From a virus, in IMG/VR virus record IMGVR_UViG_3300028581_000013: 64,000 nucleotides of DNA; one strand, written 5' to 3'. The notes beneath the pieces are model-generated. The model was not told the origin of the DNA. It saw only the letters and a list, made by a program, of their open reading frames with translations, and made no database searches. Each line of letters begins with the position of its first letter. Within the stretch, counting starts at the first letter, position 1. The position numbers were made by a program, and so were the translations under genes. Below are positions 1 through 64,000 of this stretch, in pieces.

Positions 1-273
1 ATGACACCCTATGAGATACGGCTAGAACTCTTAAAAATGGCCAAAGAAATGCTCACCGATGACTATTATGGCAAGCGTGAAGTTATTTCAAACGAGTGGA
101 CAACCAAGGTAGAAGAATCCAAGATTAACGGAACTCCTTCACCACAACACCCAGGTTTTCCACCATTTCCCTCCGAAGAAGAAATCATTAAAAAAGCAGA
201 GATGCTCAATGGTTTCGTTTCGCAAACCCCTCCACAACCTGAAGTAAAAATTACAAAGAAAACGAATTCGTAA
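1..273 (+). CDS. hypothetical phage protein (90 aa)
   Basis: ORF starting MTPYEIRLELLKMAKEML; no functional motif; starts at the window edge, so the start is uncertain. Confidence 0.7.
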   Translation: MTPYEIRLELLKMAKEMLTDDYYGKREVISNEWTTKVEESKINGTPSPQHPGFPPFPSEEEIIKKAEMLNGFVSQTPPQPEVKITKKTNS

Positions 274-284
274 TTGGAGACCAA

Positions 285-306
285 GGCGGTCAGATGTTTG
301 GCCGCC
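285..306 (+). promoter_or_regulatory. GC-rich intergenic RNA hairpin
   Basis: GGCGGTCAG-ATGT-TTGGCCGCC, 9-bp stem with two G-U pairs; no U-tract follows. Confidence 0.5.
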
Positions 307-326
307 GCAATCAATAAGGAAGAAAG

Positions 327-869
327 ATGTTTAAATTTAACACACAGAAGTTTAACACATTAGCAGTAATATTAGCTGTATTAACAATAGTATATACAGC
401 ACCAACTCTATCGAGAGAGTTTATTACAAATACAACACAAAAACAAGTATCAGCGGATTATTTAAAACAAGTTGAATGCCTCGCCAAAAATATTTACTAT
501 GAGTCCGCAGGTGAATCTTATGAGGGTAAATTGGCCGTAGCACAGGTCACAATGAATCGTGTTAAGAGTGGTCAATTTCCTACAGACATATGCGCTGTTG
601 TTTATCAAAAAACAACGGATCAAAATTTAAGAACCGTATGCCAATTTTCATGGACTTGTATGGTCAAAGAAATGGTACATGGACAGGATCGGTATAGATG
701 GGAAGAATCTCTACTAATTGCAAAAAGAGCATTGACAGTTTCAGTTTTACATGATAAAATAGCAGAAACAAACGCATTGTATTACCATGCAGTTTATGTA
801 AATCCTGGCTGGAATAAACAAAAGGTTGTAACGAAAATAGGTAATCATATATTTTACAGTAGAATTTAA
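327..869 (+). CDS. SleB/CwlJ-like cell wall hydrolase (Hydrolase_2) with N-terminal hydrophobic segment
   Basis: Motifs CLAKNIYYES.GE, AVAQVTMNRV, ICAVVYQ, CQFSW, ALYYHAVYVNPGW, IGNHIFY. Confidence 0.9.
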   Translation: MFKFNTQKFNTLAVILAVLTIVYTAPTLSREFITNTTQKQVSADYLKQVECLAKNIYYESAGESYEGKLAVAQVTMNRVKSGQFPTDICAVVYQKTTDQNLRTVCQFSWTCMVKEMVHGQDRYRWEESLLIAKRALTVSVLHDKIAETNALYYHAVYVNPGWNKQKVVTKIGNHIFYSRI

Positions 870-872
870 ATT

Positions 873-1094
873 ATGCCTAATCGTGAAGAAATTAAAAAAT
901 TTAGTATGATGATTGAACAAATGGTAACAGATAAACGAATAGGTTATATGGACGCTATCTGTCACCATTGTAAAGAAACTGGTTTAGAAGTTGAAGTGGC
1001 TGCCACCTTAATCTCATCCGCTCTGAAAGCAAAGATTAAAGAAGAGGCACAAGATAACAATATGTTGAAGAAAAGTTCTAAACTGCCTATATGA
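873..1094 (+). CDS. gp33: late-transcription coactivator, T4 gp33-like
   Basis: YMDAICHHC....LEVEVAATLIS..LKAKI..EA...N.L....KLPI pattern; synteny with gp59 and gp32. Confidence 0.85.
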   Translation: MPNREEIKKFSMMIEQMVTDKRIGYMDAICHHCKETGLEVEVAATLISSALKAKIKEEAQDNNMLKKSSKLPI

Positions 1095-1690
1095 AAAGAA
1101 TGTTGTGTAAGATACCACACATAATTCATATAGAAAACTTTTTAACAAATGATGAATGTGATGATATCACCAAAGCCGGTGATCCTTTACTGACGGATTC
1201 AAATGTCGTAAATGTTGATACTGGTTTCAATGAAAAGATGGACAGTTTTAGAATTAGTAAAGACTGTTGGTTTGATCATGGTAATCCTCTAGTAGTAAAT
1301 CTCCACGATAAAATAGAAAAAGAAATAGGTATCAGTAAGAAAAGATTTGAAGCCTTAACAATGCTTCGTTATGATATTGGTGGTCGTTATGTACCACATT
1401 GGGATTACTTTGAAGATGTGATACCAACATATAATGATATTGTTGCTGGTGTTGGTAATAGAGTAGGCACAGTTATTGTTTACCTCAATGATGTTGAAGA
1501 AGGTGGTCAAACCACATTCACAAAATTAAATCTATCGGTTGACCCCAAAAAAGGAAGTATGTTATACTTTCGATATGATTACAAAAATAAAAATGATAAC
1601 ATAAACACAATGCATTCAGGTGAACCGGTGATAAAAGGTCACAAATATATTGTAACAACTTGGATTAGGGAACTTCCGTTTTCATTATGA
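1091..1690 (+). CDS. prolyl 4-hydroxylase-like 2OG-Fe(II) oxygenase
   Basis: HxD (HWDYF), RVGTVIVYLNDVEEGGQTTF, distal His (HSGEPV), K..VTTWIR. Confidence 0.88.
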   Translation: MKRMLCKIPHIIHIENFLTNDECDDITKAGDPLLTDSNVVNVDTGFNEKMDSFRISKDCWFDHGNPLVVNLHDKIEKEIGISKKRFEALTMLRYDIGGRYVPHWDYFEDVIPTYNDIVAGVGNRVGTVIVYLNDVEEGGQTTFTKLNLSVDPKKGSMLYFRYDYKNKNDNINTMHSGEPVIKGHKYIVTTWIRELPFSL

Positions 1691-2295
1691 TTGAGAATTC
1701 AGGCTTTGCTGCGTTTGCGATGTTTCATGCAATGAAATTGCATTTTACATCCGACAGTTATGATTACATCAAATACAATGGTAAGACCAATGTTACCAAA
1801 ACAACATTCTCTACCAGAAAAGACAAATATTCATTCTACCGATTATCTCGTAAATTTGGATTGACAGAATTAAAAGATTATTATATTGCCAATTTTTTGG
1901 TAGATGATGTTCAATGGGTTGGTGATATATTAGGACCAGAATCCGAAGAAAATTACAAAAAGTGGCAGAAAAGAATACAAAGCTTGACTTATACCTTTGA
2001 AAATGATATAATTGTATTATTGAATAAAGTAGAGAATCCAAATGATTTATTGGTGGTAAGAAGCAATGAATTTCCTAAGTTGATGCAATATACTACACAA
2101 GGAGATGTAACACTTGAAACACTTATCATTTTGAACGACCTAATGAATTTTTTCCCAATGTGGGAAAAAGAAATATATGATGATATTGTTTGGCCTAATT
2201 TTAAAACCAAATGTGTGAAGTATAAACCATTTCTACATTATGATAAAGAAAAGTTCAAACAAATTTTGAAAGAAAAGATTAAAGAATATGCATAA
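1687..2295 (+). CDS. gp59: helicase loader, T4 gp59-like
   Basis: AMKLHFTSDSYDYIKYNGK, F..RKDKY.F.RL, C-terminal KYKPFL; synteny. Confidence 0.9.
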   Translation: MIENSGFAAFAMFHAMKLHFTSDSYDYIKYNGKTNVTKTTFSTRKDKYSFYRLSRKFGLTELKDYYIANFLVDDVQWVGDILGPESEENYKKWQKRIQSLTYTFENDIIVLLNKVENPNDLLVVRSNEFPKLMQYTTQGDVTLETLIILNDLMNFFPMWEKEIYDDIVWPNFKTKCVKYKPFLHYDKEKFKQILKEKIKEYA

Positions 2296-2773
2296 GATTA
2301 CCAAGATTTACTTAGACATGGATGGTGTGATTGCAGATTTCAATAGACGATACAAAGAATTGTATAAGATTGAACCAAAAGAAGCAGACACATATAAAAC
2401 CTTTGATAAGTTTTTCACCATGTTCATTGCTGACAGACAATTTGCCAAATTGGATTTAATGCCTGATGCCATGGAGTTAATTAACTATCTCAGGTCATTG
2501 CCAATACCAACGGAAATTCTATCTTCAACATCATCTGAAAAGCGTGATGCAGAGATTAGAGAACAAAAGATTGATTGGTTGAATAAACACAACCTTGAGT
2601 TTCCCGTTAACTTGGTACCAGGTAAAAGATTAAAGAGAACTTTCTCTAATGTAAATTCGCTATTGATTGATGATACCTCACAGAATATCGATCAATGGCG
2701 AGTAGAGGGTGGTATTGGTATACTTCACACAGACACCATTACTACCATCGGTATTTTGAAAATGTATGCTTGA
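2288..2773 (+). CDS. HAD-family 5'(3')-deoxyribonucleotidase-like protein
   Basis: YLDMDGVIADF (DxD motif I), LLIDD motif, W...GGIGILH. Confidence 0.8.
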   Translation: MHKITKIYLDMDGVIADFNRRYKELYKIEPKEADTYKTFDKFFTMFIADRQFAKLDLMPDAMELINYLRSLPIPTEILSSTSSEKRDAEIREQKIDWLNKHNLEFPVNLVPGKRLKRTFSNVNSLLIDDTSQNIDQWRVEGGIGILHTDTITTIGILKMYA

Positions 2774-2798
2774 CATTGGATAAATATTCTTATATAAT
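2770..2798 (+). promoter_or_regulatory. consensus sigma70-type promoter for gene 32
   Basis: TTGACA (2770-2775), 17 nt, TATAAT (2793-2798). Confidence 0.85.
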
Positions 2799-2864
2799 GA
2801 ATAATGTGGATAAGTCGTTTTAATAATACACCGTTAATACTCCGTTTATACGAAAGGAAATACT

Positions 2865-3749
2865 ATGAGTTTTGCTAATCTCAAACGCCAATCTGGCAAC
2901 CTCGACAAACTATCTAAAGCAATCGAGGCTCTCAATACTTCAACCGAAGGCTCTGATAAACCTGATAATTTTTGGAAATGTGAAGTGGACAAAGCTGGCA
3001 ACGGCATGGCTACGATTCGCTTTCTGCCTGCTTCTGCAGCGGATGGTGAAGATGGTTTACCATGGGTCAAAATCTTCTCACATGGATTTCAAGGTCCAGG
3101 TGGATGGTTGATTGATAATTGCTTGACAACCAAAGACCAAAAATGTCCAGTTTGTGAACACAATTCTGCATTATGGAATTCTGGTATAGAAGCGAATAAA
3201 GACATTGTTCGCAAACAGAAACGTAAACTAAATTACATTGCAAACGTTTATATTGTATCCGACCCAAAACATCCTGAAAATGAAGGTCAGGTCAAATTGT
3301 TTAAGTTTGGTAAAAAGATTTTTGATAAGATTACTGAGGCCATGAATCCTCAATTTGAAGATGAAACACCAATCAATCCATTTGATTTATGGAAAGGTGC
3401 TAACTTTAAATTAAAAATTCGTAAAGTTGAAGGTTATCAGAACTATGACAAATCTGAATTCGAATCACCATCTGCATTATTGAGTGATGATGAAGAATTG
3501 GAAAAGATTTGGAAGTCTGAATACTCTTTGACCGAAATGATTGCTGATAAAGAATTCAAATCATACGATACTTTAAAACAACGCCTTGATAAAGTTCTAG
3601 GTCTCAATGGTGAAGCACCAAAGACAACTGTAGAACAAGTGAAAGCTGCTAATGTTGGTAAGAAAACAGTAGCAGAAGATTCACCTTTCAAGGATGATTT
3701 AGAAGATGATGATATGGCTTATTTCAGTAAGCTTGCTGAAGAAAATTAA
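2865..3749 (+). CDS. gp32: single-stranded DNA-binding protein, T4 gp32-like
   Basis: DKAGNG.A.IRFLP, HGFQGPGGW.IDNCLTT...KCPVCE zinc site, FDLWKGANFKLKI, acidic tail. Confidence 0.97.
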   Translation: MSFANLKRQSGNLDKLSKAIEALNTSTEGSDKPDNFWKCEVDKAGNGMATIRFLPASAADGEDGLPWVKIFSHGFQGPGGWLIDNCLTTKDQKCPVCEHNSALWNSGIEANKDIVRKQKRKLNYIANVYIVSDPKHPENEGQVKLFKFGKKIFDKITEAMNPQFEDETPINPFDLWKGANFKLKIRKVEGYQNYDKSEFESPSALLSDDEELEKIWKSEYSLTEMIADKEFKSYDTLKQRLDKVLGLNGEAPKTTVEQVKAANVGKKTVAEDSPFKDDLEDDDMAYFSKLAEEN

Positions 3750-3795
3750 TGATGGGTTGTTTGTGAATTTTTAACTTTGATTGAAAGGAAATAAA

Positions 3796-3924
3796 ATGAA
3801 GTATCTCGTATCTCTACTCGCAGCAGCATTTGCAGTAACCGCCTTTGCTCAAGCTCCTAAGAAGGAAGAGCCAAAGAAGGAAGCTCCTAAAGCAGAAGTT
3901 AAGAAAGACGAAAAGAAGAAGTAA
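3796..3924 (+). CDS. small secreted Lys/Glu-rich peptide (42 aa), absent from the ORF track
   Basis: MKYLVSLLAAAFAVTAFA-QAPKKEEPKKEAPKAEVKKDEKKK; Shine-Dalgarno GAAAGGA upstream, terminator downstream. Confidence 0.8.
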   Translation: MKYLVSLLAAAFAVTAFAQAPKKEEPKKEAPKAEVKKDEKKK

Positions 3925-3937
3925 TCTTTTCTTACTT

Positions 3938-3972
3938 AAAAGAAACCCCGCTTAGGCGGGGTTTTTTATTTT
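3938..3972. terminator. bidirectional intrinsic terminator
   Basis: AAACCCCGC-TTAG-GCGGGGTTT with A-rich left flank and T-tract right flank, between convergent operons. Confidence 0.9.
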
Positions 3973-5935
3973 ATACTGGTCGTTTGTTTTGTCGTTGAAC
4001 TCGTAACAAAGTTGGATCATCAATTCTAGGTGAAACTGAACCATCAATAGCAACACCACCACCGCCACCAGAATTATTTCCAATCGATTGTGAATTATCG
4101 ATAATAGTTGTATTCATTGCAGGAGCGGCCGCCATTTTAATTTCAGCATTCTTACTCATAGTTGATTCTAACTGTGAATCGGTTCTACCACCAGAAGATA
4201 CAGGTGTTACCTTTGGTGCTGGTGGTGTGGCTGCAGGTGATGCTGATGATGGTGTGGCTGCAGGCATTGGTTGATTTGTATTTGAACCTTTGACTGTTGG
4301 TGTTTCTGTCGTTGCTTCCACAGGTTTATTGTTTTCTTCAGGTGTAGTGGTAACAACAGGTTCAACTTCTCCACTAGAATTAGAAATGTGTTCAAATAAC
4401 TTTTCACTAATTGCTTTACCTGCCTTTTTACCGCCAACATAACCTAATGCGGCGCCCGTTGCACCGCCTAAGAAGGCACCAATTGGTCCACCAACTGAAC
4501 CAATAGTTGCACCGATAGTAGCACCCATTGATGTACCAGCACCAGCGGCAATTATTTGAGCAGCACTAGAGACCATAACTTCTCTTAGTTGTTTATCATC
4601 TATCTTACCTTCTTCTCTATCTGCTATAGCCTGTTTCATTGTTTCCATCATTTCAAATGCACCAGCAATACCACCAATAAAAGGCAATTTAGTAAAATAT
4701 TTTAGAACACCTTTAGCACCTTTTAATACTTTAGACATCTTTGTTGCTTTAGGTTTTTCTTCAACCTTTTCTACTTTCGTAGCTTTCTTTTCTTCTTCGT
4801 ATTTCTCTTTACCTTTTTTGGTTGCCTTCTCAGCAGTCTTATTGGGTTTTTCTCCTGTTTTCTTTTCACCTTCTGCTGGTTTTTCTCCAGGTTTTTGTTC
4901 TGCTGGCTTTGGTTCAGCTGGCTTAGGTTCTGCTGGTTTAGGCTCAGCAGTTCCTGGTTTTGGTTCTGACGGAATAGTTGGAGTTTTAATGCCTCTTAAT
5001 CTATCTAAAAGGCTTTTTAATCCTAATACTCCTCCAATTTCACCAATTAAGGTCATTAAAGGTCCAATTACACTCCACAATCCACTCCATATGCTGGATA
5101 TAACTCCAAGCAACATATTTTTTGCAGTTTCAATTAACCCTTTGATGAAATCGAATAGGCCACCACTTTCTTCTTTTTTTGCTTCAGTTTTTACTACAGC
5201 AAAAGATCCTAAAGATTTTATCGCATTAATCAATTCTTTGTTACGTTTTTCTTTTTCTTTTTCACGTATTTTCTTAAAACTTTTTTCTATTTGATATCTT
5301 TTTAAAGAATTAATTTGTTCGGCTTTAATTAAATTATACATTCTTGCTAATATAGTAGCAATACCGTCACCTTTTTTCATAGATTGTGTATTGCCTTCTG
5401 AAATGGCAGAATACAAACCTACATCGGATTTGTTTAATTTTTCATTGATATATGCTGGCTTTGGTTTGGTTTCTTTTGCTTTCTTGTCGCCAGCAAAATA
5501 ACTAATATCTTCTTTACTTCTTCCAGTCATTCGACCTAATAAAGCAGAGCCTAATTTTCCAGTTAATATCTTTGCAATGTTTAACGGATCAAATTTTTCT
5601 TTTAGACCGGTTGAACGTGCTTGCATTTTTTCTGAAATGCCTGATTTGATGGAAGTTAATACACCTTTATCTTCTACCAATTTTTCTGTAATCAAATCTT
5701 TTAATGATTTCTTTCTAATCTGTGATGCCTGTTTATACGACATTTTCTTTTCTGTTGTGTCCGTAATAGAAGCTTCATCTTGTTTTTTTGGTTTACCTAA
5801 TTTACCCATTTCTTCTTTTGTAGCCGCACGAATATAACTGCCGGTTTCAGCTAAAAGAAACCAATGGCCTTTCTTATTAAAGGCGTTAGGGTTCCATGAG
5901 AAAGTATCTTGACCTAATGTTTTTATTATAACCAT
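3971..5935 (-). CDS. putative tape-measure/baseplate-hub (gp29-like) protein, paralog 2
   Basis: Downstream of gp26/gp51; helical Lys-rich, GA-rich hydrophobic stretch (GAGTSMGATIGATIGSVGGPIGAFLGG), PAEPK repeats. Confidence 0.55.
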   Translation of the reverse strand: MVIIKTLGQDTFSWNPNAFNKKGHWFLLAETGSYIRAATKEEMGKLGKPKKQDEASITDTTEKKMSYKQASQIRKKSLKDLITEKLVEDKGVLTSIKSGISEKMQARSTGLKEKFDPLNIAKILTGKLGSALLGRMTGRSKEDISYFAGDKKAKETKPKPAYINEKLNKSDVGLYSAISEGNTQSMKKGDGIATILARMYNLIKAEQINSLKRYQIEKSFKKIREKEKEKRNKELINAIKSLGSFAVVKTEAKKEESGGLFDFIKGLIETAKNMLLGVISSIWSGLWSVIGPLMTLIGEIGGVLGLKSLLDRLRGIKTPTIPSEPKPGTAEPKPAEPKPAEPKPAEQKPGEKPAEGEKKTGEKPNKTAEKATKKGKEKYEEEKKATKVEKVEEKPKATKMSKVLKGAKGVLKYFTKLPFIGGIAGAFEMMETMKQAIADREEGKIDDKQLREVMVSSAAQIIAAGAGTSMGATIGATIGSVGGPIGAFLGGATGAALGYVGGKKAGKAISEKLFEHISNSSGEVEPVVTTTPEENNKPVEATTETPTVKGSNTNQPMPAATPSSASPAATPPAPKVTPVSSGGRTDSQLESTMSKNAEIKMAAAPAMNTTIIDNSQSIGNNSGGGGGVAIDGSVSPRIDDPTLLRVQRQNKRPV

Positions 5936-5938
5936 TTT

Positions 5939-7642
5939 TTATATTGTTGTTTCTAAAACTGGATAATCGTCAATCTGTGCTGTACTTATAATTTGTCTGG
6001 ATTGACCACCACCAGCATTAATGATTGTTTTGGTATTGTTTACTGCTATATTTGTTACAGGTACTTGTTCTTTTAATTCTTGATTTTGTTTCGACATAGC
6101 ATATACAGCCTCACCAGAAGGTGAACTGGTGAAGGCTTCAACTTTGGCCATTTGTTCAGCACCAAACCCTCTTGTTAAATCTACACTGGCACCAACGATT
6201 GCTTTAGTTATTTCGTTATTCGCTTCTGATTGGCTCTTAAATGAATTTACTCTACTACCTAATTTATTTTTAACAAAAGCTGCAACAATTTTTGGTGCCA
6301 ATACTGAATCATTTACTAAGTCTGGATTGGAAACTAAATCGGCACCAATTTGTTTACCAATTCTGTTATAGTTATCTTTTCCTGTCAATTGAATCAGACC
6401 ACGGCCACGATATTTAAATCCATCACCTGGTTCTTTATTACCTAACTCTTGACCTTTGGCAGTCTGATAACCGTAAACTGTTTCAAAAAATTTAGAATCA
6501 TCTTTTTTAATTTCATTTAGTTGGTCATCTGTAAGACCTGCAACTCTACTGCCAAATATTTTACGGATTCTATCGTTTGAAGTATTGGCATAACCAGTTT
6601 CATATTTTGCAGTAAATCCTGATTCTTTACCAACATTACCTAAAATAGCTTTTTGTGCATACTCATTTGTTATACCAACTTCAGCCAAAGCCGATCCTAT
6701 ACCAGCGACCACTGCGGCAGTACCACCAATGGCCGCCGCACCTCCTACAGAAGGTGTTGGAATTTTAGTTGCTTTGGCAGCTTCAACCACACCAGCGACT
6801 GGCTTATCTATTTCTTTTGTTATTTTTGGTACAGTCTTTGTTGGTTGTATAATTTTTTCTGCTTTACTAACAACCGTGGCCACACCTGGAATATCTTTGG
6901 CTTTAGTAACGGCTTTACTAACAACAGTAGTTACTACTGGTGCGGCTGCAGAGGTGGTTGCAACAGTAGGTGATGTAACTGTGGATGCAGGTGTTTCTGG
7001 TTTCTTTGATTCTTCAGGTTTTTTTGTAGGCGGCTCTTCAATTTTTAAATCTTTTTTGACTTTTTCAATATCCGTTTTTGCTGGTTTTTTATCTTTTAAT
7101 TTTTTAATTTCATTAATTAAATTTTCATGCCGTTTGGCATCTTCTGCTTGAACTTCTTCTTCAAAATTATAGTCTAACTCACGATTTAAATTTTCTTTTT
7201 CATAAAAGGTTTTCATGACATTAACCAAACGAGCGGCTACAGTAGCCACATTATCACCTTTTTGTAATGAACCTCTTTGACCTTCTCTAATTTTACTATA
7301 AAAGGCAGTTTCTACATTGCCAACTTTAGTTTCTTGTGGTTGTGTAAAAGAATAAGGTTTCTCACCTTTTTTTCTATTTTTATTGAAGAAGTATTGCATA
7401 TCTTCAGGTTTTCTACCTGTTATCTTACCTAAGAAAGCCATACCAAGATTACCCGTTAATATCTTTGCAATGTTTAACGGATCAAATTTTTCTTTTAAAC
7501 CTGTAGTTTTTGCTTTGAATGATTCAGATACGCCTCCACCAATGGATTGACCAAATCCTTGGCCAGCGACTAATCTATCGGTAATAGTACCTAAGACTCC
7601 TCGTTTTCTGGTTGTCGCTGCTTGTTCGTATTTGCTTATCAT
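5939..7642 (-). CDS. putative tape-measure/hub protein, paralog 1, with GH19 (chitinase/endolysin-like) domain
   Basis: GNVGKES, LGNKEPGDGFKYRGRGLIQLTGKDNY, DLVSNPDLV = GH19 motifs; N-terminus paralogous to 3971-5935. Confidence 0.75.
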   Translation of the reverse strand: MISKYEQAATTRKRGVLGTITDRLVAGQGFGQSIGGGVSESFKAKTTGLKEKFDPLNIAKILTGNLGMAFLGKITGRKPEDMQYFFNKNRKKGEKPYSFTQPQETKVGNVETAFYSKIREGQRGSLQKGDNVATVAARLVNVMKTFYEKENLNRELDYNFEEEVQAEDAKRHENLINEIKKLKDKKPAKTDIEKVKKDLKIEEPPTKKPEESKKPETPASTVTSPTVATTSAAAPVVTTVVSKAVTKAKDIPGVATVVSKAEKIIQPTKTVPKITKEIDKPVAGVVEAAKATKIPTPSVGGAAAIGGTAAVVAGIGSALAEVGITNEYAQKAILGNVGKESGFTAKYETGYANTSNDRIRKIFGSRVAGLTDDQLNEIKKDDSKFFETVYGYQTAKGQELGNKEPGDGFKYRGRGLIQLTGKDNYNRIGKQIGADLVSNPDLVNDSVLAPKIVAAFVKNKLGSRVNSFKSQSEANNEITKAIVGASVDLTRGFGAEQMAKVEAFTSSPSGEAVYAMSKQNQELKEQVPVTNIAVNNTKTIINAGGGQSRQIISTAQIDDYPVLETTI

Positions 7643-7833
7643 TTACCTTGTCTTTGCTTTATCTTTTCGTTTTCTTCTTCAATGAATTGTATAAGCATAT
7701 TAACGTAAATATCACGTTCCCAAGGTATCATATTTTCAAGTTCAGTCAAACTATACTTGTGATGTTGCATCAAGGAAAAGTTTGTTTTATAATAATTTCT
7801 TAAATTGTCATGACGAAATGTTAACCGAAAAAA
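7639..7833 (-). CDS. gp51: gp51-like baseplate hub assembly protein; possibly expressed as a -1 frameshift extension of gp26
   Basis: NYYKTNFSLMQHHKYSLTELENMIPWERDIYV; ATG at 7770 lacks an SD; frame is open back through the slippery site at 7833-7827. Confidence 0.75.
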   Translation of the reverse strand, partial: FFRLTFRHDNLRNYYKTNFSLMQHHKYSLTELENMIPWERDIYVNMLIQFIEEENEKIKQRQGK

Positions 7834-8546
7834 TTGTCTAACCCTTCCACCTCTATCGTGTGGTTGTATCCACACTTACCACAAGTAGTATTAATAACCT
7901 TATTCATTGTTGGTAGGTTATTAAAAAAGTTTTCAATCTTTGCAAATTGATCTTGATTTAAAGACTCAACAAATTCTATCAATTCTGCTGGATCAGTTTC
8001 TTTTGAATAATAATATTGTTCACCATCAAAAATATATTCTATACTCTCAACAATCATTTGAAATGCCATGTCTGTGGCACTACTAAACTTTGTTGCTCTT
8101 TCTAACATAGAAAATTCTGGATACTTTAACTTAATGGCAATTATGTCGGTTAATTGAACAATATCTTTAGCATCTTCTTTAAATTCAACTTTGATGTCAA
8201 GAAGATTAACAGATGTGTCCATCAAATTACCACAAGGTTTGTCATTAACTTCATTTTCACAACGATATTTGGTTTCAATTACTTCACCAACCGAACGTGC
8301 TCTCAAATTAATAAAGTAAAATTCAACATCAATAATAGGTAATGAATCAATGTCAACATTGGGTGTCAAAGTACAATTGTGTAAAACTTGCCTGATGTTT
8401 TTTTCAATTGTTTCTTTATCATCTGACTCCATTGCCATCATTAAGTTTCTTTGTTCTTTTACAAGAAACGGCCTAAATCGAATATGTTTCTTCGATAAAG
8501 GTAAATCTATTTCATATACTGGTGCATCAATTTTTGGTAAAGCCAT
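7821..8546 (-). CDS. gp26: baseplate hub assembly protein, T4 gp26-like
   Basis: MALPKI..P.YE..LP, FRPFLVKEQ, LRARSVGE, CxxC near the C-terminus, ends EGLDNFFG. Confidence 0.9.
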   Translation of the reverse strand: MALPKIDAPVYEIDLPLSKKHIRFRPFLVKEQRNLMMAMESDDKETIEKNIRQVLHNCTLTPNVDIDSLPIIDVEFYFINLRARSVGEVIETKYRCENEVNDKPCGNLMDTSVNLLDIKVEFKEDAKDIVQLTDIIAIKLKYPEFSMLERATKFSSATDMAFQMIVESIEYIFDGEQYYYSKETDPAELIEFVESLNQDQFAKIENFFNNLPTMNKVINTTCGKCGYNHTIEVEGLDNFFG

Positions 8547-8572
8547 TTTATTATCACTCCTCTAAAAAAATA

Positions 8573-9457
8573 TTAATAACCATCCCATTCAGAATATTGA
8601 AATGGTCCAGTTTCTTCATAATAATCTTGGCCAGATTCATATTCTAAAGGATATGGTGCTTCTTCCGATACATAATCGTCCGTTCCACCAAACCATGATG
8701 ATCCTGAATCATCATAACCATCATAACCGCTTCGACCGGTGTTGTCATTTCCAATTGTTGTAAATGGATTACTTAAATCTGCTTCATCACCAAATGTGCC
8801 AAGTGAACCAATGCCACCCAAAGCAGCAGTGATTCTTGATATAACACTTAACAATAAAGAAGTGCCTAGTGCTTGTACTGAATTATTCATCCAGTAAGAA
8901 TAGGCAAATACTACTGTTAATTTGTGGTGACCATCAGCAGACCAATCTAAGTCTAATTGATTGACAGAAATTGGATAAGCATCAATCAATGTTACAGAAT
9001 AACTTTTATCATTTTCTACATCATATTGATTTATTGTAATATTTGAAACATAATCTGTTTTATATGTAAAATTAAAAGAATACGTTGGATTTATAAATTC
9101 TTGCCATGTATCAAAGAATATTCTTTCATTCATATCATCACTAACAATAAAAGTTAATGTTGTATCATTGTATGTTGGCTGATACGGAAACTTTTCAACA
9201 GGATTTGATCCTATTTTTCTGTCTGCTGTAGCAAATGTTCTGCTAGGCAGTTCTGCATTCTCACAACGCATCTTTAATATTCTTGACATACCTCTAAAAG
9301 GTATCAATGTAATGGGTACAGGTATTTCTACATCAAATTTATTAGGTCTTGCCACATCGGTGACAAAGCTCGATTTAAAGTCACTGATGCTACCGCTGGT
9401 ACCTGGTTCGTTACCAAAAAGGCCGATATTACCAAATAGGTTATCGAAAATGGCCAT
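8573..9457 (-). CDS. gp54: tail tube initiator / tube-like protein (gp54/gp19 family)
   Basis: ARPNKFDV, CENAELP, FFDTWQ, LIDAYPISV..L.W, LTVVFAY; acidic C-terminal extension. Confidence 0.75.
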   Translation of the reverse strand: MAIFDNLFGNIGLFGNEPGTSGSISDFKSSFVTDVARPNKFDVEIPVPITLIPFRGMSRILKMRCENAELPSRTFATADRKIGSNPVEKFPYQPTYNDTTLTFIVSDDMNERIFFDTWQEFINPTYSFNFTYKTDYVSNITINQYDVENDKSYSVTLIDAYPISVNQLDLDWSADGHHKLTVVFAYSYWMNNSVQALGTSLLLSVISRITAALGGIGSLGTFGDEADLSNPFTTIGNDNTGRSGYDGYDDSGSSWFGGTDDYVSEEAPYPLEYESGQDYYEETGPFQYSEWDGY

Positions 9458-9461
9458 TTAA

Positions 9462-10055
9462 CTATTTCCTTATTTGATCTAATGATTCTTGCCAGACTGT
9501 GGCTGGCTGTGCTTTGGCAAACATATGAATAGGTAAATATGCCGCAATGTCCCATTCATTTGGCTGTATGGCAAGTAATTTAGACTGAATTTGACCATAC
9601 AAATACTTTTTAAGACATGGCCGAAACTCTTTAAACCGCTTGGAGGCGCCAAGAATTTCATAGGTGACTCTCATCTTCTTAATATCATCTTTTCTGTCAA
9701 GGACAGCGAAATCCATGAGTTTCCCTAAAAATGCCAGTCTGTACTGTAATGGTAAATAATGTAAGTTAAGTCCCAAAATACCATCAGAATATTTCTCCAA
9801 TACCAATACCAAAGGAAATTTATCATAATAAGGTAAATCTTTTTTACCAATTGGATTATAATAAAAACAATATAATCCACCTAAACCAAAGGTATTCTTT
9901 TGTCTAAATTCTTCACGGTTAATAGCTGCTCGAACATTTGCTGGATTTACTAAATCCGAAATCTTTGATTTCATCCATTTCAAAGAGTCTTTCGACATCG
10001 TTTGAATTTCAGCAGATGACTTTTGATTTGCTAGTGTTGTAAGTTTAGATACCAT
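9462..10055 (-). CDS. gp2: DNA end protector, T4 gp2-like
   Basis: LPYYDKFPLV, GLNLHYLP, CLKKYL, W..A..LP...F. Confidence 0.92.
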   Translation of the reverse strand: MVSKLTTLANQKSSAEIQTMSKDSLKWMKSKISDLVNPANVRAAINREEFRQKNTFGLGGLYCFYYNPIGKKDLPYYDKFPLVLVLEKYSDGILGLNLHYLPLQYRLAFLGKLMDFAVLDRKDDIKKMRVTYEILGASKRFKEFRPCLKKYLYGQIQSKLLAIQPNEWDIAAYLPIHMFAKAQPATVWQESLDQIRK

Positions 10056-10063
10056 TTGATTAT

Positions 10064-10501
10064 TTAGTTGATTCCCAGATGATCTTCAGTCAGTAATTTG
10101 AACTCCCAACCACGATCCAAACAAAACTCGGTAGCCGCCTTCCATTTAGCTTGATTGACCCCCCAAGTGGTCACCTCGTTGATATACTGTTTCGTGACTC
10201 TTTTTCTATGTTCTGGTCGTTGAGTTTGTTTTTTAGGTTTAACTTCTAGTATCATAGTTTTTAAGAGACCATCTCTCGTTTTGATTTTAACCAAAAAATC
10301 AGGAAAGTATCGGTGCCTTTTTCCGTCTACGGGAGATATATAAGGAATAATCAATTCTTCAGAAGCCCAAGAAACAATGTTATCGTTTCTGTCGAGCCAA
10401 GACATTACCTTACATTCCCATGAGGACCGGTAAATGATGTTATTTGCATCCCCAACATACTTTTGAGGGTTTTTAGGTGTAAATCGTCCAGAATATGCCA
10501 T
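10064..10501 (-). CDS. gp4: head completion nuclease, T4 gp4-like (TnsA-type)
   Basis: MAYSGRFTPKNPQKYVGD, YRSSWE, HRYFPDF, EVKP, NQAKW.AA; start set at MAYSG (10501) rather than 10534. Confidence 0.93.
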   Translation of the reverse strand: MAYSGRFTPKNPQKYVGDANNIIYRSSWECKVMSWLDRNDNIVSWASEELIIPYISPVDGKRHRYFPDFLVKIKTRDGLLKTMILEVKPKKQTQRPEHRKRVTKQYINEVTTWGVNQAKWKAATEFCLDRGWEFKLLTEDHLGIN

Positions 10502-10533
10502 AAATACTATGTATAACTTTTTTAGAGGAATCA

Positions 10534-11742
10534 ATGGCTATCTTATCCATTCCAACATCCGTAGCTGGTGTATCGATACCATCAGGTCTATTTAACCCAA
10601 ATAGTCCACTAGCTTTATTATACGGCGGTCTTGGAGTTAAAACATACAAATATCCTTCAGATTTAGCAACCAGTCCATCAAAATCCCACTACGTTCAATT
10701 TTCGATATCAGAAATTATACCTGCAAGTTATAGTGGTGGTGGCCAAGTACCACTTAATGAAAATTTAATTGAGGGTGATTCTGTTGGTTTACCTGGATTT
10801 GGTGGTATAGCTCAAGAAGCTGGTTCTATGTCTGGTGATGAAAGCTCCTGGACAGAATCGAGCACAGGATTGTTTGAGTTATCTGAAGATTCTGGTTCGG
10901 GTGGATTTTTAGGTGATTTTGGTGCCACAATATCGAAAGGTTTAAAAATATCACCAACAAGAACTCAGCCAAAGGCTTTTGTTTCATTGTATATGCCAGA
11001 TACACTCAATGCACAATACAATGCTTCGTATGATGAATTAAAACTCACAGATTTGGGTTCGGGAATAAACACACTCAGAACAATTGACCAGTTGGCTGGG
11101 CCAGCAAAGTCCATTGTAGAATCGTATAAATCTGGTGGCGGAGGTCTTGGTGGTGTTGGATCAGCACTAAAACAAGCCGGTAATATAGCAGGCACAGATC
11201 CAGCCGCCATATCTTTAATTACACGGGGTGGCGCTGCTTTAGCTAATAAAGCAGGCTTTGGTGTAAATGGAGGAGCATTAGAAGATGTGTTGTTAAAAGG
11301 TCAAGGTTATGCCATTAATCCACAGTTACAAATGATTTATCGTGGTATTGGTTTAAGAAATTTTCAGTTATCATTTGTGTTCACACCAAACTCTCAAGGT
11401 GAAGCAAATGAAGTAAACTATATTATAAATTTATTCAAATATCATTTTGCACCAACATTAATATCTGCTAAAGAAGTTTCTTCCGACTCAATGTATTTGG
11501 TACCACCTTCAATCTTTAATGTTGAATTCATGATTGATGGTAAAGAAAATCCATTTTTACCAAAATATGGTAGTTGTGTTTTATCCGACATCGATGTTAA
11601 TTTTGCACCAAATGGTTGGGCTTCGTATGATGATGGTGCACCAGTTCAATCGACACTCACAATGACATTCAAAGAAACAGAGATATTAGATAAAGGCAAA
11701 ATACAAAAAGGTTATTATGGTGTTGAAGGAGGTTTAAGATAA
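10534..11742 (+). CDS. gp48: baseplate tail tube cap, T4 gp48-like
   Basis: YKYP.DL, SLYMPD, AINP....IYRG...RNFQ.SF.F.P, CVL.DIDVNFAP, LTMTFKETE. Confidence 0.88.
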   Translation: MAILSIPTSVAGVSIPSGLFNPNSPLALLYGGLGVKTYKYPSDLATSPSKSHYVQFSISEIIPASYSGGGQVPLNENLIEGDSVGLPGFGGIAQEAGSMSGDESSWTESSTGLFELSEDSGSGGFLGDFGATISKGLKISPTRTQPKAFVSLYMPDTLNAQYNASYDELKLTDLGSGINTLRTIDQLAGPAKSIVESYKSGGGGLGGVGSALKQAGNIAGTDPAAISLITRGGAALANKAGFGVNGGALEDVLLKGQGYAINPQLQMIYRGIGLRNFQLSFVFTPNSQGEANEVNYIINLFKYHFAPTLISAKEVSSDSMYLVPPSIFNVEFMIDGKENPFLPKYGSCVLSDIDVNFAPNGWASYDDGAPVQSTLTMTFKETEILDKGKIQKGYYGVEGGLR

Positions 11743-12374
11743 TGTTATATTTTCAAAACTTTCCTAAAATAGCCACCACAGATTATAAAAACAATGCTGT
11801 ATTGGCAACCAACTTGATGGCAAGAACAGCAATTATTCCATCTTTGTTGACTAATCCTTTATTGTTTTATTCATATGATATACAAGAAGGTGATACACCA
11901 GAAATTGTTGCAAGCAAATATTATGGTGATGTTAATAGACATTGGTTAGTATTATATGCTAATCAGATAATAGATCCACAATGGCAATGGCCTTTGACCT
12001 CACAACAATTAAAAATATACATTCAAGATAAGTATGCAGATGCAGCCAACACAGCCAATGTATCAAGTGTTATATCATATGCACAACAAACTGTAAAGTA
12101 TCATCAAAAAATATTTGGTACGAACAATAGTGAGGGTGGTAAGAGTCAACGAACTATGATTATTGATGAATCAGAATACAATTCAACTATACCAGAAACA
12201 ATAACACAGAACTTTCCAAACGGTGCAGTTGTACAAAGAAGTATTGCTATAAAAGCTTTGAGTATCTATGATTATGAAGTAGAATTGAATGAAAGAAAAA
12301 GAAACATATATTTAATTAATAACATCTACGCACCACAAATAGAAAACCAATTTAAACAATTGATGAGTCGGTAA
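11742..12374 (+). CDS. gp53: baseplate wedge subunit, T4 gp53-like (LysM-like)
   Basis: YFQNFP, Y.IQEGDTPEIVASKYYG, WLVL..N.I.DP...WP, YE..LNE.KR.I. Confidence 0.92.
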   Translation: MLYFQNFPKIATTDYKNNAVLATNLMARTAIIPSLLTNPLLFYSYDIQEGDTPEIVASKYYGDVNRHWLVLYANQIIDPQWQWPLTSQQLKIYIQDKYADAANTANVSSVISYAQQTVKYHQKIFGTNNSEGGKSQRTMIIDESEYNSTIPETITQNFPNGAVVQRSIAIKALSIYDYEVELNERKRNIYLINNIYAPQIENQFKQLMSR

Positions 12375-12377
12375 ACC

Positions 12378-13721
12378 ATGGCAGGTATTCTATATCCTAA
12401 GGACTATGCTCTAGTCAATTTATTGTTGGTCAATTCCGTACAAAATATGGATTTGAAAAACATCATGGTTGAACTGTCATACCATGAAGATATATTCAAC
12501 AACACGGCATCAGGTTATGTAATGGTTGCTGATTCTATGGGATACATTGAATTACTCAGTATGAATGGTACTGAATTTTTAAAAATGACTTTTGCTAAAG
12601 TTAATGGCCAATCTGAGGTTGATAAAACATTTAGAGTATATAAAGTTGATAAGAGAAAATTAGAAAACAATATGTACACCGAGTCATATTGTTTGTATTT
12701 TTGTTCTGAAGAAATGTTAATGTCTGAACAGTATAAAATATGTAAATCTTATCCACAATCTACCATATCAGATAATGTGTATGATATACTTAGTTATGAA
12801 TTAGGCATATCTGATGATAAAATGGAGATAGATGAAACGTATGGTGTGTATGATTTTGTTGTGCCTACTTTAAAACCATTTGATGCAATCAATTGGATGT
12901 CAAATTATGCTCGACCATCTGCAGGTGTTCCTGGTGCTGACATGGTATTTTTTGAAAACAAACATGGATTCAACTTTAAGTCATTACAAAAGTTAATGAC
13001 TCAACCACCATATTATAATTATAGTTACAATCCAAAAAATACTGATGAAAAGAACATGCACAGTAATGTTTACAACGTTACAACATATGAAATATTAAAT
13101 TCGTTTGATACATTACATGGTATAAACTCTGGTGTGTTTGCAAATCATTTGTTGTCTATTGATGTTTTAACTAGACGATTAAAAACTACAGAGTTTGATT
13201 ATATGGCTTATGAAAAAAAATCAAAATCTTTAAATAGATCACCAATTATAAATGATTATTCAAACATATATGGTGACAAATTAACAGATACTTCAAAAGC
13301 TGTATATAAATTAGCATTTTCTAATTTTAATCAAAAAATTGTAGAATATATAGAAAAAGAAGGACGTGATCCTGAAGATGAAGAAGTTGAAGGTGGCACA
13401 GTAGATTCGCCAGCTGTTGGTGCTGATATTTTTGCTGAAACTTTTATACCATATAGAACAGCACAACTATCATTAACAAACTATATCAGAATAAAAATAT
13501 CTGTGCCTGGAGATCCTGCATTGACTGTTGGTCAAACTTTGAATTTTTCTTTATTATCTTTGACACCAGAATCAAAAACACCTGATGCATATTATTCTGG
13601 CAAATACTTAATTACAGCAGTAAGACATATGATTACAATGAATGAATATAAAACTGTATTAGAATTGGCAAAAGATAGTGTACCTACAAAGTATGCTTCT
13701 GCTACAGGTACTTTGGAATGA
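12378..13721 (+). CDS. putative baseplate hub protein (gp27-like)
   Basis: Between gp53 and gp5; FFEN..GFNFKSL, VPGD..L.VG, YSGKYLITAVRH motifs of the gpD/gp27 hub fold. Confidence 0.7.
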   Translation: MAGILYPKDYALVNLLLVNSVQNMDLKNIMVELSYHEDIFNNTASGYVMVADSMGYIELLSMNGTEFLKMTFAKVNGQSEVDKTFRVYKVDKRKLENNMYTESYCLYFCSEEMLMSEQYKICKSYPQSTISDNVYDILSYELGISDDKMEIDETYGVYDFVVPTLKPFDAINWMSNYARPSAGVPGADMVFFENKHGFNFKSLQKLMTQPPYYNYSYNPKNTDEKNMHSNVYNVTTYEILNSFDTLHGINSGVFANHLLSIDVLTRRLKTTEFDYMAYEKKSKSLNRSPIINDYSNIYGDKLTDTSKAVYKLAFSNFNQKIVEYIEKEGRDPEDEEVEGGTVDSPAVGADIFAETFIPYRTAQLSLTNYIRIKISVPGDPALTVGQTLNFSLLSLTPESKTPDAYYSGKYLITAVRHMITMNEYKTVLELAKDSVPTKYASATGTLE

Positions 13722-13728
13722 GGATGAA

Positions 13729-14187
13729 ATGACAAAAGCGGTTAATAACTTTGCTGGATTAAATGGTTTTGTTTGGTGGGTTGGTGCAGTAGAAAACCGA
13801 GTAGATCCATTGGGTTTGGGTCGTTGTCAAGTTAGAATATTTGGTTGGTATGGTAAAGAAATACCAACAAAAGAATTGCCTTGGGCTCAAGCTGTATATC
13901 CAATCAATCACTCAAAACATTTTTCGGCACCAATGTTAGGCGATTGGATATTAGGATTCTTTATGGACGGAGAAAGTGGCCAATTTCCTTGTATGTTAGG
14001 TGTTATGCCTGGAACTTGGCAAGATCCAGATAGTTACAAGTTTGAACAGTCAGAAGATCCAGATATGACTGATACAGAAAAAGACCAATATAGTGATCCA
14101 GAAGAATTAGAAGGTTCAGATCCAAATGAAGTTACAGATTCTTATAATGCAGAGCCAACAGATACACCTGAAGAACCAGAAGAATAA
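13729..14187 (+). CDS. gp5: gp5 N-terminal OB-fold domain as a stand-alone protein
   Basis: FVWWVGAVENRVDPLGLGRCQVRIFG, LPWA, GFFMDGESGQFP..LG; acidic tail; start placed at MTKAVNN. Confidence 0.88.
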   Translation: MTKAVNNFAGLNGFVWWVGAVENRVDPLGLGRCQVRIFGWYGKEIPTKELPWAQAVYPINHSKHFSAPMLGDWILGFFMDGESGQFPCMLGVMPGTWQDPDSYKFEQSEDPDMTDTEKDQYSDPEELEGSDPNEVTDSYNAEPTDTPEEPEE

Positions 14188-14198
14188 AAGGAGATAAA

Positions 14199-14942
14199 AT
14201 GCCAGTATTAGCAGAAATTGAATATGATGAGAGTAAATACAATAGTGTTGTGGAAACTAATCCACCAAAGCCTTTATGGGTTGGTGATCGTTTGGATGTT
14301 CCTGGTCGGCCGACAACACCGGAATTGTCCAGAGGTCATAGAAACGGCACAGTAGTTTCTTTTACAAACTATCATACGATGTCTATTGATGATCCTAAAG
14401 TTACATTACCACAATATGTAAGAACTCAACACACAGCGGTAAGAAACACAGTTCGAACTAAAAGGGACAGCACCGAAAGTAAACAGTTAAATGAATCAAA
14501 AAGCGGTGCCATCAACACACAATTAAGTGAAGCAATTAAATGGGTTCGAGCCAAATTAAAACTAATAAATAAACTGTTAAAAACGATTGATAACTTCTTT
14601 AAAATGTTGGCAACAGTTGCCATGAAAATTAATCAAATCATAGCTTTTATTAAAGCGTTACCTGTTACTATTGTTCTTTTGATGGCCAAAATATTAGCTA
14701 AACTGATTTCAGCAGGCAAAGCAGCCGCTTCAGCTTCTGTTAGTAAAATTGGTGGTAGTGGTTCAAACAAAAGTTCTGGTTCTGAACTTGGTGGTTTATT
14801 GAAACAAACAAAACAAACATTAACTAGTGCTGCTTCAGTAGCTAGTAGTGCTTTATTATTAGGAACAAGTGTTGCTTTATTAGCCTCTACATTTTCTGGC
14901 TCGGGACCAACGAGTAAGAAAAAAGCTAAAAAAATACTATAA
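14199..14942 (+). CDS. hypothetical protein in the gp5 locus (middle segment)
   Basis: Own SD (GGAG); PTTPELSRG resembles the post-OB linker of gp5 homologues; amphipathic helical C-terminal half. Confidence 0.6.
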   Translation: MPVLAEIEYDESKYNSVVETNPPKPLWVGDRLDVPGRPTTPELSRGHRNGTVVSFTNYHTMSIDDPKVTLPQYVRTQHTAVRNTVRTKRDSTESKQLNESKSGAINTQLSEAIKWVRAKLKLINKLLKTIDNFFKMLATVAMKINQIIAFIKALPVTIVLLMAKILAKLISAGKAAASASVSKIGGSGSNKSSGSELGGLLKQTKQTLTSAASVASSALLLGTSVALLASTFSGSGPTSKKKAKKIL

Positions 14943-14950
14943 GGTAAGTC

Positions 14951-15763
14951 ATGGCAGAACAAGCGAATAACACTAGTATTTGGTATACACAGCATGATGT
15001 AAGACCAGGAAAATATCCGTATGTGAATATGACACAAACGGAATCTGGTCACATACAAATGATGGACGATACACCAGAGAACGAGAGAATTCGAACTCAA
15101 CATAGAACAGGAACATTTTATGAAATGTTACCTGACGGTTCCACAGAACACATTGTTTTGGGAGATGGTTTCTCTGTTTATATGAGGGACAGAAATATTG
15201 TTGTCAAAGGTACTTGTAACATAGAAATTTATGGTGATTCTAAACTTCATGTTGTTGGTGATTGTTATTCACAAATTGATGGTAAATTATATTCACAGGT
15301 TGCTGGTGATGTTAAAATTAATTCGGATGGTAACATTGATATAGTTGCTGCAAAAGAAATTAATATAGACGCTGGGGGTGAAAATGGAGATATAACATTC
15401 TCTTGTGAAAATGCTCTGACAATCAAAGGAGATTTGGCTGTATCAGGTAGTATAACCAGTGGTGGTTCTGTTAATGCAACAACAAACTTGACTTGTGGTT
15501 ACAAAGTATTCTCACAAGGCGGAATAGATTCAATTGGCGGTGTGAATGTTGGATTCACAGTACCTGGCTATGAAAATCCTGCAGGTAAAGTTGTTGCCAA
15601 CGATTCAGTATTATCACCAATGGTAACAGGAACAAATACTGTTCAAGGTGGTGTAGTAAAAGATTCTCAAGGATCAATGCAAACAACTCGAGCAAAATTC
15701 AATGGCCATAACCACAGTGCACCAAAAGGCGCAACTTCTCCACCTAATCAAAGAATGCCATAA
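14951..15763 (+). CDS. gp5: gp5 C-terminal beta-helix spike with HxH apex
   Basis: KYPYVNMTQTESGH....DDTPENERI...HRTGTFYE; VxG repeats; terminal FNGHNH. Confidence 0.85.
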   Translation: MAEQANNTSIWYTQHDVRPGKYPYVNMTQTESGHIQMMDDTPENERIRTQHRTGTFYEMLPDGSTEHIVLGDGFSVYMRDRNIVVKGTCNIEIYGDSKLHVVGDCYSQIDGKLYSQVAGDVKINSDGNIDIVAAKEINIDAGGENGDITFSCENALTIKGDLAVSGSITSGGSVNATTNLTCGYKVFSQGGIDSIGGVNVGFTVPGYENPAGKVVANDSVLSPMVTGTNTVQGGVVKDSQGSMQTTRAKFNGHNHSAPKGATSPPNQRMP

Positions 15764-15766
15764 TAA

Positions 15767-16645
15767 ATGACATCACTATTTGATAGATTACAATTTAATT
15801 TTGATCAAACCAAATTTGGTGCCGGCACAACTTTGTCTGAAGAATCTGTAAATACTATTTCAGACGCAGCAACAGATATTGAGTTATCAGATTGGCAACT
15901 TAATGATTTGGCGAATAACAATGTAATCACAACAAAATATTTTATTAATCCTGTCGCCAATGTTTGTGATAATTTTGGTGCCAATCTTTCAAATTTAATA
16001 ACATCCATATCAACATTATCTGTAATTGATAGTGATTCTTTAGCTTTATTAAATTCTTCATTTAATTGTATGATTCAAATTGATAGATTTAAATCTCATA
16101 CAGATAACGTTTCTGGTGTTGCTGAAACAACTGCTTCTAATACTATTCCTTGTTATTCAACAGCCATAGACACCGGTCAAATGTTATTAACAATATTAAA
16201 TAAAACTGATGGTATGGCCAATAGTTTACCTGCTATGGGATCATTTACAAGTATTTTTATAGAACCAGAACTAAATGCAAATAATGTATCGTTAGGCAGT
16301 AATTGCCAGATTTATATTAATTCTGTAAGCAGCAACACCACAAACTTATCATCTTCGGCAATCACATCTATTAAAAATGTGGTTGATAATTTAAATGGTT
16401 TTCTTTATACCAGATGGTCACATGATTGGACTTTTTATGGAAACTCAGTAAGCCTTTTAAATGATTACTTTAAAATAGACAATTTAAACAATATAGGCTC
16501 AACTCAGTCATATTTAATTGACAATTACATAGGCACAGAAACGATTAAAACCGATATTGCAAATAATAATGTTGTAATACCTGTCACAGAACCTCCTGTA
16601 GTTGTTCCTCCACCTTCATATTTTGAATATTTTAATCAATTTTAA
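15767..16645 (+). CDS. hypothetical virion-associated protein
   Basis: Asn/Ser-rich ORF between gp5 and gp25. Confidence 0.6.
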   Translation: MTSLFDRLQFNFDQTKFGAGTTLSEESVNTISDAATDIELSDWQLNDLANNNVITTKYFINPVANVCDNFGANLSNLITSISTLSVIDSDSLALLNSSFNCMIQIDRFKSHTDNVSGVAETTASNTIPCYSTAIDTGQMLLTILNKTDGMANSLPAMGSFTSIFIEPELNANNVSLGSNCQIYINSVSSNTTNLSSSAITSIKNVVDNLNGFLYTRWSHDWTFYGNSVSLLNDYFKIDNLNNIGSTQSYLIDNYIGTETIKTDIANNNVVIPVTEPPVVVPPPSYFEYFNQF

Positions 16646-16660
16646 CGACATAAATATTAA

Positions 16661-17053
16661 ATGGCAACAATTAAAAAACTATATTCTGACTTGGATCTGA
16701 CTTTCAGAAGGCTACCCGTGTCCAATGACGTAGCTTTAAGTTTTGATGAGCAAGCAGTCATTCGTTCGGTTAGAAATTTGTTATTGACTAATTTTTATGA
16801 AAGATTGTTTCAACCTACTTTAGGTTCAAACATCGATACATTATTATTTGAACCAATCACAGTTTTAACTGCTGGATTAATCAAAGCAGAAATTAGAAAC
16901 GTGATTAATAATTTTGAACCGAGGGTTACTATACAAGACATTGTTGTGGATCCTTCACCGGATAGAAATGCTTTTAAAGTTACTTTAACTTTTCTTATAG
17001 GAAACAATACTTTGCCGACTGCAGTTAATCTACTTCTTGAAAGGTCAAGATAA
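16661..17053 (+). CDS. gp25: baseplate wedge subunit, T4 gp25-like
   Basis: YSDLDL.F, AV.RSVRNLLLTN.YER.FQP.LGS, I.NFEPRV. Confidence 0.93.
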   Translation: MATIKKLYSDLDLTFRRLPVSNDVALSFDEQAVIRSVRNLLLTNFYERLFQPTLGSNIDTLLFEPITVLTAGLIKAEIRNVINNFEPRVTIQDIVVDPSPDRNAFKVTLTFLIGNNTLPTAVNLLLERSR

Positions 17054-19134
17054 TGGCAACAGCCAATTCTAATATACAAATTGCTGATTTAGATTTCAGT
17101 AATATTAAAAGAAACTTTATACAGTTTCTTCAATCACAAGATACACTCAAAGACTATAATTTTGAGGGTTCAACAATGTCCGTCTTGTTGGACATATTAG
17201 CCTATAATACACACTACAATTCATTCTATTTGAATATGGTGGCCAATGAAATGTTCTTGGATAGTGCACTACAGAGAGGTTCCGTTGTTTCTCACGCCAA
17301 ACTGTTAAACTATGTGCCAAGGTCTTCCGTAGCACCCGCAGCATTTGTTAATATAAATTTTAATGGTGTTGCAAATAGTTCTTTTACTTTACCAAAATTT
17401 ACCAACTTTTTGTCTGAGGCAATTAATGGTGTAAACTATAATTTTGTAACGACCGATGCATCTACTGTGGCGGTATCAAGCAACACTGCGTCTTTTACAA
17501 ATGTTGAATTGAAACAAGGTACGCCTATTACACACCGATATACAGTCAACAGAACTACCAATCCAAAGAAAAAATTTGAATTAACAAACACTTTGATTGA
17601 CACTACAACATTAAAAGTTATGGTTCAACAGAGTAGTGGTAATACTTCTTATGATGTTTATCAATCAGCTGAAAATTATTTGACACTCGATAAAGAATCT
17701 AAAGTTTATTTTTTACAAGAGTTAAACAATGGAAACTATGAAATTTCTTTTGGTGATGACATTTTAGGAAAAGAGCTGAGTGATGGTAACATTGTTACAG
17801 TATCTTATATTGCTACAGATGGTAACAGAGCCACAGGTGCAAACAACTTCTTATTAATGGATCGTGTTCTTGGTTACACATCAGTTTCAATTCAACCGAG
17901 AGTAAAAGCTTCTCAAGGATCATCTAAAGAAACTATAGAATCAATCAAATATCAATCTGTTAAATCGTATTCTGCACAAAACAGAGCGGTTTCTAAGAAT
18001 GATTATATTTCAGCAATTCAACAAAATAGTTTAGGTTTTTCTTTTGATGCGGTCAATGTTTGGGGCGGAGAAGAAAACGATCCACCAGTTTACGGCCAAG
18101 TGTTTATTTCTTTGAAACCAACAGGTGGTTACAGTTTAACTCAAGTTCAAAAACAAAAGATTGCAGACGATGTTATTAAACCTATTAGTGTGTTGACTGT
18201 TACGCCTACAATTGTTGATCCTGATTACACATACATCAAATTGGATGTCAATGTTTATTATGATCCAACAAAAACATCATTGTCTGCTTCAGAGATGCAA
18301 AATGGTGTAAGAAATGCCATAGCGGCATTTGGTAGAAGGACACTTAACACATTTAACTCAACTTTTAGTAGTTATGAATTATTGACAACCATTCAATCTT
18401 TTAATAATGCAGTAATTACCAGTGATTATAAAATAAAACTACAAAAGAAATTTTATCCAAGCCTTTCAACACCAACAACATATAAATTATATTATAATGT
18501 TCCTTTACAAAGAGGTTTGTTTCAATCCGGTACAAGCAGTTCACCAACGTTACAATATATTGACCCAGCAAATCCACAAAGAACAATCAATAATGTGTAC
18601 ATTGATGAAGTTCCTGTGGCCACATATGGTGTCGAATCGATTTCTGTTATTAATCCTGGTTATGGTTATCAGTATGCACCAAAAATTGATATTCTAGGTG
18701 ATGGATCTGGTGCAACAGCAACCGCTGTGTTAGCTAGTGGAAGTATTAAGAATGTTGTAATTACAAATACCGGTAACAATTACACAAGTGCAATTGCAGC
18801 AGTAACTCCTCAACCAGGCGATACTACGGGCCAATTAGCGGCATTAGTTGTTAATTTGGAAGGCAAATATGGTACACTAAGAACATATTATAACAACAAT
18901 AACAACGCTAAAACTGTTTTAAGTGATAACATTGGAAATATTGAATATGATAATGGTGTCATCACTCTGGATGCTTTTAGTCCCGTTAGTGTAAACAATG
19001 AATTTGGTTTATTGACAGTCACAGCAACACCAACAGTTTCAACAATATCTTCATCTTACAATAGAATTATTACAATTGATGAATATGATGCAAACGCTAT
19101 CACCGTCAATGTTATACCTAGAACAAACTTTTAA
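17053..19134 (+). CDS. gp6: baseplate wedge subunit, T4 gp6-like
   Basis: LDFSNIK, DYNFEGS..SVLLDILAYNTHY, NEMFLDSA..R.SVVSHAK, QNRAV...DY, VWGGE. Confidence 0.95.
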   Translation: MATANSNIQIADLDFSNIKRNFIQFLQSQDTLKDYNFEGSTMSVLLDILAYNTHYNSFYLNMVANEMFLDSALQRGSVVSHAKLLNYVPRSSVAPAAFVNINFNGVANSSFTLPKFTNFLSEAINGVNYNFVTTDASTVAVSSNTASFTNVELKQGTPITHRYTVNRTTNPKKKFELTNTLIDTTTLKVMVQQSSGNTSYDVYQSAENYLTLDKESKVYFLQELNNGNYEISFGDDILGKELSDGNIVTVSYIATDGNRATGANNFLLMDRVLGYTSVSIQPRVKASQGSSKETIESIKYQSVKSYSAQNRAVSKNDYISAIQQNSLGFSFDAVNVWGGEENDPPVYGQVFISLKPTGGYSLTQVQKQKIADDVIKPISVLTVTPTIVDPDYTYIKLDVNVYYDPTKTSLSASEMQNGVRNAIAAFGRRTLNTFNSTFSSYELLTTIQSFNNAVITSDYKIKLQKKFYPSLSTPTTYKLYYNVPLQRGLFQSGTSSSPTLQYIDPANPQRTINNVYIDEVPVATYGVESISVINPGYGYQYAPKIDILGDGSGATATAVLASGSIKNVVITNTGNNYTSAIAAVTPQPGDTTGQLAALVVNLEGKYGTLRTYYNNNNNAKTVLSDNIGNIEYDNGVITLDAFSPVSVNNEFGLLTVTATPTVSTISSSYNRIITIDEYDANAITVNVIPRTNF

Positions 19135-21962
19135 TGATTCCAGATAACACAAAAACTTCTTTATTAATACCGTATCAACTTCCTGCATATATTCGGGACG
19201 ATCCCGCATATGCTAATTTTGTATTGTTCCTACAAGCATATTATGAATGGATGGAACAAGAAGGTGGTGTTACAAATCGTTCAAAAAATATATTAAACTA
19301 CACAGATATTGATAATACAACATCAGAATTCATTGATTACTTTGTCAATGATTTTTTACCTTTCTTTCCAAAAGATTTATTAATTGATAAAGCTCGAGCA
19401 GTAAAATATGCTAAACAGTTTTATCAAGCAAAAGGCACTCCAGCTTCTTATAAATTCTTGTTTAAGATTTTATACAATTCTGATTTTGATGTATATTACA
19501 CAAAAGAATCTGTATTAAGAGCTTCTGCTGGTAGTTGGTACGTTGCAAAAAGTCTTAAACTTGCATCACTTAATGATAATTTATTGAATATTAAACAATA
19601 TAGATTATTAGGTGAAATTTCTAGAGCAATTGCCACAATAGAAAATTCTGTCGTGGCAGGAAACAAAACTGAAGTGTTTCTTTCCAACATTCAAAGATTA
19701 TTTGAATCTGGAGAATTTGTTCGTGTAGTTGATGCAAACAATCAAGATGTTTTATTTGGTGGTCAACCATTAAGAGCTAAGATTGTTGGTCAAATTAGTA
19801 GTATAATAATTAATCCAAATGCTCGTGGTTTATTTTATGAACCAGGTGATCCAGTAGTTGTTTATGGTGGTCTGAATGAAGATGTTTTATTTCCAGTTGG
19901 TGCCAATGCAGAAGTAGAAACTGTAACAACAGGATCAATACAATCAATCAATGTTATTGATGGTGGTTTTGGTTACACTTTAGAATCTCCTATTACTATT
20001 ACACCTACTGGTGGTGCATCTGCTGCGGTGGCTTCTTTAGATCCAACTAAAGCTTCACAAGTTTTAATTGCAAACAATGCTATTGCAACCAAATCAGGAA
20101 TTCAAATTGGTGTACCAAATTATGGATTCAAAAGTTATACCACAAATATACAGTCAACAATATACAACTCTTTAGATTTTCAAACAGTTACAGTTAGCCC
20201 CATTTCTTCTGTTTTAGTTACTAATGGTGGCGGAGGTTTTTCTTCACCACCAGACATCACGACAAAAGCATTGTATCTTACAAACAATAGTGATCCTGTT
20301 ACATCAAATAATTATAGTGATTTAAAATTTTTAGGTATTCTTGCTTCAATGACAATTCAAAATGCTGGTAGAGGTTATCAAGCAAATGACAGAATCGTAT
20401 TTTCGGGTGGTTCTGGTTATGGTGCATATGCCAATGTGATTACTGTTGCTGCTAATGGTGCCATCACTAATGTTGCTTATGTTTATGGTGAACAACTTTA
20501 TCCAAAAGGTGGTCTTGGGTATAGATTAACTGCATTACCAACTTTAAGTGTTGTATCAGCAAATGCAAATGCAGCCAATGCTTTGATAACTGTTTCTGGT
20601 ATTTTAGGTGATGGTGCAGTATTTGAGGCTAACACAACCAGTATTGGTGCTGTGTCTAAAATTAAACTAAACAGTAATGGTGAAGATTATGTTTCAACAC
20701 CAATCATTTCGTTAAAAGTCCAAGACATTGCTGTATCAAATGTAAGTATTTTAAATATTCCACAAAAAGGTGATGTAGCTTATCAAGGAAGCAACGTTGC
20801 AACTGCTTTTTATTCTGCATTAGTTGAATCTATTTCACTTTTAGCACCAGATGCAAATCCTGCTAATACTTTGTATAATTTGAGAGTCTTCAATTATTCT
20901 GGTTCAGCAAACACAAAACAAAATATTAAAGTTGGCACAGAAGATCAAAATATTAATTTGAGAATGGCTAACGTAGCTTATAATTCGGGTTATAATTCAA
21001 GTGGTATTAAAACATATGGTAATGGTCGTGCAAGAGCAAACACAAGATTTTTAAATGGTCTCGTTTTTAGTCAAGGACAATATCTTGATAAAAAAGGTCA
21101 GTTAAGTTCTTTTGACGTATTACAAAGTGAAAACTTCAACAATTACACCTACCAAATTACTGTAGAAAAAGAGATAGCAAAATACAGAGAAACACTATTA
21201 GGACTTCTACATCCAGCCGGAATGAAAGTTTTGGGTAGGTATGCTCTAAGAGCAAATTCTAATTTTACCGTTACAGAAGAAACATTACTCTTTACAGGTA
21301 GACCAATTGCTAATTATACTGGAGAACCATCTTTAGCCACTATAGTTACTGATTTTAATAACCGAAGCAATAATATCATAACGTTCTCAGATTTGGTTGG
21401 TGCAAACATTGCAGAATTCATATTCTCGACCGGTGATAATTTATCGGTTAAGTCAAATTCTGTGGTCGAATTGACACCATCAAATGGTCCAAATGTACGT
21501 TCCGAGGTAATTCATGTAGATTATACATCAAATACCGTTTACCTTAAAGATAATGTTTTATTAACTTATGCAAATGTCGCCTATGTTTCTGGAAATGTCA
21601 ATTCAAACACGATAAATATACGAACCTTGACTGGTTCTTACGATATAGTTAATAATGGAAATTATAGTAATACTAGAAACAAACTAGAAGATATCGTATT
21701 CTCAGGTGATACCATAAGAATTAACAATGCCAACAATGATACGATTCAAGTTTCCAATGTTAATTATGGAACCGGTGTAATCACATTGTCTGGTACTTTG
21801 ACTGGAAATGCAAGTAATGTCTTATTGTCTGTCAAAAGAACTTTATCAACCAGAGCAATTCGAATATTTGGACCTGTTGGAATTCAGTTCTATCCAGAAC
21901 TCACAACAGAAGATGGACAATCTTTAATAACGGAAGATGATCGATTAATCATATTAGGGTAA
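19134..21962 (+). CDS. gp7: baseplate wedge initiator, gp7-like
   Basis: QLP.YIR, FLQAYYEWME, FYQAKGT..SYKFLF.ILY, C-terminal LLHPAGMK; between gp6 and gp8. Confidence 0.75.
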   Translation: MIPDNTKTSLLIPYQLPAYIRDDPAYANFVLFLQAYYEWMEQEGGVTNRSKNILNYTDIDNTTSEFIDYFVNDFLPFFPKDLLIDKARAVKYAKQFYQAKGTPASYKFLFKILYNSDFDVYYTKESVLRASAGSWYVAKSLKLASLNDNLLNIKQYRLLGEISRAIATIENSVVAGNKTEVFLSNIQRLFESGEFVRVVDANNQDVLFGGQPLRAKIVGQISSIIINPNARGLFYEPGDPVVVYGGLNEDVLFPVGANAEVETVTTGSIQSINVIDGGFGYTLESPITITPTGGASAAVASLDPTKASQVLIANNAIATKSGIQIGVPNYGFKSYTTNIQSTIYNSLDFQTVTVSPISSVLVTNGGGGFSSPPDITTKALYLTNNSDPVTSNNYSDLKFLGILASMTIQNAGRGYQANDRIVFSGGSGYGAYANVITVAANGAITNVAYVYGEQLYPKGGLGYRLTALPTLSVVSANANAANALITVSGILGDGAVFEANTTSIGAVSKIKLNSNGEDYVSTPIISLKVQDIAVSNVSILNIPQKGDVAYQGSNVATAFYSALVESISLLAPDANPANTLYNLRVFNYSGSANTKQNIKVGTEDQNINLRMANVAYNSGYNSSGIKTYGNGRARANTRFLNGLVFSQGQYLDKKGQLSSFDVLQSENFNNYTYQITVEKEIAKYRETLLGLLHPAGMKVLGRYALRANSNFTVTEETLLFTGRPIANYTGEPSLATIVTDFNNRSNNIITFSDLVGANIAEFIFSTGDNLSVKSNSVVELTPSNGPNVRSEVIHVDYTSNTVYLKDNVLLTYANVAYVSGNVNSNTINIRTLTGSYDIVNNGNYSNTRNKLEDIVFSGDTIRINNANNDTIQVSNVNYGTGVITLSGTLTGNASNVLLSVKRTLSTRAIRIFGPVGIQFYPELTTEDGQSLITEDDRLIILG

Positions 21963-21967
21963 TATAA

Positions 21968-24040
21968 ATGTCAACAGTAAAAATATCACAACTACCTTTT
22001 ATAACACAGTTGAATGCTAACACAGAGAAAACTCTGATAGCTGGTGTAGATTTGGTTTCAGGATTAACTGGTAAAATTTCAGTTCGGACTTTGGCAAGTG
22101 GTTTATATTCCAGAGATGTACTAAACGTTGGTACTAATCCAATTATATTAGAAAATGTTGTTGCACAGTTTACCAACACTAGTAGTAAATTTATTCAAAT
22201 TAACCTACAAAACTTTGATGGTGTGGGTTCCAGTGATTTTGTAGCATCAGCCAACAATAGTAGTGGTTCAAATAACTATATTGATATGGGTATTAATGGA
22301 CCAGGTTTCAATGATCCAGTTTATTCTTCTATGTTACCTTATGATGGTTATGTTTACTCACATGGTCCATCACACAACGACTATCGTGGTAATTTAGTTA
22401 TTGGTACCGCTTCATCTAATGCAAACGTTGTTTTAATTGCTGGTGGTACACAATCAAATAATATTGTTGGTCGTTTTAATGCCAACAAGTTTAATTTCTT
22501 TAATCAAGTAGATATTAATGATGACCTTGTTGTTACTGGTAACGTTTATGTTGATAATATTATTTTTGGTGATAACTCAATACAAGAAACATCACTCACA
22601 ACTCGCCTTGATGCAGCATTCTTAAAAGCCAATAATGCTTTGGCGAATGTGGCCAATGCTACGTTTGGATTTAGTTTAACAAGCCCACAAACAATTACAG
22701 CCAATATTCTTACTGCTGTTCATCGATTGAGTTTTTCTGCAAACGGATTAATTAGAACTGAAACAGGTACAGGCAACTTTAAAAACCTTTCACTTTTAAC
22801 TGGTGATGAAGTCAGTACAGGTAATAGTGGTTCTATCAATATTACAACAGGTTCAGGTGGTGCAGTTAGTGGTTATGGCGGTGACGTTAATATAGTTCCA
22901 GGTACCGGTAATTCTGGTTACGGAAAAGTTAATATCAATGTTGCAAGTAATCTTTGGACATTCAACACGAATGGCAGTATAAAATTCCCAGATAATACCA
23001 CACAAATTACTGCGGCCGCTCCGTTCTCTTATTCAACAGCAAGTTATGGTCATGCAAATGCTGCGCACGAGAAAGCAAATGTAGCATTTATTCACGCAAA
23101 CAATGCTTACGAACATGCTAATGTGGCTTTTGATGAAGGCAATGTGGCTTATGCTTTAGCTAATAGTGCATATTATATTGCTAATAATGCAATTGCAAAT
23201 ACTGTTGGTGTGTTTACTGCTGGTGATTTCAACATATCTGGTGATTTAACTGCCAACGGCACACTGGTTTTAGCTAATTCAAATTTCTCAGCATCAGAAG
23301 CTGCCTTTAGAATCACGGCCGCAGGAAGTTCACAAACTCCAACACAAGCCGGCACACTAATGCAATTGACCAATAAAGCAAATGTACCAGCTAGAGTGTT
23401 GATTGATTCTTTTGGCACTTCAAATACAGCATACCCTATCATTGCTGGTAGAAATGCCAGAGGTACAGTAGACACACCAGCACCAACACAGAACAATGAT
23501 ATTCTGTTGCGTATTGCTGGTAACTCTTATGGCGATACAGGATATGCACCCTTTGGTGATGCAAGAATCGATTTTGTGGCCACCGAAAATCATTCAGACA
23601 CAAATCGTGGTTCCAGAATAAGATTTTGGAATACACCAACAGGTTCAAATGTTGTTAATGAGATTGCTTCATTTAATGCCGATTCTGTTTATTTTACTGG
23701 TGTCGTGGAACCAGAAAAAGGATTTATCTTTACACCAAGATTACCTGTTGGTAATCAAACGGCCATTACAATTGATTTTTCGAGTGATGTGATTATTAAA
23801 GCCAACTTAGCAGCTGACTTGACATTTACACTTTCAAATTTTGTGTTTGGTAAAGTGGTTGAAGTTTGGTTAACCAATACGAGTGGATTAACTAGAACTA
23901 TTACACACGGTTGTTCATCAATTAATTCATCAGAAAATGCAACAACATTTACAATGCCATCAACAAGTTCTGCATACCTAAGATATTTCAGTATTGATGG
24001 TGATTTAGCAAATACATTTGTAACAGTCCAACACGCTTAA
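21968..24040 (+). CDS. fibre-like structural protein
   Basis: VKISQLP N-terminus, FPDNTTQITAA, AxxxAN coiled-coil repeats. Confidence 0.6.
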   Translation: MSTVKISQLPFITQLNANTEKTLIAGVDLVSGLTGKISVRTLASGLYSRDVLNVGTNPIILENVVAQFTNTSSKFIQINLQNFDGVGSSDFVASANNSSGSNNYIDMGINGPGFNDPVYSSMLPYDGYVYSHGPSHNDYRGNLVIGTASSNANVVLIAGGTQSNNIVGRFNANKFNFFNQVDINDDLVVTGNVYVDNIIFGDNSIQETSLTTRLDAAFLKANNALANVANATFGFSLTSPQTITANILTAVHRLSFSANGLIRTETGTGNFKNLSLLTGDEVSTGNSGSINITTGSGGAVSGYGGDVNIVPGTGNSGYGKVNINVASNLWTFNTNGSIKFPDNTTQITAAAPFSYSTASYGHANAAHEKANVAFIHANNAYEHANVAFDEGNVAYALANSAYYIANNAIANTVGVFTAGDFNISGDLTANGTLVLANSNFSASEAAFRITAAGSSQTPTQAGTLMQLTNKANVPARVLIDSFGTSNTAYPIIAGRNARGTVDTPAPTQNNDILLRIAGNSYGDTGYAPFGDARIDFVATENHSDTNRGSRIRFWNTPTGSNVVNEIASFNADSVYFTGVVEPEKGFIFTPRLPVGNQTAITIDFSSDVIIKANLAADLTFTLSNFVFGKVVEVWLTNTSGLTRTITHGCSSINSSENATTFTMPSTSSAYLRYFSIDGDLANTFVTVQHA

Positions 24041-24050
24041 TAAATAAATC

Positions 24051-25418
24051 ATGGCCAATAAAACACTATTAACAACTTTTTCAAAACAGACTACGGTTGA
24101 GCAGTTTTACTTTTCACCGGTGGCTGTTGTTCCTCCTAATATATCTTCAGTATTAACCTCAATGTATTGTTTTCTTTCTAAAGTTGATCCTTGGGACGAT
24201 GAAGATAATCCACCAATACCACAACAAGATGTAAAATATATTAAACGAACATTTAAAAATATGTTTGTGGCCAAAAAGATAACATCAAACGATATTAGTC
24301 CTGTTATACCACGAGTTGATTGGACTTCAGGAATTACCTACGATTACTATCAAGATGACGTTGATATTTTCGATGTTGATGAAAATGGATTTGCTAATTA
24401 TAAGTTCTATGTTAAAAATAGATATGACCAGATTTTTAAATGTTTATGGAACAATAACGATTCTCCATCAACAGTAGAACCTTACTTTGAACCGGGAACA
24501 TATGGTACGGATAATATTTTTAGAGGTTCGGATGATTACAAATGGAAGTACATGTATACCATTGATGATGGTCTGCGAGTTAAATTCTTAGATAGTAACT
24601 GGATTCCTGTACCTGTTGGTACAACCATTCCAAATCCTTTAAATAGTGATTCAGGAACAGGTGATATTCCAGTCATCAATATTACTAATCGTGGTTCGGG
24701 ATACGATCCGTCAAATGCAGCCATTACTGTTGTAATAACTGGTGACGGAACTGGTGCGGTTGCAACTGCTGAGATTGATGGTGATGAAATTGCTGATGTT
24801 ATTGTTACCAATCCGGGTACAAACTACACTTACGCCAATGTGGCTATCGTTTCGGCTATCGGTTCAAATGCAACAGCTATTTGTCCAGTTTCACCAATTT
24901 CTGGCCATGCTTATGATCCTATTTCTGAACTTGGTTGTACTAAAGTAATGGTTGCTGTGGAATTCAATGCTAGTGAGAATGGCAACATACCCATTGATAT
25001 TGACTATCATCAATTGGGCATTATTGTGAACCCCACGACACGAGAATTGTCACCAAATCCAGCAAATGGTCAAATATACAAAACAACTACTGACTTGGTT
25101 GTTGCCTCTGGCCAAGGTGCATATACTAATGATGAAATTGTTTATCAAGGAACTTCACTGGCTGACGCATATTTTATTGGAACAGTTTTGAGTTTTGACT
25201 CTGGAACCAATACATTAAAGCTAATAAATACAGAAGGAACATTAGCATATAATGATTCAGTTCATGGATCAGTATCAGGCACCGTTAGAACTCTGTTAAC
25301 ATATAGTACACCAAACTTTGTACCACAGTCTGGATATATGACTTTTATTGAGAACAGAACAGGAATAACAAGAAGTGAAGATGGTATAGAACAATTTAAG
25401 ATTGTATTAGGCTACTAA
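24051..25418 (+). CDS. gp8: baseplate wedge subunit, T4 gp8-like
   Basis: W.DE.NPP.P, VIPRVDW.SG..YD.Y, FKCL.N, D.YKWKYMYTI, ENR..ITR..D..EQFKIVL. Confidence 0.92.
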   Translation: MANKTLLTTFSKQTTVEQFYFSPVAVVPPNISSVLTSMYCFLSKVDPWDDEDNPPIPQQDVKYIKRTFKNMFVAKKITSNDISPVIPRVDWTSGITYDYYQDDVDIFDVDENGFANYKFYVKNRYDQIFKCLWNNNDSPSTVEPYFEPGTYGTDNIFRGSDDYKWKYMYTIDDGLRVKFLDSNWIPVPVGTTIPNPLNSDSGTGDIPVINITNRGSGYDPSNAAITVVITGDGTGAVATAEIDGDEIADVIVTNPGTNYTYANVAIVSAIGSNATAICPVSPISGHAYDPISELGCTKVMVAVEFNASENGNIPIDIDYHQLGIIVNPTTRELSPNPANGQIYKTTTDLVVASGQGAYTNDEIVYQGTSLADAYFIGTVLSFDSGTNTLKLINTEGTLAYNDSVHGSVSGTVRTLLTYSTPNFVPQSGYMTFIENRTGITRSEDGIEQFKIVLGY

Positions 25419-25427
25419 AGGAAAAAA

Positions 25428-28400
25428 ATGGCTTTAAATTTCAACGTTGACCCTTACTATGATGATTTCGATGACACTAAAAATTTCCATCGGATTCTTT
25501 TTAAACCTGGATTTGCGGTTCAAGCCAGAGAATTAACTCAAGCTCAAACAATACTACAAGACCAAATTTCTAAGTTTGGTGCTGGCATCTATGTTGATGG
25601 ATCAAAAGTTACTGGCGGAAACATTTTTGTTGATACAAACATTATTACCTGTAAGTTAACAACAGGCACAACTTCAGAAGATATTTTAAATTATGTTGGT
25701 TATTATGCTGTTGGTGTTACGTCAAAATTTGTAACTAGAGTTATTTCAGTTGATGATATAAATCTTTATATCAGAACTAAATCGATCAACACAAATAACA
25801 ATAAAGCATTTTCATCTGGTGAAACAATTAAATTTTTTGATTCAAAGAATGATGCTCTAAACTCTGTTATGGGTTATGACATTGCTCCAACATATACAGC
25901 CACAGCAATTACAGAAACAAATTTTTCACGTTTTGTAACTGGTACTTTTTTATCTAAATCATTAAGTGTTTCTTCTGCTAGCATTAGTGTTGGTGACAAC
26001 ATTGTTATGACATCAATTAATTTGAACGCTTATGTTACAGCCATTACCGGTGTCAATTCGATTACCATCAATACACCATTAACACAAGATTTAACTGACG
26101 CTACCGTTACAGTATACAAAAAAGCATCAGTTCGTGCATTGGAAGTTTCTGTTGATGATGGTGTTTGGTTTACTAGTGGATATTTTGTTCGCCATGTGGC
26201 ATCAAGTATTATTCCTGACCAATTAAATGCTTTTCCATCTGTTGTTGTTGGTTTTGAAGTTGAAGATGAAATTGTAGATACGTTTACAGATTCTTCTCTA
26301 TTAGATCCTGCGATTGGTGCTTCCAATTATCAAGCTCCTGGTGCTGATCGATATAAAATATCATTAACTTTGGTTTACAAACCATACACTAGCACACAAG
26401 AGGTTACTAATTTAACAACAAATAAGTTTATTGAGTTAGTTCGAATTAATGCTGGAGTTATTGAATCAATCAATGACACTCCAATATTTTCAGAAGTACA
26501 AAAATCGATTGCTCGTGGTATTTACGATCAATCTGGTGATTTCTTTGTAAATCCATTTTCACTATCAATACAAGATTATTTTAATGAAGCCAATGTGATG
26601 CCTGCAGCTATTTCAACGGGTAAAGCATACATTAATGGATTTCGTGTTGAAAAAATTGCTCCAACACAATATGAATTAGAAAAGGCAAGAGATACAGAAA
26701 GTTTGACCGATCAAAATATTTCCACTTATTATGGAAATTATACTTTGATTAAAAATTTAAATGGTTCAATTATAAACTTTCAACAAGGTGTTCAAGTTGA
26801 ACTACACAATGCCGCATTTGGTGCAGCAACTTCAGCAACAAAAATTGGTACCGCTCGAATTCGTAACTTTGATTATTCTAGTGATACCGGACAAAATTCA
26901 CAATACAAAGCATTTTTGTTTAATGTTGGTTTGAACAGCAATCCATTTTCCAATGTTCGTTCAATGATTATTCCTGGTGCAGCGAATAGTTATACATCCG
27001 TCACATTCTCAGCAAACACAATTTCACCATATACATTAGTTGATAGTAATTACAATTCATTAATATTTGCTTTACCGCAAAATAATATTGCAAACGTAAA
27101 TAATATTAATTATGAAACTCGTAGATTCTTTAGTGCTCCAACGTTTGTAAATGGTTCGTATACCATTAACACAAATGGTAGCAATGAAGATTTTGTTGGT
27201 GGTTCTGGTTCAATTCCTGCAGCTCAACGTCAATTAAATTTTGCTGTAGTTACCACTTCTGCTAGTGGTAGTTATGCGACTGGTACATTTATACCAATGG
27301 ATCAGGCGAATGTTAGTATTAGTATCTCCAACTCTGGGGTTTCAGCAGGACAGGCGACCATCAACATTGGTGGAGGATTTAATGGTTCTGCTACAATCTA
27401 TGCTACCATCAGCGTGGTGGGTGATTCCATTAAGAATAAAGTTATTCAGTACGATACCGCAGTTTTAGCTTCGGCAAATACAATTGGTACACCAGTTAGT
27501 TTAGGTGTGGCAGACATTTATAATTTCAAAGGTGTATATGAATTAGGTAACACAGCAACTTATCTCGGTAACTGGTCTGAATATACCACTTACAACTCCG
27601 ATAGTGCAGTTGTATATGATAGTAACGTTTATGTATCGTTAACTACCAGTAATATTAATCGAAATCCAGAAACACAAACAGCATATTGGACACAAATCAC
27701 AAATAGCATCGATGAATACTACTTAAACGATGGACAAAAAGATGCTTTCTACGACCACGGTACAATTACAAATTTAACTGGATCTGCTCAAGGTAACGTT
27801 GTTGTTGTATTTGATCATTTCACACACTCTGGTGGTACAGGTTTCTTCACAGTAGATTCTTATCCTGTTGATTATTCTGATACTCCATCATTTACATCTC
27901 CACAGTATGGATCAAATTATAATTTACGAGATATAATTGATTTTAGACCTCGCAGAGATGATGGTGTTGGTGTTTCAACATTTAGTACATATCAAATACC
28001 TGCACCATACGAGAATATTTACACCGATTATAATTATTATTTGGGTCGTAAAGATAAAATTGTATTATATCCAACAGGAGTGTTTAAAACTATTCGTGGT
28101 GTAAGCTCTTACATTAATCCAGTTGTGCCAGCTGATATTCCAGGAACAATGACATTGTTTACTTTAGAATATCCTCCATATACGTTTAGTAGCAATACAG
28201 TCATTATCACACCTTCCGATCTAAGAAGGTATACAATGCGTGATATTGGTGTTTTGGATAAAAGAATTGGTAATTTAGAATATTACACTTCATTATCATT
28301 ATTGGAAAAAGAAGTAACGGGATCAGATATTACGGATGAAAATAATGAAAACATATTATTTAAAAATGGATTTTTAGTTGATAGTTTTACTAGCCATACT

Positions 28401-31400
28401 GTTGGTGATACTGCAAATCCAGATTATGCTTGTGCCATTGATACATTCGAAAAATGTTTAAGACCTACATTTACATCAAATGTGGCTGATTATTTTACTG
28501 TTTCCACTCAAGGTGCTTTTAAATTAACACCAGGAAAACAAAACAATTATTTGTTCCTTAAAAATAATATTGTAACATTTTCTTATAATGAAGTACCTAT
28601 GGTATTTCAAAATGTTGCAACACAAATTATTAATATTAATCCATTTGAGCTCAGTCGTTTTATTGGTTACGCTCAATTAACCCCCTCAAGTGATGTTTGG
28701 TATGATACAAAAACTCAACCAATTGTTACATATAAAACACAACAAACTTCTGCCTGGGAAAATTTTGTTGATATTGTAGGATTAAAATCTCAGACATGGG
28801 AAGATTGGGACATACACTGGTCTGGCACATCATCAGCCACTTTATCAAGACTAGCAGAAAGAGAAAGTGTAATCACTACAGCAAGAGATGCTCAATCAGG
28901 TCGACCATCTTATACAACACCTAGTACTGTAAAATTTAGACAAACAATGTCTTGGATGTCTGTGCCTGGTGTGCGTTCATCAATCAGAACAACTAAAGTA
29001 GTTTCTAATGCAGTTGTTCCTTACGCAAGAAGTAAACCATTTGAATTTACTGTTTATGGTATGGCACCAAACACTTTATTACATGTGTTTATGAATGGTG
29101 TTTGTATTGATGCATATGTTACTCCAACTTACACTTCAACATCAAGTGTTCCATTTATTGATATTGTAAATGGTGGATCAGGATTAACTAATGGAAATGA
29201 CCTTTCTATTGTATCGATTACTGGTGCTAACACAATTCCTGCAATTGCTCGAGCTAACGTTTCTGGCGGTGCAATTACGAATGTTAGAATGTTACAAAAC
29301 GGCCGTGGTTATGATTTAACTACTGCAAACGTATCTTTAACAACATCATCTTATGCTGTGGCTCCAGTTTTGAGAATTAGACAATCTTCGTTTACTGGTG
29401 CAGAACTTGTAACAAATATTCATGGTGAAGCATCTGGTACAATATTGATACCAAATGATCGATTGGTTCATTTCCCAACGGGTGCTTTATCTGTTGAATT
29501 TACAGACAACTTCTTAAATCCTTCTAGATCACAAACATATGCTAAAGCAATATTCACAGCAAAAGGATTATTGGATACAAATGAAGATGTTGTTAGCACA
29601 AGACCTCCAGTAACAACTCCACAGATTCCACCTCCACCACCGCCTCCAATTAAGCCGGTGCCACCGCCAACTCCACCGGCACCGCCAGCTGTGGTGTTAC
29701 CACCACCTCCTCCTGCACCAACACCAGGTCCAGGAACTTATGGTATTGCTATTAGACCATCAACACAGATATATGGTGGTAGTGCATCGATTTATGCATA
29801 TTTGAATTCTGCTGCCGGTTCGAACACAACATTTACTGTTCCTATTGTTAGCACAATTCCTGGTGTTTCTGATTTCACTGCAAGTATAACAGTTCGAACC
29901 GGCAGCACAACAGGTCAAACTGTTCTGAATTTAACAGGTGCATCTGGTGGTACTGGAGGCACATTATCCGGAACATCAACAACTCAAAATGGTTATACAT
30001 TTACTGGAACTCAATCAAGTTTCACAATGTATAATCAAGCAACTACATCATCAACTGTTACTGCAGCTGCTGCTTTTGTTGCTGATGCCTATAACAATAC
30101 TTCATTAAGTTTTGTAGAAGGTAAAGCATTAATAACATCACAAATACAAAATCTAATGTTAACAAGTGGTGTGACGGCTGCAAATTCTGATTTATTAATC
30201 GGTATTACTGACAGTTTTGGTACAGGCACCAGTTCTGCAAACGATGGTTTATATGGTGCTTTGTATGCGGCTACAGGATCTATACCAACAGGAACGCAAA
30301 TGGCAGCCGTTTATTTGCACGCATATCAGTTGGCTTTAGCTGGTGATGCGACTTGGGAAACAAATACTGTTGCAAAGATACGAGATATTGTTGCACAATA
30401 TGGTCCAGAAGAATTAGTAACTTTAGCTGGCCAGTTTGCTACTGACCCAAGTAATTCATCACAATACTCTACAGCAAAAGGTTCAGTTGGTAATTGTGCA
30501 TTGGATGGAATTGATCCGTTATCACAAAACTTCTTTGTTAATCCAATTCAATTCCCAAGAGGTGTGTTTATTTCATCTGTAGATATACACTTTGCTACAA
30601 AGGATCCTGTTTCTCCTGTTAGTGTTCGTATTCGACCAACTGTTAATGGATATCCTGATGCTGAAACGGATATTCCTGATTCAGTCGTTTATTTGAATCC
30701 AAACGATATTGTTGTACCAGATCAAACTTTGATAGAACAAGCTCTTGGATTACCAACAACATTTACATTTAGTAATCCAATCTATTTGAAACCTGGTCAA
30801 TATTCATTAATGTTGGCAACCGATTCAAAACTTTATAATGTGTATGCTTCTAAAGTTGGTGAAACTCAATTTGGCACCGATAGAATTGTTTCACAAGTAA
30901 CATATAGTGGATCTTTATTCAGGTCACAGAATGCTTCAACTTGGGTTGCCGCACCAAATGAACAATTAGCATTTAAATTAAATATATGTGATTTTGCTGG
31001 AGGTCGAGGAACATTTGATACAACTTCAATAGCTTCAAACCCAGCAATTGAATATGATTTATTAAATCTAATGACTCAAGATTTAACATTTAGTAATTAT
31101 GGTTCTGTTGGTTATAAAATGTTGACTGTTGACAAAGGCACTTCAGTTCAATCTGGTGAAGTAAATGTGTTTGCAAATGAGAATAACGTTTTCAATACAA
31201 GACAAATTCACTCAGCAAATGGTAATATTATCATTCGTTCAACAATTGAAAACGTTGATAAATGGACATCTCCTGTTGTTGATCTAGAACGACTCAATGC
31301 AATATTGGTAAAAAATAATATTACTAATTATGTCAATGAATCATCAAATACTGCATTAGAACTTTTACCTGGCTTTGGCAACAATGGAAGTATTGCTAAA

Positions 31401-31778
31401 TATATAACAAAACGAGTAACACTTAATAATAACTTTGATTCATCTGGTTTAACAGTATTTTTAGATGTAAATCGTAGACCTGGAACAAAGATTGAAGTGT
31501 ACTATAAAGTTTTGAACTCAAATGACCAAAACAGTTTTGATAGTCAACCATATGTATTGATGAATCCTAAATTTACTGTTGGTGGAAGTTTAGAGTCTAC
31601 TGGAGTAAGTGATTATACAACAGATACCTATCAGGCACTAAACATTACATATAGTGATGTTTCTACTGGTTCAGTATATACAAACTTTAAAGTGTTTGCT
31701 ATTAAGATTGTGATGTATTCTGACAATCCAGCAATAGTTCCTAGAATTAAGAATTTTAGAGCAATCGCAACGGCATAA
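25428..31778 (+). CDS. very large VrlC-like (DUF4815-type) baseplate/structural protein, 2116 aa
   Basis: NFNVDPYYDDFD..KNFHRILFKPG.AVQARELTQ.Q, APGADR, RYTMRDIG.L.KRI.NLEYYTSL.LLE, DPLSQ.F, PRIKNFRAIA. Confidence 0.88.
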   Translation: MALNFNVDPYYDDFDDTKNFHRILFKPGFAVQARELTQAQTILQDQISKFGAGIYVDGSKVTGGNIFVDTNIITCKLTTGTTSEDILNYVGYYAVGVTSKFVTRVISVDDINLYIRTKSINTNNNKAFSSGETIKFFDSKNDALNSVMGYDIAPTYTATAITETNFSRFVTGTFLSKSLSVSSASISVGDNIVMTSINLNAYVTAITGVNSITINTPLTQDLTDATVTVYKKASVRALEVSVDDGVWFTSGYFVRHVASSIIPDQLNAFPSVVVGFEVEDEIVDTFTDSSLLDPAIGASNYQAPGADRYKISLTLVYKPYTSTQEVTNLTTNKFIELVRINAGVIESINDTPIFSEVQKSIARGIYDQSGDFFVNPFSLSIQDYFNEANVMPAAISTGKAYINGFRVEKIAPTQYELEKARDTESLTDQNISTYYGNYTLIKNLNGSIINFQQGVQVELHNAAFGAATSATKIGTARIRNFDYSSDTGQNSQYKAFLFNVGLNSNPFSNVRSMIIPGAANSYTSVTFSANTISPYTLVDSNYNSLIFALPQNNIANVNNINYETRRFFSAPTFVNGSYTINTNGSNEDFVGGSGSIPAAQRQLNFAVVTTSASGSYATGTFIPMDQANVSISISNSGVSAGQATINIGGGFNGSATIYATISVVGDSIKNKVIQYDTAVLASANTIGTPVSLGVADIYNFKGVYELGNTATYLGNWSEYTTYNSDSAVVYDSNVYVSLTTSNINRNPETQTAYWTQITNSIDEYYLNDGQKDAFYDHGTITNLTGSAQGNVVVVFDHFTHSGGTGFFTVDSYPVDYSDTPSFTSPQYGSNYNLRDIIDFRPRRDDGVGVSTFSTYQIPAPYENIYTDYNYYLGRKDKIVLYPTGVFKTIRGVSSYINPVVPADIPGTMTLFTLEYPPYTFSSNTVIITPSDLRRYTMRDIGVLDKRIGNLEYYTSLSLLEKEVTGSDITDENNENILFKNGFLVDSFTSHTVGDTANPDYACAIDTFEKCLRPTFTSNVADYFTVSTQGAFKLTPGKQNNYLFLKNNIVTFSYNEVPMVFQNVATQIININPFELSRFIGYAQLTPSSDVWYDTKTQPIVTYKTQQTSAWENFVDIVGLKSQTWEDWDIHWSGTSSATLSRLAERESVITTARDAQSGRPSYTTPSTVKFRQTMSWMSVPGVRSSIRTTKVVSNAVVPYARSKPFEFTVYGMAPNTLLHVFMNGVCIDAYVTPTYTSTSSVPFIDIVNGGSGLTNGNDLSIVSITGANTIPAIARANVSGGAITNVRMLQNGRGYDLTTANVSLTTSSYAVAPVLRIRQSSFTGAELVTNIHGEASGTILIPNDRLVHFPTGALSVEFTDNFLNPSRSQTYAKAIFTAKGLLDTNEDVVSTRPPVTTPQIPPPPPPPIKPVPPPTPPAPPAVVLPPPPPAPTPGPGTYGIAIRPSTQIYGGSASIYAYLNSAAGSNTTFTVPIVSTIPGVSDFTASITVRTGSTTGQTVLNLTGASGGTGGTLSGTSTTQNGYTFTGTQSSFTMYNQATTSSTVTAAAAFVADAYNNTSLSFVEGKALITSQIQNLMLTSGVTAANSDLLIGITDSFGTGTSSANDGLYGALYAATGSIPTGTQMAAVYLHAYQLALAGDATWETNTVAKIRDIVAQYGPEELVTLAGQFATDPSNSSQYSTAKGSVGNCALDGIDPLSQNFFVNPIQFPRGVFISSVDIHFATKDPVSPVSVRIRPTVNGYPDAETDIPDSVVYLNPNDIVVPDQTLIEQALGLPTTFTFSNPIYLKPGQYSLMLATDSKLYNVYASKVGETQFGTDRIVSQVTYSGSLFRSQNASTWVAAPNEQLAFKLNICDFAGGRGTFDTTSIASNPAIEYDLLNLMTQDLTFSNYGSVGYKMLTVDKGTSVQSGEVNVFANENNVFNTRQIHSANGNIIIRSTIENVDKWTSPVVDLERLNAILVKNNITNYVNESSNTALELLPGFGNNGSIAKYITKRVTLNNNFDSSGLTVFLDVNRRPGTKIEVYYKVLNSNDQNSFDSQPYVLMNPKFTVGGSLESTGVSDYTTDTYQALNITYSDVSTGSVYTNFKVFAIKIVMYSDNPAIVPRIKNFRAIATA

Positions 31779-31780
31779 CT

Positions 31781-31978
31781 ATGAGATTATATAAAGTTCA
31801 AGAACACGCCAATTTGGTAAAAGACATGGATAGTAAAGCTATATTAAATACTAATGCTGCTGCACTATTGGATTACAAAAAGAAACAAGAAATGAAAAAA
31901 GATATTGATTCTTTAAAATCTGACATTGGTGAGATGAAACAGATGTTAAATAAAATATTTTCAATGTTAGAAAAATAA
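31781..31978 (+). CDS. small coiled-coil protein following VrlC-like gene
   Basis: KV..H.NLVKD..SKAILNT, LKSDI.E.KQML. Confidence 0.75.
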   Translation: MRLYKVQEHANLVKDMDSKAILNTNAAALLDYKKKQEMKKDIDSLKSDIGEMKQMLNKIFSMLEK

Positions 31979-31993
31979 TACATAGGAATTTAA

Positions 31994-33997
31994 ATGGCTA
32001 ACACAGTTTTTTTATTAAATTTAAATAATACTTTTGAAGATTGGGTATCTGTAACCAATAATCTTGCAAAAGAAAATAATGATTTGGCAGCAAACAATTA
32101 TGTTAAACCTACTGGAACACTTTATTTAAATGATCCAAGTTTAGGTTTACAGGTTGCCAATGTGGCTGTGATTGCTGGCCAATTACAAGTTCAAGGAACA
32201 GGTTCTTCTGCTTATATACAAAACAACCTTCGTGTAGACCAACAAGTATATTTTACAAACACAACACTAGGACTAACAAATGCTGGTCCATCAATTTTTA
32301 GTGGTTTAATAACAGCAAATAGCACTGGTACTGGATTATTAGTTTCAAATAATGCAACAATCAATGGTTTTGCAAACATCAATAGTGTTATTGCCAATAC
32401 AGTAACATCTTCTGTAATTAATGTTAACACTTTAAATAGTGCTTATGTAAATGCTGCATTCTTACATGCAAACACAGGATTTAGTAAAGCTAACGCAGCC
32501 AACGTATTAGCACAAGCTGCTTTCAATCATGCTAACGGAAGTTACACTCACGCCAATGCAGCTTTTGATTTAGCAAATACAAAATTTGCAGCTGGTGGTG
32601 GTACAGTTGATGGTACTGTATCGATTACTGGTGGTTTAACTGTTGGTGGTAACTTCACAATTAACGGTGTAACAATTACTGATTCCAACACATTTACACT
32701 CAGAGCAAATACAGGAACAAATGACGGTCAATCGTCTTATTTGGTGATTAATAGACGTTCTGGTATGAGCCCAGCGTCAATGAATGCTGAAATTCGTTGG
32801 AATGATGCAAATTCGTATTGGGACTTACGAGATGTCAATAGTTCTAATACAACAACATATAACCAGATTATTACAACAAAGCATGTAGATAATTCTGTTT
32901 TATCAACCAACACATTTAACGTAGCAACATCGTTTGCTGCGAATACCATATTAAGATATGCTCAAGCAAATTACAATGCCACAAATGCAGCCTTTGTACA
33001 TGCAAATGCTTCTTATGATTATGCCAATACTGTTAATAACTATGCTCATGGAGCATATGCGTTTGCAAATACAACAAATGTAACTTTAACATTGTATGTA
33101 GCAAATACAGAAAGATATGCTCAAAGTGCCTATCAGCACGCAAATTCTGGCTTTAATCATGCCAATGCAGCATATCTTACTGCCAATTCAGCACAATCCA
33201 ATACCATTATTATTCAAGGTGTTGATACATGGCAAAACACTAGAATTACAGCTGTAGATACCTATGCTGCTTCTGGTTACTCACAAGCCAATGCAGCTAA
33301 TCAGTATGCACACTCAGCATACTCACAGGCTAACGCAACTAATAATATTACGTTCTCGGCATACACACATGCCAATGCAGCTTTTGTTCATGCTAATGCC
33401 TCATTTGCAGCTGCTAACAACGTATTTCCACAAGTTCAACCGGCATTTGCTCAGGCCAATGCGGCTACAATATTAGCTCAAGCTGCTTTTGAAACAGCAA
33501 ATCTTTCCGTTACGACAAATGCTACACAGAACACAAGATTGACCGTAGTTGAAACATTTTCCACATCTGGTTACGGACAAGCTAACGTTGCTACCACTCT
33601 TGCACAGGCTGCTTTTAATTCAGCTAATTCATCAGCGGCTGCTCTACAAAGTGTTCAATTACGAGCATACAAAGAATATGTAAATACTGCAACAGTTACC
33701 ACATCAACATATGCAATAAATCTAGCAGATTCCAACATTTTCAATTTAACTTTGGGTACCAATACAACACTTTCGTTCACTGGTGCACCGACTTCAGGAA
33801 ACTTGTTCTCTGTTACATTGATATTGACACAAGATGTTACGGGTGGCAGAGTTGTAACCTTGCCAACGGCTAAATACTCGGATGGTATTGCTCCGGCATT
33901 ATCTGTAGGTCCAAATGCAACAGATGTTTTGACCTATTTTACATTTAATGGTGGATCAACGTATTTTGGTGCTTTTGCTATGGCTAACGCCTACTAA
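31994..33997 (+). CDS. fibre protein with Ala/Asn heptad repeats
   Basis: NTFEDW...TN N-terminus; many A(F/Y)xxAN repeats; C-terminal LILTQD.TGGR.V...DVLTYFT..GG domain. Confidence 0.7.
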   Translation: MANTVFLLNLNNTFEDWVSVTNNLAKENNDLAANNYVKPTGTLYLNDPSLGLQVANVAVIAGQLQVQGTGSSAYIQNNLRVDQQVYFTNTTLGLTNAGPSIFSGLITANSTGTGLLVSNNATINGFANINSVIANTVTSSVINVNTLNSAYVNAAFLHANTGFSKANAANVLAQAAFNHANGSYTHANAAFDLANTKFAAGGGTVDGTVSITGGLTVGGNFTINGVTITDSNTFTLRANTGTNDGQSSYLVINRRSGMSPASMNAEIRWNDANSYWDLRDVNSSNTTTYNQIITTKHVDNSVLSTNTFNVATSFAANTILRYAQANYNATNAAFVHANASYDYANTVNNYAHGAYAFANTTNVTLTLYVANTERYAQSAYQHANSGFNHANAAYLTANSAQSNTIIIQGVDTWQNTRITAVDTYAASGYSQANAANQYAHSAYSQANATNNITFSAYTHANAAFVHANASFAAANNVFPQVQPAFAQANAATILAQAAFETANLSVTTNATQNTRLTVVETFSTSGYGQANVATTLAQAAFNSANSSAAALQSVQLRAYKEYVNTATVTTSTYAINLADSNIFNLTLGTNTTLSFTGAPTSGNLFSVTLILTQDVTGGRVVTLPTAKYSDGIAPALSVGPNATDVLTYFTFNGGSTYFGAFAMANAY

Positions 33998-34114
33998 AAT
34001 ACAAAAAGGTCTGGACGCTCGGAGCCCCAAAATTAATTTTTCGTGATTCCAAGATTCCAAAAAGCAATTTTAGTTTTAGTAGTTTTTTAATTAATTAAAA
34101 GGAGTAATAAAAAA

Positions 34115-34447
34115 ATGTCTTTTGTCAAAATTGATGATATTCATTTGTATGCTGGCTTAACAGCTGACGCAGCTGATTGTTATCGGGTTAAAAAGTGGAT
34201 GGATGACAACAACATCAACTTTGTTCATCTCTTTTATACCGATGAGAACCAATGTCAAGAAGTTATTGATACAGTAAATCTTTGGTTTGTAACTCCAGAC
34301 CAACCAGCTGCTATCACTAAGCTTCCCTTTATTGTTTATTGTGAAGTTGTTGAAGATTTGCCAATTTCACATTACCCAAGAAAAGTTTTAGTTGGATATG
34401 ATGAAATTACTAGCAAGTTAAAAGACCTTTACGCAATAGGCAGGTAA
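34115..34447 (+). CDS. glutaredoxin/thioredoxin-fold-like hypothetical protein
   Basis: AADC..VKKWMDDNNINF and LPFIV pattern; only one Cys at the active-site position. Confidence 0.5.
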   Translation: MSFVKIDDIHLYAGLTADAADCYRVKKWMDDNNINFVHLFYTDENQCQEVIDTVNLWFVTPDQPAAITKLPFIVYCEVVEDLPISHYPRKVLVGYDEITSKLKDLYAIGR

Positions 34448-34448
34448 G

Positions 34449-36206
34449 ATGCCTGTTGCCTTTCGCACACTTAAACAAGGTGTAGTAAGTTCTGGTTCAA
34501 GAACTTTCAATAGTCCTGGAAATTTTCAAATCCCTTTAGGCATAACACAAGTTAACCTATCGGGATTTGGTGCGCAAGGTATTCAAGGTGCAAGAGGTAA
34601 TACAGGAACACCGGGTACTATTGGAAATCCAGGAAATGCTGGGAATCCAGGTTCAAATGGCGTTGGTGGTCCAGGTGGTGTTGGCGGTAATGCAGGTGCA
34701 TTAGGTAATCCGGGAACAGCTGGTACAGCAGGAAATCCAGGTACAGCTGGCACTGCAGGTGCTGGTGGTAACGGTGGTGCTGGAGGTCCTGGAGGTTCAA
34801 GAGGAGTTACCTCACTTACAAATCGTGGAGTTTCTTGGTCAAATACTAGTGGATTTGTTGTTCAACCTGTAAATGCTCCTAGGGGACCTAGTGGTAATGC
34901 AGCAAGTGGTAGAGGAGGCACTGGAGGACTTGGAGCAGTACACAGCAGCCTTAGTCCAAGGTCTTATGGTATGACGGCTATTGGATCAGGAAGTGGAAAT
35001 GTTGTATATCCTCAATCAGCAATTGGAACTACAAATTTGGTCAGCAACACTATTTACACCCCTATTATGGGTGGTTATGGTGGTGATGGTGGATCAACTG
35101 GAGGGTCAGGATCACCAGGAAATCCAGGAACTCCAGGAAGTACCGGCACAGCAGGTACACCAGGAAGTGCAATTGTTACCGCAGGTTCTGGCGGTGCAGC
35201 GCCATCAACATGGGTTGGTAAAGACGGTACAGCAGGAAATCCAGGTAATGCAGGTAACTTTGGTTCATCAGGAACACCAGGAAATACTGGCGCAACTGGT
35301 ACACCAGGAAATTTAACATATTTTGACACAGTAAATAATTATACATGGAATGGTGGCGCTGGAGGATTAGGTGGCGCAGGAAGTCCTGGAGGATTAGCAG
35401 GACCAGGAACAGCTGGCGGTGCTGCTGGATTAATTGGAAATCCAGGAAATCAAGGTGCAACAGGAAATTCTGGAAATCCAGGAGCTAATGGCAATGGAGG
35501 TTTAGCTGGCAACGCTGGCGTAGGAAATCCAGGAACGGCTGGAAGTCAAGGTGGTGGAGGCGGTGGTGGCGGTGGTGGTGCAGCCGCTCTATATTGGGGC
35601 GCAGAAAATTCTCAATTTTGTTCGCCTTTAGGAAATAATCCTGGATTTTTTAATCCAGCATCAAGTCAGATGAATCATGTTTCTTGGTTTAATAATGCAA
35701 GATATAATTCAGGAACAGGAAATGCTACTGCTGGTCGTGCTGGTAATTCTAACAATTCTGGTTTTGGATTAGGTGGCGCTTCAGGAACAGCAAACTTTTC
35801 TTTCACACCATATCTCACTAATGATTATACAGGCATGTCACCTGTAGGAAGTCCAGGTGCAACGGGTGGTGCCGGTTCAGTAGGAAATGCTGGTGCAAAT
35901 GGAAATGCAACATCTGGTGGTGCTGGTGGTAACGGAAATGCTGGTTCGGCCGGCAATCCAGGAACTACCGGTGTTACTGGAAATATAGGAACAGGTGCAA
36001 CTTTAGGGGGTTCTGCTTCGCCAGCACCAACAACTTGGGACGGAAAAGATCCAGGACTTGGAGTGTTAGGTTCTACAGGTGATGCAGGTGAAACTAAGTC
36101 TTATAATTCAGTATCAGTAAATCGTAGAGGAATATATCCTATTGGAATAGGCACAGGAACAAATTCAGGATCAGTTACAGTATCTTGGAACAGAACAGTT
36201 AATTAA
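34449..36206 (+). CDS. collagen-like / Gly-rich (G-X-Y) virion protein
   Basis: Several G-X-Y runs (GNPGNAGNPGSNG, GSPGNPGTPGSTGTAGTPG) interrupted by poly-Gly and non-repeat loops. Confidence 0.8.
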   Translation: MPVAFRTLKQGVVSSGSRTFNSPGNFQIPLGITQVNLSGFGAQGIQGARGNTGTPGTIGNPGNAGNPGSNGVGGPGGVGGNAGALGNPGTAGTAGNPGTAGTAGAGGNGGAGGPGGSRGVTSLTNRGVSWSNTSGFVVQPVNAPRGPSGNAASGRGGTGGLGAVHSSLSPRSYGMTAIGSGSGNVVYPQSAIGTTNLVSNTIYTPIMGGYGGDGGSTGGSGSPGNPGTPGSTGTAGTPGSAIVTAGSGGAAPSTWVGKDGTAGNPGNAGNFGSSGTPGNTGATGTPGNLTYFDTVNNYTWNGGAGGLGGAGSPGGLAGPGTAGGAAGLIGNPGNQGATGNSGNPGANGNGGLAGNAGVGNPGTAGSQGGGGGGGGGGAAALYWGAENSQFCSPLGNNPGFFNPASSQMNHVSWFNNARYNSGTGNATAGRAGNSNNSGFGLGGASGTANFSFTPYLTNDYTGMSPVGSPGATGGAGSVGNAGANGNATSGGAGGNGNAGSAGNPGTTGVTGNIGTGATLGGSASPAPTTWDGKDPGLGVLGSTGDAGETKSYNSVSVNRRGIYPIGIGTGTNSGSVTVSWNRTVN

Positions 36207-36228
36207 TTTTTTTTGAAAGTGGATTATT

Positions 36229-36825
36229 ATGTTATATGCGATTGCACCGTCACCAAATTTTGGCATAACAGAACAAGATTTCGTAACTTGGAATGGTGGG
36301 TTTACTGATGAAGAAATATCTAAGATAATAGAACTAGGAGATTCTTTAGAGAAAGAAGATTCTAAGATAGATGCTGGTGAGGTTTCTCCAAAAGATGTGC
36401 GAATAAGTGACATATCTTGGATACACCCCAGTGAAAAGAATGTATGGATATTTAATAAATTATCTTGGATATTAAGGCAGTTGAACGGACAATTTTATCG
36501 ATTTAATATTACTGGATTCAATGAATCTATACAATATACAACATATTATGGTAAACAAGAAGAAGGTGGTCATTATCGGTGGCACGCAGATCACGGACAA
36601 GATGCACCAAGAAAGTTATCAATGGTATTACAGTTGAGTGACCCAAGTGAATATGAGGGCGGTAATTTAGAAATATTGTCTAGTCAAGGAGAAGTATTGA
36701 CTGTAGATAAAAAGAAAGGATTTTTAGCAATGTTTCCTTCTTTTAAAACACACAGAGTAACACCAGTTACTTCAGGAATTAGAAAAAGTTTAGTAGTTTG
36801 GGCTACTGGTCCAGCGTTTGTATAA
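36229..36825 (+). CDS. 2OG-Fe(II) oxygenase (PKHD/prolyl-hydroxylase-like)
   Basis: HYRWHAD (HxD), RKLS..LQLS....YEGG.L, FPSF..HRVTPVTSG.RKSLV.W. Confidence 0.92.
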   Translation: MLYAIAPSPNFGITEQDFVTWNGGFTDEEISKIIELGDSLEKEDSKIDAGEVSPKDVRISDISWIHPSEKNVWIFNKLSWILRQLNGQFYRFNITGFNESIQYTTYYGKQEEGGHYRWHADHGQDAPRKLSMVLQLSDPSEYEGGNLEILSSQGEVLTVDKKKGFLAMFPSFKTHRVTPVTSGIRKSLVVWATGPAFV

Positions 36826-36859
36826 CCTAAATATAATAGTTAACTATAAGTAAAATAAG

Positions 36860-37198
36860 ATGCCGGCAGCCTATTCAAATCTATACATCGAACAAGGTAC
36901 TTCTTTCACTACGACAATCACCGTTGATGATGTCTATGGAGATGTCTTTGATTTGACAAACTATACGGCTCAGAGCCAAATTCGTAAGTCACATTATTCC
37001 GCTAACACCACGGCTACGTTTACTACGAGTGTCAATTCTGGTCAAGGTTCAATTACTCTTAGTTTATCTTCAGCAGTAACGGCAAATATTGCCCCAGGTC
37101 GTTATGTTTATGATACCAAAATTATTGGAACAAATAATGGCCAAATTACAAGAATATTGGAAGGTTCTGTAGATGTTTCTCCATCAGTTACGAGGTAA
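36860..37198 (+). CDS. small Ig-like structural adaptor protein
   Basis: NLYIEQG.SF, DLT.YTA.SQIRK, GRYVYD, RILEG...VSP.VTR. Confidence 0.7.
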   Translation: MPAAYSNLYIEQGTSFTTTITVDDVYGDVFDLTNYTAQSQIRKSHYSANTTATFTTSVNSGQGSITLSLSSAVTANIAPGRYVYDTKIIGTNNGQITRILEGSVDVSPSVTR

Positions 37199-37201
37199 AA
37201 A

Positions 37202-37429
37202 ATGCCAGATCAAACCATAGGAACAGTAAGAGTACAAGTAGGTACAACAGTTAATCCAAGAGTTAGCTCGATTAATTATGGCGGTTCAGGTACAATTAAA
37301 GGTGCTACTGATGTTGATGTTAGAGGTGCTGCAGACGGAGAAGTTCTGGTATATAGAGCTGCAACCGATTCGTTTATTGTTGCACCAGTATCGGCCGCTG
37401 TGGCTGGACTAGACGCAGGAACATTCTAA
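37202..37429 (+). CDS. small fibre-connector protein
   Basis: DV....A.DG.VLVY motif; ends LDAGTF. Confidence 0.65.
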   Translation: MPDQTIGTVRVQVGTTVNPRVSSINYGGSGTIKGATDVDVRGAADGEVLVYRAATDSFIVAPVSAAVAGLDAGTF

Positions 37430-37666
37430 GTGTCCAATACATCAATACAAATACTTCGGTCGTATGCAAATACGAGACCAACAACTCTCAATGATGGTGA
37501 GTTGGCTTATTCTTTTATAGCCAATACACTTTATATTGGTGATAGGACTGGTCAAATTATTAGAATTGGTGGTCTCACAACCACCGAAAATGCAGCAAAT
37601 ACAATAGTTCTAAGAGATTCAGCAGGTAATATAAATGTAGCTACCGTAGACGGTGGAAATTTCTAA
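37430..37666 (+). CDS. minimal fibre segment (gp37-N-like domain plus DGGNF tail)
   Basis: GTG start; IQILRS....RPTTL.DGELAYS....TLYIG; ends VDGGNF. Confidence 0.7.
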   Translation: MSNTSIQILRSYANTRPTTLNDGELAYSFIANTLYIGDRTGQIIRIGGLTTTENAANTIVLRDSAGNINVATVDGGNF

Positions 37667-37705
37667 ATAGTAATAGTGGTTAACGCCTAATAATAAGGAA
37701 AACAA

Positions 37706-39514
37706 ATGGCAAATACAAATATTTTAATCAAACGCTCGTCAAGCACAACCAGACCAAGTTCCCTGGCAGCTGGTGAGTTAGGTTATTCGTATCTATCGAA
37801 TACTCTTTTCTTAGGTACTGCCGCTGGTAACGGTGCCATCAACGTTGGTGGTGTCTATTATACTCAAGCAATCGACAATGCAACTTCGGCTGCAACTCCA
37901 GACACAATCGTTAAACGTGATGCTTCAGGTAATTCAACCTTTACAAACATCACAGTAACAGGATTCATTTCTGGTACAATTGACGGTGTTGCCAATGCTG
38001 CTGTCCGTCTACAGACACCAAGAAGTTTCTCTATTTCTGGTGGCGACATCTCTGCTACCGGCGTTAACTTTGATGGTACAGGTGCAGTTACATTAAATGC
38101 CTCACTTAATGCCATTCCAGGTCTAAGTGCTGGTTCATACGGTTCTTCTACTGCCATTCCAGTTGTTACTGTTGCCGCTAACGGACGTGTTACAGCCATT
38201 TCAACGCAGTCCATTTCCACATCATTTGGTCTTTCTGGTGATTCCGGTACAACTCAAATTGATGGTGGTGAAACACTATATGTGGTTGGTGGTGCTGGCA
38301 TCACATCGGCAATTACAGCCAACACAATTACATTAGATGTTGACACAACTGTTGTTCGTTCCAATACAGCAATCACAAGTCAAACAATTGATGGTTCTGT
38401 AACAATTGCTGGCAATTTAACAGTTCAAGGTATGCATACAACAGTTAATACAGCTACATTGAATGTTGTTGACCCATTAATTATTTTAGCTTCGAACAAT
38501 AGTTCTGATGCGGTTGACATTGGTTTTGCTGGACATTACACGGATGGTAGTAGTGTTGCAAGACATACTGGTTTCTTCCGTGATGCTGGTACAAAAGAAT
38601 ACTATGTATTTGATGGATACACTCCAGAATTAATTGGTAATAGTATCGATGTAGCCAACGCCAGCTTTAACACAGCAAACGTTAATGTTGGATATGTTAA
38701 ATCTACTGGCATTATTAACAATGGTATCAATTTAGATACTCATATTCAAGGTCTATACAACCTTGCCAATACAACATCAACAACAGCAAGTAATGCAAAT
38801 GCTAATACTATCTACACACAAGGCGTAGATGCAACACAAAATACCAACATTACTCATGCTGATACCAAGGCACAAGCTGCTTTCGATAAGGCAAATAATG
38901 CTGTAGTAGCATCAACTGACTTTACGTTTGGTCAGATGGTTGTTGCAGATGGTACAGATTCGTTAAAGAGTCTTGCCAATGCTTCTTATACATTAACTGG
39001 TTCTTTAGCTGCTGCTAAAACAATCACATCACTTTCAGTTGACAATTATGGTCGTGTAACTGCTGCTACTGGTGCTGATATTGCAATTAATGCATCACAG
39101 ATTACTGCTGGCACATTGGGTGTTGAAAGAGGCGGTACAGGCCAAGGTTCATTTACAAATGGTGCAATTCTTGTTGGTAATGGCTCAGGCGCTTTACAAA
39201 CTCTTGCTAACTCAACATACACAGCAACAGGTTCTGGTGCCGCTAACAATACAGTATCTTCGTTAAGTGTTGATGCTTATGGTCGTGTAACAGCTGCAAC
39301 GTTCTCTGCAATCTCTGGTCTAACAATTGGCCAAGGCGGTACAGGTCGTTCAACATTTACTACTAACGGTCTAGTATATGGTAACTCTACTGACGGACTA
39401 TTAGTAACTGCAGCTGCTGGTACTTCTGATCAAACATTTAGTAATCAACTTCTTACTGTTACTAATGCTGGTGTTCCGGTTTGGACAAGTGCTCTTGATG
39501 GAGGCACATTCTAA
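37706..39514 (+). CDS. tail fibre protein
   Basis: ILIKRSS...RPSSLAAGELGYS N-domain; VD.YGRVTAA and V..GGTG fibre repeats; ends LDGGTF. Confidence 0.8.
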   Translation: MANTNILIKRSSSTTRPSSLAAGELGYSYLSNTLFLGTAAGNGAINVGGVYYTQAIDNATSAATPDTIVKRDASGNSTFTNITVTGFISGTIDGVANAAVRLQTPRSFSISGGDISATGVNFDGTGAVTLNASLNAIPGLSAGSYGSSTAIPVVTVAANGRVTAISTQSISTSFGLSGDSGTTQIDGGETLYVVGGAGITSAITANTITLDVDTTVVRSNTAITSQTIDGSVTIAGNLTVQGMHTTVNTATLNVVDPLIILASNNSSDAVDIGFAGHYTDGSSVARHTGFFRDAGTKEYYVFDGYTPELIGNSIDVANASFNTANVNVGYVKSTGIINNGINLDTHIQGLYNLANTTSTTASNANANTIYTQGVDATQNTNITHADTKAQAAFDKANNAVVASTDFTFGQMVVADGTDSLKSLANASYTLTGSLAAAKTITSLSVDNYGRVTAATGADIAINASQITAGTLGVERGGTGQGSFTNGAILVGNGSGALQTLANSTYTATGSGAANNTVSSLSVDAYGRVTAATFSAISGLTIGQGGTGRSTFTTNGLVYGNSTDGLLVTAAAGTSDQTFSNQLLTVTNAGVPVWTSALDGGTF

Positions 39515-39552
39515 GTAATACTATATAATTTTTTTATAATAGGGAGTTTGAA

Positions 39553-40158
39553 ATGGGTAATGAAAAGTTTGTTAATTATTATATTGAGGGATTGATTACT
39601 ACATTAAATGATTGTTTGATAAGAAACATTTCATTACAAGCAAATGACAGAATCAGCAAAGAAATAATTGAGGAACACACTAAGAAGGTTGAAGGTTTAG
39701 ATGGTACTATTAATGCTCTTAAAGTAGATTTAGAATCTGCTAAAAAACAGCAAAATGATTCTGATAATCAACGTTATCAAAATTTAGAAAATAGTATCAA
39801 AGACCATGTAAACACAATCAACACATTGAATCAGGAGATTTCTCAGTTAAAAACAATGAAAGCTGAATATGAAAATGTTAAACATCAAGTACAACATGTA
39901 GACACTTTCAGAACCGAGTTAAACAAAACACGGGAAGAATTAAATAATGTTCGTGTTGATAATGAAAAAATTATTGCTGATTTAACTAGTTCGTATGAAT
40001 TAAAAATTAAAGAACTAAATGATAAGATTGACTATTTACAATTAACTCCTGCTAAAAGAAAAAAAGTTGAGGAAGTAAAAAAAGAAGTTACTGAAACACC
40101 AACATTGGATGTTTTTAGTAATTCGGAAGATACACTCAAAGATGGCGGAAGTTTTTAA
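39553..40158 (+). CDS. coiled-coil protein ending in DGGSF
   Basis: Long heptad-rich charged sequence; C-terminal LKDGGSF. Confidence 0.7.
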   Translation: MGNEKFVNYYIEGLITTLNDCLIRNISLQANDRISKEIIEEHTKKVEGLDGTINALKVDLESAKKQQNDSDNQRYQNLENSIKDHVNTINTLNQEISQLKTMKAEYENVKHQVQHVDTFRTELNKTREELNNVRVDNEKIIADLTSSYELKIKELNDKIDYLQLTPAKRKKVEEVKKEVTETPTLDVFSNSEDTLKDGGSF

Positions 40159-40163
40159 GGTAA

Positions 40164-40655
40164 ATGGCAAACACAACAGTACAGTTAAAGAAATCAGGTG
40201 TAACAGGTAACGTACCACCTTCACTATCGTATGGTGAGTTGGCGTTAAACTACGCTGATGGAAAACTGTTCTATAAAGCCTCAAATGGTTCAATCGCTAG
40301 TATTTCTACTAGCCCAGCAACCGATTCTTTTGCTACAATCAATGCTAATTCTTCTCTGATATTAGCAACTTCTCCGTATGATACACTATCAATTCTTCCT
40401 GGTAATAATATTACCATATCTACGGACACATTTAATAAAAGAATCACAATTAATTCTACAGCAAGCGGCGGTGGCGATTCAACCGATCAATTTGCCAGAG
40501 ATAAAGCCAATTCAGCCAATGTTTTGGCTCAAGCGGCTTTTGATCAAGCAAACACGGGAGCAGGAACTTATACGATAACCGGTGGTCAATATATAGACCA
40601 CGGTTGGATACCCCAAACACCGGGTCCAATATTATTCGATTACGGAACACTATAA
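40164..40655 (+). CDS. short fibre connector (gp37-N-like domain)
   Basis: VQLKKSGVTGNVPPSLSYGELALNYADGKLFYK; ends FDYGTL. Confidence 0.72.
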   Translation: MANTTVQLKKSGVTGNVPPSLSYGELALNYADGKLFYKASNGSIASISTSPATDSFATINANSSLILATSPYDTLSILPGNNITISTDTFNKRITINSTASGGGDSTDQFARDKANSANVLAQAAFDQANTGAGTYTITGGQYIDHGWIPQTPGPILFDYGTL

Positions 40656-40658
40656 ATA
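40651..40658 (+). promoter_or_regulatory. T4-type late promoter
   Basis: Exact TATAAATA 22 nt upstream of the ATG at 40680. Confidence 0.7.
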
Positions 40659-40679
40659 TACATATAAGTTGGAAAAAAT

Positions 40680-42572
40680 ATGGCAGCTAACAATTCTACT
40701 ATAGTTCAAATCCGTAGAGGTACTACGGCACAGACAGCATCTTTTACTGGTGCTTTGGCCGAACTCACGGTTGATACAGACCAAAAAACAGTTGTTGTTC
40801 ATGATGGTGTAACTCTAGGTGGTACAACACTTGCAACTAAATCATTTGCTCAAGCGGCTTTTAATGCAGCCAATACTGCCACAGGTACAGTTGGTCAATT
40901 AGCATTTGATAAAGCCAATTCAGCCAATGTGTTAGCACAGGCATCATATAATTTTGCAAACACAATTGCTGCTGGTGCTATTTCTAATGTATCATTAACA
41001 TTTTCTAATACTGCTTCTGGTACAATACCAGCAGTTAACAGTTTAAAACCAGGTGAACCATCTATCAATCTAATTGATGGTAGAATGTTTATTCAATTAA
41101 ACAATGGTCAAATTATTGATATATCTTCTGCACCAACAGGTAACACTTGGCATGTGGCAATGAATGGTAACGATAACTTTAAAGGTGATACACCAAGTGC
41201 CGCTAAGGCAACCATTCGTGCAGCTGTAGCTCTGGCACAACCTGGTGATTCTGTTGTAGTTCATTCAGGAACATATACAGAAATTACACCAATTATTATT
41301 CCACAGAATGTTCAAGTACAAGGTTCTGGTGAAAGAACTTGTATTATTAAACCAACAACAACTTCTAATAATGTTTTCTATGTAAACAATAACAGTTATG
41401 TAACTGGTTTTAAATTTATAGAATATACTGGTGCCGCTGTTTCTTTTCCAACAACTACATTAGAAACAGGTACAGCACAAGCCGGTGGTGCAAATACAAT
41501 TACTTTAAATTCTGGCGCATCGACTTACACCGATCATTATAAGAGTATGAAAGTTACTATTACTGGTGGAACAGGATCAGGACAATCAGCCAATGTTTCT
41601 TCTTACAACGGCACAACAAAAGTTGCCACAGTAGATGCAAACTGGTCAACACAACCAAATAATACTTCTGTATATTCTTTAGGCATACCACTTAGAAATT
41701 CACCTGCAGCTGCAAGTTCTAGGTATACCACATACATTACTGGTAGTCCATACATTTATAATTGCTCGTCAATCACAACGACAGGAACAGGCATCAAAAT
41801 CGATGGAGATTTGGCGACAGGCAACAAGAGTATTATCTCTGCACAATTCACTCAGGTCAATTCTGGTGGTACGGGGATACATGTATTGAATGATGGTTAC
41901 ACACAGTTGGTTTCCATTTATGGTATTTTCTGTGATACGGCATTCTTAGCCGAATCAGGTGGTACTGCTTCAATGGGTAACTGTAACGTAAACTTTGGTA
42001 ACAAAGGTTTAGTTGCCAACGGTAAAGGTAAGTTGGCGATGACAGCTAATTTGTCAATGACTAGTGCTGAAGCAACTTTTACAATCGACCTAAATAATGT
42101 CGTAGCGAATAGTGCTTTGGGAATCACAGCAACTATTCCATACACAGGTTTGATTATGAAAATAGATGGAGATGCAGCTGAAAGTTATTATCCTGTTACT
42201 GAAGCAACAACATTAAGTGGTGGTAATACAACAGTAACATTCCAAAACTCAATTGCAAATTCATTCTCAAGTGGAACAGGTGTTAAATTTTATCAGCAAA
42301 GTCAATTGAGAGCATCCGGCCAGACTTTTGAATATGTTGGTGCTGGTACATCAATTAATGCTTTACCTAAGTTAGGTGGTATTGCTAACTCGGCTGCACA
42401 GATAATTGGAATTGATGAAGGTGCTGTGTTTGCTACTTCAACAGACCAAAGTGGTAATTTTGTTGTATCTGATTTAACGATTAATCAGTCAACATCTACG
42501 ATTTCAGGAAGAACCTTTTCGAAAAGTCTTTTTGCTGAAATGACTCCTTATATACTCGCTCTAGAAGGTTAA
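40680..42572 (+). CDS. tailspike-like protein: Mtd-N-like domain plus pectin-lyase-like beta-helix
   Basis: VQIRRGTT.....FTGA.AELTVDTD.K..VVHDG...GG; WHVAMNGND...G......KATIRAA, V..G.Y.E..P. Confidence 0.7.
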   Translation: MAANNSTIVQIRRGTTAQTASFTGALAELTVDTDQKTVVVHDGVTLGGTTLATKSFAQAAFNAANTATGTVGQLAFDKANSANVLAQASYNFANTIAAGAISNVSLTFSNTASGTIPAVNSLKPGEPSINLIDGRMFIQLNNGQIIDISSAPTGNTWHVAMNGNDNFKGDTPSAAKATIRAAVALAQPGDSVVVHSGTYTEITPIIIPQNVQVQGSGERTCIIKPTTTSNNVFYVNNNSYVTGFKFIEYTGAAVSFPTTTLETGTAQAGGANTITLNSGASTYTDHYKSMKVTITGGTGSGQSANVSSYNGTTKVATVDANWSTQPNNTSVYSLGIPLRNSPAAASSRYTTYITGSPYIYNCSSITTTGTGIKIDGDLATGNKSIISAQFTQVNSGGTGIHVLNDGYTQLVSIYGIFCDTAFLAESGGTASMGNCNVNFGNKGLVANGKGKLAMTANLSMTSAEATFTIDLNNVVANSALGITATIPYTGLIMKIDGDAAESYYPVTEATTLSGGNTTVTFQNSIANSFSSGTGVKFYQQSQLRASGQTFEYVGAGTSINALPKLGGIANSAAQIIGIDEGAVFATSTDQSGNFVVSDLTINQSTSTISGRTFSKSLFAEMTPYILALEG

Positions 42573-42576
42573 TAAA

Positions 42577-42918
42577 ATGGCAACACAAATTCCATTAAAT
42601 ACATTTAAAACAACAACAGCCAACGTTACAACGTCAACGACAACCGTATATACCACACCTGCTGGTGTAACAACTGTTGTTCTGTTGACACAAGTTTCAA
42701 ATATTGATCCTACTAATTCTGTAACTGTTTCGGCTAACCATGTTCGTAGTGGTAATTCAGTATCACTTATTAAAAATACAACCATACCTGTTAGTGATGC
42801 TGCAAGTCTGTTAACTGGTAAATTAATATTACAAACTGGAGATTCATTCTCAATTAGTGCTAGTGCAAACGACAGAGCACAATTGGTATTATCTTATCTC
42901 GAAACTGCTAACGCTTAA
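42577..42918 (+). CDS. small beta-rich structural protein
   Basis: TVYTTPAG.TTVV, KLIL.TGD; similar to 47176-47505. Confidence 0.65.
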   Translation: MATQIPLNTFKTTTANVTTSTTTVYTTPAGVTTVVLLTQVSNIDPTNSVTVSANHVRSGNSVSLIKNTTIPVSDAASLLTGKLILQTGDSFSISASANDRAQLVLSYLETANA

Positions 42919-42926
42919 TATAAAAC

Positions 42927-44006
42927 ATGTCGACCAAATCCAGATTAATTAGTGGCCGTGTACCTGTAACTAGTGCAGCTAACGTTGCAGCTAATAGATA
43001 TCAATACTTAGACCTAAGTTCTGCTGAGCCAAATCTTGGTACAGGTAATACTGGTGATGTATTAATTTATGATAGTACATTTCCAGGTGGTCGTAAGTGG
43101 ACTGCTCAAGCTGAAATTCGTGGATCAATTGGTGAAGCTGCATACTCAGAGGCAAACACTGCTTCAGCAAATACATTATATCTCTCTGGTGTTGATGTTG
43201 CACAGAACACCAGACTTACAGCCGTAGAAACTAATGCACAAGCAGCCTTTAATGCTGCCAATACAAAGTTGTCATCTTCAGGTGGTACAATCACTGGATC
43301 ATTAAATGTATCACAAGATTTAGCCGTTACAGGAAACTTGACTGTACTAGGTACAACAACAACAATCAATACAACTTCATTTACTGTTATCGATTCTTTA
43401 ATAACATTAGGAACAGGAAATTATACATCCGATTTATTAGACATTGGTATTAGTGGTCACTACAATGATGGCACCAATGCACACACAGGATTCATAAGAG
43501 ATCCTGACACAAAAGAATGGTATGTATTTAAAGGTTATACTCCTGAAATTACTGCAAATAACAATGTTAATATTAACCATGCTTCATTTGCTAAAGCTAA
43601 TGTTAATGCAGACTACTTTAAAGGTAATGTAGCATTCCCGGATGGTACCACACAAACAACAGCTGCAACAGGCATAGATTCGTATGCTAGAACAACAGCA
43701 AACACCGTTTCTGCAAACACCATTTATACTCAAGGTGTTGATGTTACACAGAATACAAATATTACCAACATAAATTCTTTAGCACAAGCTGCTTTCAACA
43801 GAGCAAACTCTGGTGCTCGAGCAACATCAAGTAACACAGCACCTACAGGTAATACTGTTGGTGATTTATGGTTAAGTTTAACAGATGAAACATTGTATAT
43901 GTATTCATATGATGGTGTAAGTAATAATTGGATTGATATTTCTGGACCAATACTGATATCGTCCAATATTCTTGTTCAATACACCATCACATCTAATGTA
44001 AGTTAA
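42927..44006 (+). CDS. fibre-like structural protein
   Basis: SAEPNLG; GNLTV.GTTT and DIG..GHY.DG...HTGF.RD..TKE domain shared with 37706; AP.....GDLW C-terminal motif. Confidence 0.7.
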   Translation: MSTKSRLISGRVPVTSAANVAANRYQYLDLSSAEPNLGTGNTGDVLIYDSTFPGGRKWTAQAEIRGSIGEAAYSEANTASANTLYLSGVDVAQNTRLTAVETNAQAAFNAANTKLSSSGGTITGSLNVSQDLAVTGNLTVLGTTTTINTTSFTVIDSLITLGTGNYTSDLLDIGISGHYNDGTNAHTGFIRDPDTKEWYVFKGYTPEITANNNVNINHASFAKANVNADYFKGNVAFPDGTTQTTAATGIDSYARTTANTVSANTIYTQGVDVTQNTNITNINSLAQAAFNRANSGARATSSNTAPTGNTVGDLWLSLTDETLYMYSYDGVSNNWIDISGPILISSNILVQYTITSNVS

Positions 44007-44015
44007 GGATTAGAA

Positions 44016-45419
44016 ATGCCATTAAATGAAACCTCGAACACTACGGTACAATTTACAGTAACTACAACCAACACAGCCGATGGTACCACATTGTATTGGA
44101 AGACCACGGGTAACACCACCAATTCGGATATTGTTGGCGGTAATACGGGTTCTATTACAGTTACAAATAATCGTGCTGTATGGAATGTAACAATTTCAGC
44201 GGATGATGCTACAGATGGAACTAAAACTTTAGGTATTCAAATTCTTACTGGCTCATTAGATGGTACACCAGTAGTAAATACCGCAAGCCCAATTGTAATT
44301 ACTGATACCTCTCAAACACCAGACTATGGTTATTTGTATACATGGGGTAATAACACATACGGAGTTTTAGGTACCGGAGGTGGGGGTGTTTTAAGTCCAG
44401 TTCAAGTTGGATCTCTAACAACTTGGATGAATATTTCTGCTGGTCACAATCATACTATATCAAAAAAATCTGATTATACTTTGTGGGCTTGGGGATTTAA
44501 CGGTAACGGACAATTGGGTAACAATAGTATAACTTCAGTAGGTAGTCCTATACAAATTGGAAGCGCTACGAATTGGAATAAAGTTTCAGCCGGATACAAT
44601 ACTTCATTTGCAATCAAAGACAACGGCACATTATGGGCTTGGGGTGATAATTCATATAGACAATCAGGTATAGGATATGGAGGACCTGGTTATTTTACCT
44701 ATGTACCAACACAAGTAGGATCATTAACAACTTGGGCAGAGGTTGTCGGTGGATATACTCACACATTAGCAGTTAAAAACGATGGTACCTTGTGGGTTTG
44801 GGGTACAAATGGAAATCCAAGTAATACTGGTGCTTTAGGATTAAATGAATCTAGCCCATATGTAATAACAGATAGTCCTGTGCAAAATGGATCATCAACA
44901 AATTGGTCAAAAGTTTCCGCTGGAACTCGAAATAGTGCAGCAATTAAAACTGATGGAACATTGTGGACTTGGGGAGCTCCAGGACTATCTCTTGGTCATA
45001 ACACTACATCTCATAGGTCCAGTCCAACACAAGTCGGAACAGGAACAAATTGGTCAAACGTTTCTATGAGTGGTGATAGAGCTCTAGCAATCAAAACCGA
45101 TGGAACACTATGGGCATGGGGAAATAATAATCGAGGCCAATTAGGTACAAATAACACAAATAATTATTCCAGTCCTGTTCAGATAGGAACCGATACAACT
45201 TGGCGTGAAGTTTTTTGTGGTAAAAATAATGAATTTACACTAGCAACTAAAACAAATGGTACATTATGGTCTTGGGGATTGGGCAATGCAGGTGGCGGCA
45301 CCAGTCCGTTAGGATTGGGTTCAACCACTAGTAGATCAAGTCCCGTTCAAGTCGGAACAGGAACAACTTGGTTGCGAGCCACATCCACTCTATATGCTGG
45401 CCTGGCTATATTAGGTTAA
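44016..45419 (+). CDS. RCC1/BLIP-II-like 7-blade propeller with N-terminal Ig-like domain
   Basis: Seven SP.Q.G..T.W / K.DGTLW.WG repeats. Confidence 0.88.
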   Translation: MPLNETSNTTVQFTVTTTNTADGTTLYWKTTGNTTNSDIVGGNTGSITVTNNRAVWNVTISADDATDGTKTLGIQILTGSLDGTPVVNTASPIVITDTSQTPDYGYLYTWGNNTYGVLGTGGGGVLSPVQVGSLTTWMNISAGHNHTISKKSDYTLWAWGFNGNGQLGNNSITSVGSPIQIGSATNWNKVSAGYNTSFAIKDNGTLWAWGDNSYRQSGIGYGGPGYFTYVPTQVGSLTTWAEVVGGYTHTLAVKNDGTLWVWGTNGNPSNTGALGLNESSPYVITDSPVQNGSSTNWSKVSAGTRNSAAIKTDGTLWTWGAPGLSLGHNTTSHRSSPTQVGTGTNWSNVSMSGDRALAIKTDGTLWAWGNNNRGQLGTNNTNNYSSPVQIGTDTTWREVFCGKNNEFTLATKTNGTLWSWGLGNAGGGTSPLGLGSTTSRSSPVQVGTGTTWLRATSTLYAGLAILG

Positions 45420-45439
45420 ATAAAAAGGAGAAGTAAAAA

Positions 45440-45802
45440 ATGAGTCATTTTGCAAAAGTAGAAGATGGAACAGTAACGCAAGTTATTGTTATTGAGCAAG
45501 ATGTTTTAAACACCGGACATTGGGGTGACCCAGCATCTTGGGTGCAAACATCATACAACACACACGGTGGTGTTCACGCTAATGGTGGAACTCCATTAAG
45601 AAAGAACTTTGCTGGTATTGGTTACGCATACGATGCTGGTCGTGATGCATTTATTCCGCCAAAGCCATTCAATTCATGGGTATTGAATGAAGATACTTGT
45701 CTGTGGGATGCACCAACACCAATGCCTGTAGAAGAAGGTAAAATGTTTGTTTGGGATGAAGATACAACATCTTGGGTAGAATTTGTTCCACCAACAGAAT
45801 AA
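45440..45802 (+). CDS. conserved phage protein, possible fibre-associated chaperone
   Basis: MSHFAK, WVQTSYNT, LRKNFAGIGY.YD..RDAFIPPKPF.SW.L.E..C.W.AP.P.P. Confidence 0.7.
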   Translation: MSHFAKVEDGTVTQVIVIEQDVLNTGHWGDPASWVQTSYNTHGGVHANGGTPLRKNFAGIGYAYDAGRDAFIPPKPFNSWVLNEDTCLWDAPTPMPVEEGKMFVWDEDTTSWVEFVPPTE

Positions 45803-45827
45803 ATATAAGATAACCTAGGAATATTAC

Positions 45828-47165
45828 ATGGCATTTCCAACCTCACCGGCAAATAATCAAACCGCTCTAGTAAACGGCATTGTTTATCAATGGAATGCTG
45901 CGCTTGGTGCTTGGAAAAGAAACGGTTCAATTAACTCCGCTACTATCGGCCAATTAGTTTTATCTTCAGGACAAATCTCCACATCAAATGTATCAGGCAC
46001 GTTAATCGTTTCTGGTGGTGTAGGCATCACAGGTAATTTATATACAGGTGGCATTTATGTTACTGGTGCCAATGGTATTACATTCTCAGATGGTTCGGTA
46101 CAAACATCTGCTGGCGCTTCAGCGGCCACAGGTGCAGCTGCTTTTGATCAAGCTAATGCGGCCAATCAATATGCTAATTCAGCTTATGCTCAAGCTAATG
46201 CAGCCAACTCTTTAGCTGGTTCAGCTTACGGCCAAGCAAACGCAGCCTTTGCACAAGCTAATGCGGCCAATCAATATGCTAATTCGGCCTTTGCAAAAGC
46301 CAATACTGTAGCCAGTGATTTAGCAAACTTTAGTTCTTTGTTTGCTGGTATTGAAGTAACACAAAATACTAGAATTGGTAATGCAGAAACACAAACACAA
46401 GCCGCTTTTGATAAAGCAAACTCAGCCAATGTACTGGCACAGGCAGCTTTCAATACAGCCAATACAAAATTCTCATCATCTGGTGGTACAATTACTGGTG
46501 ATACAGTAGTAACAGGAAACTTAACAATTACTGGTGCCACCGTATATGCAAACACAGAAAACTTAACTGTCAAAGATAACATCATTACATTGAATTCAAA
46601 TGTAACTGGTGCACCTTCTTTAAGTGCTGGTATTGAAGTCAATCGTGGTTCTTCTACCAATACAAAACTATTATGGTCTGAAGCCAATACGGCTTGGGAA
46701 TTTACCAACAACGGAACAACTTACGAAAAGATTGCTGGACTAACATACGTTCAAGCAGCCTTTAATGCAGCTAACACTGCTGGTGGTGCTGATACATTTG
46801 CTAGACAAACAGCCAATGCTGCATTCACTCAAGCTAATACAGCAACAACATTAGCACAAGCAGCCTTTAATAAAGCAAACACATCTGATGCCGTATTAAC
46901 TTCTACTGTTGATACATTCACAGGTGATGGTTCAACTGTTGCATACACATTATCAACAACACCAGCAACTATTAACTATACAACGGCTGTGATTGGTGGT
47001 GTTACACAACCAAGGTCTGCTTACTCTGTTGTTGGAACAACACTTACATTTACCTCTGCACCAGCCAATACTCAGATTATAGAAGTAACAACAATTGGTA
47101 CATCCAATACCACACTATATACAGTTAATAATATTATTAGTCCATTCTTATTGATGGGCGCTTAA
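45828..47165 (+). CDS. fibre protein with Ala/Asn heptads and C-terminal TGDGS domain
   Basis: MAFPTSP N-terminus, A(F/Y)xQAN repeats, AGIEVNRG, FTGDGSTVAYTL; ends ISPFLLMGA. Confidence 0.72.
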   Translation: MAFPTSPANNQTALVNGIVYQWNAALGAWKRNGSINSATIGQLVLSSGQISTSNVSGTLIVSGGVGITGNLYTGGIYVTGANGITFSDGSVQTSAGASAATGAAAFDQANAANQYANSAYAQANAANSLAGSAYGQANAAFAQANAANQYANSAFAKANTVASDLANFSSLFAGIEVTQNTRIGNAETQTQAAFDKANSANVLAQAAFNTANTKFSSSGGTITGDTVVTGNLTITGATVYANTENLTVKDNIITLNSNVTGAPSLSAGIEVNRGSSTNTKLLWSEANTAWEFTNNGTTYEKIAGLTYVQAAFNAANTAGGADTFARQTANAAFTQANTATTLAQAAFNKANTSDAVLTSTVDTFTGDGSTVAYTLSTTPATINYTTAVIGGVTQPRSAYSVVGTTLTFTSAPANTQIIEVTTIGTSNTTLYTVNNIISPFLLMGA

Positions 47166-47175
47166 AGGAAATAAA

Positions 47176-47505
47176 ATGCCAATAACATATAAAGTTCTAG
47201 GACAAATTAACCCAACAGCACACACAGCAACAACTGTGTATACTGTGCCATCTCTTACAAGTACCATATTGAGTACTGTTACAGTATGTAATCAGGCAAA
47301 CACAGGTGCTACATTTAGATTGGCTGTTCGGCCATCTGGTGAAGCACTTGCAGCTAAACATTATATTAACTATGATACTCCCGTTCCAGGTAATGATACT
47401 GTTTCGTTAACACTCGGTATTACATTGGCTGCTACAGATGTTCTTACTGCCAATGCAAATACTTCTTTTGTAAGCATCAATGCATATGGTAGTGAGATTA
47501 GTTAA
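47176..47505 (+). CDS. small beta-rich structural protein
   Basis: YKVLGQ..P, VYTVP, LTLGITLAATDV, YGSEI. Confidence 0.7.
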   Translation: MPITYKVLGQINPTAHTATTVYTVPSLTSTILSTVTVCNQANTGATFRLAVRPSGEALAAKHYINYDTPVPGNDTVSLTLGITLAATDVLTANANTSFVSINAYGSEIS

Positions 47506-49373
47506 TGGCAATTACAACAGCAAGCCAATCTCAGATAGGACAAGAAACAGCCAAGAATAGTCAGATTGTTACAACATCTGTCAGATTGGTAAATTCTGGT
47601 GCGTCTACAGGTCCTTCTATTTCATCTATTGTTGTAACTGATAGTGGTTATAATACTTTAGATGATACGGCTGCTGCAATCAGCAATTCATATATTCGTA
47701 TTCTTGGTAGTAATTTCACTTCAACAGCGAATGTGTTTCTTAATGGTACGATGATACCAACAGCCAATGTTACATTTGTAAATTCATCAGAATTGAGAGC
47801 TCAATTACCTGTTTCAAACACAGGAAACTATGCAGTATCGGTTTACAATTCAAATTCATCAGGTGCTTTATACTCTAGTTCATTTGTTATTTCAACCATG
47901 CCACAATGGTTAACATCAACAACTTTAGCTAATGTAACATCTAATATTGCATTTTCTAATACATTATCCGCAACATCAGATTCATCAGTTACATACTCGA
48001 ATACCACAATACTACCAACAGGCTTTAATTTATTGTCCAATGGATATTATTATGGTACCATAACATCAGCTAATACTTATTCATTTGGTGTTAAAGCTAC
48101 AGATGTTGAAAATCAAGATTCTACCAGAACATTTAATTTAACTGTCAGTGCTTTTTTACCTGTGCCGACATCGATTGACTATTTGTTAATAGCAGGTGGT
48201 GGTGCAGGCGGAGGTTCTGGAACTGGTGGTACAGTTGATGGTGCCGGTGGTGGCGCTGGCGGTTGGTTAGAAGGAACAATAACAGGAAGTGGATTGGCTT
48301 ATACTGTTACGATAGGTGCTGGTGGTGCTTCAGGTTCACAAAGAGGTGACAATTCGACTTTAGCTAATTCTTCTATAACACGACTCACTTATGGTGGAGG
48401 TATGGGTGGCGGTGCAGGATCATCACAACCTTATTCTTATAATGGCCAAGATGGAGGTTCAGGTGGTGGCGGAGGAATACACAGCGGCGTAACAAATGTA
48501 GGAAATTCCATACAAACAAGTAATAATGGCGGAACTGGATATGGAAATGCTGGAGGCGCAAACCAAACCGGAGCTCCATATACTGGAGGTGGTGGTGGTG
48601 GAGCTGGAGCAGTAGGTGTTTCTGGAACTAGCGGAGGTGCTGGCGGTGCTGGAAAACAATGGTTAGATGGAACTTATTATGCTGGTGGTGGAGGTACAGG
48701 ATCTAACAGCTATGGAGCCGTTAACGGTCTTGGTGGCACCGGTGGTGGTGGCACAGGAGGCACTAGTGCTGGTTCAACAAATACTGGAGGAGGCGGTGGT
48801 GGTAGAATGTTTGCCGGTGGATCTGGTGTTTGTATATTCAGGTATCCTGATTCATTTGCACTTGCAACTTCAACAACTGGATCACCAACAGTAACAACTT
48901 CTGGTGGATACAGATATTATAAATTTACTTCTTCTGGAGCAATTACGTTTTTGCAATCATATAGATATTTTAGAGTAACATTAAATTCAGTAAATGGTGG
49001 CGGCTCGCAAGCTCAATTAACAGAATTATCATTTAGAGATAGTGCTGGAAATTATATCACACAAACATTATCTTCTCCTGTAGCTCCTAGTGCTGGATCA
49101 TTAACAAATCTGAATAATCAAAATGCTACAGCGCTGGACGATACTAATATGAATCCTCTGCCATTTGTAGTTGATTACGATATGGGATCTGAAAAATATG
49201 TAGGTACTGATGTAAAATTTTTACGAATAGGTAGTTCAGATGATTCTACCCGATATGTAAGTAATATAACAGTTAGTGCAAGTAATGATAATTTGAATTT
49301 TACAGAAATAATTAGTGGTACTCCGCCTAGTTATGCTGGTATAAGAGTGCTACAAAATTGGGCAATAGCTTAA
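47505..49373 (+). CDS. IPT/Ig stalk plus glycine-rich domain plus C-terminal discoidin-like domain (putative adhesin)
   Basis: DSGYNTLDDTAA stalk shared with the RCC1 proteins; YLLIAGGGAGG...YYAGGGG...GGSGVCIFRYP; YRYFRV. Confidence 0.72.
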   Translation: MAITTASQSQIGQETAKNSQIVTTSVRLVNSGASTGPSISSIVVTDSGYNTLDDTAAAISNSYIRILGSNFTSTANVFLNGTMIPTANVTFVNSSELRAQLPVSNTGNYAVSVYNSNSSGALYSSSFVISTMPQWLTSTTLANVTSNIAFSNTLSATSDSSVTYSNTTILPTGFNLLSNGYYYGTITSANTYSFGVKATDVENQDSTRTFNLTVSAFLPVPTSIDYLLIAGGGAGGGSGTGGTVDGAGGGAGGWLEGTITGSGLAYTVTIGAGGASGSQRGDNSTLANSSITRLTYGGGMGGGAGSSQPYSYNGQDGGSGGGGGIHSGVTNVGNSIQTSNNGGTGYGNAGGANQTGAPYTGGGGGGAGAVGVSGTSGGAGGAGKQWLDGTYYAGGGGTGSNSYGAVNGLGGTGGGGTGGTSAGSTNTGGGGGGRMFAGGSGVCIFRYPDSFALATSTTGSPTVTTSGGYRYYKFTSSGAITFLQSYRYFRVTLNSVNGGGSQAQLTELSFRDSAGNYITQTLSSPVAPSAGSLTNLNNQNATALDDTNMNPLPFVVDYDMGSEKYVGTDVKFLRIGSSDDSTRYVSNITVSASNDNLNFTEIISGTPPSYAGIRVLQNWAIA

Positions 49374-49416
49374 TTACAAAACAAATAAATAAACAATAAG
49401 AATAAAAGGTTTGTAA

Positions 49417-50481
49417 ATGCCAATATTAAAAATACTACCAGATGCAATCAGTAACACAGCAAGTTTTGTGTTTGGTAATGTTACTACCACTTCGATTACT
49501 GCTAATGGTGTGGATCTTGGTACAGCCGTTGCAGAAGCTTTTGTGTTGGCCAATACTGCAACCAATAATATTACAATTATTCAAGGTGTAAACACAGCAC
49601 AAAATACACGTATGTCAATCATCGAGGGTGTTGATACCACACAGAATACAAATATCACCATACTACAAGGTGTAGACACAACTCAAAACACCAATATAAC
49701 TGCTGCTGATACGAAAGCACAAGCTGCATTTAATAAAGCCAACGATGCTTACACTTTAGCCAATACAGCAAATGCAGCCGCAGGTTCAGGTGGTGCAGGT
49801 GGTGGTAGTTTAACTTCATTCACTGCAACAGTAGATACATTTACAGGTAATGGTAGTCAAACACAATTTACATTGTCTGCTGTGCCTGATTCTGAAGATA
49901 ACACATTTGTATTTTTAAATGGTGTCTATCAAGAAAAAGGCACATATTCTATCGCTGCTGCAAATGTTATTCTTACAGGCGTAGCAACAGCCAATGATAC
50001 AATAGAAGTGACCACAGTTGCTGGTAGTATTATGAATGTAAGCCCTACTGCTTACTCAACACGAATTTATCAAGGTAACGGATCAACCAACACATTTACA
50101 ATTTCAGTTGGACACACCGCAAATACAGTCATGGTGTTTAACAATGGTGTGTGTCAATTCCCTGGTGATGATTATACAGTAAGTGGTACAACATTAACCT
50201 ATGTGTTAACTCCACAATCAGATGAAACCATACAGATTCGTGAGATGCCAACTAATAAGTTGGTGCCATTAACACAACCTGTAATGCGTAGATACACAGC
50301 AAATGGTGCACAAACCTTATTTACTGTAACAGCAGGTCAAACAGCCAACTCAATGTTTGTATATGAAAACGGTATCTGTCAAGTGCCTGTATCAGATTAC
50401 ACAGTAAGTGGAGTAACATTAACATTTGTAACCGCACCAGTAGCCAATGTGGTCGTTCAAATTAGAGAGATGTCAATCTAA
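49417..50481 (+). CDS. fibre/hub protein with three tandem G(N/D)GS-type beta domains
   Basis: QGVDTTQNTNI repeats, then FTGNGSQTQFTL, YQGNGSTNTFTI and YTANGAQTLFTV, each with V..NG..Q. Confidence 0.72.
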   Translation: MPILKILPDAISNTASFVFGNVTTTSITANGVDLGTAVAEAFVLANTATNNITIIQGVNTAQNTRMSIIEGVDTTQNTNITILQGVDTTQNTNITAADTKAQAAFNKANDAYTLANTANAAAGSGGAGGGSLTSFTATVDTFTGNGSQTQFTLSAVPDSEDNTFVFLNGVYQEKGTYSIAAANVILTGVATANDTIEVTTVAGSIMNVSPTAYSTRIYQGNGSTNTFTISVGHTANTVMVFNNGVCQFPGDDYTVSGTTLTYVLTPQSDETIQIREMPTNKLVPLTQPVMRRYTANGAQTLFTVTAGQTANSMFVYENGICQVPVSDYTVSGVTLTFVTAPVANVVVQIREMSI

Positions 50482-50490
50482 GGATAAAAA

Positions 50491-52215
50491 ATGGCGTTTA
50501 CACAAATAACAACATCAAATTTAGATAATACAATTACTACAAAGTTAGCGGCAGCCGAAGCAGCCAATGCAGCCGTTGCAAACATTGTTTCTTTGGCCAT
50601 TAGTAGTGTGCAAATTGCCGATTCATCTTATAATGTTATAGATGATACAGCAGCTAATACAGGTGGTGGTTATTTGGTAATTAACGGAACGGGTTTTACG
50701 AATCAGTCTGTTGTTATTGTTGGTACGACTAATGCTACTAGTACCACATTTGCAAATACAAAACAGTTACGAGCTCAAGTTCCTGGCTTGGCTGCAGCAT
50801 CATATCCTTTATATGTGGTTGATAGTGTCACTGGTGCAACAGCAATTAAAGTAAATGGTATAACATACAGTTCATTTCCAGCATGGTCAACTGGATCATC
50901 GTTAAGTAATCAATCATCAAATGTAGCCTTCTCAGTTAGTTTAAGTGCAAACTCCGATTCATCAATAACTTATTCCAATACTACAGCATTACCAGCTGGT
51001 ACAACATTAGCTGCTAACGGATATTTTTCTGGTACAGTTTCTATTGGTGCTCAGACCACATATTCATTTGATGTGAAAGCCACCGATGCTGAAAATCAGG
51101 ATGTTTCTAGAACATTTAGCTTAACTGTCACAGTAATACCACAAACAAAATTATGGTTATGGGGTTCTGGTAGTTATGGAAAATTAGGTCAAAATAGTGA
51201 AACAAGTTATTCCAGTCCTGTTCAAGTTGGTTCAGGTACTACATGGAATAATATAGGAGCGGCCAATCATTATTTTGACAGCACACATACTTTAGCAACA
51301 AAAACGGATGGCACACTTTGGTCATGGGGTCGTAATAGTTATGGCCAATTAGGACAAAATAATACAGTTAATAGATCCAGTCCAATTCAAGTAGGAACAG
51401 GAACAAATTGGAACAGAGTAGCAGTAGGACCGCTTCATTCTTTAGCTACAAAAACTGATGGCACCTTGTGGTCTTGGGGAGTTACCAATGACGGCCGGTT
51501 AGGTGATGGCATTGGTAGTGGTAGTTATAAATCCAGTCCTGTTCAAGTTGGTTCAGGTACTACATGGAATCTAATATTAGCTTCAGAAAAAAATGGTTTG
51601 GCCACAAAAACTGATGGCACACTTTGGTCATGGGGCCATAATGGTTCTGGACAAATAGGAAACTTTAATACAACCACACAAACAACTCCACAGTTAATAG
51701 ATGGATCAGTATGGAGTTCGATAGCTCTTGGTGGTGCTCATTGTTTAGCTGTTAGATCAACAGATAATACTCTTTACGCATGGGGAAATAATGATACGGG
51801 CCAGCTAGGACGTAATAACGTGTCCAACGTTTCTAATCTAAGTCAAGTTGCAGGAACAACTTGGAGTAAAGTGGCTGCAGCTCAGAACCATAGTTTTGCA
51901 ATTAAAACTGATGGCACTTTATGGGCATGGGGAATGAATGCTTATGGTCAATTAGGAATTAACAATACAATTTATAGATCCAGTCCGGTTCAAGTAGGAA
52001 CAAATACAAATTGGAGTGAAATAAGCACCGGCCAAACACATGCTATAGCAATTAAAACTGATGGCACTCTTTGGTCATGGGGAGATGGTAGTAATGGAAA
52101 ACGAGGATTAAATTCAGGTATATCATCAAGTAGTCCAGTTCAAATAGGAACAAATACAAATTGGAGTAAAATTGTAGGTGGACATTCTCACACAATAGCT
52201 ATTACCTCAAATTAA
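50491..52215 (+). CDS. IPT/Ig stalk plus RCC1-like 7-blade propeller
   Basis: DSSYNVIDDTAANT stalk, LPAGTTLAANG Ig domain, seven blade repeats. Confidence 0.88.
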   Translation: MAFTQITTSNLDNTITTKLAAAEAANAAVANIVSLAISSVQIADSSYNVIDDTAANTGGGYLVINGTGFTNQSVVIVGTTNATSTTFANTKQLRAQVPGLAAASYPLYVVDSVTGATAIKVNGITYSSFPAWSTGSSLSNQSSNVAFSVSLSANSDSSITYSNTTALPAGTTLAANGYFSGTVSIGAQTTYSFDVKATDAENQDVSRTFSLTVTVIPQTKLWLWGSGSYGKLGQNSETSYSSPVQVGSGTTWNNIGAANHYFDSTHTLATKTDGTLWSWGRNSYGQLGQNNTVNRSSPIQVGTGTNWNRVAVGPLHSLATKTDGTLWSWGVTNDGRLGDGIGSGSYKSSPVQVGSGTTWNLILASEKNGLATKTDGTLWSWGHNGSGQIGNFNTTTQTTPQLIDGSVWSSIALGGAHCLAVRSTDNTLYAWGNNDTGQLGRNNVSNVSNLSQVAGTTWSKVAAAQNHSFAIKTDGTLWAWGMNAYGQLGINNTIYRSSPVQVGTNTNWSEISTGQTHAIAIKTDGTLWSWGDGSNGKRGLNSGISSSSPVQIGTNTNWSKIVGGHSHTIAITSN

Positions 52216-52221
52216 TTTCAA

Positions 52222-53772
52222 ATGACTCAATATGTCCGTGCGATTAATATTGCAAACAACTCAATCAAGTCTTTTGTATTTGATTCTGGTGTAGCAAACA
52301 CATTTAATGCCGCAGGTATTGCTAATGATTTGGCAATTGCTGCCAATGTGGCCGCACAAGCAGTTAATACATTTGTTACATTACAAACTCAAGAGCTTGC
52401 CGCTTTGCCTCCAACAATTAATGTAGTATCAGTTACAGATTCATCTTATAATGTTCTAAATATTGCCGAAGCCAATACCACCGGTGCATACTTACAAATT
52501 ACAGGTTCCAATTTTCAATCCGGCGCAATTGTTGTGGTTGGATCCAGTAACACCGCATTAACAACCACATTGGTGAATTCATCCACACTTAGAGCACAGA
52601 TTCCAGCCATCTCATCAGGAACTTATCCTGTATATGTGGTGAATAGTAGTGGCGGTACTGCAATTCGACCAAGAGGTTTAATAACAAGTGATTTTCCTGG
52701 TAGTCAATTGTCTAATCTATGGGGATGGGGAGAAAATTTTTTTGGACAATTAGGCACAAATGATGCAATTGCTAGGTCCAGTCCTGTTCAAATTGGTGAA
52801 GCTTATTTGTGGTCAAACGCTACTAGTGGAGCTGCACATACATTACTTTTAAAAGGAAAATCACCAACAAAAACTTTGTGGGCGATGGGTCGAAATTTTC
52901 GTGGTAACTTAGGATTAAATGATATAATTAATAGGTCCAGTCCAACTCAAATTGGTACAGGAAATTGGTCTTCCATAAGCATTGGTTATTATTTTTCTGC
53001 AGGCATTAAAACTGATGGTACATTGTGGACATGGGGTTATGGTAATTATGGCGCTTTAGGATTAAATAGTATAACCGATAGGTCCAGTCCAACTCAAGTT
53101 GGCACAATGACAAATTGGGCTCAAATTAAAACTGCAGCATACAATCTTTATGCTATTAAAACCGATGGCACGGCATGGGCTTGGGGTCCAGGATATGCAA
53201 TTGGCAACAATTCGACAATTGATAGGTCCTCTCCGGTCCAAATTGGTGCGTTAACAAATTGGTTAAAATTCTCCGAAAGTCCTTGTGATACGGCCTATCC
53301 TGCAGCTATTAAAACAGATGGTACACTATGGGTATGGGGATCAAATTCTTTAGGCGAACTTGGATTAAATAACAAAATTAATAGGTCCAGTCCGGTACAA
53401 ATAGGTACAGGTACTTGGAATACAATTTCAACATCAAGAAATTCTGTAGGTATTAAAACTGATGGCACACTATGGACTTGGGGATGGAATAATACCGAAT
53501 ATGGATCATTAGGTTTAAATGATTCAATTCAGAGATCCAGTCCAGTTCAAGTTGGAGTAGAAACAACTTGGTTAAATGCCGTGTGTGATTATCATGGAGT
53601 AACGGCATTAAAATCTAACGGCACACTATGGTCTTGGGGAAATAACGGTAATGGTCAATTAGGACAAAACGATATAAATAACAGATCCAGTCCTGTTCAA
53701 ATTGGAACAGCAACAGATTGGAGTGAAGTATATGCTGGACACTACTCATCAATCGCAAAAAGAAATGCATAA
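52222..53772 (+). CDS. IPT stalk plus RCC1-like 7-blade propeller
   Basis: Seven RSSP(V/T)Q(I/V)G repeats; lacks the second Ig domain. Confidence 0.88.
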   Translation: MTQYVRAINIANNSIKSFVFDSGVANTFNAAGIANDLAIAANVAAQAVNTFVTLQTQELAALPPTINVVSVTDSSYNVLNIAEANTTGAYLQITGSNFQSGAIVVVGSSNTALTTTLVNSSTLRAQIPAISSGTYPVYVVNSSGGTAIRPRGLITSDFPGSQLSNLWGWGENFFGQLGTNDAIARSSPVQIGEAYLWSNATSGAAHTLLLKGKSPTKTLWAMGRNFRGNLGLNDIINRSSPTQIGTGNWSSISIGYYFSAGIKTDGTLWTWGYGNYGALGLNSITDRSSPTQVGTMTNWAQIKTAAYNLYAIKTDGTAWAWGPGYAIGNNSTIDRSSPVQIGALTNWLKFSESPCDTAYPAAIKTDGTLWVWGSNSLGELGLNNKINRSSPVQIGTGTWNTISTSRNSVGIKTDGTLWTWGWNNTEYGSLGLNDSIQRSSPVQVGVETTWLNAVCDYHGVTALKSNGTLWSWGNNGNGQLGQNDINNRSSPVQIGTATDWSEVYAGHYSSIAKRNA

Positions 53773-53777
53773 ATTAC

Positions 53778-55586
53778 ATGGCAAAAATAACAGCAAACAA
53801 TATCCTCGCATCATCAATTACTTCAGATAAACTTGATTCATCTGTTGCAAGTGGTTTAGCTACTGCAACTAATGCAAACACTCTTGCAACTATTGCTACT
53901 GCTGTGGCAGCTGCTGCTTTTGCAACTGCAAATACCAATGCAGCCATACTGGCAAACTCAGCATCTCCACTAATTACTACAATTCAAATTGCAGATTCAT
54001 CTTATAATATTTTAGATGATACGGCAGCCAATACTACTGGTGGATATGTTGTTATTACTGGATCAGGATTTACCAATAGTTCAACTGTGGTATTTGGATC
54101 AACTGCGGCTCCTGCGGTATCTTTTGTAAATTCAACAACACTCAGAGCACAAGTTCCAGCACTCACAGCGGCTTCATATCCTGTATATGTCGTTAACAGT
54201 AATGGAGGTACAGGTATTCGAATTAATGGATTGACAACAAGTTCATTCCCAGCATGGAGCACCGGTGCAACATTAAGTAACCAAAATGCCAATACATCTT
54301 TTTCTGTTAATCTGAGCGCAAACTCCGATTCATCAATAACTTATGCAAACACCACATCGCTACCTGCTGGTACTACATTGGCCGCTAACGGATTATTTTC
54401 TGGTATTGTAACAATTGGTACACAAACAACTTACACATTCGATGTGAAAGCAACTGACGTTGAAAATCAAGATGCAAGTCGTACATTTAGTTTGACGGTA
54501 ACGATAGGTCCAGCGCCAGGATTATATGTGTGGGGTTTTCATTCTGGGAATGGAGAAGATGGATTAAATATTGGTTCTTCTTCTAAATCCAGTCCAACAC
54601 AAGTAGGAACAGATACAAATTGGAATCAAATAAGTACGGCAAGGTATTCTGTGTTGGCCACCAAAACTGATGGTACCCTATGGTCATGGGGAAATAATAG
54701 TAATGGTCAATTAGGACATAATGATCGAGTCAATAGATCCAGTCCTGTACAAATTGGAACAAATACCAATTGGTCATTGATAAGTATCAGCCCCTATTTC
54801 TTTGCAGCTATCAAAACCGATGGTACTTTATGGACATGGGGACAAAATGATTCTGGTCAACATGGCCGCAATGATAGAGTTAACCGATCTAGTCCAGTTC
54901 AAGTATCAGGAACTACTTGGAGTAAAATAGGTGTTGGTCGAGTGGGAGTTGTATCGGCCACCAAAACTGATGGTACTTTATGGATGTGGGGAATTAACGA
55001 AGAAGGCCAATTAGGAAGAAATGATAGAGTTACCCGATCCAGTCCAATACAAGTAGGATCAGATACAACTTGGAGTCAAGCAAAACTCGGAGATAATTAT
55101 ACTATAGCCACCAAAACTAATGGCACACTATGGAGTTGGGGATATAATAACAATGGCCAATTAGGAAGAAATGATACAGTTCGTAGGTCGAGTCCAGTAC
55201 AAATTGGAGCAAATACCAATTGGAGTTTAAATAATTTTGTTATCGGTGCACCCGGTCCTATACAAGCAGCTACTAAAACTGATGGTACTTTATGGACATG
55301 GGGAAAAAATGATTTTGGCCAATTAGGACACAATAATCGAGGTGTTTATAGATCCAGTCCAACACAAGTAGGAACAGAAACAAATTGGAGTTTAATTAGT
55401 GGAGGTGCGTATAGTTTTACGGCCACCAAAACAGATGGCACATTGTGGTCTTGGGGACAAAATAATTATGGCCAATTAGGAAGAAATGATAAAGTTACCC
55501 GATCCAGTCCAATACAAGTAGGATCAGCAACAAATTGGACTTTAGTTAGTATGGGGCCTTACGCCGGGTTTGCCAAATTATCATAG
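53778..55586 (+). CDS. IPT/Ig stalk plus RCC1-like 7-blade propeller
   Basis: Seven SSP.Q / TKTDGTLW.WG repeats. Confidence 0.88.
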   Translation: MAKITANNILASSITSDKLDSSVASGLATATNANTLATIATAVAAAAFATANTNAAILANSASPLITTIQIADSSYNILDDTAANTTGGYVVITGSGFTNSSTVVFGSTAAPAVSFVNSTTLRAQVPALTAASYPVYVVNSNGGTGIRINGLTTSSFPAWSTGATLSNQNANTSFSVNLSANSDSSITYANTTSLPAGTTLAANGLFSGIVTIGTQTTYTFDVKATDVENQDASRTFSLTVTIGPAPGLYVWGFHSGNGEDGLNIGSSSKSSPTQVGTDTNWNQISTARYSVLATKTDGTLWSWGNNSNGQLGHNDRVNRSSPVQIGTNTNWSLISISPYFFAAIKTDGTLWTWGQNDSGQHGRNDRVNRSSPVQVSGTTWSKIGVGRVGVVSATKTDGTLWMWGINEEGQLGRNDRVTRSSPIQVGSDTTWSQAKLGDNYTIATKTNGTLWSWGYNNNGQLGRNDTVRRSSPVQIGANTNWSLNNFVIGAPGPIQAATKTDGTLWTWGKNDFGQLGHNNRGVYRSSPTQVGTETNWSLISGGAYSFTATKTDGTLWSWGQNNYGQLGRNDKVTRSSPIQVGSATNWTLVSMGPYAGFAKLS

Positions 55587-55619
55587 TTCCACATGATATT
55601 GTAAAATACCTTAACAACA

Positions 55620-55648
55620 TTGCCATCAATCCAAGTATCATATATAAT
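55620..55648 (+). promoter_or_regulatory. sigma70-type promoter for the modification cluster
   Basis: TTGCCA (55620-55625), 17 nt, TATAAT (55643-55648). Confidence 0.7.
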
Positions 55649-55680
55649 AGTGTGAATTAATTATTTGAAAGGTTTTACCA

Positions 55681-57441
55681 GTGAAAAACATATATTTTCT
55701 TTCAGGACTTCCACGTTCTGGTTCAACAGTATTGGCTGCTATTCTTAGCCAAAATCCAAGCATTCATGCCACATCCACTTCTAATCTTTTAGATACCCTA
55801 GTAGGTACTCTAAGAGCATGGGCTGATAGTTTGACCACTAGAGCTCAAACGGATCAGAAAAAGGAAGAAGAAAAGATTCAGCATGTTTTAAATAACATCT
55901 GTAAAACTCAATATCATGACATTGATAAACCCATCATTCTTGATAAAGCTAGAGGTTGGGCTGATGATACGAACATGCGTACCATGTCTAAAGTTCTTGG
56001 ACATAAACCTAAAATTATTGCCACAGTTCGTAATGTAGAAGATTGTGCCGCTTCTTTTGTTCGTGTGGCTAAACCAAAAAATTTGGATCATTTTTTACTC
56101 AAAGATGACCTGATTAAACACCTCAAAGAATCATATCAAACATTTGAAAAAGGATATTCATTTGCACCTGAATGTTTTTTAATTATTGACTATGATGATC
56201 TGATGAATGATCCACAAAAAGAATTAAAACGAGTTCATGAGTTTTTAGAATTACCAGATTTTGAATATGATTTAAATGCCATTGATGGTACCAATCTACA
56301 AGAAAAAGATGAAGAAATTTGGGAAGTAAAAGGCCTTCATGATGTTAAACCAAAATTAGGTTATCAACACAAAGAAGATTCTAAAGATGTATTGAAGCAT
56401 CGTTATTATGAATTCGTACAACCAAGATTTTGGTTAGGAGAAAAAGTTGCCAATAAACCTATTCACGACCTTGATTTACAGTTGGCTGCTGGTCTAATGG
56501 GTAACTTTGAAGAAGGTTGGAAGATAGCACAGAAATTAGAGAAAGAAGAACCATGGAATAATCGTGCCGCTTTTAATCGTGGTTGGTATCTCATGCAACA
56601 TGGTAAACTTTTAGAAGGTGAAAAACTATTGTTCCGTGGTCGTGACGAAGGAGTGTTTGGTAATGAACCACCAAAATCACCAATGCCAATGTGGGACGGC
56701 AAATCAAAAGGTACCGTATTATTAAATCTAGAAGGTGGATTAGGTGACCAGATACACGGAGTTCGTTACGCAAGGGATATTGCAAAGATTGCTGGAGAAG
56801 TGATTGTGGCGTGTTCCGGTTCGTTGGCGACACTATTCCGTGATATAGAAGGAGTCGTGGCGGTCTGCCAGAGTGATGCTGTATATGGTATTGTACATGA
56901 TTATTGGGCACCATCCATGTCCACGATACCCATTCTTGGTTACGAATACAAGGACATATCAGGAAAACCATACATAAATAAACCATTAGTAGAACCACAT
57001 AAAGGTTTGAGAATCGGTCTACGGTGGCAAGGTAATCCACAGTTCGAACATGAACAACATCGGATATTCCCACCAACAAAACTATTTGATGCCTTAGAAG
57101 ATGTTGATGCAGAATTTATATCACTGCAACGAGATGAGGGTTCTCAATACAAACCATATTGGGTAAAAGAAGTACCACTAGGTCATTGGGAAGAAACACG
57201 AATAGCGGCTGCATCATGTGATTTAATTATCACATCATGTACCTCTGTTGCACATCTCTGTGGTGCCATGGGAATACCAACATGGATTGTAGTACCTAAA
57301 TTGCCTTACTATTTGTGGGCTCCACCAGGAAACACAACAGTCTGGTATGATTCGGTGAAGCTGTATCGCCAAGAAGTATTTGGAGAATGGTCTGCTCCAT
57401 TTGATCAGATCAAAGTCGATTTACAAAATTTTAAAAAGTAA
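55681..57441 (+). CDS. sulfotransferase fused to TPR-like and GT-B (GT9-like) glycosyltransferase domains
   Basis: GTG start; FLSGLPRSGSTVL (PAPS-binding loop), ATVR....CAASF; EGGLGDQI, IGLRWQGNP, FISLQ, DLIITSCTSVAHLCGAMGIPTW. Confidence 0.85.
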   Translation: MKNIYFLSGLPRSGSTVLAAILSQNPSIHATSTSNLLDTLVGTLRAWADSLTTRAQTDQKKEEEKIQHVLNNICKTQYHDIDKPIILDKARGWADDTNMRTMSKVLGHKPKIIATVRNVEDCAASFVRVAKPKNLDHFLLKDDLIKHLKESYQTFEKGYSFAPECFLIIDYDDLMNDPQKELKRVHEFLELPDFEYDLNAIDGTNLQEKDEEIWEVKGLHDVKPKLGYQHKEDSKDVLKHRYYEFVQPRFWLGEKVANKPIHDLDLQLAAGLMGNFEEGWKIAQKLEKEEPWNNRAAFNRGWYLMQHGKLLEGEKLLFRGRDEGVFGNEPPKSPMPMWDGKSKGTVLLNLEGGLGDQIHGVRYARDIAKIAGEVIVACSGSLATLFRDIEGVVAVCQSDAVYGIVHDYWAPSMSTIPILGYEYKDISGKPYINKPLVEPHKGLRIGLRWQGNPQFEHEQHRIFPPTKLFDALEDVDAEFISLQRDEGSQYKPYWVKEVPLGHWEETRIAAASCDLIITSCTSVAHLCGAMGIPTWIVVPKLPYYLWAPPGNTTVWYDSVKLYRQEVFGEWSAPFDQIKVDLQNFKK

Positions 57442-57453
57442 TAGGAGATAGTA

Positions 57454-57876
57454 ATGCCAACAAGATCAGGTTATAATGTTCGAGTTCAGAATGGTAAGGT
57501 AACAGATTGCTGGGATACACCAGCACCAGAAGGTCAATCCGGTTGGAGTGCAGCCGTAGAGATTACTCCAGACCTCACACCTAACCGTGAAATTCTTACA
57601 ACACATACATTTGATATTACCAAAAATCCAATTGAGATTGTTTGGGGTAAGCGTGAGTTGTCAGTTGATGAGCGTAAAGGTTCTTTAATTGGTCAAGCCA
57701 ATTTTGAAGTAATTCGTTTAGAAAACCAATTGCAAATGAAGCGTAATATACCAGAGTTTGCTGACCAAATCTCCACACTTGAAGCTGAAATTGAAGCCGC
57801 CAAGTCAACTAGAGATGCTCGTGTTATTCAAGTTAATGCAGCCGCTACACATGAGGATGTTGACGCACTAATGTAA
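57454..57876 (+). CDS. hypothetical protein, possibly fibre-assembly related
   Basis: SD GGAG; C-terminal helix ending VNAAATHEDVDALM, reminiscent of DUF4376-type proteins. Confidence 0.55.
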   Translation: MPTRSGYNVRVQNGKVTDCWDTPAPEGQSGWSAAVEITPDLTPNREILTTHTFDITKNPIEIVWGKRELSVDERKGSLIGQANFEVIRLENQLQMKRNIPEFADQISTLEAEIEAAKSTRDARVIQVNAAATHEDVDALM

Positions 57877-57893
57877 TTTTTTGAAAGTTTGTT

Positions 57894-58610
57894 ATGAATT
57901 CTTTGTTTTTTTCGTATAATATGGATGTAGATAAGGCTTACATCATTCGGGTTAAAGATAATAAAAAATCTGAAGATGTGGCCTTACGATGTGCCGAATC
58001 TTGTAATCAAGTAAAAATGCCTTACGAGTATTGGGATGCGTATGATGGTTATTCTCGGCGCATCAAAGAGCCGGAACATTCTAAAAATAGTTCAGTAATG
58101 AAAATGATGAAAATCACAGATCATTACTTGACGAGAGGTGAAGTGGCTTGTGCATTGTCCCATATTTCTTTGTGGGCTAAGTGTGTTGAGATAGACCAAC
58201 CAATTGTTATTTTAGAACATGATTCGATTATGGTTCAACCATATCTCAAGCATGCCGTATTTAATTCAATCGCATATCTAGGTAATAATGAACAGGTCAA
58301 CGGTGGTTGGCCAGTTCTACCAACACCTACTCATGCATCAGAAGGACCAAACTATCATTTTATTTGTAGGGCTCATGCATATGCCATTGATCCTGCTGTG
58401 GCAAAAAATATGATTTCTCATGTAATTAAATTTGGTATCTGTGCGCCATTAGATATCATTCTTCGAGCCGATATATTTCCAATTTATCAGATGGGTATCT
58501 ACGCCTATGATGTTAAAGAAAGAGAAGAAGATGGTAATCTTAAAACAACCATACTTGGCAGACCTCTAGAAGGCCGTTCAACAATTCGTAATGATAGATT
58601 AGAAACATGA
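57894..58610 (+). CDS. glycosyltransferase family 25
   Basis: WDAYDG, LTRGEVACALSH..LW..C......IVILEHD, AHAYAI.P..AK, PLD. Confidence 0.85.
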   Translation: MNSLFFSYNMDVDKAYIIRVKDNKKSEDVALRCAESCNQVKMPYEYWDAYDGYSRRIKEPEHSKNSSVMKMMKITDHYLTRGEVACALSHISLWAKCVEIDQPIVILEHDSIMVQPYLKHAVFNSIAYLGNNEQVNGGWPVLPTPTHASEGPNYHFICRAHAYAIDPAVAKNMISHVIKFGICAPLDIILRADIFPIYQMGIYAYDVKEREEDGNLKTTILGRPLEGRSTIRNDRLET

Positions 58611-59188
58611 AATTAACCGTAAGATTCCACGACCACACAATTAGAAGTTTTCAACACATTGTAAGTTCAATTGGCTTTCCAAAAGTATCAATTGAAATAG
58701 GATGTTTTGAAGGTGACAGCACATTTAACATAACTGGTATTTGTCATCAACAAAATTCAAATTATAAACATTACGCAATTGATCCATACGACAATAGTGA
58801 TGACTTGCCTGAAAAAAATATACCACAGACCAAAGAAATGTTTTTAAGTAACTTAGAAGAATTTGAACCTAAAGGTGTGGTGGAGTTTATTAATAAAAAA
58901 TCTTTTGATGGATTGATTGACTTATATAATCGTGGTGTCAAAGCCGATTTTATCTATGTTGATGGAGATCACCGAGCACCAGGTGTATTACAAGATTGTG
59001 TTTTAGGATTTGAATTGTTGAATAAAGGTGGTGTAATGTTATTTGATGACAGTATGGTGTGGAGAAAAGATAACAACCCATGCAACTCGCCTAAAATGGC
59101 AGTAGATAATTTCATGCAATGTTATTGGGATAAATTAGAAATTTTTGAGTTACCTAGTGGTTATCAATCTGCTGTTCGTAAATTATGA
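58607..59188 (+). CDS. class I SAM-dependent methyltransferase (Methyltransf_24-like)
   Basis: IEIGCFEGDS, AIDPY, DFIYVDGDH, LL.KGGVMLFDD. Confidence 0.88.
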   Translation: MKLTVRFHDHTIRSFQHIVSSIGFPKVSIEIGCFEGDSTFNITGICHQQNSNYKHYAIDPYDNSDDLPEKNIPQTKEMFLSNLEEFEPKGVVEFINKKSFDGLIDLYNRGVKADFIYVDGDHRAPGVLQDCVLGFELLNKGGVMLFDDSMVWRKDNNPCNSPKMAVDNFMQCYWDKLEIFELPSGYQSAVRKL

Positions 59189-60018
59189 TTCATGTTGTAT
59201 TAAGGACTTGTAATAGAACTTCTCTACAGTCCGATAGAATAGTAAATAAATCTGAATGTATTCTTCGGTGTTTAAATTCAATTATCACCAATCTCAAAAA
59301 TATACCAGAAAAATCATTACACATTATTGATGATAACTCTGTTGCTGAATTTCAGGACATACTTAAAGAACTGATTCAACCACACGATTTCGTCACAATC
59401 AATTTTTTACCACCAAGAAATCAAGAAGGATTATCACCTAAGAAAAAATCTAGGCACTCAGTTCAAGTAGCCTACGAATACATCTACAATTTACCTGATG
59501 ATGATTTGGTGTACATTGTAGAAGATGACTATCTACATTTTTCAGGTGCCATTGGTGAAATGATTGAATCGTGGACATATCTTTCATCGGTTACTGGTTT
59601 AGAAATAGGTATTTTTCCACAAGATTTCAATCAACTATATTATCATCCAAGTCATCCATATAATGAAACATATTATAGGCCATGTTTTGTTGTTCCTACA
59701 CAGCATAGATATTATAGAAGCACATGGTTTACACAAGAATCATTTATGATTCAAGCCAAGATATTTAAAAAGTATAAAGAACACTTTGATAAGTTATTAA
59801 TTATTGGTGAAAAAGAACATCATTGGGAAGGTAACACGATATCCACGGTGTGGAATAAACCAGAATTTAAAATGTTTATGCCAATGGGTTCACTAGTGGT
59901 ACATATGTCAAACAAAATGGACATACCGTTTTATATAACGAAAGATGCCGTAATTAAATTATGGGAAGAAAACAAAACATACTGGTCGTTGGAACAGGAT
60001 TCTCAGGTTCAGTTATAA
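59185..60018 (+). CDS. putative GT-A fold glycosyltransferase
   Basis: CLNSI, HIIDDNS, VYIVEDDYLH (DxD-like). Confidence 0.72.
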   Translation: MIHVVLRTCNRTSLQSDRIVNKSECILRCLNSIITNLKNIPEKSLHIIDDNSVAEFQDILKELIQPHDFVTINFLPPRNQEGLSPKKKSRHSVQVAYEYIYNLPDDDLVYIVEDDYLHFSGAIGEMIESWTYLSSVTGLEIGIFPQDFNQLYYHPSHPYNETYYRPCFVVPTQHRYYRSTWFTQESFMIQAKIFKKYKEHFDKLLIIGEKEHHWEGNTISTVWNKPEFKMFMPMGSLVVHMSNKMDIPFYITKDAVIKLWEENKTYWSLEQDSQVQL

Positions 60019-60962
60019 CCAGAGAACTGGCCAATCGTGGTTACAATATTACCATAATTGACCAAAGAGGCCATATTGGTGGCAACTGTTATGATGAGAT
60101 GATAGATGGTGTTCTAGTACACCGCTACGGACCGCACATCCTACACACAAATAACAATAGAGTAATTGAATGGTTGTCCCAATACACCGAATGGGTACCA
60201 TACCAACATAAAGTCAAAGCATATCACAAAGGCCAATATCTAACTTTACCACCTAATTTGGAAACACAAAAAATATTAGGTGATAAATTGTTTGAAACTC
60301 TGTATGTGCCTTATTCTAAAAAGATGTGGGGCTTGCCGACCGATAAGATTGATAGTAGTATATTAAATCGTATCAAACTAAGAAATGATTTAAACGAATT
60401 ATATTTTCCAAATGATGAATACCAATGCCTACCCAAAGGTGGTTATAATAAACTATTTGGAAATATATTAAATCATTCAAATATAAAAATAAAATTAAAC
60501 ACCAAGTTTTCTAAAGAAATGGAAACTGAATATGATTTTGTTTTTAATTCAATGGCAATAGATGAGTATTATGATTACTGTCATGGTGAATTACCATATC
60601 GGTCAATCAAGTTTCATTTTACCGATAAATCTTACTTTGATATGCCAACATCGGTAGTTAATTTTACGGATGATGGACCATATACACGCATTACAAAATG
60701 GGAATTGTTTCCTGAACATGGATTTGGTGAGAGATATACATTAGAAGAACCTTGTGATTACCGAGATAATAATTATGAACGGTATTATCCAGTAAAAGAT
60801 TCAGAAGGTTTAAATCGAGCAATATATAATAAGTATAAGGACATAAAAAACGACAAGGTCCAGTTTATTGGTAGATGTGGATTGTATGTTTATATCGATA
60901 TGGATATGGCAATCAGTTCATCATTGGCAATCGTTGATAATTTTATTAAGGAACAAATATGA
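59961..60962 (+). CDS. glf: UDP-galactopyranose mutase
   Basis: VVGTGFSG, R.HIGGNCYD, VHRYGPHILHT, YS.K.WG, P..GY, LPYRS, YTRI, RYYP, F.GR...Y.Y.DMD. Confidence 0.93.
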   Translation: MGRKQNILVVGTGFSGSVITRELANRGYNITIIDQRGHIGGNCYDEMIDGVLVHRYGPHILHTNNNRVIEWLSQYTEWVPYQHKVKAYHKGQYLTLPPNLETQKILGDKLFETLYVPYSKKMWGLPTDKIDSSILNRIKLRNDLNELYFPNDEYQCLPKGGYNKLFGNILNHSNIKIKLNTKFSKEMETEYDFVFNSMAIDEYYDYCHGELPYRSIKFHFTDKSYFDMPTSVVNFTDDGPYTRITKWELFPEHGFGERYTLEEPCDYRDNNYERYYPVKDSEGLNRAIYNKYKDIKNDKVQFIGRCGLYVYIDMDMAISSSLAIVDNFIKEQI

Positions 60963-61789
60963 AAAAGATTTTAATTATGGGTTTACCTGGTGCCGGTAAA
61001 ACATTTTTGGCTGAAGCATTGAAAAAATACCTAGAAAAACATGGTGAACGAGCCGATTATGGTGAAATGTTACCTATCACAGGATTTAATGCTCAAGTAA
61101 CTTGGTTCAATGCTGATGATGTTCGTAAAAAATTCAATGATTGGGATTTCTCTAAAGAAGGACGTATTCGGCAATCATTAAGAATGGCACAGTTTGCATT
61201 TGAAGCTGGTGGTGATTATGTTATTTGTGATTTCGTGGCACCTATTCCAGAGATGAGAAACAATTTCAAAGCCGATTGGACAATTTGGGTTGACACAATT
61301 GAAGCTGGTCGTTATGAAGATACTAATAAAATGTTTGTACCACCAGATGTATATGACTTCCGTGTTACAGAACAAAATGCGGAGAAATGGGCTGAGTTTA
61401 TTGGTAATCACATTATTGAAAATCGTAGGCGTCCTGTGTTTGACTGGAAGAAAGAAACAGTTCAAATGTTGGGTCGCTGGCAACCATGGCATGAAGGTCA
61501 CCGAGCATTGTTTGACCGAGCCATTGCCAAAACTGGTCAGGTAGTCATTCAAATTCGAGATTGCCAAGGATGGCAAGGTTCTAATCCGTTTGCCATTGAA
61601 CAAGTTAAATCGTATATCCGTAGAGATTTGGATCCAATCTATCAAGGCCAATACGAGATTCAAGTGGTACCTAATATCGTCAATATCACCTATGGTCGTG
61701 ATGTAGGATACAAAATCGAACAAGAAACCTTTGATAAATCAATCACCGACATTTCAGCCACCAAGATTCGTAAGCAAATGGGAGTCTAA
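60959..61789 (+). CDS. cysC: adenylylsulfate (APS) kinase-like domain fused to HxGH nucleotidyltransferase domain
   Basis: MGLPGAGKT P-loop, NADDVR....DWDFS.EGR.RQ, CDFVAP; C-domain LGRWQPWHEGH and ISATKIRKQM. Confidence 0.78.
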   Translation: MKKILIMGLPGAGKTFLAEALKKYLEKHGERADYGEMLPITGFNAQVTWFNADDVRKKFNDWDFSKEGRIRQSLRMAQFAFEAGGDYVICDFVAPIPEMRNNFKADWTIWVDTIEAGRYEDTNKMFVPPDVYDFRVTEQNAEKWAEFIGNHIIENRRRPVFDWKKETVQMLGRWQPWHEGHRALFDRAIAKTGQVVIQIRDCQGWQGSNPFAIEQVKSYIRRDLDPIYQGQYEIQVVPNIVNITYGRDVGYKIEQETFDKSITDISATKIRKQMGV

Positions 61790-61791
61790 CC

Positions 61792-61834
61792 AAATGTGGA
61801 TGATTTATAAATATAGTATAAATCACCCATATTT
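61792..61834 (+). promoter_or_regulatory. 18-bp inverted repeat enclosing a T4 late promoter
   Basis: AAATGTGGATGATTTATA-aatatag-TATAAATCACCCATATTT; TATAAATA at 61806-61813. Confidence 0.7.
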
Positions 61835-61848
61835 TAGGATAGATTCAA

Positions 61849-63576
61849 ATGACCACAAAGATTCTTGGAAACCAGATCACCAGTTACACAATTGACACAG
61901 TACAATTAAGTAATACAGCCACGGCAGCCTTTGCCAAAACACTAGCACCTAAAGTTCTCTATGCCAACGTGGCCAGTAATACCTTTACAGTATTAAATGA
62001 TACAGCGGTTAACGTAGGTGGTGGTTACATTGTTGTTACTGGTGCCGAATTTCAATCTGGTGCCACCATATTAATCGACACAACTCCTGCTTCAGCCGTT
62101 ACATATGTAAATTCAACAACACTACAAGTTCAAGTTCCTACAAAATCAGCGGCATCTTATAATCTTTATGTGGTTAATCCTGATGGTGGCGTTGGTATTA
62201 AAGTTGCTGGTATCACATACAGCTCTGAACCTTCTTGGATCACTGCAAGTCCATTGGCAAATCAAGAAGCCAATACAGCCTTTGGTGTTAACCTTAGTGC
62301 TACTAGTGCAACATCTTATTCTTTAGCAGCCGGCTCTACATTACCAACCGGTACAACATTAGCTGCCAACGGATATTTCTCTGGTACAGTTTCTATTGGT
62401 GCTCAAACCACATACACATTTAGTGTTGTAGCTACAGATGCTGAGTTACAAGATTCAAGCAAAACATTCCAAGTAACTGTGACACTAACACCGCTGACAA
62501 GATTATATTCTTGGGGTATGAATGGATTTGGTGTTGGAGGTTTAAATACAAGTGGGGGATACACGCTTAGTCCAACACAAGTAGGAACAGGAACAACTTG
62601 GAAGTCAGTAAGTAGCCGTGCAACCAATTCTGCAGCTATCAGAAACGATGGTACTCTATGGACTTGGGGATACAATACTAATGGCCAGTTAGGTCATAAT
62701 GATACAGTTTACGCCAGATCCAGCCCAACACAGGTAGGAACAGCAACAACATGGAACCTTGTTAGTGTTGGTAACTACAGTATTATGGCCACCAAGACTG
62801 ACGGCACCTTGTGGTCCTGGGGCGTTAACACACAAGGACAGTTAGGACTTGGTAATACAGTTGCCAGATCCAGTCCAGTACAAGTAGGAGCAGGAACAGA
62901 TTGGTACCGTATTGACACTTCTTCAGCATCTTCTATTGCTATCAAAACTGATGGCACATTGTGGGCTTGGGGCCAAGGCTACATGGGCAAATTAGGACTT
63001 GGCGATACAGTTGATAGATCCAGCCCCGTACAGGTGGGTGCAAATACCACGTGGAATAGAATAAGTATTAGCACCTCTCAGTGTTTAGCTATTAAGACTG
63101 ACGGTACCTTGTGGGCATGGGGCAGAAATGACAACTACGGTTCTTTAGGACTCAACGAAATTTCAACTTATACAAAACTCAGTCCTACACAAATTGGTAC
63201 ATCAACTAATTGGAGTCTGGTTAGTGGTGGAGAGTATGGTTCTATGGCCACCAAGACTGACGGTACTTTGTGGACCTGGGGTCGCAATAATGTTGGACAG
63301 TTAGGACTCGGTAACATCAGTAATAGGTCCAGCCCAACACAGGTGGGAACAGGAACAAATTGGAATTTAATAAGTGCATCTTCAACCGGTAGTCAGAATA
63401 GATTGGCCACCAAGACAGATGGCACAATGTGGGCCTGGGGTGACAATAGTAACGGGCAGTTAGGACAAAATAATCAAACCAACCGATCCAGTCCTGTGCA
63501 AGTGGGAGCAAGCACCACGTGGAGTTTTATAAGTGCAGGACGAGGTGTTCTTGCCATTACTTCAATTGCTCCATAA
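61849..63576 (+). CDS. IPT/Ig stalk plus RCC1-like 7-blade propeller
   Basis: LNDTAVNVGGGY stalk, LPTGTTLAANG, seven blade repeats. Confidence 0.88.
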   Translation: MTTKILGNQITSYTIDTVQLSNTATAAFAKTLAPKVLYANVASNTFTVLNDTAVNVGGGYIVVTGAEFQSGATILIDTTPASAVTYVNSTTLQVQVPTKSAASYNLYVVNPDGGVGIKVAGITYSSEPSWITASPLANQEANTAFGVNLSATSATSYSLAAGSTLPTGTTLAANGYFSGTVSIGAQTTYTFSVVATDAELQDSSKTFQVTVTLTPLTRLYSWGMNGFGVGGLNTSGGYTLSPTQVGTGTTWKSVSSRATNSAAIRNDGTLWTWGYNTNGQLGHNDTVYARSSPTQVGTATTWNLVSVGNYSIMATKTDGTLWSWGVNTQGQLGLGNTVARSSPVQVGAGTDWYRIDTSSASSIAIKTDGTLWAWGQGYMGKLGLGDTVDRSSPVQVGANTTWNRISISTSQCLAIKTDGTLWAWGRNDNYGSLGLNEISTYTKLSPTQIGTSTNWSLVSGGEYGSMATKTDGTLWTWGRNNVGQLGLGNISNRSSPTQVGTGTNWNLISASSTGSQNRLATKTDGTMWAWGDNSNGQLGQNNQTNRSSPVQVGASTTWSFISAGRGVLAITSIAP

Positions 63577-63649
63577 AATAATATGAAAAAACTTTTAATT
63601 ACTCTACTCTTAACCTATCACTAAAAATTAATACAATTTCTTTTTTGTC

Positions 63650-64000
63650 ATGACATACTCTCAGCTTCCTTTTAATGGACAAACCAAGATTATCAATGGT
63701 GTCAGCTATGTGTATACGTCTGCAAATAATTCTTGGACTGTAGGCACAGGTATACCAAGTTCAACCGAAATTGTTTATGCTGATGTTGTATACATTACTA
63801 GCACCAATGGTATAAATTTTTCTGATGGTACAAGACAAACCACAGCGGTAGCATTAGACTCTTGGGTTCGTGGCCATGCAAATGCTTCTTATAATACAGC
63901 CAATGCTTCGTTTACAAAAGCAAATACTGGTGTAACACTAGCACAAGCTGCTTATGATTTTGCCAATAATTTAAGTGGTGGTACCGCACAAGACGGATTT
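63650..64000 (+). CDS. fibre protein, truncated by the window end (paralog of 45828-47165)
   Basis: Own translation: MTYSQLPFNGQTKIINGVSYVYTSANNSW...FSDGTRQTTA...ANASYNTANASFTKAN; open to the window end. Confidence 0.75.
   Translation, partial: MTYSQLPFNGQTKIINGVSYVYTSANNSWTVGTGIPSSTEIVYADVVYITSTNGINFSDGTRQTTAVALDSWVRGHANASYNTANASFTKANTGVTLAQAAYDFANNLSGGTAQDGF

What the first reader, a model, noticed from the sequence alone, without database searches (positions are those of the whole stretch)
7639..8546. Candidate programmed -1 frameshift fusing gp26 to gp51, in the lambda G/GT tail-chaperone position
Seen: on the - strand gp26 ends GAC AAT TTT TTC GGT TAA, which holds a canonical X XXY YYZ slippery heptamer, T TTT TTC (7833-7827), one codon before the stop. 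The -1 frame reads FF-RLTFRHDNLRNYYKTNFSL-MQHHKYSLTELENMIPWER... straight into the gp51-like ORF. The internal ATG at 7770 has no SD, and the residues before it look like real protein. The predicted products are 241 aa and about 302 aa. The gene order is tube-like, gp26/gp51, tape-measure-like. Established: lambda G/GT and P2 E/E' chaperones frameshift between the tube and tape-measure genes. Inference: gp26/gp51 here is the T4-like equivalent; I do not know this to be established for T4-like phages.
Basis: partly seen in the sequence, partly recalled or inferred. Interest (0 to 1): 0.88.

Follow-up and report, generated by a model that had tools for sequence, protein, structure and literature searches.

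The report
Frameshift in T4-like tail chaperone gene
One tail-assembly gene of this uncultured T4-like phage very probably makes a 241-residue and a 302-residue protein, because some ribosomes slip back one base on a strictly conserved TTTTTTC; phage T4 makes the same pair from two separate genes (26 and 51).

Summary
The - strand gp26-like gene (8546..7821, Pfam PF12322) ends AAT TTT TTC GGT TAA. The heptamer T TTT TTC (7833-7827) is in phase, and the -1 frame runs 62 more codons to 7639.

The long product is not gp26 joined to a separate gp51. It is one protein colinear with the whole of T4 gp51. T4 gp26 and gp51 are paralogues that correspond to the short and long forms.

- All 249 related loci (155 distinct junctions, four deep clades plus cultured cyanophages, vibriophages, an Aeromonas and a Stenotrophomonas phage) keep NNT TTT TTN in phase, with the extension in the -1 frame.
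- The preceding codon changes its amino acid but always ends in T.
- The Met at 7770 is not conserved and has no ribosome-binding site.
- This clade has no downstream RNA structure. A Shine-Dalgarno-like element lies 10-12 nt upstream.

Frameshifting has not been measured. I found no paper or database record that reports it. This scan has already noted the same feature in at least 86 other genomes.

The parts
7821..8546 (-). Zero-frame CDS, short form (241 aa, 27.9 kDa), gp26-type hub-assembly or tail-assembly chaperone
   Evidence: ORF list. Pfam PF12322 T4_baseplate, E 1.1e-57, 195.6 bits against a cut-off of 24.5. phrog_150. AF2 model with pLDDT 94.9. Residues 1 to about 92 match the TAC fold.
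8556..8564 (-). Shine-Dalgarno sequence (TAGAGGAGT) of the gene's real start, 9 nt before the ATG at 8546
   Evidence: Anti-SD duplex of -8.6 kcal/mol.
7846..7854 (-). Internal Shine-Dalgarno-like AGAGGTGGA, 12 nt 5' of the heptamer; candidate dnaX-type upstream stimulator (inferred)
   Evidence: Duplex of -7.6 kcal/mol. In relatives the Glu codon of the V-E-G-L motif 10 nt upstream is GAG in 41 of 52 sequences, against 8 of 50 for neighbouring Glu codons and 87 of 683 window-wide, which gives GGAGG (Fisher p about 1e-10).
7827..7833 (-). Slippery heptamer T TTT TTC, the site of the -1 tandem slip of two tRNA-Phe
   Evidence: in phase in 249 of 249 loci. Variants TTTTTTC 109, TTTTTTA 26, TTTTTTT 19 and TTTTTTG 1 among 155 distinct junctions.
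7821..7823 (-). Zero-frame stop TAA, one sense codon after the heptamer
   Evidence: In relatives the stop lies 0, 1 or 3 codons after the heptamer.
7639..7827 (-). -1 frame extension (62 codons plus TGA). Base 7827 is read twice. Gives the 302-aa long form, the gp51-type C-terminal domain
   Evidence: phrog_634 'baseplate hub assembly catalyst', E 2e-30 over residues 1-62, and the C-terminal end of the phrog_150 profile. Aligns with RB32 gp51 through the junction. tblastn homology starts at residue 1 in 547 phage records.
7639..7642 (-). ATGA overlap: the stop of the extension and the start of the next gene
   Evidence: ATGA or TAATG overlaps, or gaps of 0-5 nt, occur in most of 142 distinct junctions in relatives.
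5939..7642 (-). Tape-measure-like protein 1 (567 aa) with a GH19/lysozyme-like domain; presumed client of the chaperone (inferred from position)
   Evidence: Shares a 190-aa N-terminal module with the next gene. The module is conserved in relatives.
3971..5935 (-). Tape-measure-like protein 2 (654 aa) with Pro/Lys-rich and Gly-rich hydrophobic regions
8573..9457 (-). Tube-like protein (gp19/gp54 family) directly upstream
   Evidence: phrog_45 'tail tube', E 1.7e-37. A weak match to Pfam Phage_T4_gp19. The syntenic gene in Aeromonas phage phiAS5 is annotated 'baseplate tail tube initiator'.
3940..3967 (.). Bidirectional intrinsic terminator that ends the - strand gene string; no terminator-like site in the 190 bases from the heptamer to the tape-measure-like start

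Best explanation
This is a programmed -1 ribosomal frameshift in the single PF12322 (T4 gp26/gp51 family) gene of the phage. Most ribosomes read AAT TTT TTC GGT and stop, which gives a 241-aa gp26-type protein. A minority slip back one base while two tRNA-Phe occupy T TTT TTC, then read CGG TTA ACA onwards for 62 more codons, which gives a 302-aa gp51-type protein with the same N-terminal 240 residues. The likely stimulators are a Shine-Dalgarno-like purine tract 10-12 nt upstream, as in dnaX, and the nearby stop codon; both are inferred. This clade has no downstream RNA structure. The shared N-terminal ~90 residues have the tail-assembly-chaperone fold, and the gene lies directly upstream of two tape-measure-like genes. 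I therefore infer that the pair acts like lambda gpG/gpGT or T4 gp26/gp51: non-structural chaperones, made in a fixed ratio, for building the hub and tape-measure core of the tail. What is shown: the anatomy, the conservation, the homology and the fold. What is inferred: that slippage occurs, its efficiency, the stimulators and the binding partners.
For: (1) The signal is invariant. 82 loci of this clade plus cultured phages and 167 loci of three other clades all have NNT TTT TTN in phase, and the extension homologue is in the -1 frame in 167 of 167. That makes 249 loci and 155 distinct junctions. Aeromonas phage phiAS5 has the same arrangement.
(2) Selection acts at the nucleotide level. The codon before TTT TTC is AGT 24, TCT 13, AAT 9, GAT 4, GGT 3 or GCT 1. 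The amino acid varies and both Ser codon families occur, yet the third base is always T. The Phe-Phe pair is always TTT then TTC in this clade, although TTC is about 21% of Phe codons in the window.
(3) Entry into the -1 frame is only possible at the heptamer. The -1 frame is closed 0-25 codons upstream, and in 14 distinct junctions a stop directly abuts TTTTTT.
(4) There is no conserved start. The first ATG in the -1 frame lies at codon 20, 4, 33, 3, 34, 14, 19 or 5 in different relatives, and the Met at 7770 is Ile or Val in many. It has no SD.
(5) Extension codons 3-19, which precede that Met, show a third-position variation pattern in the -1 frame: entropy 0.38/0.22/0.94 for codon positions 1/2/3.
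(6) Homology runs through the junction. A profile of 78 conceptual long forms aligns with RB32 gp51 residues 103-243 without a break. The window's long form gives a single BLASTP segment, 23-285 against gp51 15-244, E 7e-10. T4-type gp26 ends ...GLKEFFEL, matching the short-form end ...GLDNFFG. gp51 is PF12322 plus a phrog_634 C-terminus, and gp26 is PF12322 only.
(7) The genome record held (136 kb, about 82% complete) has only one PF12322 gene.
(8) Among 114 full-length cluster representatives from a search of 1.84 billion proteins, 95 have F-F within their last six residues and most of the remaining 19 end in F-L plus one residue; a lone 192-aa in-frame fused fragment also appears.
(9) TAC fold. 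The window's own model (pLDDT 94.9) searched against 48,161 PDB chains gives 3fgx Z 7.9 (86 aligned of 96), 3klu Z 7.2, 2ob9 (HK97 TAC) Z 6.9 and 5ir0 (PLE1 TAC) Z 4.7 at ranks 1-4; only 3 chains reach Z of 5 or more. A relative's model gives the same result. The literature calls these four proteins TACs (PMC9603447; PMC12987554).
(10) Sullivan et al. 2010 (PMC3037559) reported, without explanation, that cyanophage and vibriophage 'gp51' lacks the first ~200 residues of T4 gp51. The frameshift supplies them.
Against: There is no downstream hairpin or pseudoknot in this clade (RNAalifold energy 0 on 49 distinct sequences; window MFE -0.8 kcal/mol, z = +1), so efficiency may be low. In E. coli, U-rich heptamers are less shifty than A AAA AAG (Atkins 2016). 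In the window itself the SD-like element is the weaker variant (GAG GTG GAA GGG) and lies 12 nt upstream, not 10. About half of the relatives have an ATG or GTG within five codons of the slip site, in some cases overlapping the gp26 stop, so coupled re-initiation could make a free small protein in those phages. The TAC-fold Z scores (6.9-7.9) are in a range that the tool itself calls middling. The case rests on all four TAC structures ranking at the top, not on the Z value alone. The downstream proteins are called tape-measure-like from position, size and composition only.
Confidence: 0.85

Rival explanations
1. There are two separate genes, as GenBank records now annotate them. A small 'gp51' of 40-60 aa would be made by independent initiation, or by termination-reinitiation, at a start codon near or after the gp26 stop (ATG 7770 in the window). 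No fusion protein would be made.
For: Public records annotate a separate 'gp51 / baseplate hub assembly catalyst' or a hypothetical ORF here. Some relatives have an ATG that overlaps the gp26 stop (TAATG, TGATG) or lies 3-5 codons after the slip site.
Against: The start position is not conserved, and 9 of 54 distinct sequences have no ATG before codon 33-34, inside the conserved core. ATG 7770 has no SD. The 19 codons before it are conserved as protein, show a -1 frame coding signature and are homologous to an internal part of T4 gp51. This reading cannot explain the invariant in-phase NNT TTT TTN or the T at the third base of a variable codon. A free 43-62-aa peptide would also lack the ~200 residues that T4 gp51 has in front of this domain.
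Confidence: 0.07
2. The same long protein is made, but by transcriptional slippage. RNA polymerase would add one U on the T6 run, so a fraction of mRNAs would carry the two frames joined.
For: The site is a homopolymeric T run, T7 in 19 of 155 distinct junctions. The product would be identical, so conservation of the run and of the -1 ORF fits this reading as well.
Against: Efficient bacterial transcriptional slippage is described for runs of about 9 A or T (Atkins 2016). Here the run is 6 in most lineages and is never lengthened to 8-9, although that would cost only synonymous or conservative changes. The run always lies in the exact X XXY YYZ codon phase, followed by a nearby zero-frame stop and preceded by an SD-like tract at dnaX spacing. 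Those features matter for ribosomes, not for RNA polymerase.
Confidence: 0.06
3. There is no recoding. The heptamer would be a by-product of a conserved C-terminal Phe-Phe motif, and the downstream frame would be a decaying or non-functional remnant.
For: The C-terminal [DSN]-F-F motif is conserved as protein, even in T4 gp26, which has no slippery site.
Against: Amino-acid conservation does not fix the synonymous third bases. The extension is under purifying selection in at least 249 loci and 547 phage records and is part of an essential T4 protein. T4 gp26 encodes its F-F as TTC TTT, which is not slippery, so the motif does not require the heptamer.
Confidence: 0.02

Closest known systems
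Lambda gpG/gpGT and the conserved -1 frameshift of tail-assembly-chaperone genes in long-tailed phages (Levin 1993; Xu, Hendrix and Duda 2004, 2013, 2014, as summarised in Atkins et al. 2016, PMC5009743)
   Same: Two nested products come from one gene directly upstream of the tape-measure gene. [quoted passage not shown] The signal is conserved across very divergent sequences. The N-terminal domain has the same fold as the solved TACs (HK97 2OB9, 3FGX, 3KLU, 5IR0).
   Different: The protein is about twice as long as classical TACs: the TAC-fold part is only residues 1 to about 92, followed by a ~145-residue second domain that often carries four Cys. The heptamer is T TTT TTC rather than G GGA AAG. 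There is no sequence similarity to gpG or gpT. The review states that the G-T frameshift is conserved 'except T4'. Binding partners and product ratio are unknown here.
Phage T4 gp26 (208 aa) and gp51 (249 aa), baseplate hub assembly chaperones (Leiman et al. 2010, PMC3004832; Pfam PF12322)
   Same: The homology is clear. The short form aligns end to end with gp26 and the long form with gp51, including the C-terminal extension. The genomic neighbourhood is also hub, tube-initiator and tape-measure genes.
   Different: T4 and its close relatives encode the two forms as separate, divergently transcribed paralogues without a slippery site. This phage has a single gene and a frameshift signal.
Phage P2 E/E' tail chaperone frameshift (Christie et al. 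2002, cited in PMC5009743; the slip site T TTT TTG is recalled from memory, as the paper is not held)
   Same: It is a contractile-tailed phage with a -1 slip on a T-run heptamer near the end of the chaperone gene upstream of the tape-measure gene. One relative here uses T TTT TTG.
   Different: The protein family is different and has no PF12322 domain.
E. coli dnaX -1 frameshift with an upstream Shine-Dalgarno stimulator (established knowledge: Larsen et al. 1994; Atkins 2016)
   Same: A purine-rich anti-SD-complementary tract lies 10-12 nt 5' of the heptamer and is enriched against codon bias.
   Different: dnaX also needs a 3' hairpin, and none is present here. The heptamer is A AAA AAG, and the dnaX slip shortens the protein rather than extending it.

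Membership tests
Tail assembly chaperone with programmed -1 frameshift (lambda G/GT type) | Short ORF and overlapping -1 ORF located directly upstream of the tape-measure gene and after tube-type genes | tested here: met
   The - strand gene order is tube-like (9457..8573), gp26-like (8546..7821), extension (7827..7639), then two tape-measure-like genes. 'Tape-measure-like' rests on position, size and composition, not on a family match.
Tail assembly chaperone with programmed -1 frameshift (lambda G/GT type) | [quoted passage not shown] | tested here: met
   T TTT TTC at 7833-7827. In phase in 249 of 249 loci, with allowed variants only.
Tail assembly chaperone with programmed -1 frameshift (lambda G/GT type) | TAC (gpG-like) fold | tested here: met
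   Window model residues 1 to about 92: 3fgx Z 7.9 (rmsd 3.5, 86 aligned of 96), 3klu Z 7.2, 2ob9 Z 6.9, 5ir0 Z 4.7, at ranks 1-4 of 48,161 chains. A relative's model gives the same result. The Z values are moderate; the strength lies in the ranking and the coverage.
Tail assembly chaperone with programmed -1 frameshift (lambda G/GT type) | Frameshift product actually made, in a fixed low ratio to the short product | not testable with these tools
   Needs expression, mass spectrometry or ribosome profiling.
Tail assembly chaperone with programmed -1 frameshift (lambda G/GT type) | Common part binds the tape-measure protein; the extension binds the tube or another tail subunit; neither is in the virion | not testable with these tools
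   Needs pull-downs and virion proteomics of a cultured relative.
T4 gp26/gp51 family (Pfam PF12322 T4_baseplate) | PF12322 domain above the gathering score | tested here: met
   195.6 bits against a cut-off of 24.5, covering profile positions 3-218 of 219.
T4 gp26/gp51 family (Pfam PF12322 T4_baseplate) | gp51-type C-terminal extension after the PF12322 domain | tested here: met
   Present, but in the -1 frame: phrog_634 E 2e-30. Colinear with RB32 gp51 through the junction.
T4 gp26/gp51 family (Pfam PF12322 T4_baseplate) | Two separate paralogous genes, as in T4 | tested here: not met
   Only one PF12322 locus in the 136-kb record, which is about 82% complete, so a second copy in the missing part is not excluded.
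dnaX-type stimulated -1 frameshift | Shine-Dalgarno-like element about 10-14 nt 5' of the heptamer | tested here: inconclusive
   AGAGGTGGA, -7.6 kcal/mol, 12 nt upstream in the window. GGAGG enrichment in relatives has p about 1e-10. The host and its anti-SD sequence are unknown, and function is untested.
dnaX-type stimulated -1 frameshift | Stable 3' stem-loop 5-9 nt after the heptamer | tested here: not met
   The consensus fold of 49 distinct sequences is empty (energy 0). The window's MFE is -0.8 kcal/mol, z = +1.

The most novel reading that the evidence does not exclude
The frameshift may set more than the short:long chaperone ratio. The stop of the -1 extension overlaps the start of the first tape-measure-like gene (ATGA at 7642-7639), and that gene has no usable Shine-Dalgarno sequence. 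The overlap or abutment recurs in most relatives. Translation of the tape-measure-like protein could therefore be coupled mainly to the minority of ribosomes that have slipped. One recoding event would then meter both the long chaperone and its low-copy client in about a 1:1 ratio.
Probability: 0.2. Interest if true: 0.75.

Novelty: new member of a known kind. Interest (0 to 1): 0.62.

Why it matters
The tail-chaperone frameshift is described as conserved in long-tailed phages 'except T4' (Atkins et al. 2016). This locus and its 249 relatives indicate that the wider T4-like group does use it. Phage T4 itself looks like the derived case, in which a gene duplication (26 and 51) replaced recoding. 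That gives a natural example of two routes to the same pair of proteins.

It also explains a published puzzle: cyanophage and vibriophage 'gp51' is only ~20% as long as T4 gp51 (Sullivan et al. 2010).

It places the poorly understood T4 hub 'catalysts' gp26 and gp51 in the TAC fold family. That predicts their clients (the tape-measure protein and the tube initiator) and makes their role testable.

It also implies that the 547 phage records with a match to the extension, and many more metagenomic contigs, annotate this region as a separate small gene or not at all.

Tried and rejected
- **Downstream RNA stimulator.** RNAalifold on 49 distinct sequences, and single-sequence folds with shuffles, found no structure. 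The hairpin noted by earlier agents in other genomes is absent from this clade.
- **Complex prediction.** I submitted the short form (alignment A1) with the shared N-terminal module of the tape-measure-like proteins (A2). The verdict was 'no answer' (score 0.01). This counts neither for nor against binding.
Transcriptional slippage and expression therefore remain untested.
I could not check whether the metagenomic in-frame long forms P0001, P0003, P0009, P0012 and P0015 are natural fusions or homopolymer assembly errors. I used P0012 only as a foldable stand-in for the long form.
- **PDB sequence search** with the family profile found nothing below E 0.1.
- **Foldseek** against the PDB gave no match at E of 1e-3 or better, although the only rows with probability above 0.3 were the TAC entries.
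- **The extension in the long-form model** is low-confidence at residues 239-262 and otherwise a long helix. Its structural matches are generic helices, so no fold is assigned.
- **Literature.** Nine full-text searches found no report of this frameshift. Xu et al. 2004 and Christie et al. 2002 are not held, so an older mention cannot be excluded.
- **Promoter scans.** Sigma-70-like sites are at chance level. The T4 late-promoter motif TATAAATA is not enriched, with 3 found against 8 expected and none near this gene string.
Full report
**What is in the sequence.** On the - strand a 241-codon ORF (8546..7821) starts behind a strong Shine-Dalgarno sequence: TAGAGGAGT, -8.6 kcal/mol, 9 nt before the ATG. 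It ends GAC AAT TTT TTC GGT TAA. The heptamer T TTT TTC (7833-7827) is in X XXY YYZ phase, one sense codon before the stop. After a -1 slip the reading continues CGG TTA ACA and so on for 62 codons, to a TGA at 7641-7639. This gives a conceptual 302-aa, 35.7-kDa product beside the 27.9-kDa zero-frame product. Within the window this arrangement is unusual. Of 71 stop-to-stop ORFs of at least 100 codons, two have any in-phase X XXY YYZ in their last six codons, and only this one has a -1 extension of 50 or more codons.

**What the proteins are.** The 241-aa protein is a full-length member of Pfam PF12322 (T4_baseplate, E 1e-57) and of phrog_150 'baseplate hub'. The 62-aa extension matches phrog_634 'baseplate hub assembly catalyst' (E 2e-30) over residues 1-62, which includes the 19 residues before the Met at 7770. 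It also matches the C-terminal end of the phrog_150 profile. A T4-type phage (RB32) gave the key comparison. Its gp26 (208 aa) is PF12322 only, while its gp51 (249 aa) is PF12322 (residues 1-201) plus a C-terminus that matches phrog_634. gp26 and gp51 are therefore paralogues, one short and one long. A profile built from 78 conceptual long forms aligns with gp51 residues 103-243 straight through the junction. The window's own long form gives a single BLASTP segment against gp51 (23-285 against 15-244, E 7e-10). gp26 ends ...GLKEFFEL, where the short form ends ...GLDNFFG. In RB32, genes 26 and 51 are divergently transcribed and gp26 encodes its Phe-Phe as TTC TTT, which is not slippery. The 136-kb record that holds the window (about 82% complete) has only one PF12322 gene.

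**Conservation.**
- I collected 80 IMG/VR loci of this clade (70-99% identity), two cyanophages, a marine single-cell virus, a Stenotrophomonas phage and a KVP40-like vibriophage.
- I added 167 loci from three further clades, found with cluster representatives that are 36-45% identical to the search query, the natural in-frame long form P0012.
- All 249 loci (155 distinct junctions) carry NNT TTT TTN in phase: TTTTTTC 109, TTTTTTA 26, TTTTTTT 19, TTTTTTG 1. The zero-frame stop lies 0, 1 or 3 codons later, and a -1 extension of 56-84 codons follows.
- The extension homologue was in the -1 frame in 167 of 167 of the new loci. Aeromonas phage phiAS5 (Straboviridae) has the same arrangement.
- In this clade the codon before TTT TTC codes for Ser, Asn, Asp, Gly or Ala, using AGT, TCT, AAT, GAT, GGT or GCT. 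The third base is always T, and both Ser codon families occur. This is what tandem slippage requires and what protein-level selection cannot explain.
- The -1 frame is closed 0-25 codons upstream of the heptamer, and in 14 distinct junctions a stop directly abuts TTTTTT. Ribosomes can therefore enter that frame only at the heptamer or by starting downstream.

**Against a separate small gene.** GenBank records annotate the extension as 'gp51 / baseplate hub assembly catalyst', as a hypothetical protein, or leave it unannotated. None of the records I opened has a joined CDS. Several observations argue against a separate gene:
- The first ATG in the -1 frame lies at codon 20, 4, 33, 3, 34, 14, 19 or 5 in different relatives, and the window's Met is Ile or Val in many.
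- ATG 7770 has no Shine-Dalgarno pairing at all.
- The codons between the gp26 stop and that Met vary mainly at third positions of the -1 frame: entropy 0.38/0.22/0.94.
- tblastn homology to 547 phage records begins at extension residue 1.

Sullivan et al. 2010 noted, without explanation, that cyanophage and vibriophage gp51 lacks the first ~200 residues of T4 gp51. The frameshift supplies exactly those residues.

**Stimulators.** Earlier agents reported a downstream hairpin in other genomes, but this clade has none. The consensus fold of 49 distinct sequences is empty, and the window's +7..+60 segment folds at -0.8 kcal/mol (z = +1). Instead, a purine tract complementary to the anti-SD lies upstream. 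In the window it is AGAGGTGGA, 12 nt 5' of the heptamer (-7.6 kcal/mol). In relatives it is GGAGG, 10 nt upstream. That GGAGG arises because the Glu codon of a V-E-G-L motif is GAG in 41 of 52 sequences, against 8 of 50 for neighbouring Glu codons and 13% window-wide (p about 1e-10). This is the spacing of the dnaX upstream stimulator (established knowledge). Its function here is inferred. The adjacent stop may also contribute.

- An AlphaFold2 model of the window's short form (88-row alignment, pLDDT 94.9) was compared with 48,161 PDB representatives without a Foldseek prefilter. Ranks 1-4 were 3fgx (Z 7.9, 86 of 96 residues aligned), 3klu (Z 7.2), 2ob9, the HK97 tail assembly chaperone (Z 6.9), and 5ir0 (Z 4.7). 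All align to residues 1 to about 92, and only three chains reach Z of 5 or more.
- A model of a natural in-frame long form (P0012, pLDDT 87) gave the same four entries at ranks 1, 2, 3 and 5.
- The literature describes 2OB9, 3KLU and 3FGX as phage TACs (PMC9603447) and 5IR0 as the TAC of the V. cholerae satellite PLE1 (PMC12987554).
- The Z values are moderate, but it is very unlikely that the four solved TACs would top an unbiased list by chance.

The gp26/gp51 family therefore looks like a TAC domain followed by a ~145-residue second domain. The extension is a low-confidence linker followed by helices, with no assignable fold.

**Context.** The - strand gene string is a gp4-like head completion gene, a gp2-like DNA end protector, the tube-like gene, this gene, and then two large proteins that share a 190-aa N-terminal module (42% identity, E 2e-35). 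One of these has a GH19/lysozyme-like domain; the other has Pro/Lys-rich and Gly-rich regions. A strong terminator ends the string at 3940-3967. The extension's stop overlaps the first large gene's start (ATGA). That start has no usable SD, and overlap or abutment recurs in most relatives. This suggests translational coupling to ribosomes that are in the -1 frame; I treat that as speculation.

**Comparison with the literature and with this scan.** Atkins et al. 2016 state that the G-T frameshift is conserved among long-tailed phages 'except T4'. Nine full-text searches found no report of a frameshift in gp26/gp51-type genes. Two key older papers are not held, so an older mention cannot be excluded. 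This scan has already noted the same feature many times: 97 notes in at least 86 genomes. Their conclusions agree with mine.

**Verdict.** I put the probability that the frameshift is real at about 0.85. The chaperone mechanism is well motivated by homology to T4 gp26/gp51, by the fold and by synteny. It remains inferred, and nothing has been measured.

Noticed in passing
window 7639-7642, and 5935-5939: The extension's stop overlaps the start of tape-measure-like gene 1 (ATGA). That start and the start of gene 2 lack usable Shine-Dalgarno sequences. In 142 distinct junctions of relatives, 42 have the ATGA overlap, 20 have a TAATG-type overlap and 27 have a 0-5 nt gap. This suggests translational coupling of the tape-measure-like gene to ribosomes in the -1 frame.
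   Followed up: partly
window 5939-7642 and 3971-5935 (- strand): Two consecutive large proteins share a ~190-aa N-terminal module (42% identity, core motif G-L-K-E-K-F-D-P-L-N-I-A-K) and then diverge. One carries a GH19/lysozyme-like domain. The other has a PAEPK-type repeat region and a Gly-rich hydrophobic region. Relatives carry one or the other N-terminal variant directly after the extension.
   Followed up: partly
window 7821-8546, protein residues 88-237: The second domain of the gp26-like protein gives several weak structural matches (Z 3.1-3.8, 46-55 residues aligned) to the zinc-finger and C-terminal peptide-binding region of Hsp40/DnaJ proteins (7zhs, 1nlt, 6jzb, 3agz, 3i38, 3lz8). 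The domain has four Cys (C-x10-C ... C-x2-C) in this phage but not in all relatives.
   Followed up: no
L087 (Salmonella phage Vi01, FQ312032.1 about 47520-48030): In the Ackermannviridae relative, gp26 ends GAA ATT TTC ATT TAA, which is not a canonical heptamer, yet a homologous extension (...MPWHLDLL...) lies unannotated in the -1 frame. The slip site there may be a different motif, or the arrangement may work differently.
   Followed up: no
proteins P0001, P0003, P0009, P0012, P0015, P0047 (metagenome singletons): In-frame long forms (280-299 aa; P0047 is a 192-aa fragment) with varied junction sequences occur as single-member clusters on contigs of 1.6 to 216 kb (three of them 39-216 kb). 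They could be natural fused lineages or homopolymer assembly errors. Their precomputed Pfam list includes PF28602, which is absent from the local Pfam copy.
   Followed up: partly
window 3940-3967: A 12-bp GC-rich bidirectional terminator lies between the convergent gp32-like ssDNA-binding gene (2865-3749, +) and the second tape-measure-like gene.
   Followed up: no
whole window: The T4 late-promoter motif TATAAATA occurs 3 times, against about 8 expected by chance, and never in front of this late gene string. This phage group may use a different late-promoter consensus.
   Followed up: no

What the first reader, a model, noticed from the sequence alone, without database searches (positions are those of the whole stretch)
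36860..42572. Plug-and-socket fibre chaining: five consecutive proteins end in D-x-G-x-(F/L), and gp37-N-like sockets recur
Seen: the C-termini are LDAGTF (37429), VDGGNF (37666), LDGGTF (39514), KDGGSF (40158) and FDYGTL (40655). The N-terminal domain I/V-x-x-(K/L)-(R/K)-S...P..L..GEL occurs in 37430, 37706 and 40164. 40680 has a related Mtd-N-like domain plus a second internal copy (GTIPAVNSLKPGEPSINLIDGRMFI). From memory, T4 gp37 begins QIQFKRS...[15 protein letters not shown] and binds the gp36 C-terminus, which ends DFGYY. Inference: the single gp36-gp37 joint has been multiplied into a modular connector code that builds long or branched fibres. The 78-aa 37430 protein is almost nothing but socket plus plug, so it could be a spacer or could self-polymerise.
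Basis: partly seen in the sequence, partly recalled or inferred. Interest (0 to 1): 0.82.

Follow-up and report, generated by a model that had tools for sequence, protein, structure and literature searches.

The report
Serial plug-and-socket phage fibre joints
A distant T4-like marine phage encodes a tail-fibre set as seven neighbouring genes. Five of the proteins end in a short D-x-G-x-F peptide that most likely clips onto a small cap domain at the start of the next protein, which is the same kind of joint that links gp36 to gp37 in phage T4, used several times in a row.

Summary
Five consecutive + strand genes (37202-40655) end in LDAGTF, VDGGNF, LDGGTF, KDGGSF and FDYGTL. Genome-wide, 6 of 160 ORFs end in D-x-G-x-[FL], against 0.08 expected.

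- **Sockets:** Three genes start with a cap domain that matches T4 gp37 residues 1-48 (E 1.4e-14). 40680 starts with Pfam Mtd_N and holds a partial internal copy of the cap.
- **Adjacency:** In 80 uncultured-phage loci, 63 of 114 genes just upstream of a cap gene end in D-x-G-x-[FYL], against 34 of 700 other genes. The same pairing occurs in T4 (gp36 ends DFGYY) and in cultured Prochlorococcus, Limnohabitans, Ralstonia, Vibrio and Achromobacter phages.
- **Binding model:** A complex model placed residues 64-75 of the 75-aa protein on residues 2-26 of the 78-aa protein (ipSAE 0.67, best control 0.00).
- **Anchor:** The first gene of the module (36860) is an LtfC/p132-type fibre-anchoring collar protein.

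Not shown: a specificity "code" (P=0.10), branching, or self-polymerisation of the 78-aa protein. There are more plugs than N-terminal sockets, so the wiring is unresolved.

This scan has noted the same joint on other DNA. I found no paper that describes it at this level. Verdict: a real, widespread joint and a new variant of a known kind.

The parts
36860..37198 (+). LtfC/p132-type beta-sandwich collar protein (112 aa). Probable anchor of the fibre chain on the tail. It has no plug (ends SPSVTR).
   Evidence: PHROG 3304 'L-shaped tail fiber protein assembly', E 1.2e-22. Pfam LtfC, E 9e-5, below the cut-off. AF2 model pLDDT 89. Best PDB matches are the DT57C baseplate 8hqz_T/Q and the T5 tail tip 7qg9_L/J, TMq 0.76-0.80, E 1e-9 to 5e-9. 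It comes first in the conserved module in relatives.
37202..37429 (+). 75-aa adaptor: beta-rich N-part plus a C-terminal plug, LDAGTF (codons 37409-37426).
   Evidence: D71, G73 and F75 invariant in 6 relatives. Residues 64-65 and 67-75 form the modelled interface. An adaptor of 65-112 aa with a plug always follows the LtfC-like gene.
37430..37666 (+). 78-aa mini-protein: N-terminal cap ('socket', residues 1-49, 37430-37576), a short stalk, and the plug VDGGNF (37646-37663).
   Evidence: Residues 2-13, 15, 17-18, 24 and 26 form the modelled interface. In relatives it is a 65-aa protein (L006, L017) or is absent. In L007 its cap type heads a 2266-aa fibre.
37706..39514 (+). 602-aa fibre protein: socket (residues 1-50, 37706-37855) and plug LDGGTF (39494-39511).
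   Evidence: Residues 492-602 match the C-terminal ends of fibre proteins of Prochlorococcus phages MED4-213 and P-HM1; the MED4-213 protein, which I read, ends IDGGTF. PHROG 15769/697.
39553..40158 (+). 201-aa coiled-coil protein: conserved N-terminal 45 aa, variable helical middle, plug KDGGSF (40138-40155), no cap domain.
   Evidence: Only coiled-coil-type Pfam noise. In the 12-member family the N-terminus is the most conserved part and the last F is invariant. Between fibre 1 and a cap gene, 15 loci hold a small coiled-coil-rich gene by a crude composition filter; 11 loci besides the window hold a member of this family.
40164..40655 (+). 163-aa protein: socket (residues 1-50, 40164-40313) and the second-flavour plug FDYGTL (40635-40652).
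   Evidence: Roughly half of 36 non-redundant genes upstream of Mtd_N-type caps carry D-[YFWMA]-G within their last 7 residues (my count from the list).
40680..42572 (+). 630-aa fibre protein: Mtd_N cap (residues 9-45, 40704-40814), a partial second cap (about residues 112-149, 41013-41126), no D-x-G-x-F plug (ends ...PYILALEG).
   Evidence: Pfam Mtd_N. PDB Mtd 1YU0, E 4.5e-13. Internal copy. PHROG 17885 'tail fiber protein', E 4e-71. The AF2 model failed, pLDDT 36.

Best explanation
The seven genes 36860-42572 encode one multi-protein tail-fibre assembly of a distant T4-like myovirus.

**Mechanism.** Each segment is probably a trimer. It ends in a free C-terminal peptide (consensus D-G/A-G-x-F/Y-COOH, with a second flavour D-Y/F-G-x-L/I/Y). 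That peptide lies as an extra strand on a roughly 48-residue cap domain (I-x-I/L-K-R/K-S ... P..L..GEL-A) at the N-terminus of the next segment, which is usually the product of the next gene. This is the same kind of joint as T4 gp36 (ends DFGYY) with the N-terminal region of gp37.

**Most likely order here** (gene order):
1. LtfC/p132-like collar, the anchor on the tail
2. 75-aa adaptor
3. 78-aa mini-segment
4. 602-aa fibre
5. 201-aa coiled coil, either in line or at the knee
6. 163-aa segment
7. 630-aa fibre

**Basis of each step.**
- Shown: the motifs, their conservation, their adjacency statistics, and the homology to gp37-N, Mtd_N and LtfC.
- Predicted by a model: the peptide-on-cap contact for one pair.
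- Inferred: the order, the trimer state, the role of the coiled coil, and the position on the virion.
For: 1. **Enrichment.** 6 ORFs of 160 end in D-x-G-x-[FL] against 0.08 expected; 5 are consecutive.
2. **Conservation.** All plugs, sockets and the gene order are kept in IMG/VR relatives at 64-96% identity of the collar protein.
3. **Adjacency.**
   - In 80 loci fetched by the cap domain alone, 63 of 114 genes directly upstream of an N-terminal cap end in D-x-G-x-[FYL]; with the loose pattern it is 84 of 114. Other genes: 34 of 700.
   - Of 97 genes with the strict ending, 63 are followed by a cap gene. Another 20 are followed by one small intercalated gene; the loci I read through show a cap gene after it. 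For 13 my ORF caller found no downstream gene, although each of those loci was fetched by a cap match just downstream. One is FDYGTL followed by Mtd_N.
4. **Same pairing in named phages:** T4 gp36/gp37, Prochlorococcus MED4-213, Limnohabitans DC31, Ralstonia PY059YO380, Vibrio 1.293.O (a podovirus) and Achromobacter Motura.
5. **Homology to T4.** A cap HMM built without T4 hits gp37 residues 1-48 at E 1.4e-14. gp36 is known to bind the N-terminal region of gp37 (PMC3004832).
6. **Complex model.**
   - Setup: (78 aa)x3 + (75 aa)x3, own alignments.
   - Score: ipSAE median 0.67, best of 3 controls 0.00. That mark was reached by 58 of 80 solved complexes and 2 of 110 mismatched pairs.
   - Quality: the runs agree in at least 95% of contacts; partner pLDDT is at least 66.
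   - Interface: residues 64-75 of the plug protein against residues 2-13, 15, 17-18, 24 and 26 of the cap.
   - No like complex is in the PDB by sequence, so this is not a recall of a solved structure.
7. **Protein-level constraint.** Plug codons vary freely among synonyms and spacers run from -1 to 144 nt.
8. **Linear motif.** Plug carriers are structurally unrelated (small beta adaptor, long fibre, coiled coil), which points to a short linear motif and not a shared domain.
9. **Not a general fibre feature.** Distal cap-bearing fibres lack the plug: 3-4 of the 150 best cap proteins have it.
Against: - No experiment exists. One pair was modelled, in a six-chain set-up unlike the tool's calibration and with shallow alignments (5-6 rows).
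- The cluster has 5 plugs but only 4 N-terminal caps, and the fifth cap is internal and partial. Either the 602-aa fibre's plug or the coiled coil's plug therefore has no assigned partner.
- A sixth plug sits on a membrane protein in the replication module. A pure fibre-joint model does not predict that.
- The relation between the GELA-type cap and Mtd_N is not established by profile comparison (hhalign probability 10%).
- In Synechococcus phage S-CBS2 the motif lies a few residues before the C-terminus.
- Some cap genes have no plug gene upstream, for example ACG-2014f and about half of the Mtd_N cases.
Confidence: 0.7

Rival explanations
1. The joint is the same, but the wiring is branched and not a linear chain in gene order. 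That gives a forked fibre. Alternatively the coiled coil is a transient assembly factor that occupies a cap until the fibre joins.
For: There are five plugs against four N-terminal caps plus one internal partial cap. The Vibrio podovirus 1.293.O has three plugs for two caps. Fibre 1 and the coiled coil both keep their plugs across loci.
Against: The conserved N-terminal 45 aa of the coiled-coil family could itself be the receptor for the fibre-1 plug, which would make the chain linear. The internal copy of 40680 aligns only from profile position 12, so its first-strand equivalent is degenerate, and the first strand carries most modelled contacts. No model or data exist for any of these pairs.
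Confidence: 0.2
2. The terminal D-x-G-x-F is an address tag read by a shared assembly factor (a chaperone, protease or membrane tether) and not by the next fibre segment. Its position next to cap genes would only reflect that fibre genes cluster.
For: The same ending sits on a conserved 4-TM membrane protein outside the fibre cluster and is kept in 66 of its 120 closest relatives. There are more plugs than caps.
Against: The last fibre of each module never carries the tag, although it is a fibre gene in the same cluster. The tag tracks the presence of a cap on the next gene. The complex model places the tag on the cap, with controls at 0.00. The T4 gp36-gp37 contact is established (PMC3004832).
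Confidence: 0.08
3. The ending is a self-contained structural cap of each trimer (an intramolecular last strand) with no partner. Alternatively it is a nucleotide-level signal, such as a ribosome-binding site for the next gene lying in the GGNGG codons.
For: Gly-Gly codons are purine-rich and lie near the next start in some junctions.
Against: Spacers range from an overlap to 144 nt. In the window, two junctions have 38-39-nt spacers. All Gly, Asp and Phe codons are used. The carriers have unrelated folds. No fused plug+cap occurs inside one ORF.
Confidence: 0.02

Closest known systems
Phage T4 long tail fibre, distal half: gp36 joined to the N-terminal region of gp37 (PMC3004832; PMC5537660)
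   Same: The cap domain of 37430, 37706 and 40164 is homologous to gp37 residues 1-48. The partner is the product of the gene just upstream and ends in D-x-G-x-aromatic (gp36: DFGYY). The proteins are separately encoded and assembled head to tail.
   Different: T4 has one such joint; here there are four or five in series. Segments can be as small as 75-78 aa. One carrier is a coiled coil. No gp35-like kneecap is recognisable. The atomic nature of the T4 joint is not in the PDB copy searched, so 'peptide on cap' is a prediction for both phages.
T5/DT57C lateral tail fibre attachment: LtfC (p132) dodecameric collar holding the N-terminal strands of LtfA/pb1 (PMC10713586; PDB 8HQZ, 7QG9)
   Same: 36860 has the LtfC/p132 fold (TMq 0.76-0.80) and PHROG family. 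It is followed directly by the protein it would hold, as in DT57C. There, attachment is also by donated beta-strands.
   Different: The host virion is a T4-like myovirus, not a siphovirus. The protein after the collar gene is a 75-aa adaptor with a plug, not a long fibre. The Pfam score is below the family cut-off. Ring stoichiometry and location are unknown.
Bordetella phage BPP-1 major tropism determinant Mtd, N-terminal domain (Pfam PF18454; PDB 1YU0)
   Same: 40680 residues 6-67 align to Mtd residues 2-63 at E 4.5e-13. The domain sits at the very N-terminus of a receptor-binding fibre protein.
   Different: The rest of 40680 is unrelated to the Mtd C-type lectin. The Mtd structures hold no partner peptide. 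Here the upstream protein ends in FDYGTL, and roughly half of 36 Mtd_N-type genes have a like ending upstream. That association is not described in the papers I could search.
Branched receptor-binding protein complexes built on T4 gp10-like domains (CBA120 TSP1-4, G7C gp63.1/gp66, Klebsiella KP32-type anchor-branch systems; PMC6872550). Named from my own knowledge.
   Same: Several separately encoded receptor-binding proteins are joined through small N-terminal docking modules, and gene order mirrors assembly.
   Different: Those systems use gp10-like XD domains or 'conserved peptides' at N-termini. They show no terminal D-x-G-x-F peptide and no gp37-N cap. No gp10-like domain was detected in the seven proteins here.

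Membership tests
T4 gp36-gp37-type fibre joint | The downstream protein starts with a domain homologous to the N-terminus of T4 gp37. | tested here: met
   An HMM of the window's and relatives' caps, with no T4 sequence in it, hits gp37 residues 1-48 at E 1.4e-14.
T4 gp36-gp37-type fibre joint | The partner is encoded by the adjacent upstream gene and ends in D-x-G-x-aromatic/aliphatic. | tested here: met
   Window junctions. T4 gp36 ends DFGYY. 63 of 114 upstream genes against 34 of 700 others.
T4 gp36-gp37-type fibre joint | The upstream protein physically binds the N-terminal region of the downstream protein. | not testable with these tools
   Established for T4 (PMC3004832). Here there is only a model: ipSAE 0.67 against a best control of 0.00. 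That mark was reached by 58 of 80 solved complexes and 2 of 110 mismatched pairs; partner pLDDT is at least 66 and the runs agree in at least 95% of contacts. The model supports binding but does not show it.
T4 gp36-gp37-type fibre joint | Both partners are homotrimers. | not tested
   Three copies of each chain were assumed. No oligomer test was run.
Pfam Mtd_N (PF18454) | Score above the curated cut-off. | tested here: met
   For 40680 only: 53.3 bits against a cut-off of 26.3, residues 9-45. PDB Mtd, E 4.5e-13.
   No Pfam hit at E<=0.1. hhalign of A4 against A6 aligns in the expected register, but with E 0.003 and probability 10%.
LtfC/p132 collar (Pfam PF23926, PHROG 3304) | Sequence membership. 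| tested here: inconclusive
   Pfam 23.4 bits is below the cut-off of 27. PHROG 3304 gives E 1.2e-22 over the whole protein.
LtfC/p132 collar (Pfam PF23926, PHROG 3304) | The single-domain beta-sandwich fold of LtfC/p132. | tested here: met
   Model pLDDT 89. The top four PDB matches are chains of the DT57C baseplate (8hqz_T/Q) and of the T5 tail tip (7qg9_L/J), which I take to be LtfC and p132: TMq 0.76-0.80, 23-27% identity, E about 1e-9. The next hits are generic Ig folds at E 8e-6 or worse.
LtfC/p132 collar (Pfam PF23926, PHROG 3304) | Forms a ring on the tail that holds fibre N-termini by strand donation. | not testable with these tools
   Known for DT57C (PMC10713586). Here it is only inferred from the invariable order collar gene then adaptor gene.

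The most novel reading that the evidence does not exclude
The D-x-G-x-F peptide and the gp37-N/Mtd_N cap would form a general wiring system, readable from sequence, that tailed phages of all morphotypes use to bolt together fibres from exchangeable segments with pair-specific matching. The same tag on a conserved 4-TM membrane protein, encoded between DNA polymerase and UvsX, would tether cap-bearing fibre parts to the cell membrane during assembly, or would otherwise use the joint for a non-structural purpose. If so, fibre architecture, including branches, could be predicted and re-engineered from gene ends alone.
Probability: 0.15. Interest if true: 0.85.

Novelty: new variant of a known kind. 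Interest (0 to 1): 0.62.

Why it matters
Tail fibres decide which bacteria a phage can infect. In large marine phages most fibre genes are 'hypothetical', and how their products connect is unknown.

- **Annotation.** A short joint that can be recognised from sequence would let fibre wiring be read from genomes. The cap alone occurs at the N-terminus of proteins in about 21,000 clusters at 50% identity.
- **T4 biology.** It gives a concrete, testable molecular picture of the classical gp36-gp37 junction, for which the PDB copy searched holds no gp36 or gp37 N-terminal chain.
- **Engineering.** It points to natural break points for swapping receptor-binding segments between phages in ordinary laboratory phage-host systems.
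- **Evolution.** It links the T5-type LtfC collar to T4-like myoviruses.

Tried and rejected
- **Near-identical DNA in cultured phages:** none found.
- **Locus search with the broad cap alignment A3:** The narrower alignment A4 worked.
- **Specificity code in the last five residues:** within-locus plug pairs were identical in 1 of 76 cases against 3.6 expected, P=0.10. This is not significant, and the loci are phylogenetically non-independent.
- **GELA-type against Mtd_N-type caps by hhalign:** inconclusive.
- **AF2 model of the 630-aa fibre 40680:** pLDDT 36, unusable, so no fold search was run.
- **PDB sequence search with the cap profile:** only weak NHL-repeat matches (SOQ1), taken as spurious.
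- **Fused plug+cap inside single ORFs:** none. The apparent internal caps were mis-called starts.
- **Ribosome-binding-site or DNA-signal explanation:** rejected.
- **Literature:** searches for the motif strings and for descriptions of the joint found nothing relevant in the held library. Subscription journals are not covered.
- **Short 'socket+plug' minis among the 150 best cap proteins:** uninformative, because the short hits look like truncated gene calls.
- **Second complex job (all-against-all matrix, self-polymerisation of the 78-aa protein):** not possible, because the cap is one job per session.


Full report
**1. What is in the sequence**

The stretch 36860-42572 holds seven tightly packed + strand genes.

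| Gene | Length | Ends in |
|---|---|---|
| 37202-37429 | 75 aa | LDAGTF |
| 37430-37666 | 78 aa | VDGGNF |
| 37706-39514 | 602 aa | LDGGTF |
| 39553-40158 | 201 aa | KDGGSF |
| 40164-40655 | 163 aa | FDYGTL |

The window is the reverse strand of bases 66735-130734 of a 136,428-bp single-contig genome. In a greedy set of 160 ORFs of that genome, D-x-G-x-[FL] occupies 22 of 43,771 positions. Composition therefore predicts 0.08 ORFs ending that way. Six do: five are consecutive and the sixth is elsewhere.

An HMM of the three N-termini (M-A/S-N-T-x-I/V-x-I/L-x-K/R-S ... P..L..GEL) finds these three at E 1e-28 to 1e-33. Beyond them it finds only a partial internal copy in 40680 (about residues 112-150) and a weak stretch in 42927. 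40680 starts with Pfam Mtd_N, and its first 67 residues align to the solved Bordetella phage Mtd at E 4.5e-13.

**2. What kind of phage this is**

There is no near DNA match among cultured phages. Gene 17053-19134 is a T4 gp6-like baseplate wedge protein, about 30% identical to that of cyanophage S-RIM12. DNA polymerase B, UvsX and a DnaB-like helicase lie elsewhere in the genome. This is a distant T4-like myovirus. The relatives found are IMG/VR contigs and marine or freshwater phages, and the window carries a very large array of fibre genes.

**3. The first gene is an anchor**

- 36860-37198 matches PHROG 3304 ('L-shaped tail fiber protein assembly', E 1e-22).
- It matches Pfam LtfC weakly, below the cut-off.
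- A confident model (pLDDT 89) has as its four best PDB matches chains of the DT57C baseplate (8hqz_T/Q) and of the T5 tail tip (7qg9_L/J), which I take to be LtfC and p132. TMq is 0.76-0.80 and E about 1e-9, some four orders of magnitude better than the generic Ig folds that follow.
- In DT57C and T5 this protein forms a dodecameric collar, and the N-terminal strands of the lateral fibre are inserted into it (PMC10713586).

In every relative the LtfC-like gene is followed directly by a 65-112-aa protein that ends in the plug.

**4. The plug and the cap co-occur at gene junctions**

- *Close relatives.* IMG/VR contigs L003-L007 keep all plugs, all caps and the order. In L007 the adaptor (ends FDNGFF) is followed by a 2266-aa fibre that starts with the 78-aa protein's type of cap and has no plug at its own end.
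- *Named phages*:
  - Prochlorococcus phage MED4-213: LtfC-like, then 73 aa ending NGGSF, then a 561-aa fibre (cap, ends DGGTF), then a 68-aa helical protein ending DDF, then a 1324-aa fibre with a cap.
  - Limnohabitans phage DC31: ends ESGQY, then a cap fibre ending DGGTY, then a cap.
  - Ralstonia phage PY059YO380: ends DGGNF, then a cap fibre ending DGGTF, then a cap.
  - Vibrio podovirus 1.293.O: three plugs and two caps, the last cap on a pectin-lyase-fold tailspike.
  - Achromobacter phage Motura: ends DRGTF, then a cap.
  - T4: gp36 ends DFGYY, and gp37 starts with the cap.
- *Cap-selected loci.* I fetched 80 IMG/VR loci by the cap sequence alone. Genes directly upstream of an N-terminal cap end in D-x-G-x-[FYL] in 63 of 114 cases (84 of 114 with a looser pattern), against 34 of 700 for all other genes.
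- *Looking from the plug side.* Of 97 genes with the strict ending:
  - 63 are followed by a cap gene;
  - 15 by a small coiled-coil-rich gene and 5 by a 161-aa proline-rich gene; in the loci I read through, a cap gene follows;
  - for 13 my ORF caller returned no same-strand downstream gene, although each of these loci was fetched by a cap match just downstream;
  - 1 is FDYGTL followed by Mtd_N.
- *Second flavour.* Roughly half of 36 non-redundant genes upstream of Mtd_N-type caps carry D-[YFWMA]-G within their last seven residues, by my count from the list (FDYGTL, YDYGSL, IDYGTL, KDFGYI and others). FDYGTL is therefore a second flavour of the plug, and the T4 DFGYY resembles it.
- *Plug is not a general fibre feature.* Only 3-4 of the 150 best cap proteins in a 1.8-billion-protein library have it. 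There the cap starts within the first five residues in 149 of 150, and about 21,000 clusters at 50% identity carry it at E<=0.001.

**5. The constraint acts on the protein**

Across 74 distinct junction DNAs the spacer ranges from a 1-nt overlap to 144 nt, and all synonymous codons of D, G and F/Y are used. In the window itself two junctions have 38-39-nt spacers. The motif is therefore not a ribosome-binding site or another DNA signal. No locus has a plug and a cap fused within one ORF, so the joint is always between separate polypeptides.

**6. Do plug and cap touch?**

- **Score.** The median ipSAE was 0.67 (runs 0.64-0.76) and the best of three controls was 0.00. In the tool's calibration that mark was reached by 58 of 80 solved complexes and 2 of 110 mismatched pairs.
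- **Quality.** The partner's pLDDT is at least 66 and the runs agree in at least 95% of contacts.
- **Interface.** Residues 64-65 and 67-75 of the 75-aa protein (the last twelve residues, including LDAGTF) lie against residues 2-13, 15, 17-18, 24 and 26 of the 78-aa protein (the I-Q-I-L-R-S strand and the GEL-A turn). The tightest pairs run in register (7 with 70-73, 9 with 72-75), which looks like strand pairing.
- **Caveats.** The model supports binding and does not show it. The six-chain set-up and my own alignments differ from the calibration.
- **Not recalled from a solved complex.** The PDB copy holds no chain matching gp36, the gp37 N-terminus or the cap profile.

**7. Relation to T4**

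A cap HMM built without any T4 sequence hits gp37 residues 1-48 at E 1.4e-14. Trimeric gp36 is known to bind the N-terminal region of gp37 as the first step of distal half-fibre assembly (PMC3004832). None of the papers I could search describes which residues make that joint, the terminal motif, or its recurrence. The library lacks most subscription journals, so this is absence in the papers held, not proof of absence.

**8. What remains open**

- *Wiring.* The cluster has five plugs and four N-terminal caps.
  - A recurrent marine module has this order: collar; adaptor; optional 65-78-aa mini; fibre 1 (cap and plug); coiled coil (plug); fibre 2 (cap, no plug).
  - Fibre 1 and the coiled coil thus both offer a plug to one downstream cap.
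  - The coiled-coil family has its most conserved part in the first 45 residues, a variable middle and an invariant last F. This fits an in-line segment whose N-terminus receives the fibre-1 plug, but a side branch or a transient assembly factor is not excluded.
Its first-strand equivalent (V-S-L-T-F-S-N-T) is degenerate.
- *Code.* Plugs within one locus are nearly always different, but not significantly more so than shuffled sets (1 identical pair of 76 against 3.6 expected, P=0.10).
- *Self-polymerisation of the 78-aa protein.* Not testable here. Comparative data show only that it is optional and sits between two different cap types.
- *GELA-type against Mtd_N-type caps.* The hhalign register is right but the probability is 10%.
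- *Fold of 40680.* The model failed.

**9. Beyond the given coordinates**

- *The chain probably continues.* 40680 ends in a hydrophobic tail (...PYILALEG) and is followed by a 113-aa protein (42577-42918) and then 42927, whose N-terminus (RLISGRVP...RYQYLDLSSAEPNLG) resembles that of an 81-aa adaptor in L033. That adaptor itself ends in a plug and is followed by a cap fibre. The same tail/small-protein/next-gene pattern recurs at 45828-47165 (ends PFLLMGA), 47176-47505 and 47505-49373. Other notes of this scan describe this second joint type; I did not test it.
- *The sixth plug.* It belongs to a multi-TM (about four hydrophobic segments by eye), coiled-coil membrane protein (G000 contig 1, 22532-23593, outside the window) encoded between DNA polymerase and UvsX. 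It has at least 8000 relatives. 66 of the 120 closest keep a plug-like end with varied residues (LDGGDF, LDGGKF, VDGGDF, RDAGTF, MDAGSF), and the rest stop about ten residues earlier. The fibre-joint model does not explain this.

**10. Verdict**

The feature is real, far beyond chance, and most likely a serial use of the T4 gp36-gp37 kind of head-to-tail fibre joint. It is anchored here through a T5-type LtfC/p132 collar protein.

It is not unique to this phage. The pairing is widespread among tailed phages, and this scan has already noted it on other genomes (e1-5645176, e1-5687895, e1-5467569). I re-tested it here independently.

I class it as a new variant of a known kind. The joint exists in T4, but its peptide-on-cap nature, its two plug flavours, its serial use with mini-segments and coiled coils, and its link to LtfC are not described in the literature I could reach.

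Noticed in passing
G000 contig 1, 22532-23593 (- strand), outside the window; held as L094:3533-4594: A 353-aa protein with about four hydrophobic segments (by eye), a coiled coil and a long charged tail ends in LDGGDF. It is the sixth plug-like ending in the genome. It lies between DNA polymerase B and UvsX. It has at least 8000 relatives, and 66 of the 120 closest keep a varied plug-like end (LDGGKF, VDGGDF, RDAGTF, MDAGSF). It has no Pfam or PHROG family.
   Followed up: partly
window 42520-44006 and 47130-49373: A second kind of junction. Fibre proteins ending in a hydrophobic tail (40680: ...PYILALEG; 45828: ...PFLLMGA) are each followed by a 109-113-aa protein (42577-42918; 47176-47505) and then another fibre gene. 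The N-terminus of 42927 resembles an 81-aa adaptor in L033 (1133-1378) that ends in a plug and precedes a cap fibre, so the two joint types may be chained.
   Followed up: partly
window 39553-40158 and relatives (for example L017:2960-3496, L022:3049-3501): The coiled-coil plug-only family has two C-terminal styles: D-G/A-G-S-F and I/L/V-D/N-D-F (also SPDDF in the 68-aa protein of MED4-213). Both styles are directly followed by an L-K-K-S-type cap gene.
   Followed up: partly
L011:6037-9768 (Vibrio phage 1.293.O, Zobellviridae): Two paralogous small proteins (146 and 174 aa) end in DGGDY and DGGSF. They are followed by a 239-aa cap+plug protein and a 682-aa cap tailspike annotated as pectin-lyase fold. 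That is three plugs for two caps in a podovirus. Their N-termini hold a D-L-D-M-x-G-N motif that I recall, from memory only, from T7 gp17-type tail-binding regions.
   Followed up: no
L009:3443-9052 (Synechococcus phage S-CBS2): The plug-like motifs are not terminal here: the proteins end ...VDGGEIT and ...SGGTFGSG, each before a cap gene. A free carboxylate right after the aromatic residue may therefore not be obligatory.
   Followed up: no
window 44016-45419, 50491-52215, 52222-53772, 53778-55586: Four paralogous proteins (42-56% identical) hold repeats that look RCC1-like by eye (...WGxNxxGQLG...). They are probably propeller-type receptor-binding heads. 47505-49373 shares an N-terminal region with three of them.
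   Followed up: no
window 34449-36206: A 585-aa protein made largely of Gly-rich, collagen-like G-x-x runs raises local GC to 0.44. It lies just upstream of the fibre module, next to 36229-36825 (198 aa), which I did not identify.
   Followed up: no
alignment A3 against the PDB: The cap profile weakly matches NHL-repeat blades of plant SOQ1 (GKLA..L.N.LFI.D). This is probably a chance resemblance of short beta-hairpin motifs.
   Followed up: no

Follow-up and report, generated by a model that had tools for sequence, protein, structure and literature searches.

What does a phage gain from a run of sulfotransferase, glycosyltransferase and methyltransferase genes set directly among the genes of its fibres? 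The question is raised by a 64,000-nucleotide window (the whole stretch of DNA that was analysed), which belongs to the 136-kb record of an uncultured, T4-like, aquatic phage. Seven intact and co-oriented ORFs, o1 to o7, occupy positions 55681-61789 on the + strand. Neighbouring genes overlap at four of the six junctions, by 4 nt at three of them and by 58 nt at the fourth; at the other two they are separated by 12 and 17 nt. Genes for RCC1-propeller fibre proteins directly flank the run on both sides, with more RCC1 genes further upstream, and TATAAATA is found at 61806-61813, 36 nt 5' of the start of the downstream RCC1 gene. The features are as follows.

53778..55586, + strand: RCC1-propeller fibre protein, directly upstream, probable acceptor (Pfam RCC1 / WD40_RLD plus Ig-like TIG and He_PIG)
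55620..55648, + strand: sigma70-like promoter site TTGCCA-17-TATAAT, inside the 94-nt gap 5' of o1
55681..57441, + strand: o1, sulfotransferase (residues 1-260), TPR-like linker (263-323) and GT9-like domain (344-586), from Pfam, AlphaFold and motifs
57454..57876, + strand: o2, putative partner protein of 140 aa, no known family, C-terminal ATTHE(E/D)VDAL conserved
57894..58610, + strand: o3, GT25-family glycosyltransferase (Pfam PF01755, 60 bits against a cut-off of 24)
58607..59188, + strand: o4, class I SAM methyltransferase, CmcI / rhamnosyl O-methyltransferase-like (Pfam Methyltransf_24, 58.7 bits)
59185..60018, + strand: o5, GT-A (GT2-like) glycosyltransferase (Pfam GT2, 23.7 bits, barely above the cut-off of 23.3)
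59961..60962, + strand: o6, UDP-galactopyranose mutase (Glf), short form of 333 aa (Pfam GLF, 151.8 bits)
60959..61789, + strand: o7, APS-kinase-like domain (1-157) and 110-aa NadM-NMNAT-like HxGH nucleotidyltransferase (167-276) (Pfam APS_kinase, 32.4 bits, cut-off 21.1)
61849..63576, + strand: RCC1-propeller fibre protein, directly downstream, probable acceptor (Pfam RCC1 / WD40_RLD plus Ig-like TIG and He_PIG)

The first-pass annotation had placed these seven ORFs here on the + strand and given each a label; all are present, and every domain call holds. Degenerate catalytic residues are not seen, the catalytic motifs being kept even in homologues of only 23-60% identity. A membrane segment (19-residue Kyte-Doolittle window of at least 1.6) is absent from all seven proteins, as is, on inspection by eye, a signal peptide, and Pfam recognises no flippase, polymerase, Gtr-type or lipid-carrier enzyme among the seven genes.

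Domains and motifs of o1 to o6

The first gene starts with GTG, preceded 8 nt upstream by the ribosome-binding site GAAAGG. Residues 6-194 of its product match Sulfotransfer_3 in Pfam (E 3e-19), and its AlphaFold model (pLDDT 85) shows a sulfotransferase fold over residues 1-260, four TPR-like helices over 263-323 and a GT9-like fold over 344-586. Pfam TPR and GT models, GT9 included, have no match in o1; the TPR-like and GT9-like labels are based on structure and motifs only. The motifs PRSGST, R117...S125 and GGLGDQIH are invariant across 18 homologues. The sulfotransferase domains of TPST and CurM/Ols (Sulfotransfer_3) are the top matches of residues 1-260 by both sequence (E 2e-8) and fold (Z 16.4 for TPST and 15.5 for CurM), and their PAPS-binding motifs are conserved. 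However, the two glutamates of the TPST2 segment CGEE, one of which is presumably the catalytic base of TPST2, align to T33 and S34 of o1. Carbohydrate sulfotransferases score just ~3 Z units lower than TPST and CurM, and the acceptor class may be either Tyr or sugar.

As for the C-terminal half of o1, its structural neighbours include the protein glycosyltransferases TibC, SPY and OGT, the last two among the Foldseek matches. The TibC match spans residues 329-586 (Z 14.3). In the TibC/TibA and Aah/AIDA-I systems (PDB 4rap, 4rb4), the gene of a soluble GT9-fold enzyme adjoins that of a repetitive surface adhesin, which is glycosylated in the cytoplasm. In contrast to these heptosyltransferases, o1 has a TPR-like linker and a fused sulfotransferase, its GT9-like domain is shorter (~243 residues versus ~380), and its neighbours encode phage RCC1 propellers rather than beta-helical autotransporters. 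Like o1, SPY and OGT place a helical-repeat module before a GT-B catalytic domain, and they act on proteins; yet o1 has only four helices where they have many TPRs, the TM-scores are low (~0.24), and its catalytic domain is closer to GT9 than to GT41. FlmG of Caulobacter is likewise a TPR-linked protein glycosyltransferase.

We compared the downstream genes across about 135 related viral loci. The o2 gene, which follows a fused o1 in 75 loci, was without match in Pfam and PDB sequence searches, and its Atlas leads, toward tail-assembly chaperones, are weak (<0.9). Present in 49 loci at 60-96% identity, o3 keeps LEHD and TRGEVACALSH invariant, its PDB sequence matches (a GT25 protein, mimivirus R655) being weak. 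The methyltransferase gene o4 occurs in 25 loci, with EIGxFEG and DGDH conserved among 21 homologues. The motifs DDxS and EDD are conserved in o5, which matches viral GT2 clusters of the Atlas at 0.98-0.99 and is limited to 12 loci, the closest relatives only. Finally, o6 aligns with the UGM of D. radiodurans at 224 bits and keeps the aligned Tyr, Trp and Arg positions; it lacks ~36 residues of the helical domain relative to that enzyme, and its TIGR00031 score of 270 bits is under the cut-off of 303.75. Glf is also limited to the closest relatives, in 10 loci, with genes at least 80% identical to that of the window.

These distributions bear on the proposal, made from the window's sequence, of a self-contained path to a sulfated, methylated galactofuranose glycan. 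With Glf and GT-A in only about 10-12 loci, the galactofuranose part is not a conserved pathway component. "Self-contained" was an overstatement, only UDP-galactofuranose and the APS-to-PAPS step being clearly phage-encoded: the donors for the GT9-like, GT25 and GT2 enzymes, as well as SAM, must come from the host. Neither an ATP sulfurylase (Pfam) nor a PfkB-type sugar kinase was recognised in the 136-kb record.

Gene linkage and the site of action

The GT9-like domain is found in 80 loci. In 74 of them an RCC1 gene is present either upstream or no more than 1.2 kb downstream; in 64 of the 80 one ends at most 250 nt before the GT9-like gene, and o2 is present in 63. The proposed link to RCC1 fibres is thus very strong in relatives. 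RCC1 ORFs are also found downstream of o1 in 38 loci, typically between o2 and GT25. RCC1 genes are absent from the 13 loci that have a sulfotransferase but lack the GT9-like domain, which ties RCC1 to that domain and to o2 rather than to sulfation itself. What recurs is a core of o1, o2 and GT25, to which the methyltransferase and the kinase may or may not be added; tested for independent distribution across relatives, the genes form a modular set and not one fixed pathway.

On balance, we lean towards a set of enzymes that act in the cytoplasm to glycosylate, methylate and sulfate the RCC1 receptor-binding proteins, the phage itself providing the PAPS. That the RCC1 proteins are the probable target comes wholly from gene neighbourhood, and this context favours the virion over the host surface, both of which had been suggested at first.

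The enzymes might instead remodel the host envelope (LPS/LOS core, capsule or glycolipid) during infection, the fibre region being a hot spot of gene gain, in which case they could, for example, block superinfection or keep progeny off cell debris. We regard this as unlikely. GT9 and GT25 are classic LPS/LOS-core families, soluble enzymes acting at the inner face of the membrane, and the Z score of o1 with WaaC (15.7) is slightly above that with TibC, which counts against modification of fibre proteins, as does the failure of the Pfam GT9 and TPR models to recognise o1. Relatives also carry accessory genes of the kinds typically seen in surface-polysaccharide loci (epimerase, PfkB kinase, FkbM methyltransferase, Gly_transf_sug). 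However, chance placement would not put RCC1 next to the GT9-like gene so consistently, often between o2 and GT25, and o1-o7 include no membrane, flippase or lipid-carrier enzyme.

The promoter site immediately 5' of o1 also speaks for envelope remodelling, since a sigma70-like site of its own could allow the cassette to be expressed early, before fibres are made. TTGCCA-17-TATAAT matches 11/12 positions and is the top score within the 15 kb scanned (49000-64000), although the total count of such sites across that region is not above shuffles; its -35 box falls at 55620, where the first-pass annotation had begun the cluster. Close relatives keep the -10 box and the downstream leader, and only L003 keeps the -35 box. 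In distant relatives, by contrast, o1 abuts the preceding RCC1 gene, leaving no space for a separate promoter.

The kinase fusion o7 and the proposed supply of PAPS

Fold, motifs and gene context all support the APS-kinase label of o7. In searches with the kinase fold, APS kinases take the first five places in VIA (Z 16.4-13.8) and the first 16 rows in Foldseek, and the invariant D53, R56, F64 and R69 are aligned to the D, R, F and R that bind APS. The nucleotidyltransferase domain carries GRWQPWHxGH and ISATKIR motifs. Animal PAPSS1/2 and the Aquifex Sat-APS kinase (PDB 2gks) similarly fuse an APS kinase (Z 14.8-16.4 with o7) to a nucleotidyltransferase of the HxxH superfamily, and the kinase is N-terminal in PAPSS as in o7. 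However, the second domain of o7 has 110 residues and is nearest to NadM-type NMNAT, versus ~390 residues in Sat-type ATP sulfurylase. Of 61 loci with an o7 homologue, 48 have a sulfotransferase-domain gene upstream of it; 12 of these 48 lack both a GT9-like domain and an RCC1 gene, indicating that the kinase goes with the sulfotransferase. Among the other loci, two carry a sulfotransferase-like ORF that is divergent and scores 26 bits, slightly below the cut-off of 27.

It is quite unlikely, in our view, that o7 is a NadR-like or CoA-synthase-like two-step enzyme for another 3'-phosphorylated or adenylylated nucleotide, with the sulfotransferase using host PAPS. The proximity of the C-terminal domain to NadM-type NMN adenylyltransferases (E 4e-5 to 6e-4) would fit such an enzyme, as would the separation of the two domains into distinct genes beside DNA polymerase B in L228 and the occurrence of the kinase domain alone in four o1 loci. 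The cultured phages Sano and DLP_6, moreover, have o7 homologues (36-40% identity) in early-gene regions and no Sulfotransfer_3 gene in their records, which, together with the many o1 loci whose long flanks contain no nearby kinase, also weighs against the fibre-protein reading. Nevertheless, APS kinases rank first by both sequence and fold, the APS-binding residues are retained, sulfotransferase genes accompany most o7 loci, and the o7-type mini-nucleotidyltransferase domain is also found fused in reverse order to a canonical APS kinase (213 bits).

Proposed modification of RCC1 proteins

A third target, the collagen-like fibre encoded in the window (34449-36206; seven G-X-Y runs), which part of the cassette, chiefly GT25, might modify in the manner of a procollagen galactosyltransferase after hydroxylation by the neighbouring P4H-like oxygenase, is very improbable: a 2OG-Fe(II) oxygenase gene (PF13640, 58 bits; 36229-36825) is directly downstream of it, and o3 matches procollagen galactosyltransferase and mimivirus R655 weakly as well as the PHROG family phrog_61, whose annotation is 2OG-Fe(II) oxygenase, but collagen enzymes of the PDB are matched at E values of 0.8-0.9, GT25 is ~20 kb away, and it stays with o1, o2 and RCC1 in 49 loci.

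Returning to the RCC1 proteins, the domains, intact motifs, protein solubility and gene linkages are observed, and from them we infer which protein is the acceptor, what the sugar donors and the product are, and in what order the steps occur. In the two-headed o1, the linker of TPR-like helices and the GT9-like domain, a part similar to both TibC (a protein heptosyltransferase) and WaaC (an LPS enzyme), would place the first sugar on the fibre protein, and the sulfotransferase domain would sulfate the glycosylated product, with o2 as a possible dedicated partner, adaptor or chaperone. GT25, and in the lineage of the window also GT-A with UDP-galactofuranose from Glf, would extend the glycan, which o4 would O-methylate. 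The sulfate donor PAPS would be provided by o7, its kinase domain phosphorylating APS that its small nucleotidyltransferase domain may produce.

A literature search found no published description of a cassette of this type. It is established that virion proteins of mycobacteriophages are glycosylated by phage-encoded transferases (Freeman et al. 2023, PMC10527164, via PMC12619734); as summarised in PMC12619734, the targets are the C-termini of capsid and tail-tube proteins, without sulfate. The o1-o7 cassette would differ in its presumed targets, the receptor-binding propellers, and in combining sulfation, methylation and donor supply, and may represent a cytoplasmic post-translational modification kit for the RCC1-propeller receptor-binding proteins of the phage.

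Genome setting and composition of the cassette

The window comes from a 136-kb IMG/VR virus record with an estimated completeness of 82%. Within it, T4-type baseplate and fibre genes (gp6-, gp7-, gp8- and gp48-like families) lie upstream of a cassette of seven co-oriented ORFs, o1 to o7. The DNA of the cassette and baseplate block finds no match among 50,697 phage records, and a comparison of gp6 identifies cyanophages as the nearest cultured relatives, at ~30% identity. The domain calls made for the seven ORFs in the first-pass annotation were all borne out, and the region reads as follows.

53778-55586: RCC1-propeller fibre gene
55681-61789, + strand: cassette o1-o7
o1, + strand: fusion of a sulfotransferase, a TPR-like linker and a GT9-like domain
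o2, 57454-57876, + strand: 140-aa protein of no known family
o3, + strand: GT25 glycosyltransferase
o4, + strand: Methyltransf_24 methyltransferase
o5, + strand: GT2-like GT-A glycosyltransferase
o6, + strand: Glf
o7, + strand: APS-kinase-like domain followed by an HxGH nucleotidyltransferase (NT) domain
61849-63576: RCC1-propeller fibre gene

Four of the six junctions within the cassette are overlapping. Enrichment of the T4 late-promoter word TATAAATA in the window was considered and rejected, there being 3 copies vs 8 expected; these copies, at 40651, 53673 and 61806, are all on the + strand, 22-100 nt upstream of fibre gene starts at 40680, 53778 and 61849.

The first ORF, o1, encodes 586 aa from a GTG start preceded by a GAAAGG ribosome-binding site, and its homologues start at the same position. 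The predicted structure (pLDDT 85) falls into three parts.

Parts of the predicted o1 structure
Part 1, residues 1-260: sulfotransferase (structural matches of the model)
Part 2, residues 263-323: four TPR-like helices (model)
Part 3, residues 344-586: GT9 fold (structural matches of the model)

The first part matches PF13469 (Sulfotransfer_3) over residues 6-194, with 70.4 bits vs a cut-off of 27. By fold, tyrosylprotein sulfotransferases are its best matches (Z 16.4), with the CurM sulfotransferase domain tied within ~1 Z, and carbohydrate sulfotransferases reach Z ~13.5 against residues 1-260. Among 18 homologues of 46-96% identity, the 5'-phosphosulfate loop PRSG(S/T)T (P11, R12, S13, G14, S15 and T16) and the 3'-phosphate motif (R117...S125) are invariant, and these PAPS-binding motifs align with those of TPST2. 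In the same alignment, T33 and S34 of o1 lie opposite the two Glu residues in the CGEE segment of TPST2, one of which we take to be the TPST catalytic base.

The third part is most like WaaC (Z 15.7, rmsd 3.2, 229 residues aligned), followed by WaaF (Z 14.7) and the protein heptosyltransferase TibC (Z 14.3); SPY and OGT are also among the Foldseek matches of o1. Pfam assigns no family to residues 251-586 at E up to 10, neither Glyco_transf_9 nor TPR. The segment GGLGDQIH, whose D356 is presumably the equivalent of the catalytic Asp13 of WaaC, is invariant in the 18 homologues. Just before T521-S-V-A-H-L stands an invariant Cys, at a position where GT9 enzymes usually have Asp. No PfkB-type heptose kinase is encoded in the 136-kb record.

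For o2, searches of Pfam and of PDB sequences gave no usable match, and Atlas leads pointed to tail-assembly chaperones, all at <0.9. Its C-terminal consensus ATTHEEVDAL includes EEVD, the Hsp70/Hsp90 peptide bound by TPR clamp domains, and may offer a handle for the TPR-like linker of o1; prediction of an o1-o2 complex scored 0.00, which is uninformative either way. A scan of 185,579 species genomes returned o1 homologues (44-57% identity) only on MAG contigs of unrelated phyla, at loci assigned to Saccharibacteria, Woesearchaeota, Phycisphaerales, Acidithiobacillus and others (L140-L157). Since we read these as probably wrongly binned phage contigs, we claim no cellular homologues of o1.

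As for o3 to o6, their catalytic motifs are retained across 8-39 homologues each. The PF01755 (GT25) match of o3 scores 60 bits vs a cut-off of 24 and covers only profile positions 19-100 of 199; the motif LEHD, which replaces the usual EDD, is invariant in 39 sequences. Glf scores 151.8 bits with PF03275 (GLF) and 224 bits against the solved mutase 3HDQ, and it retains GxGxxG as well as Y, W, R, Y, R and YYPV at the aligned positions. It lacks ~36 residues of the helical domain, which is why it falls below the cut-off of equivalog TIGR00031 (270 vs 303.75). The o5 and Glf genes share 58 nt (59961-60018), and Glf cannot start any further downstream, as GxGxxG begins at residue 11.

Two linkages among related loci

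We compared 135 loci from two viral-contig scans by tblastn, jackhmmer and clustering. Some of them come from the same contig, and the counts overstate independent events because the loci are not phylogenetically independent. Among the 80 that have a GT9-like domain and extend at least 1.5 kb upstream, an RCC1 gene ends no more than 250 nt upstream of the GT9-like gene in 64, and is found there or within 1.2 kb downstream in 74; o2 is present in 63, and an RCC1 gene separates o2 from GT25 in many loci.

The kinase keeps different company. Of the o7 loci, 61 have at least 4 kb of upstream sequence, and 48 of these contain a sulfotransferase-domain gene, fused to a GT9-like domain in 27, split from it in 9 and alone in 12. 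The other 13 loci, which have no such gene, include one cut by the contig end and two with a divergent sulfotransferase-like ORF (26 bits). RCC1 genes are absent from loci with a stand-alone sulfotransferase (n=13 in the whole o7-anchored set). There are thus two separate linkages, of the GT9-like domain with RCC1 and of the kinase with the sulfotransferase.

The cassette is modular. We count o2 at 75 loci, GT25 at 49 and the methyltransferase gene at 25. Only the closest relatives have GT-A (12 loci) or Glf (10 loci); elsewhere among the relatives there is instead an FkbM methyltransferase, a PfkB kinase, an epimerase, a cytidylyltransferase-cupin protein or a DXD glycosyltransferase. What the window adds is a fused sulfotransferase-TPR-GT9 protein with o2, and a lineage-specific extension by Glf and GT-A; we found no description of such a cassette in the literature on phage or viral sulfotransferases.

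The o7 fusion and the possible supply of PAPS

By every measure used, APS kinases come first for residues 1-157 of o7. The domain matches PF01583 (APS kinase) with 32.4 bits vs a cut-off of 21.1, and a PDB profile search reaches E 2e-6. Foldseek places only APS kinases or APS-kinase domains in its first 16 rows, and among 48,161 chains VIA-align ranks five APS kinases at the top (Z 16.4-13.8, 22-29% identity), ahead of gluconate kinase (Z 13.2) and shikimate kinases. D53, R56, F64 and R69 are invariant and line up with D, R, F and R in PAPSS1 and APE1195, residues that bind APS in PAPSS1; the first Asp of DGD is replaced by Asn, and the Ser of ISP by Ala. On the NCBIfam equivalog TIGR00455, o7 scores only 22.7 vs 138.7, and it is therefore a divergent member. 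An APS-kinase role for this domain is, in our judgment, probable. We also considered an HldE-like role for o7, the supply of an ADP-sugar for the GT9-like domain, and rejected it because o7 accompanies stand-alone sulfotransferases at loci where a GT9-like domain is absent.

The remainder of the protein (residues 167-276), hereafter the mini-NT domain, is an NMNAT-like nucleotidyltransferase of the NadM type in shortened form; it matches NMNAT profile models and has the motifs GRWQPWHxGH and ISATKIR. The last 37 residues of o7 are poorly modelled. The family of this domain comprises 1,115 representative clusters. In a 311-aa protein of one of these clusters (P0266/P0391), the order of o7 is reversed: an N-terminal mini-NT domain, 44% identical to that of o7 (E 2e-36), precedes a canonical CysC-type APS kinase (213 bits). 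The P0266 cluster has seven members, seen on several contigs that reach 36 kb, and viral contigs scanned with P0266 yielded only kinase-NT fusions and split forms. For example, at L228 (2986-3752), the kinase (139 aa) and NT (116 aa) domains are split between two genes that overlap and lie immediately behind a family B DNA polymerase gene, ahead of MT-A70, radical SAM and RecA genes; none of the eight products scanned there is a sulfotransferase.

Two independent fusions to an APS kinase suggest that the two domains catalyse consecutive steps, i.e. that they form a minimal PAPS synthase. Synthesis of PAPS by one protein finds support in the reverse-order fusion to a CysC-type kinase and in the separate gene that overlaps a kinase gene. 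Against this count the retention of the kinase domain alone in four o1 loci, the o7 homologues of phages Sano and DLP_6, which are found without a Sulfotransfer_3 gene, and the closeness of the NT domain in sequence to NMNATs. We give somewhat less than even weight to adenylylation of sulfate by this domain. The full proposal, in which the 276-residue o7 would make PAPS from sulfate and ATP, its 110-residue NadM-like NT being a new minimal class of ATP sulfurylase, and would feed sulfated, methylated glycans on RCC1 propellers, making this the first sulfated virion, we consider unlikely. The first-pass annotation had proposed a self-contained path to a sulfated, methylated Galf glycan on fibres or the host surface. 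This did not hold, as the 136-kb record encodes no recognisable ATP sulfurylase (no PF01747 match at E up to 0.1); the only trace of that family is a sub-threshold hit (16.5 bits) in the homologous ORF of L228. The o7 fusion is a simple candidate for a very small PAPS synthase, and the reverse-order fusion of a mini-NT domain with a canonical APS kinase is a further addition of this analysis, as is the separation of the GT9-like/RCC1 linkage from the kinase/sulfotransferase linkage.

Genes near other o7 homologues include a TauD-family dioxygenase gene directly upstream (L123:8966-9994), a TctC-type binding protein with a divergent sulfotransferase-like ORF (L125:7101-8710), a NodU/CmcH-type carbamoyltransferase (L134:7969-9450) and, 3 kb upstream in phage Sano (L137), a gene that carries the annotation cysteine dioxygenase. 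Three single metagenome proteins (P0262, P0267 and P0275) join the mini-NT domain to fragments of chorismate synthase, 3-dehydroquinate synthase or ubiquitin hydrolase, and may be chimeric gene calls.

Candidate targets and significance

On the reading that we favour, by a modest measure, the cassette enzymes would modify the RCC1 fibre proteins in the cytoplasm, ahead of assembly; acceptor, donors and product are inferred. This reading draws on the solubility of the enzymes (none of the seven proteins has a membrane-like hydrophobic segment), on a cassette with no lipid-carrier or export genes, on the helical linker of o1 and the conserved partner o2, which suggest protein recognition, and on a GT9-like gene that nearly always adjoins RCC1. 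The two closest analogies are adhesin heptosylation of the TibC/TibA type and virion glycosylation in mycobacteriophages. In autotransporter heptosyltransferase systems, the enzyme gene adjoins that of its substrate adhesin; the counterpart here would be the RCC1 adjacency in 74/80 loci, with RCC1 as the putative substrate.

The main alternative, to which we give rather low odds, is that the enzymes remodel host LPS or capsule. GT9 and GT25 are both LPS-core families, and o1 is preceded by a good sigma70-like site, whose conservation is limited to the -10 part and to close relatives. A smaller alternative is that GT25 acts on the collagen-like fibre protein encoded at 34449-36206, whose gene adjoins that of a P4H-like oxygenase. 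The collagen-like protein has seven G-X-Y runs, and the oxygenase gene directly after it (36229-36825) encodes a 2OG-Fe(II) enzyme (PF13640, 58 bits); this may be a hydroxylated collagen fibre. Two further 2OG-Fe(II) oxygenases are encoded in the record, one at 1091-1690 in the window.

If phage enzymes do glycosylate and sulfate phage receptor-binding proteins, the fibre sequence alone would not reveal the chemistry on which host range, adsorption and the stability of particles in water depend. This would bear on host prediction from metagenomes and on the reading of hypervariable fibre genes. Both families are abundant in environmental DNA, with >1,800 protein clusters for the TPR-GT9-like region of o1 and at least 8,000 for o7, and the effect would therefore be widespread.
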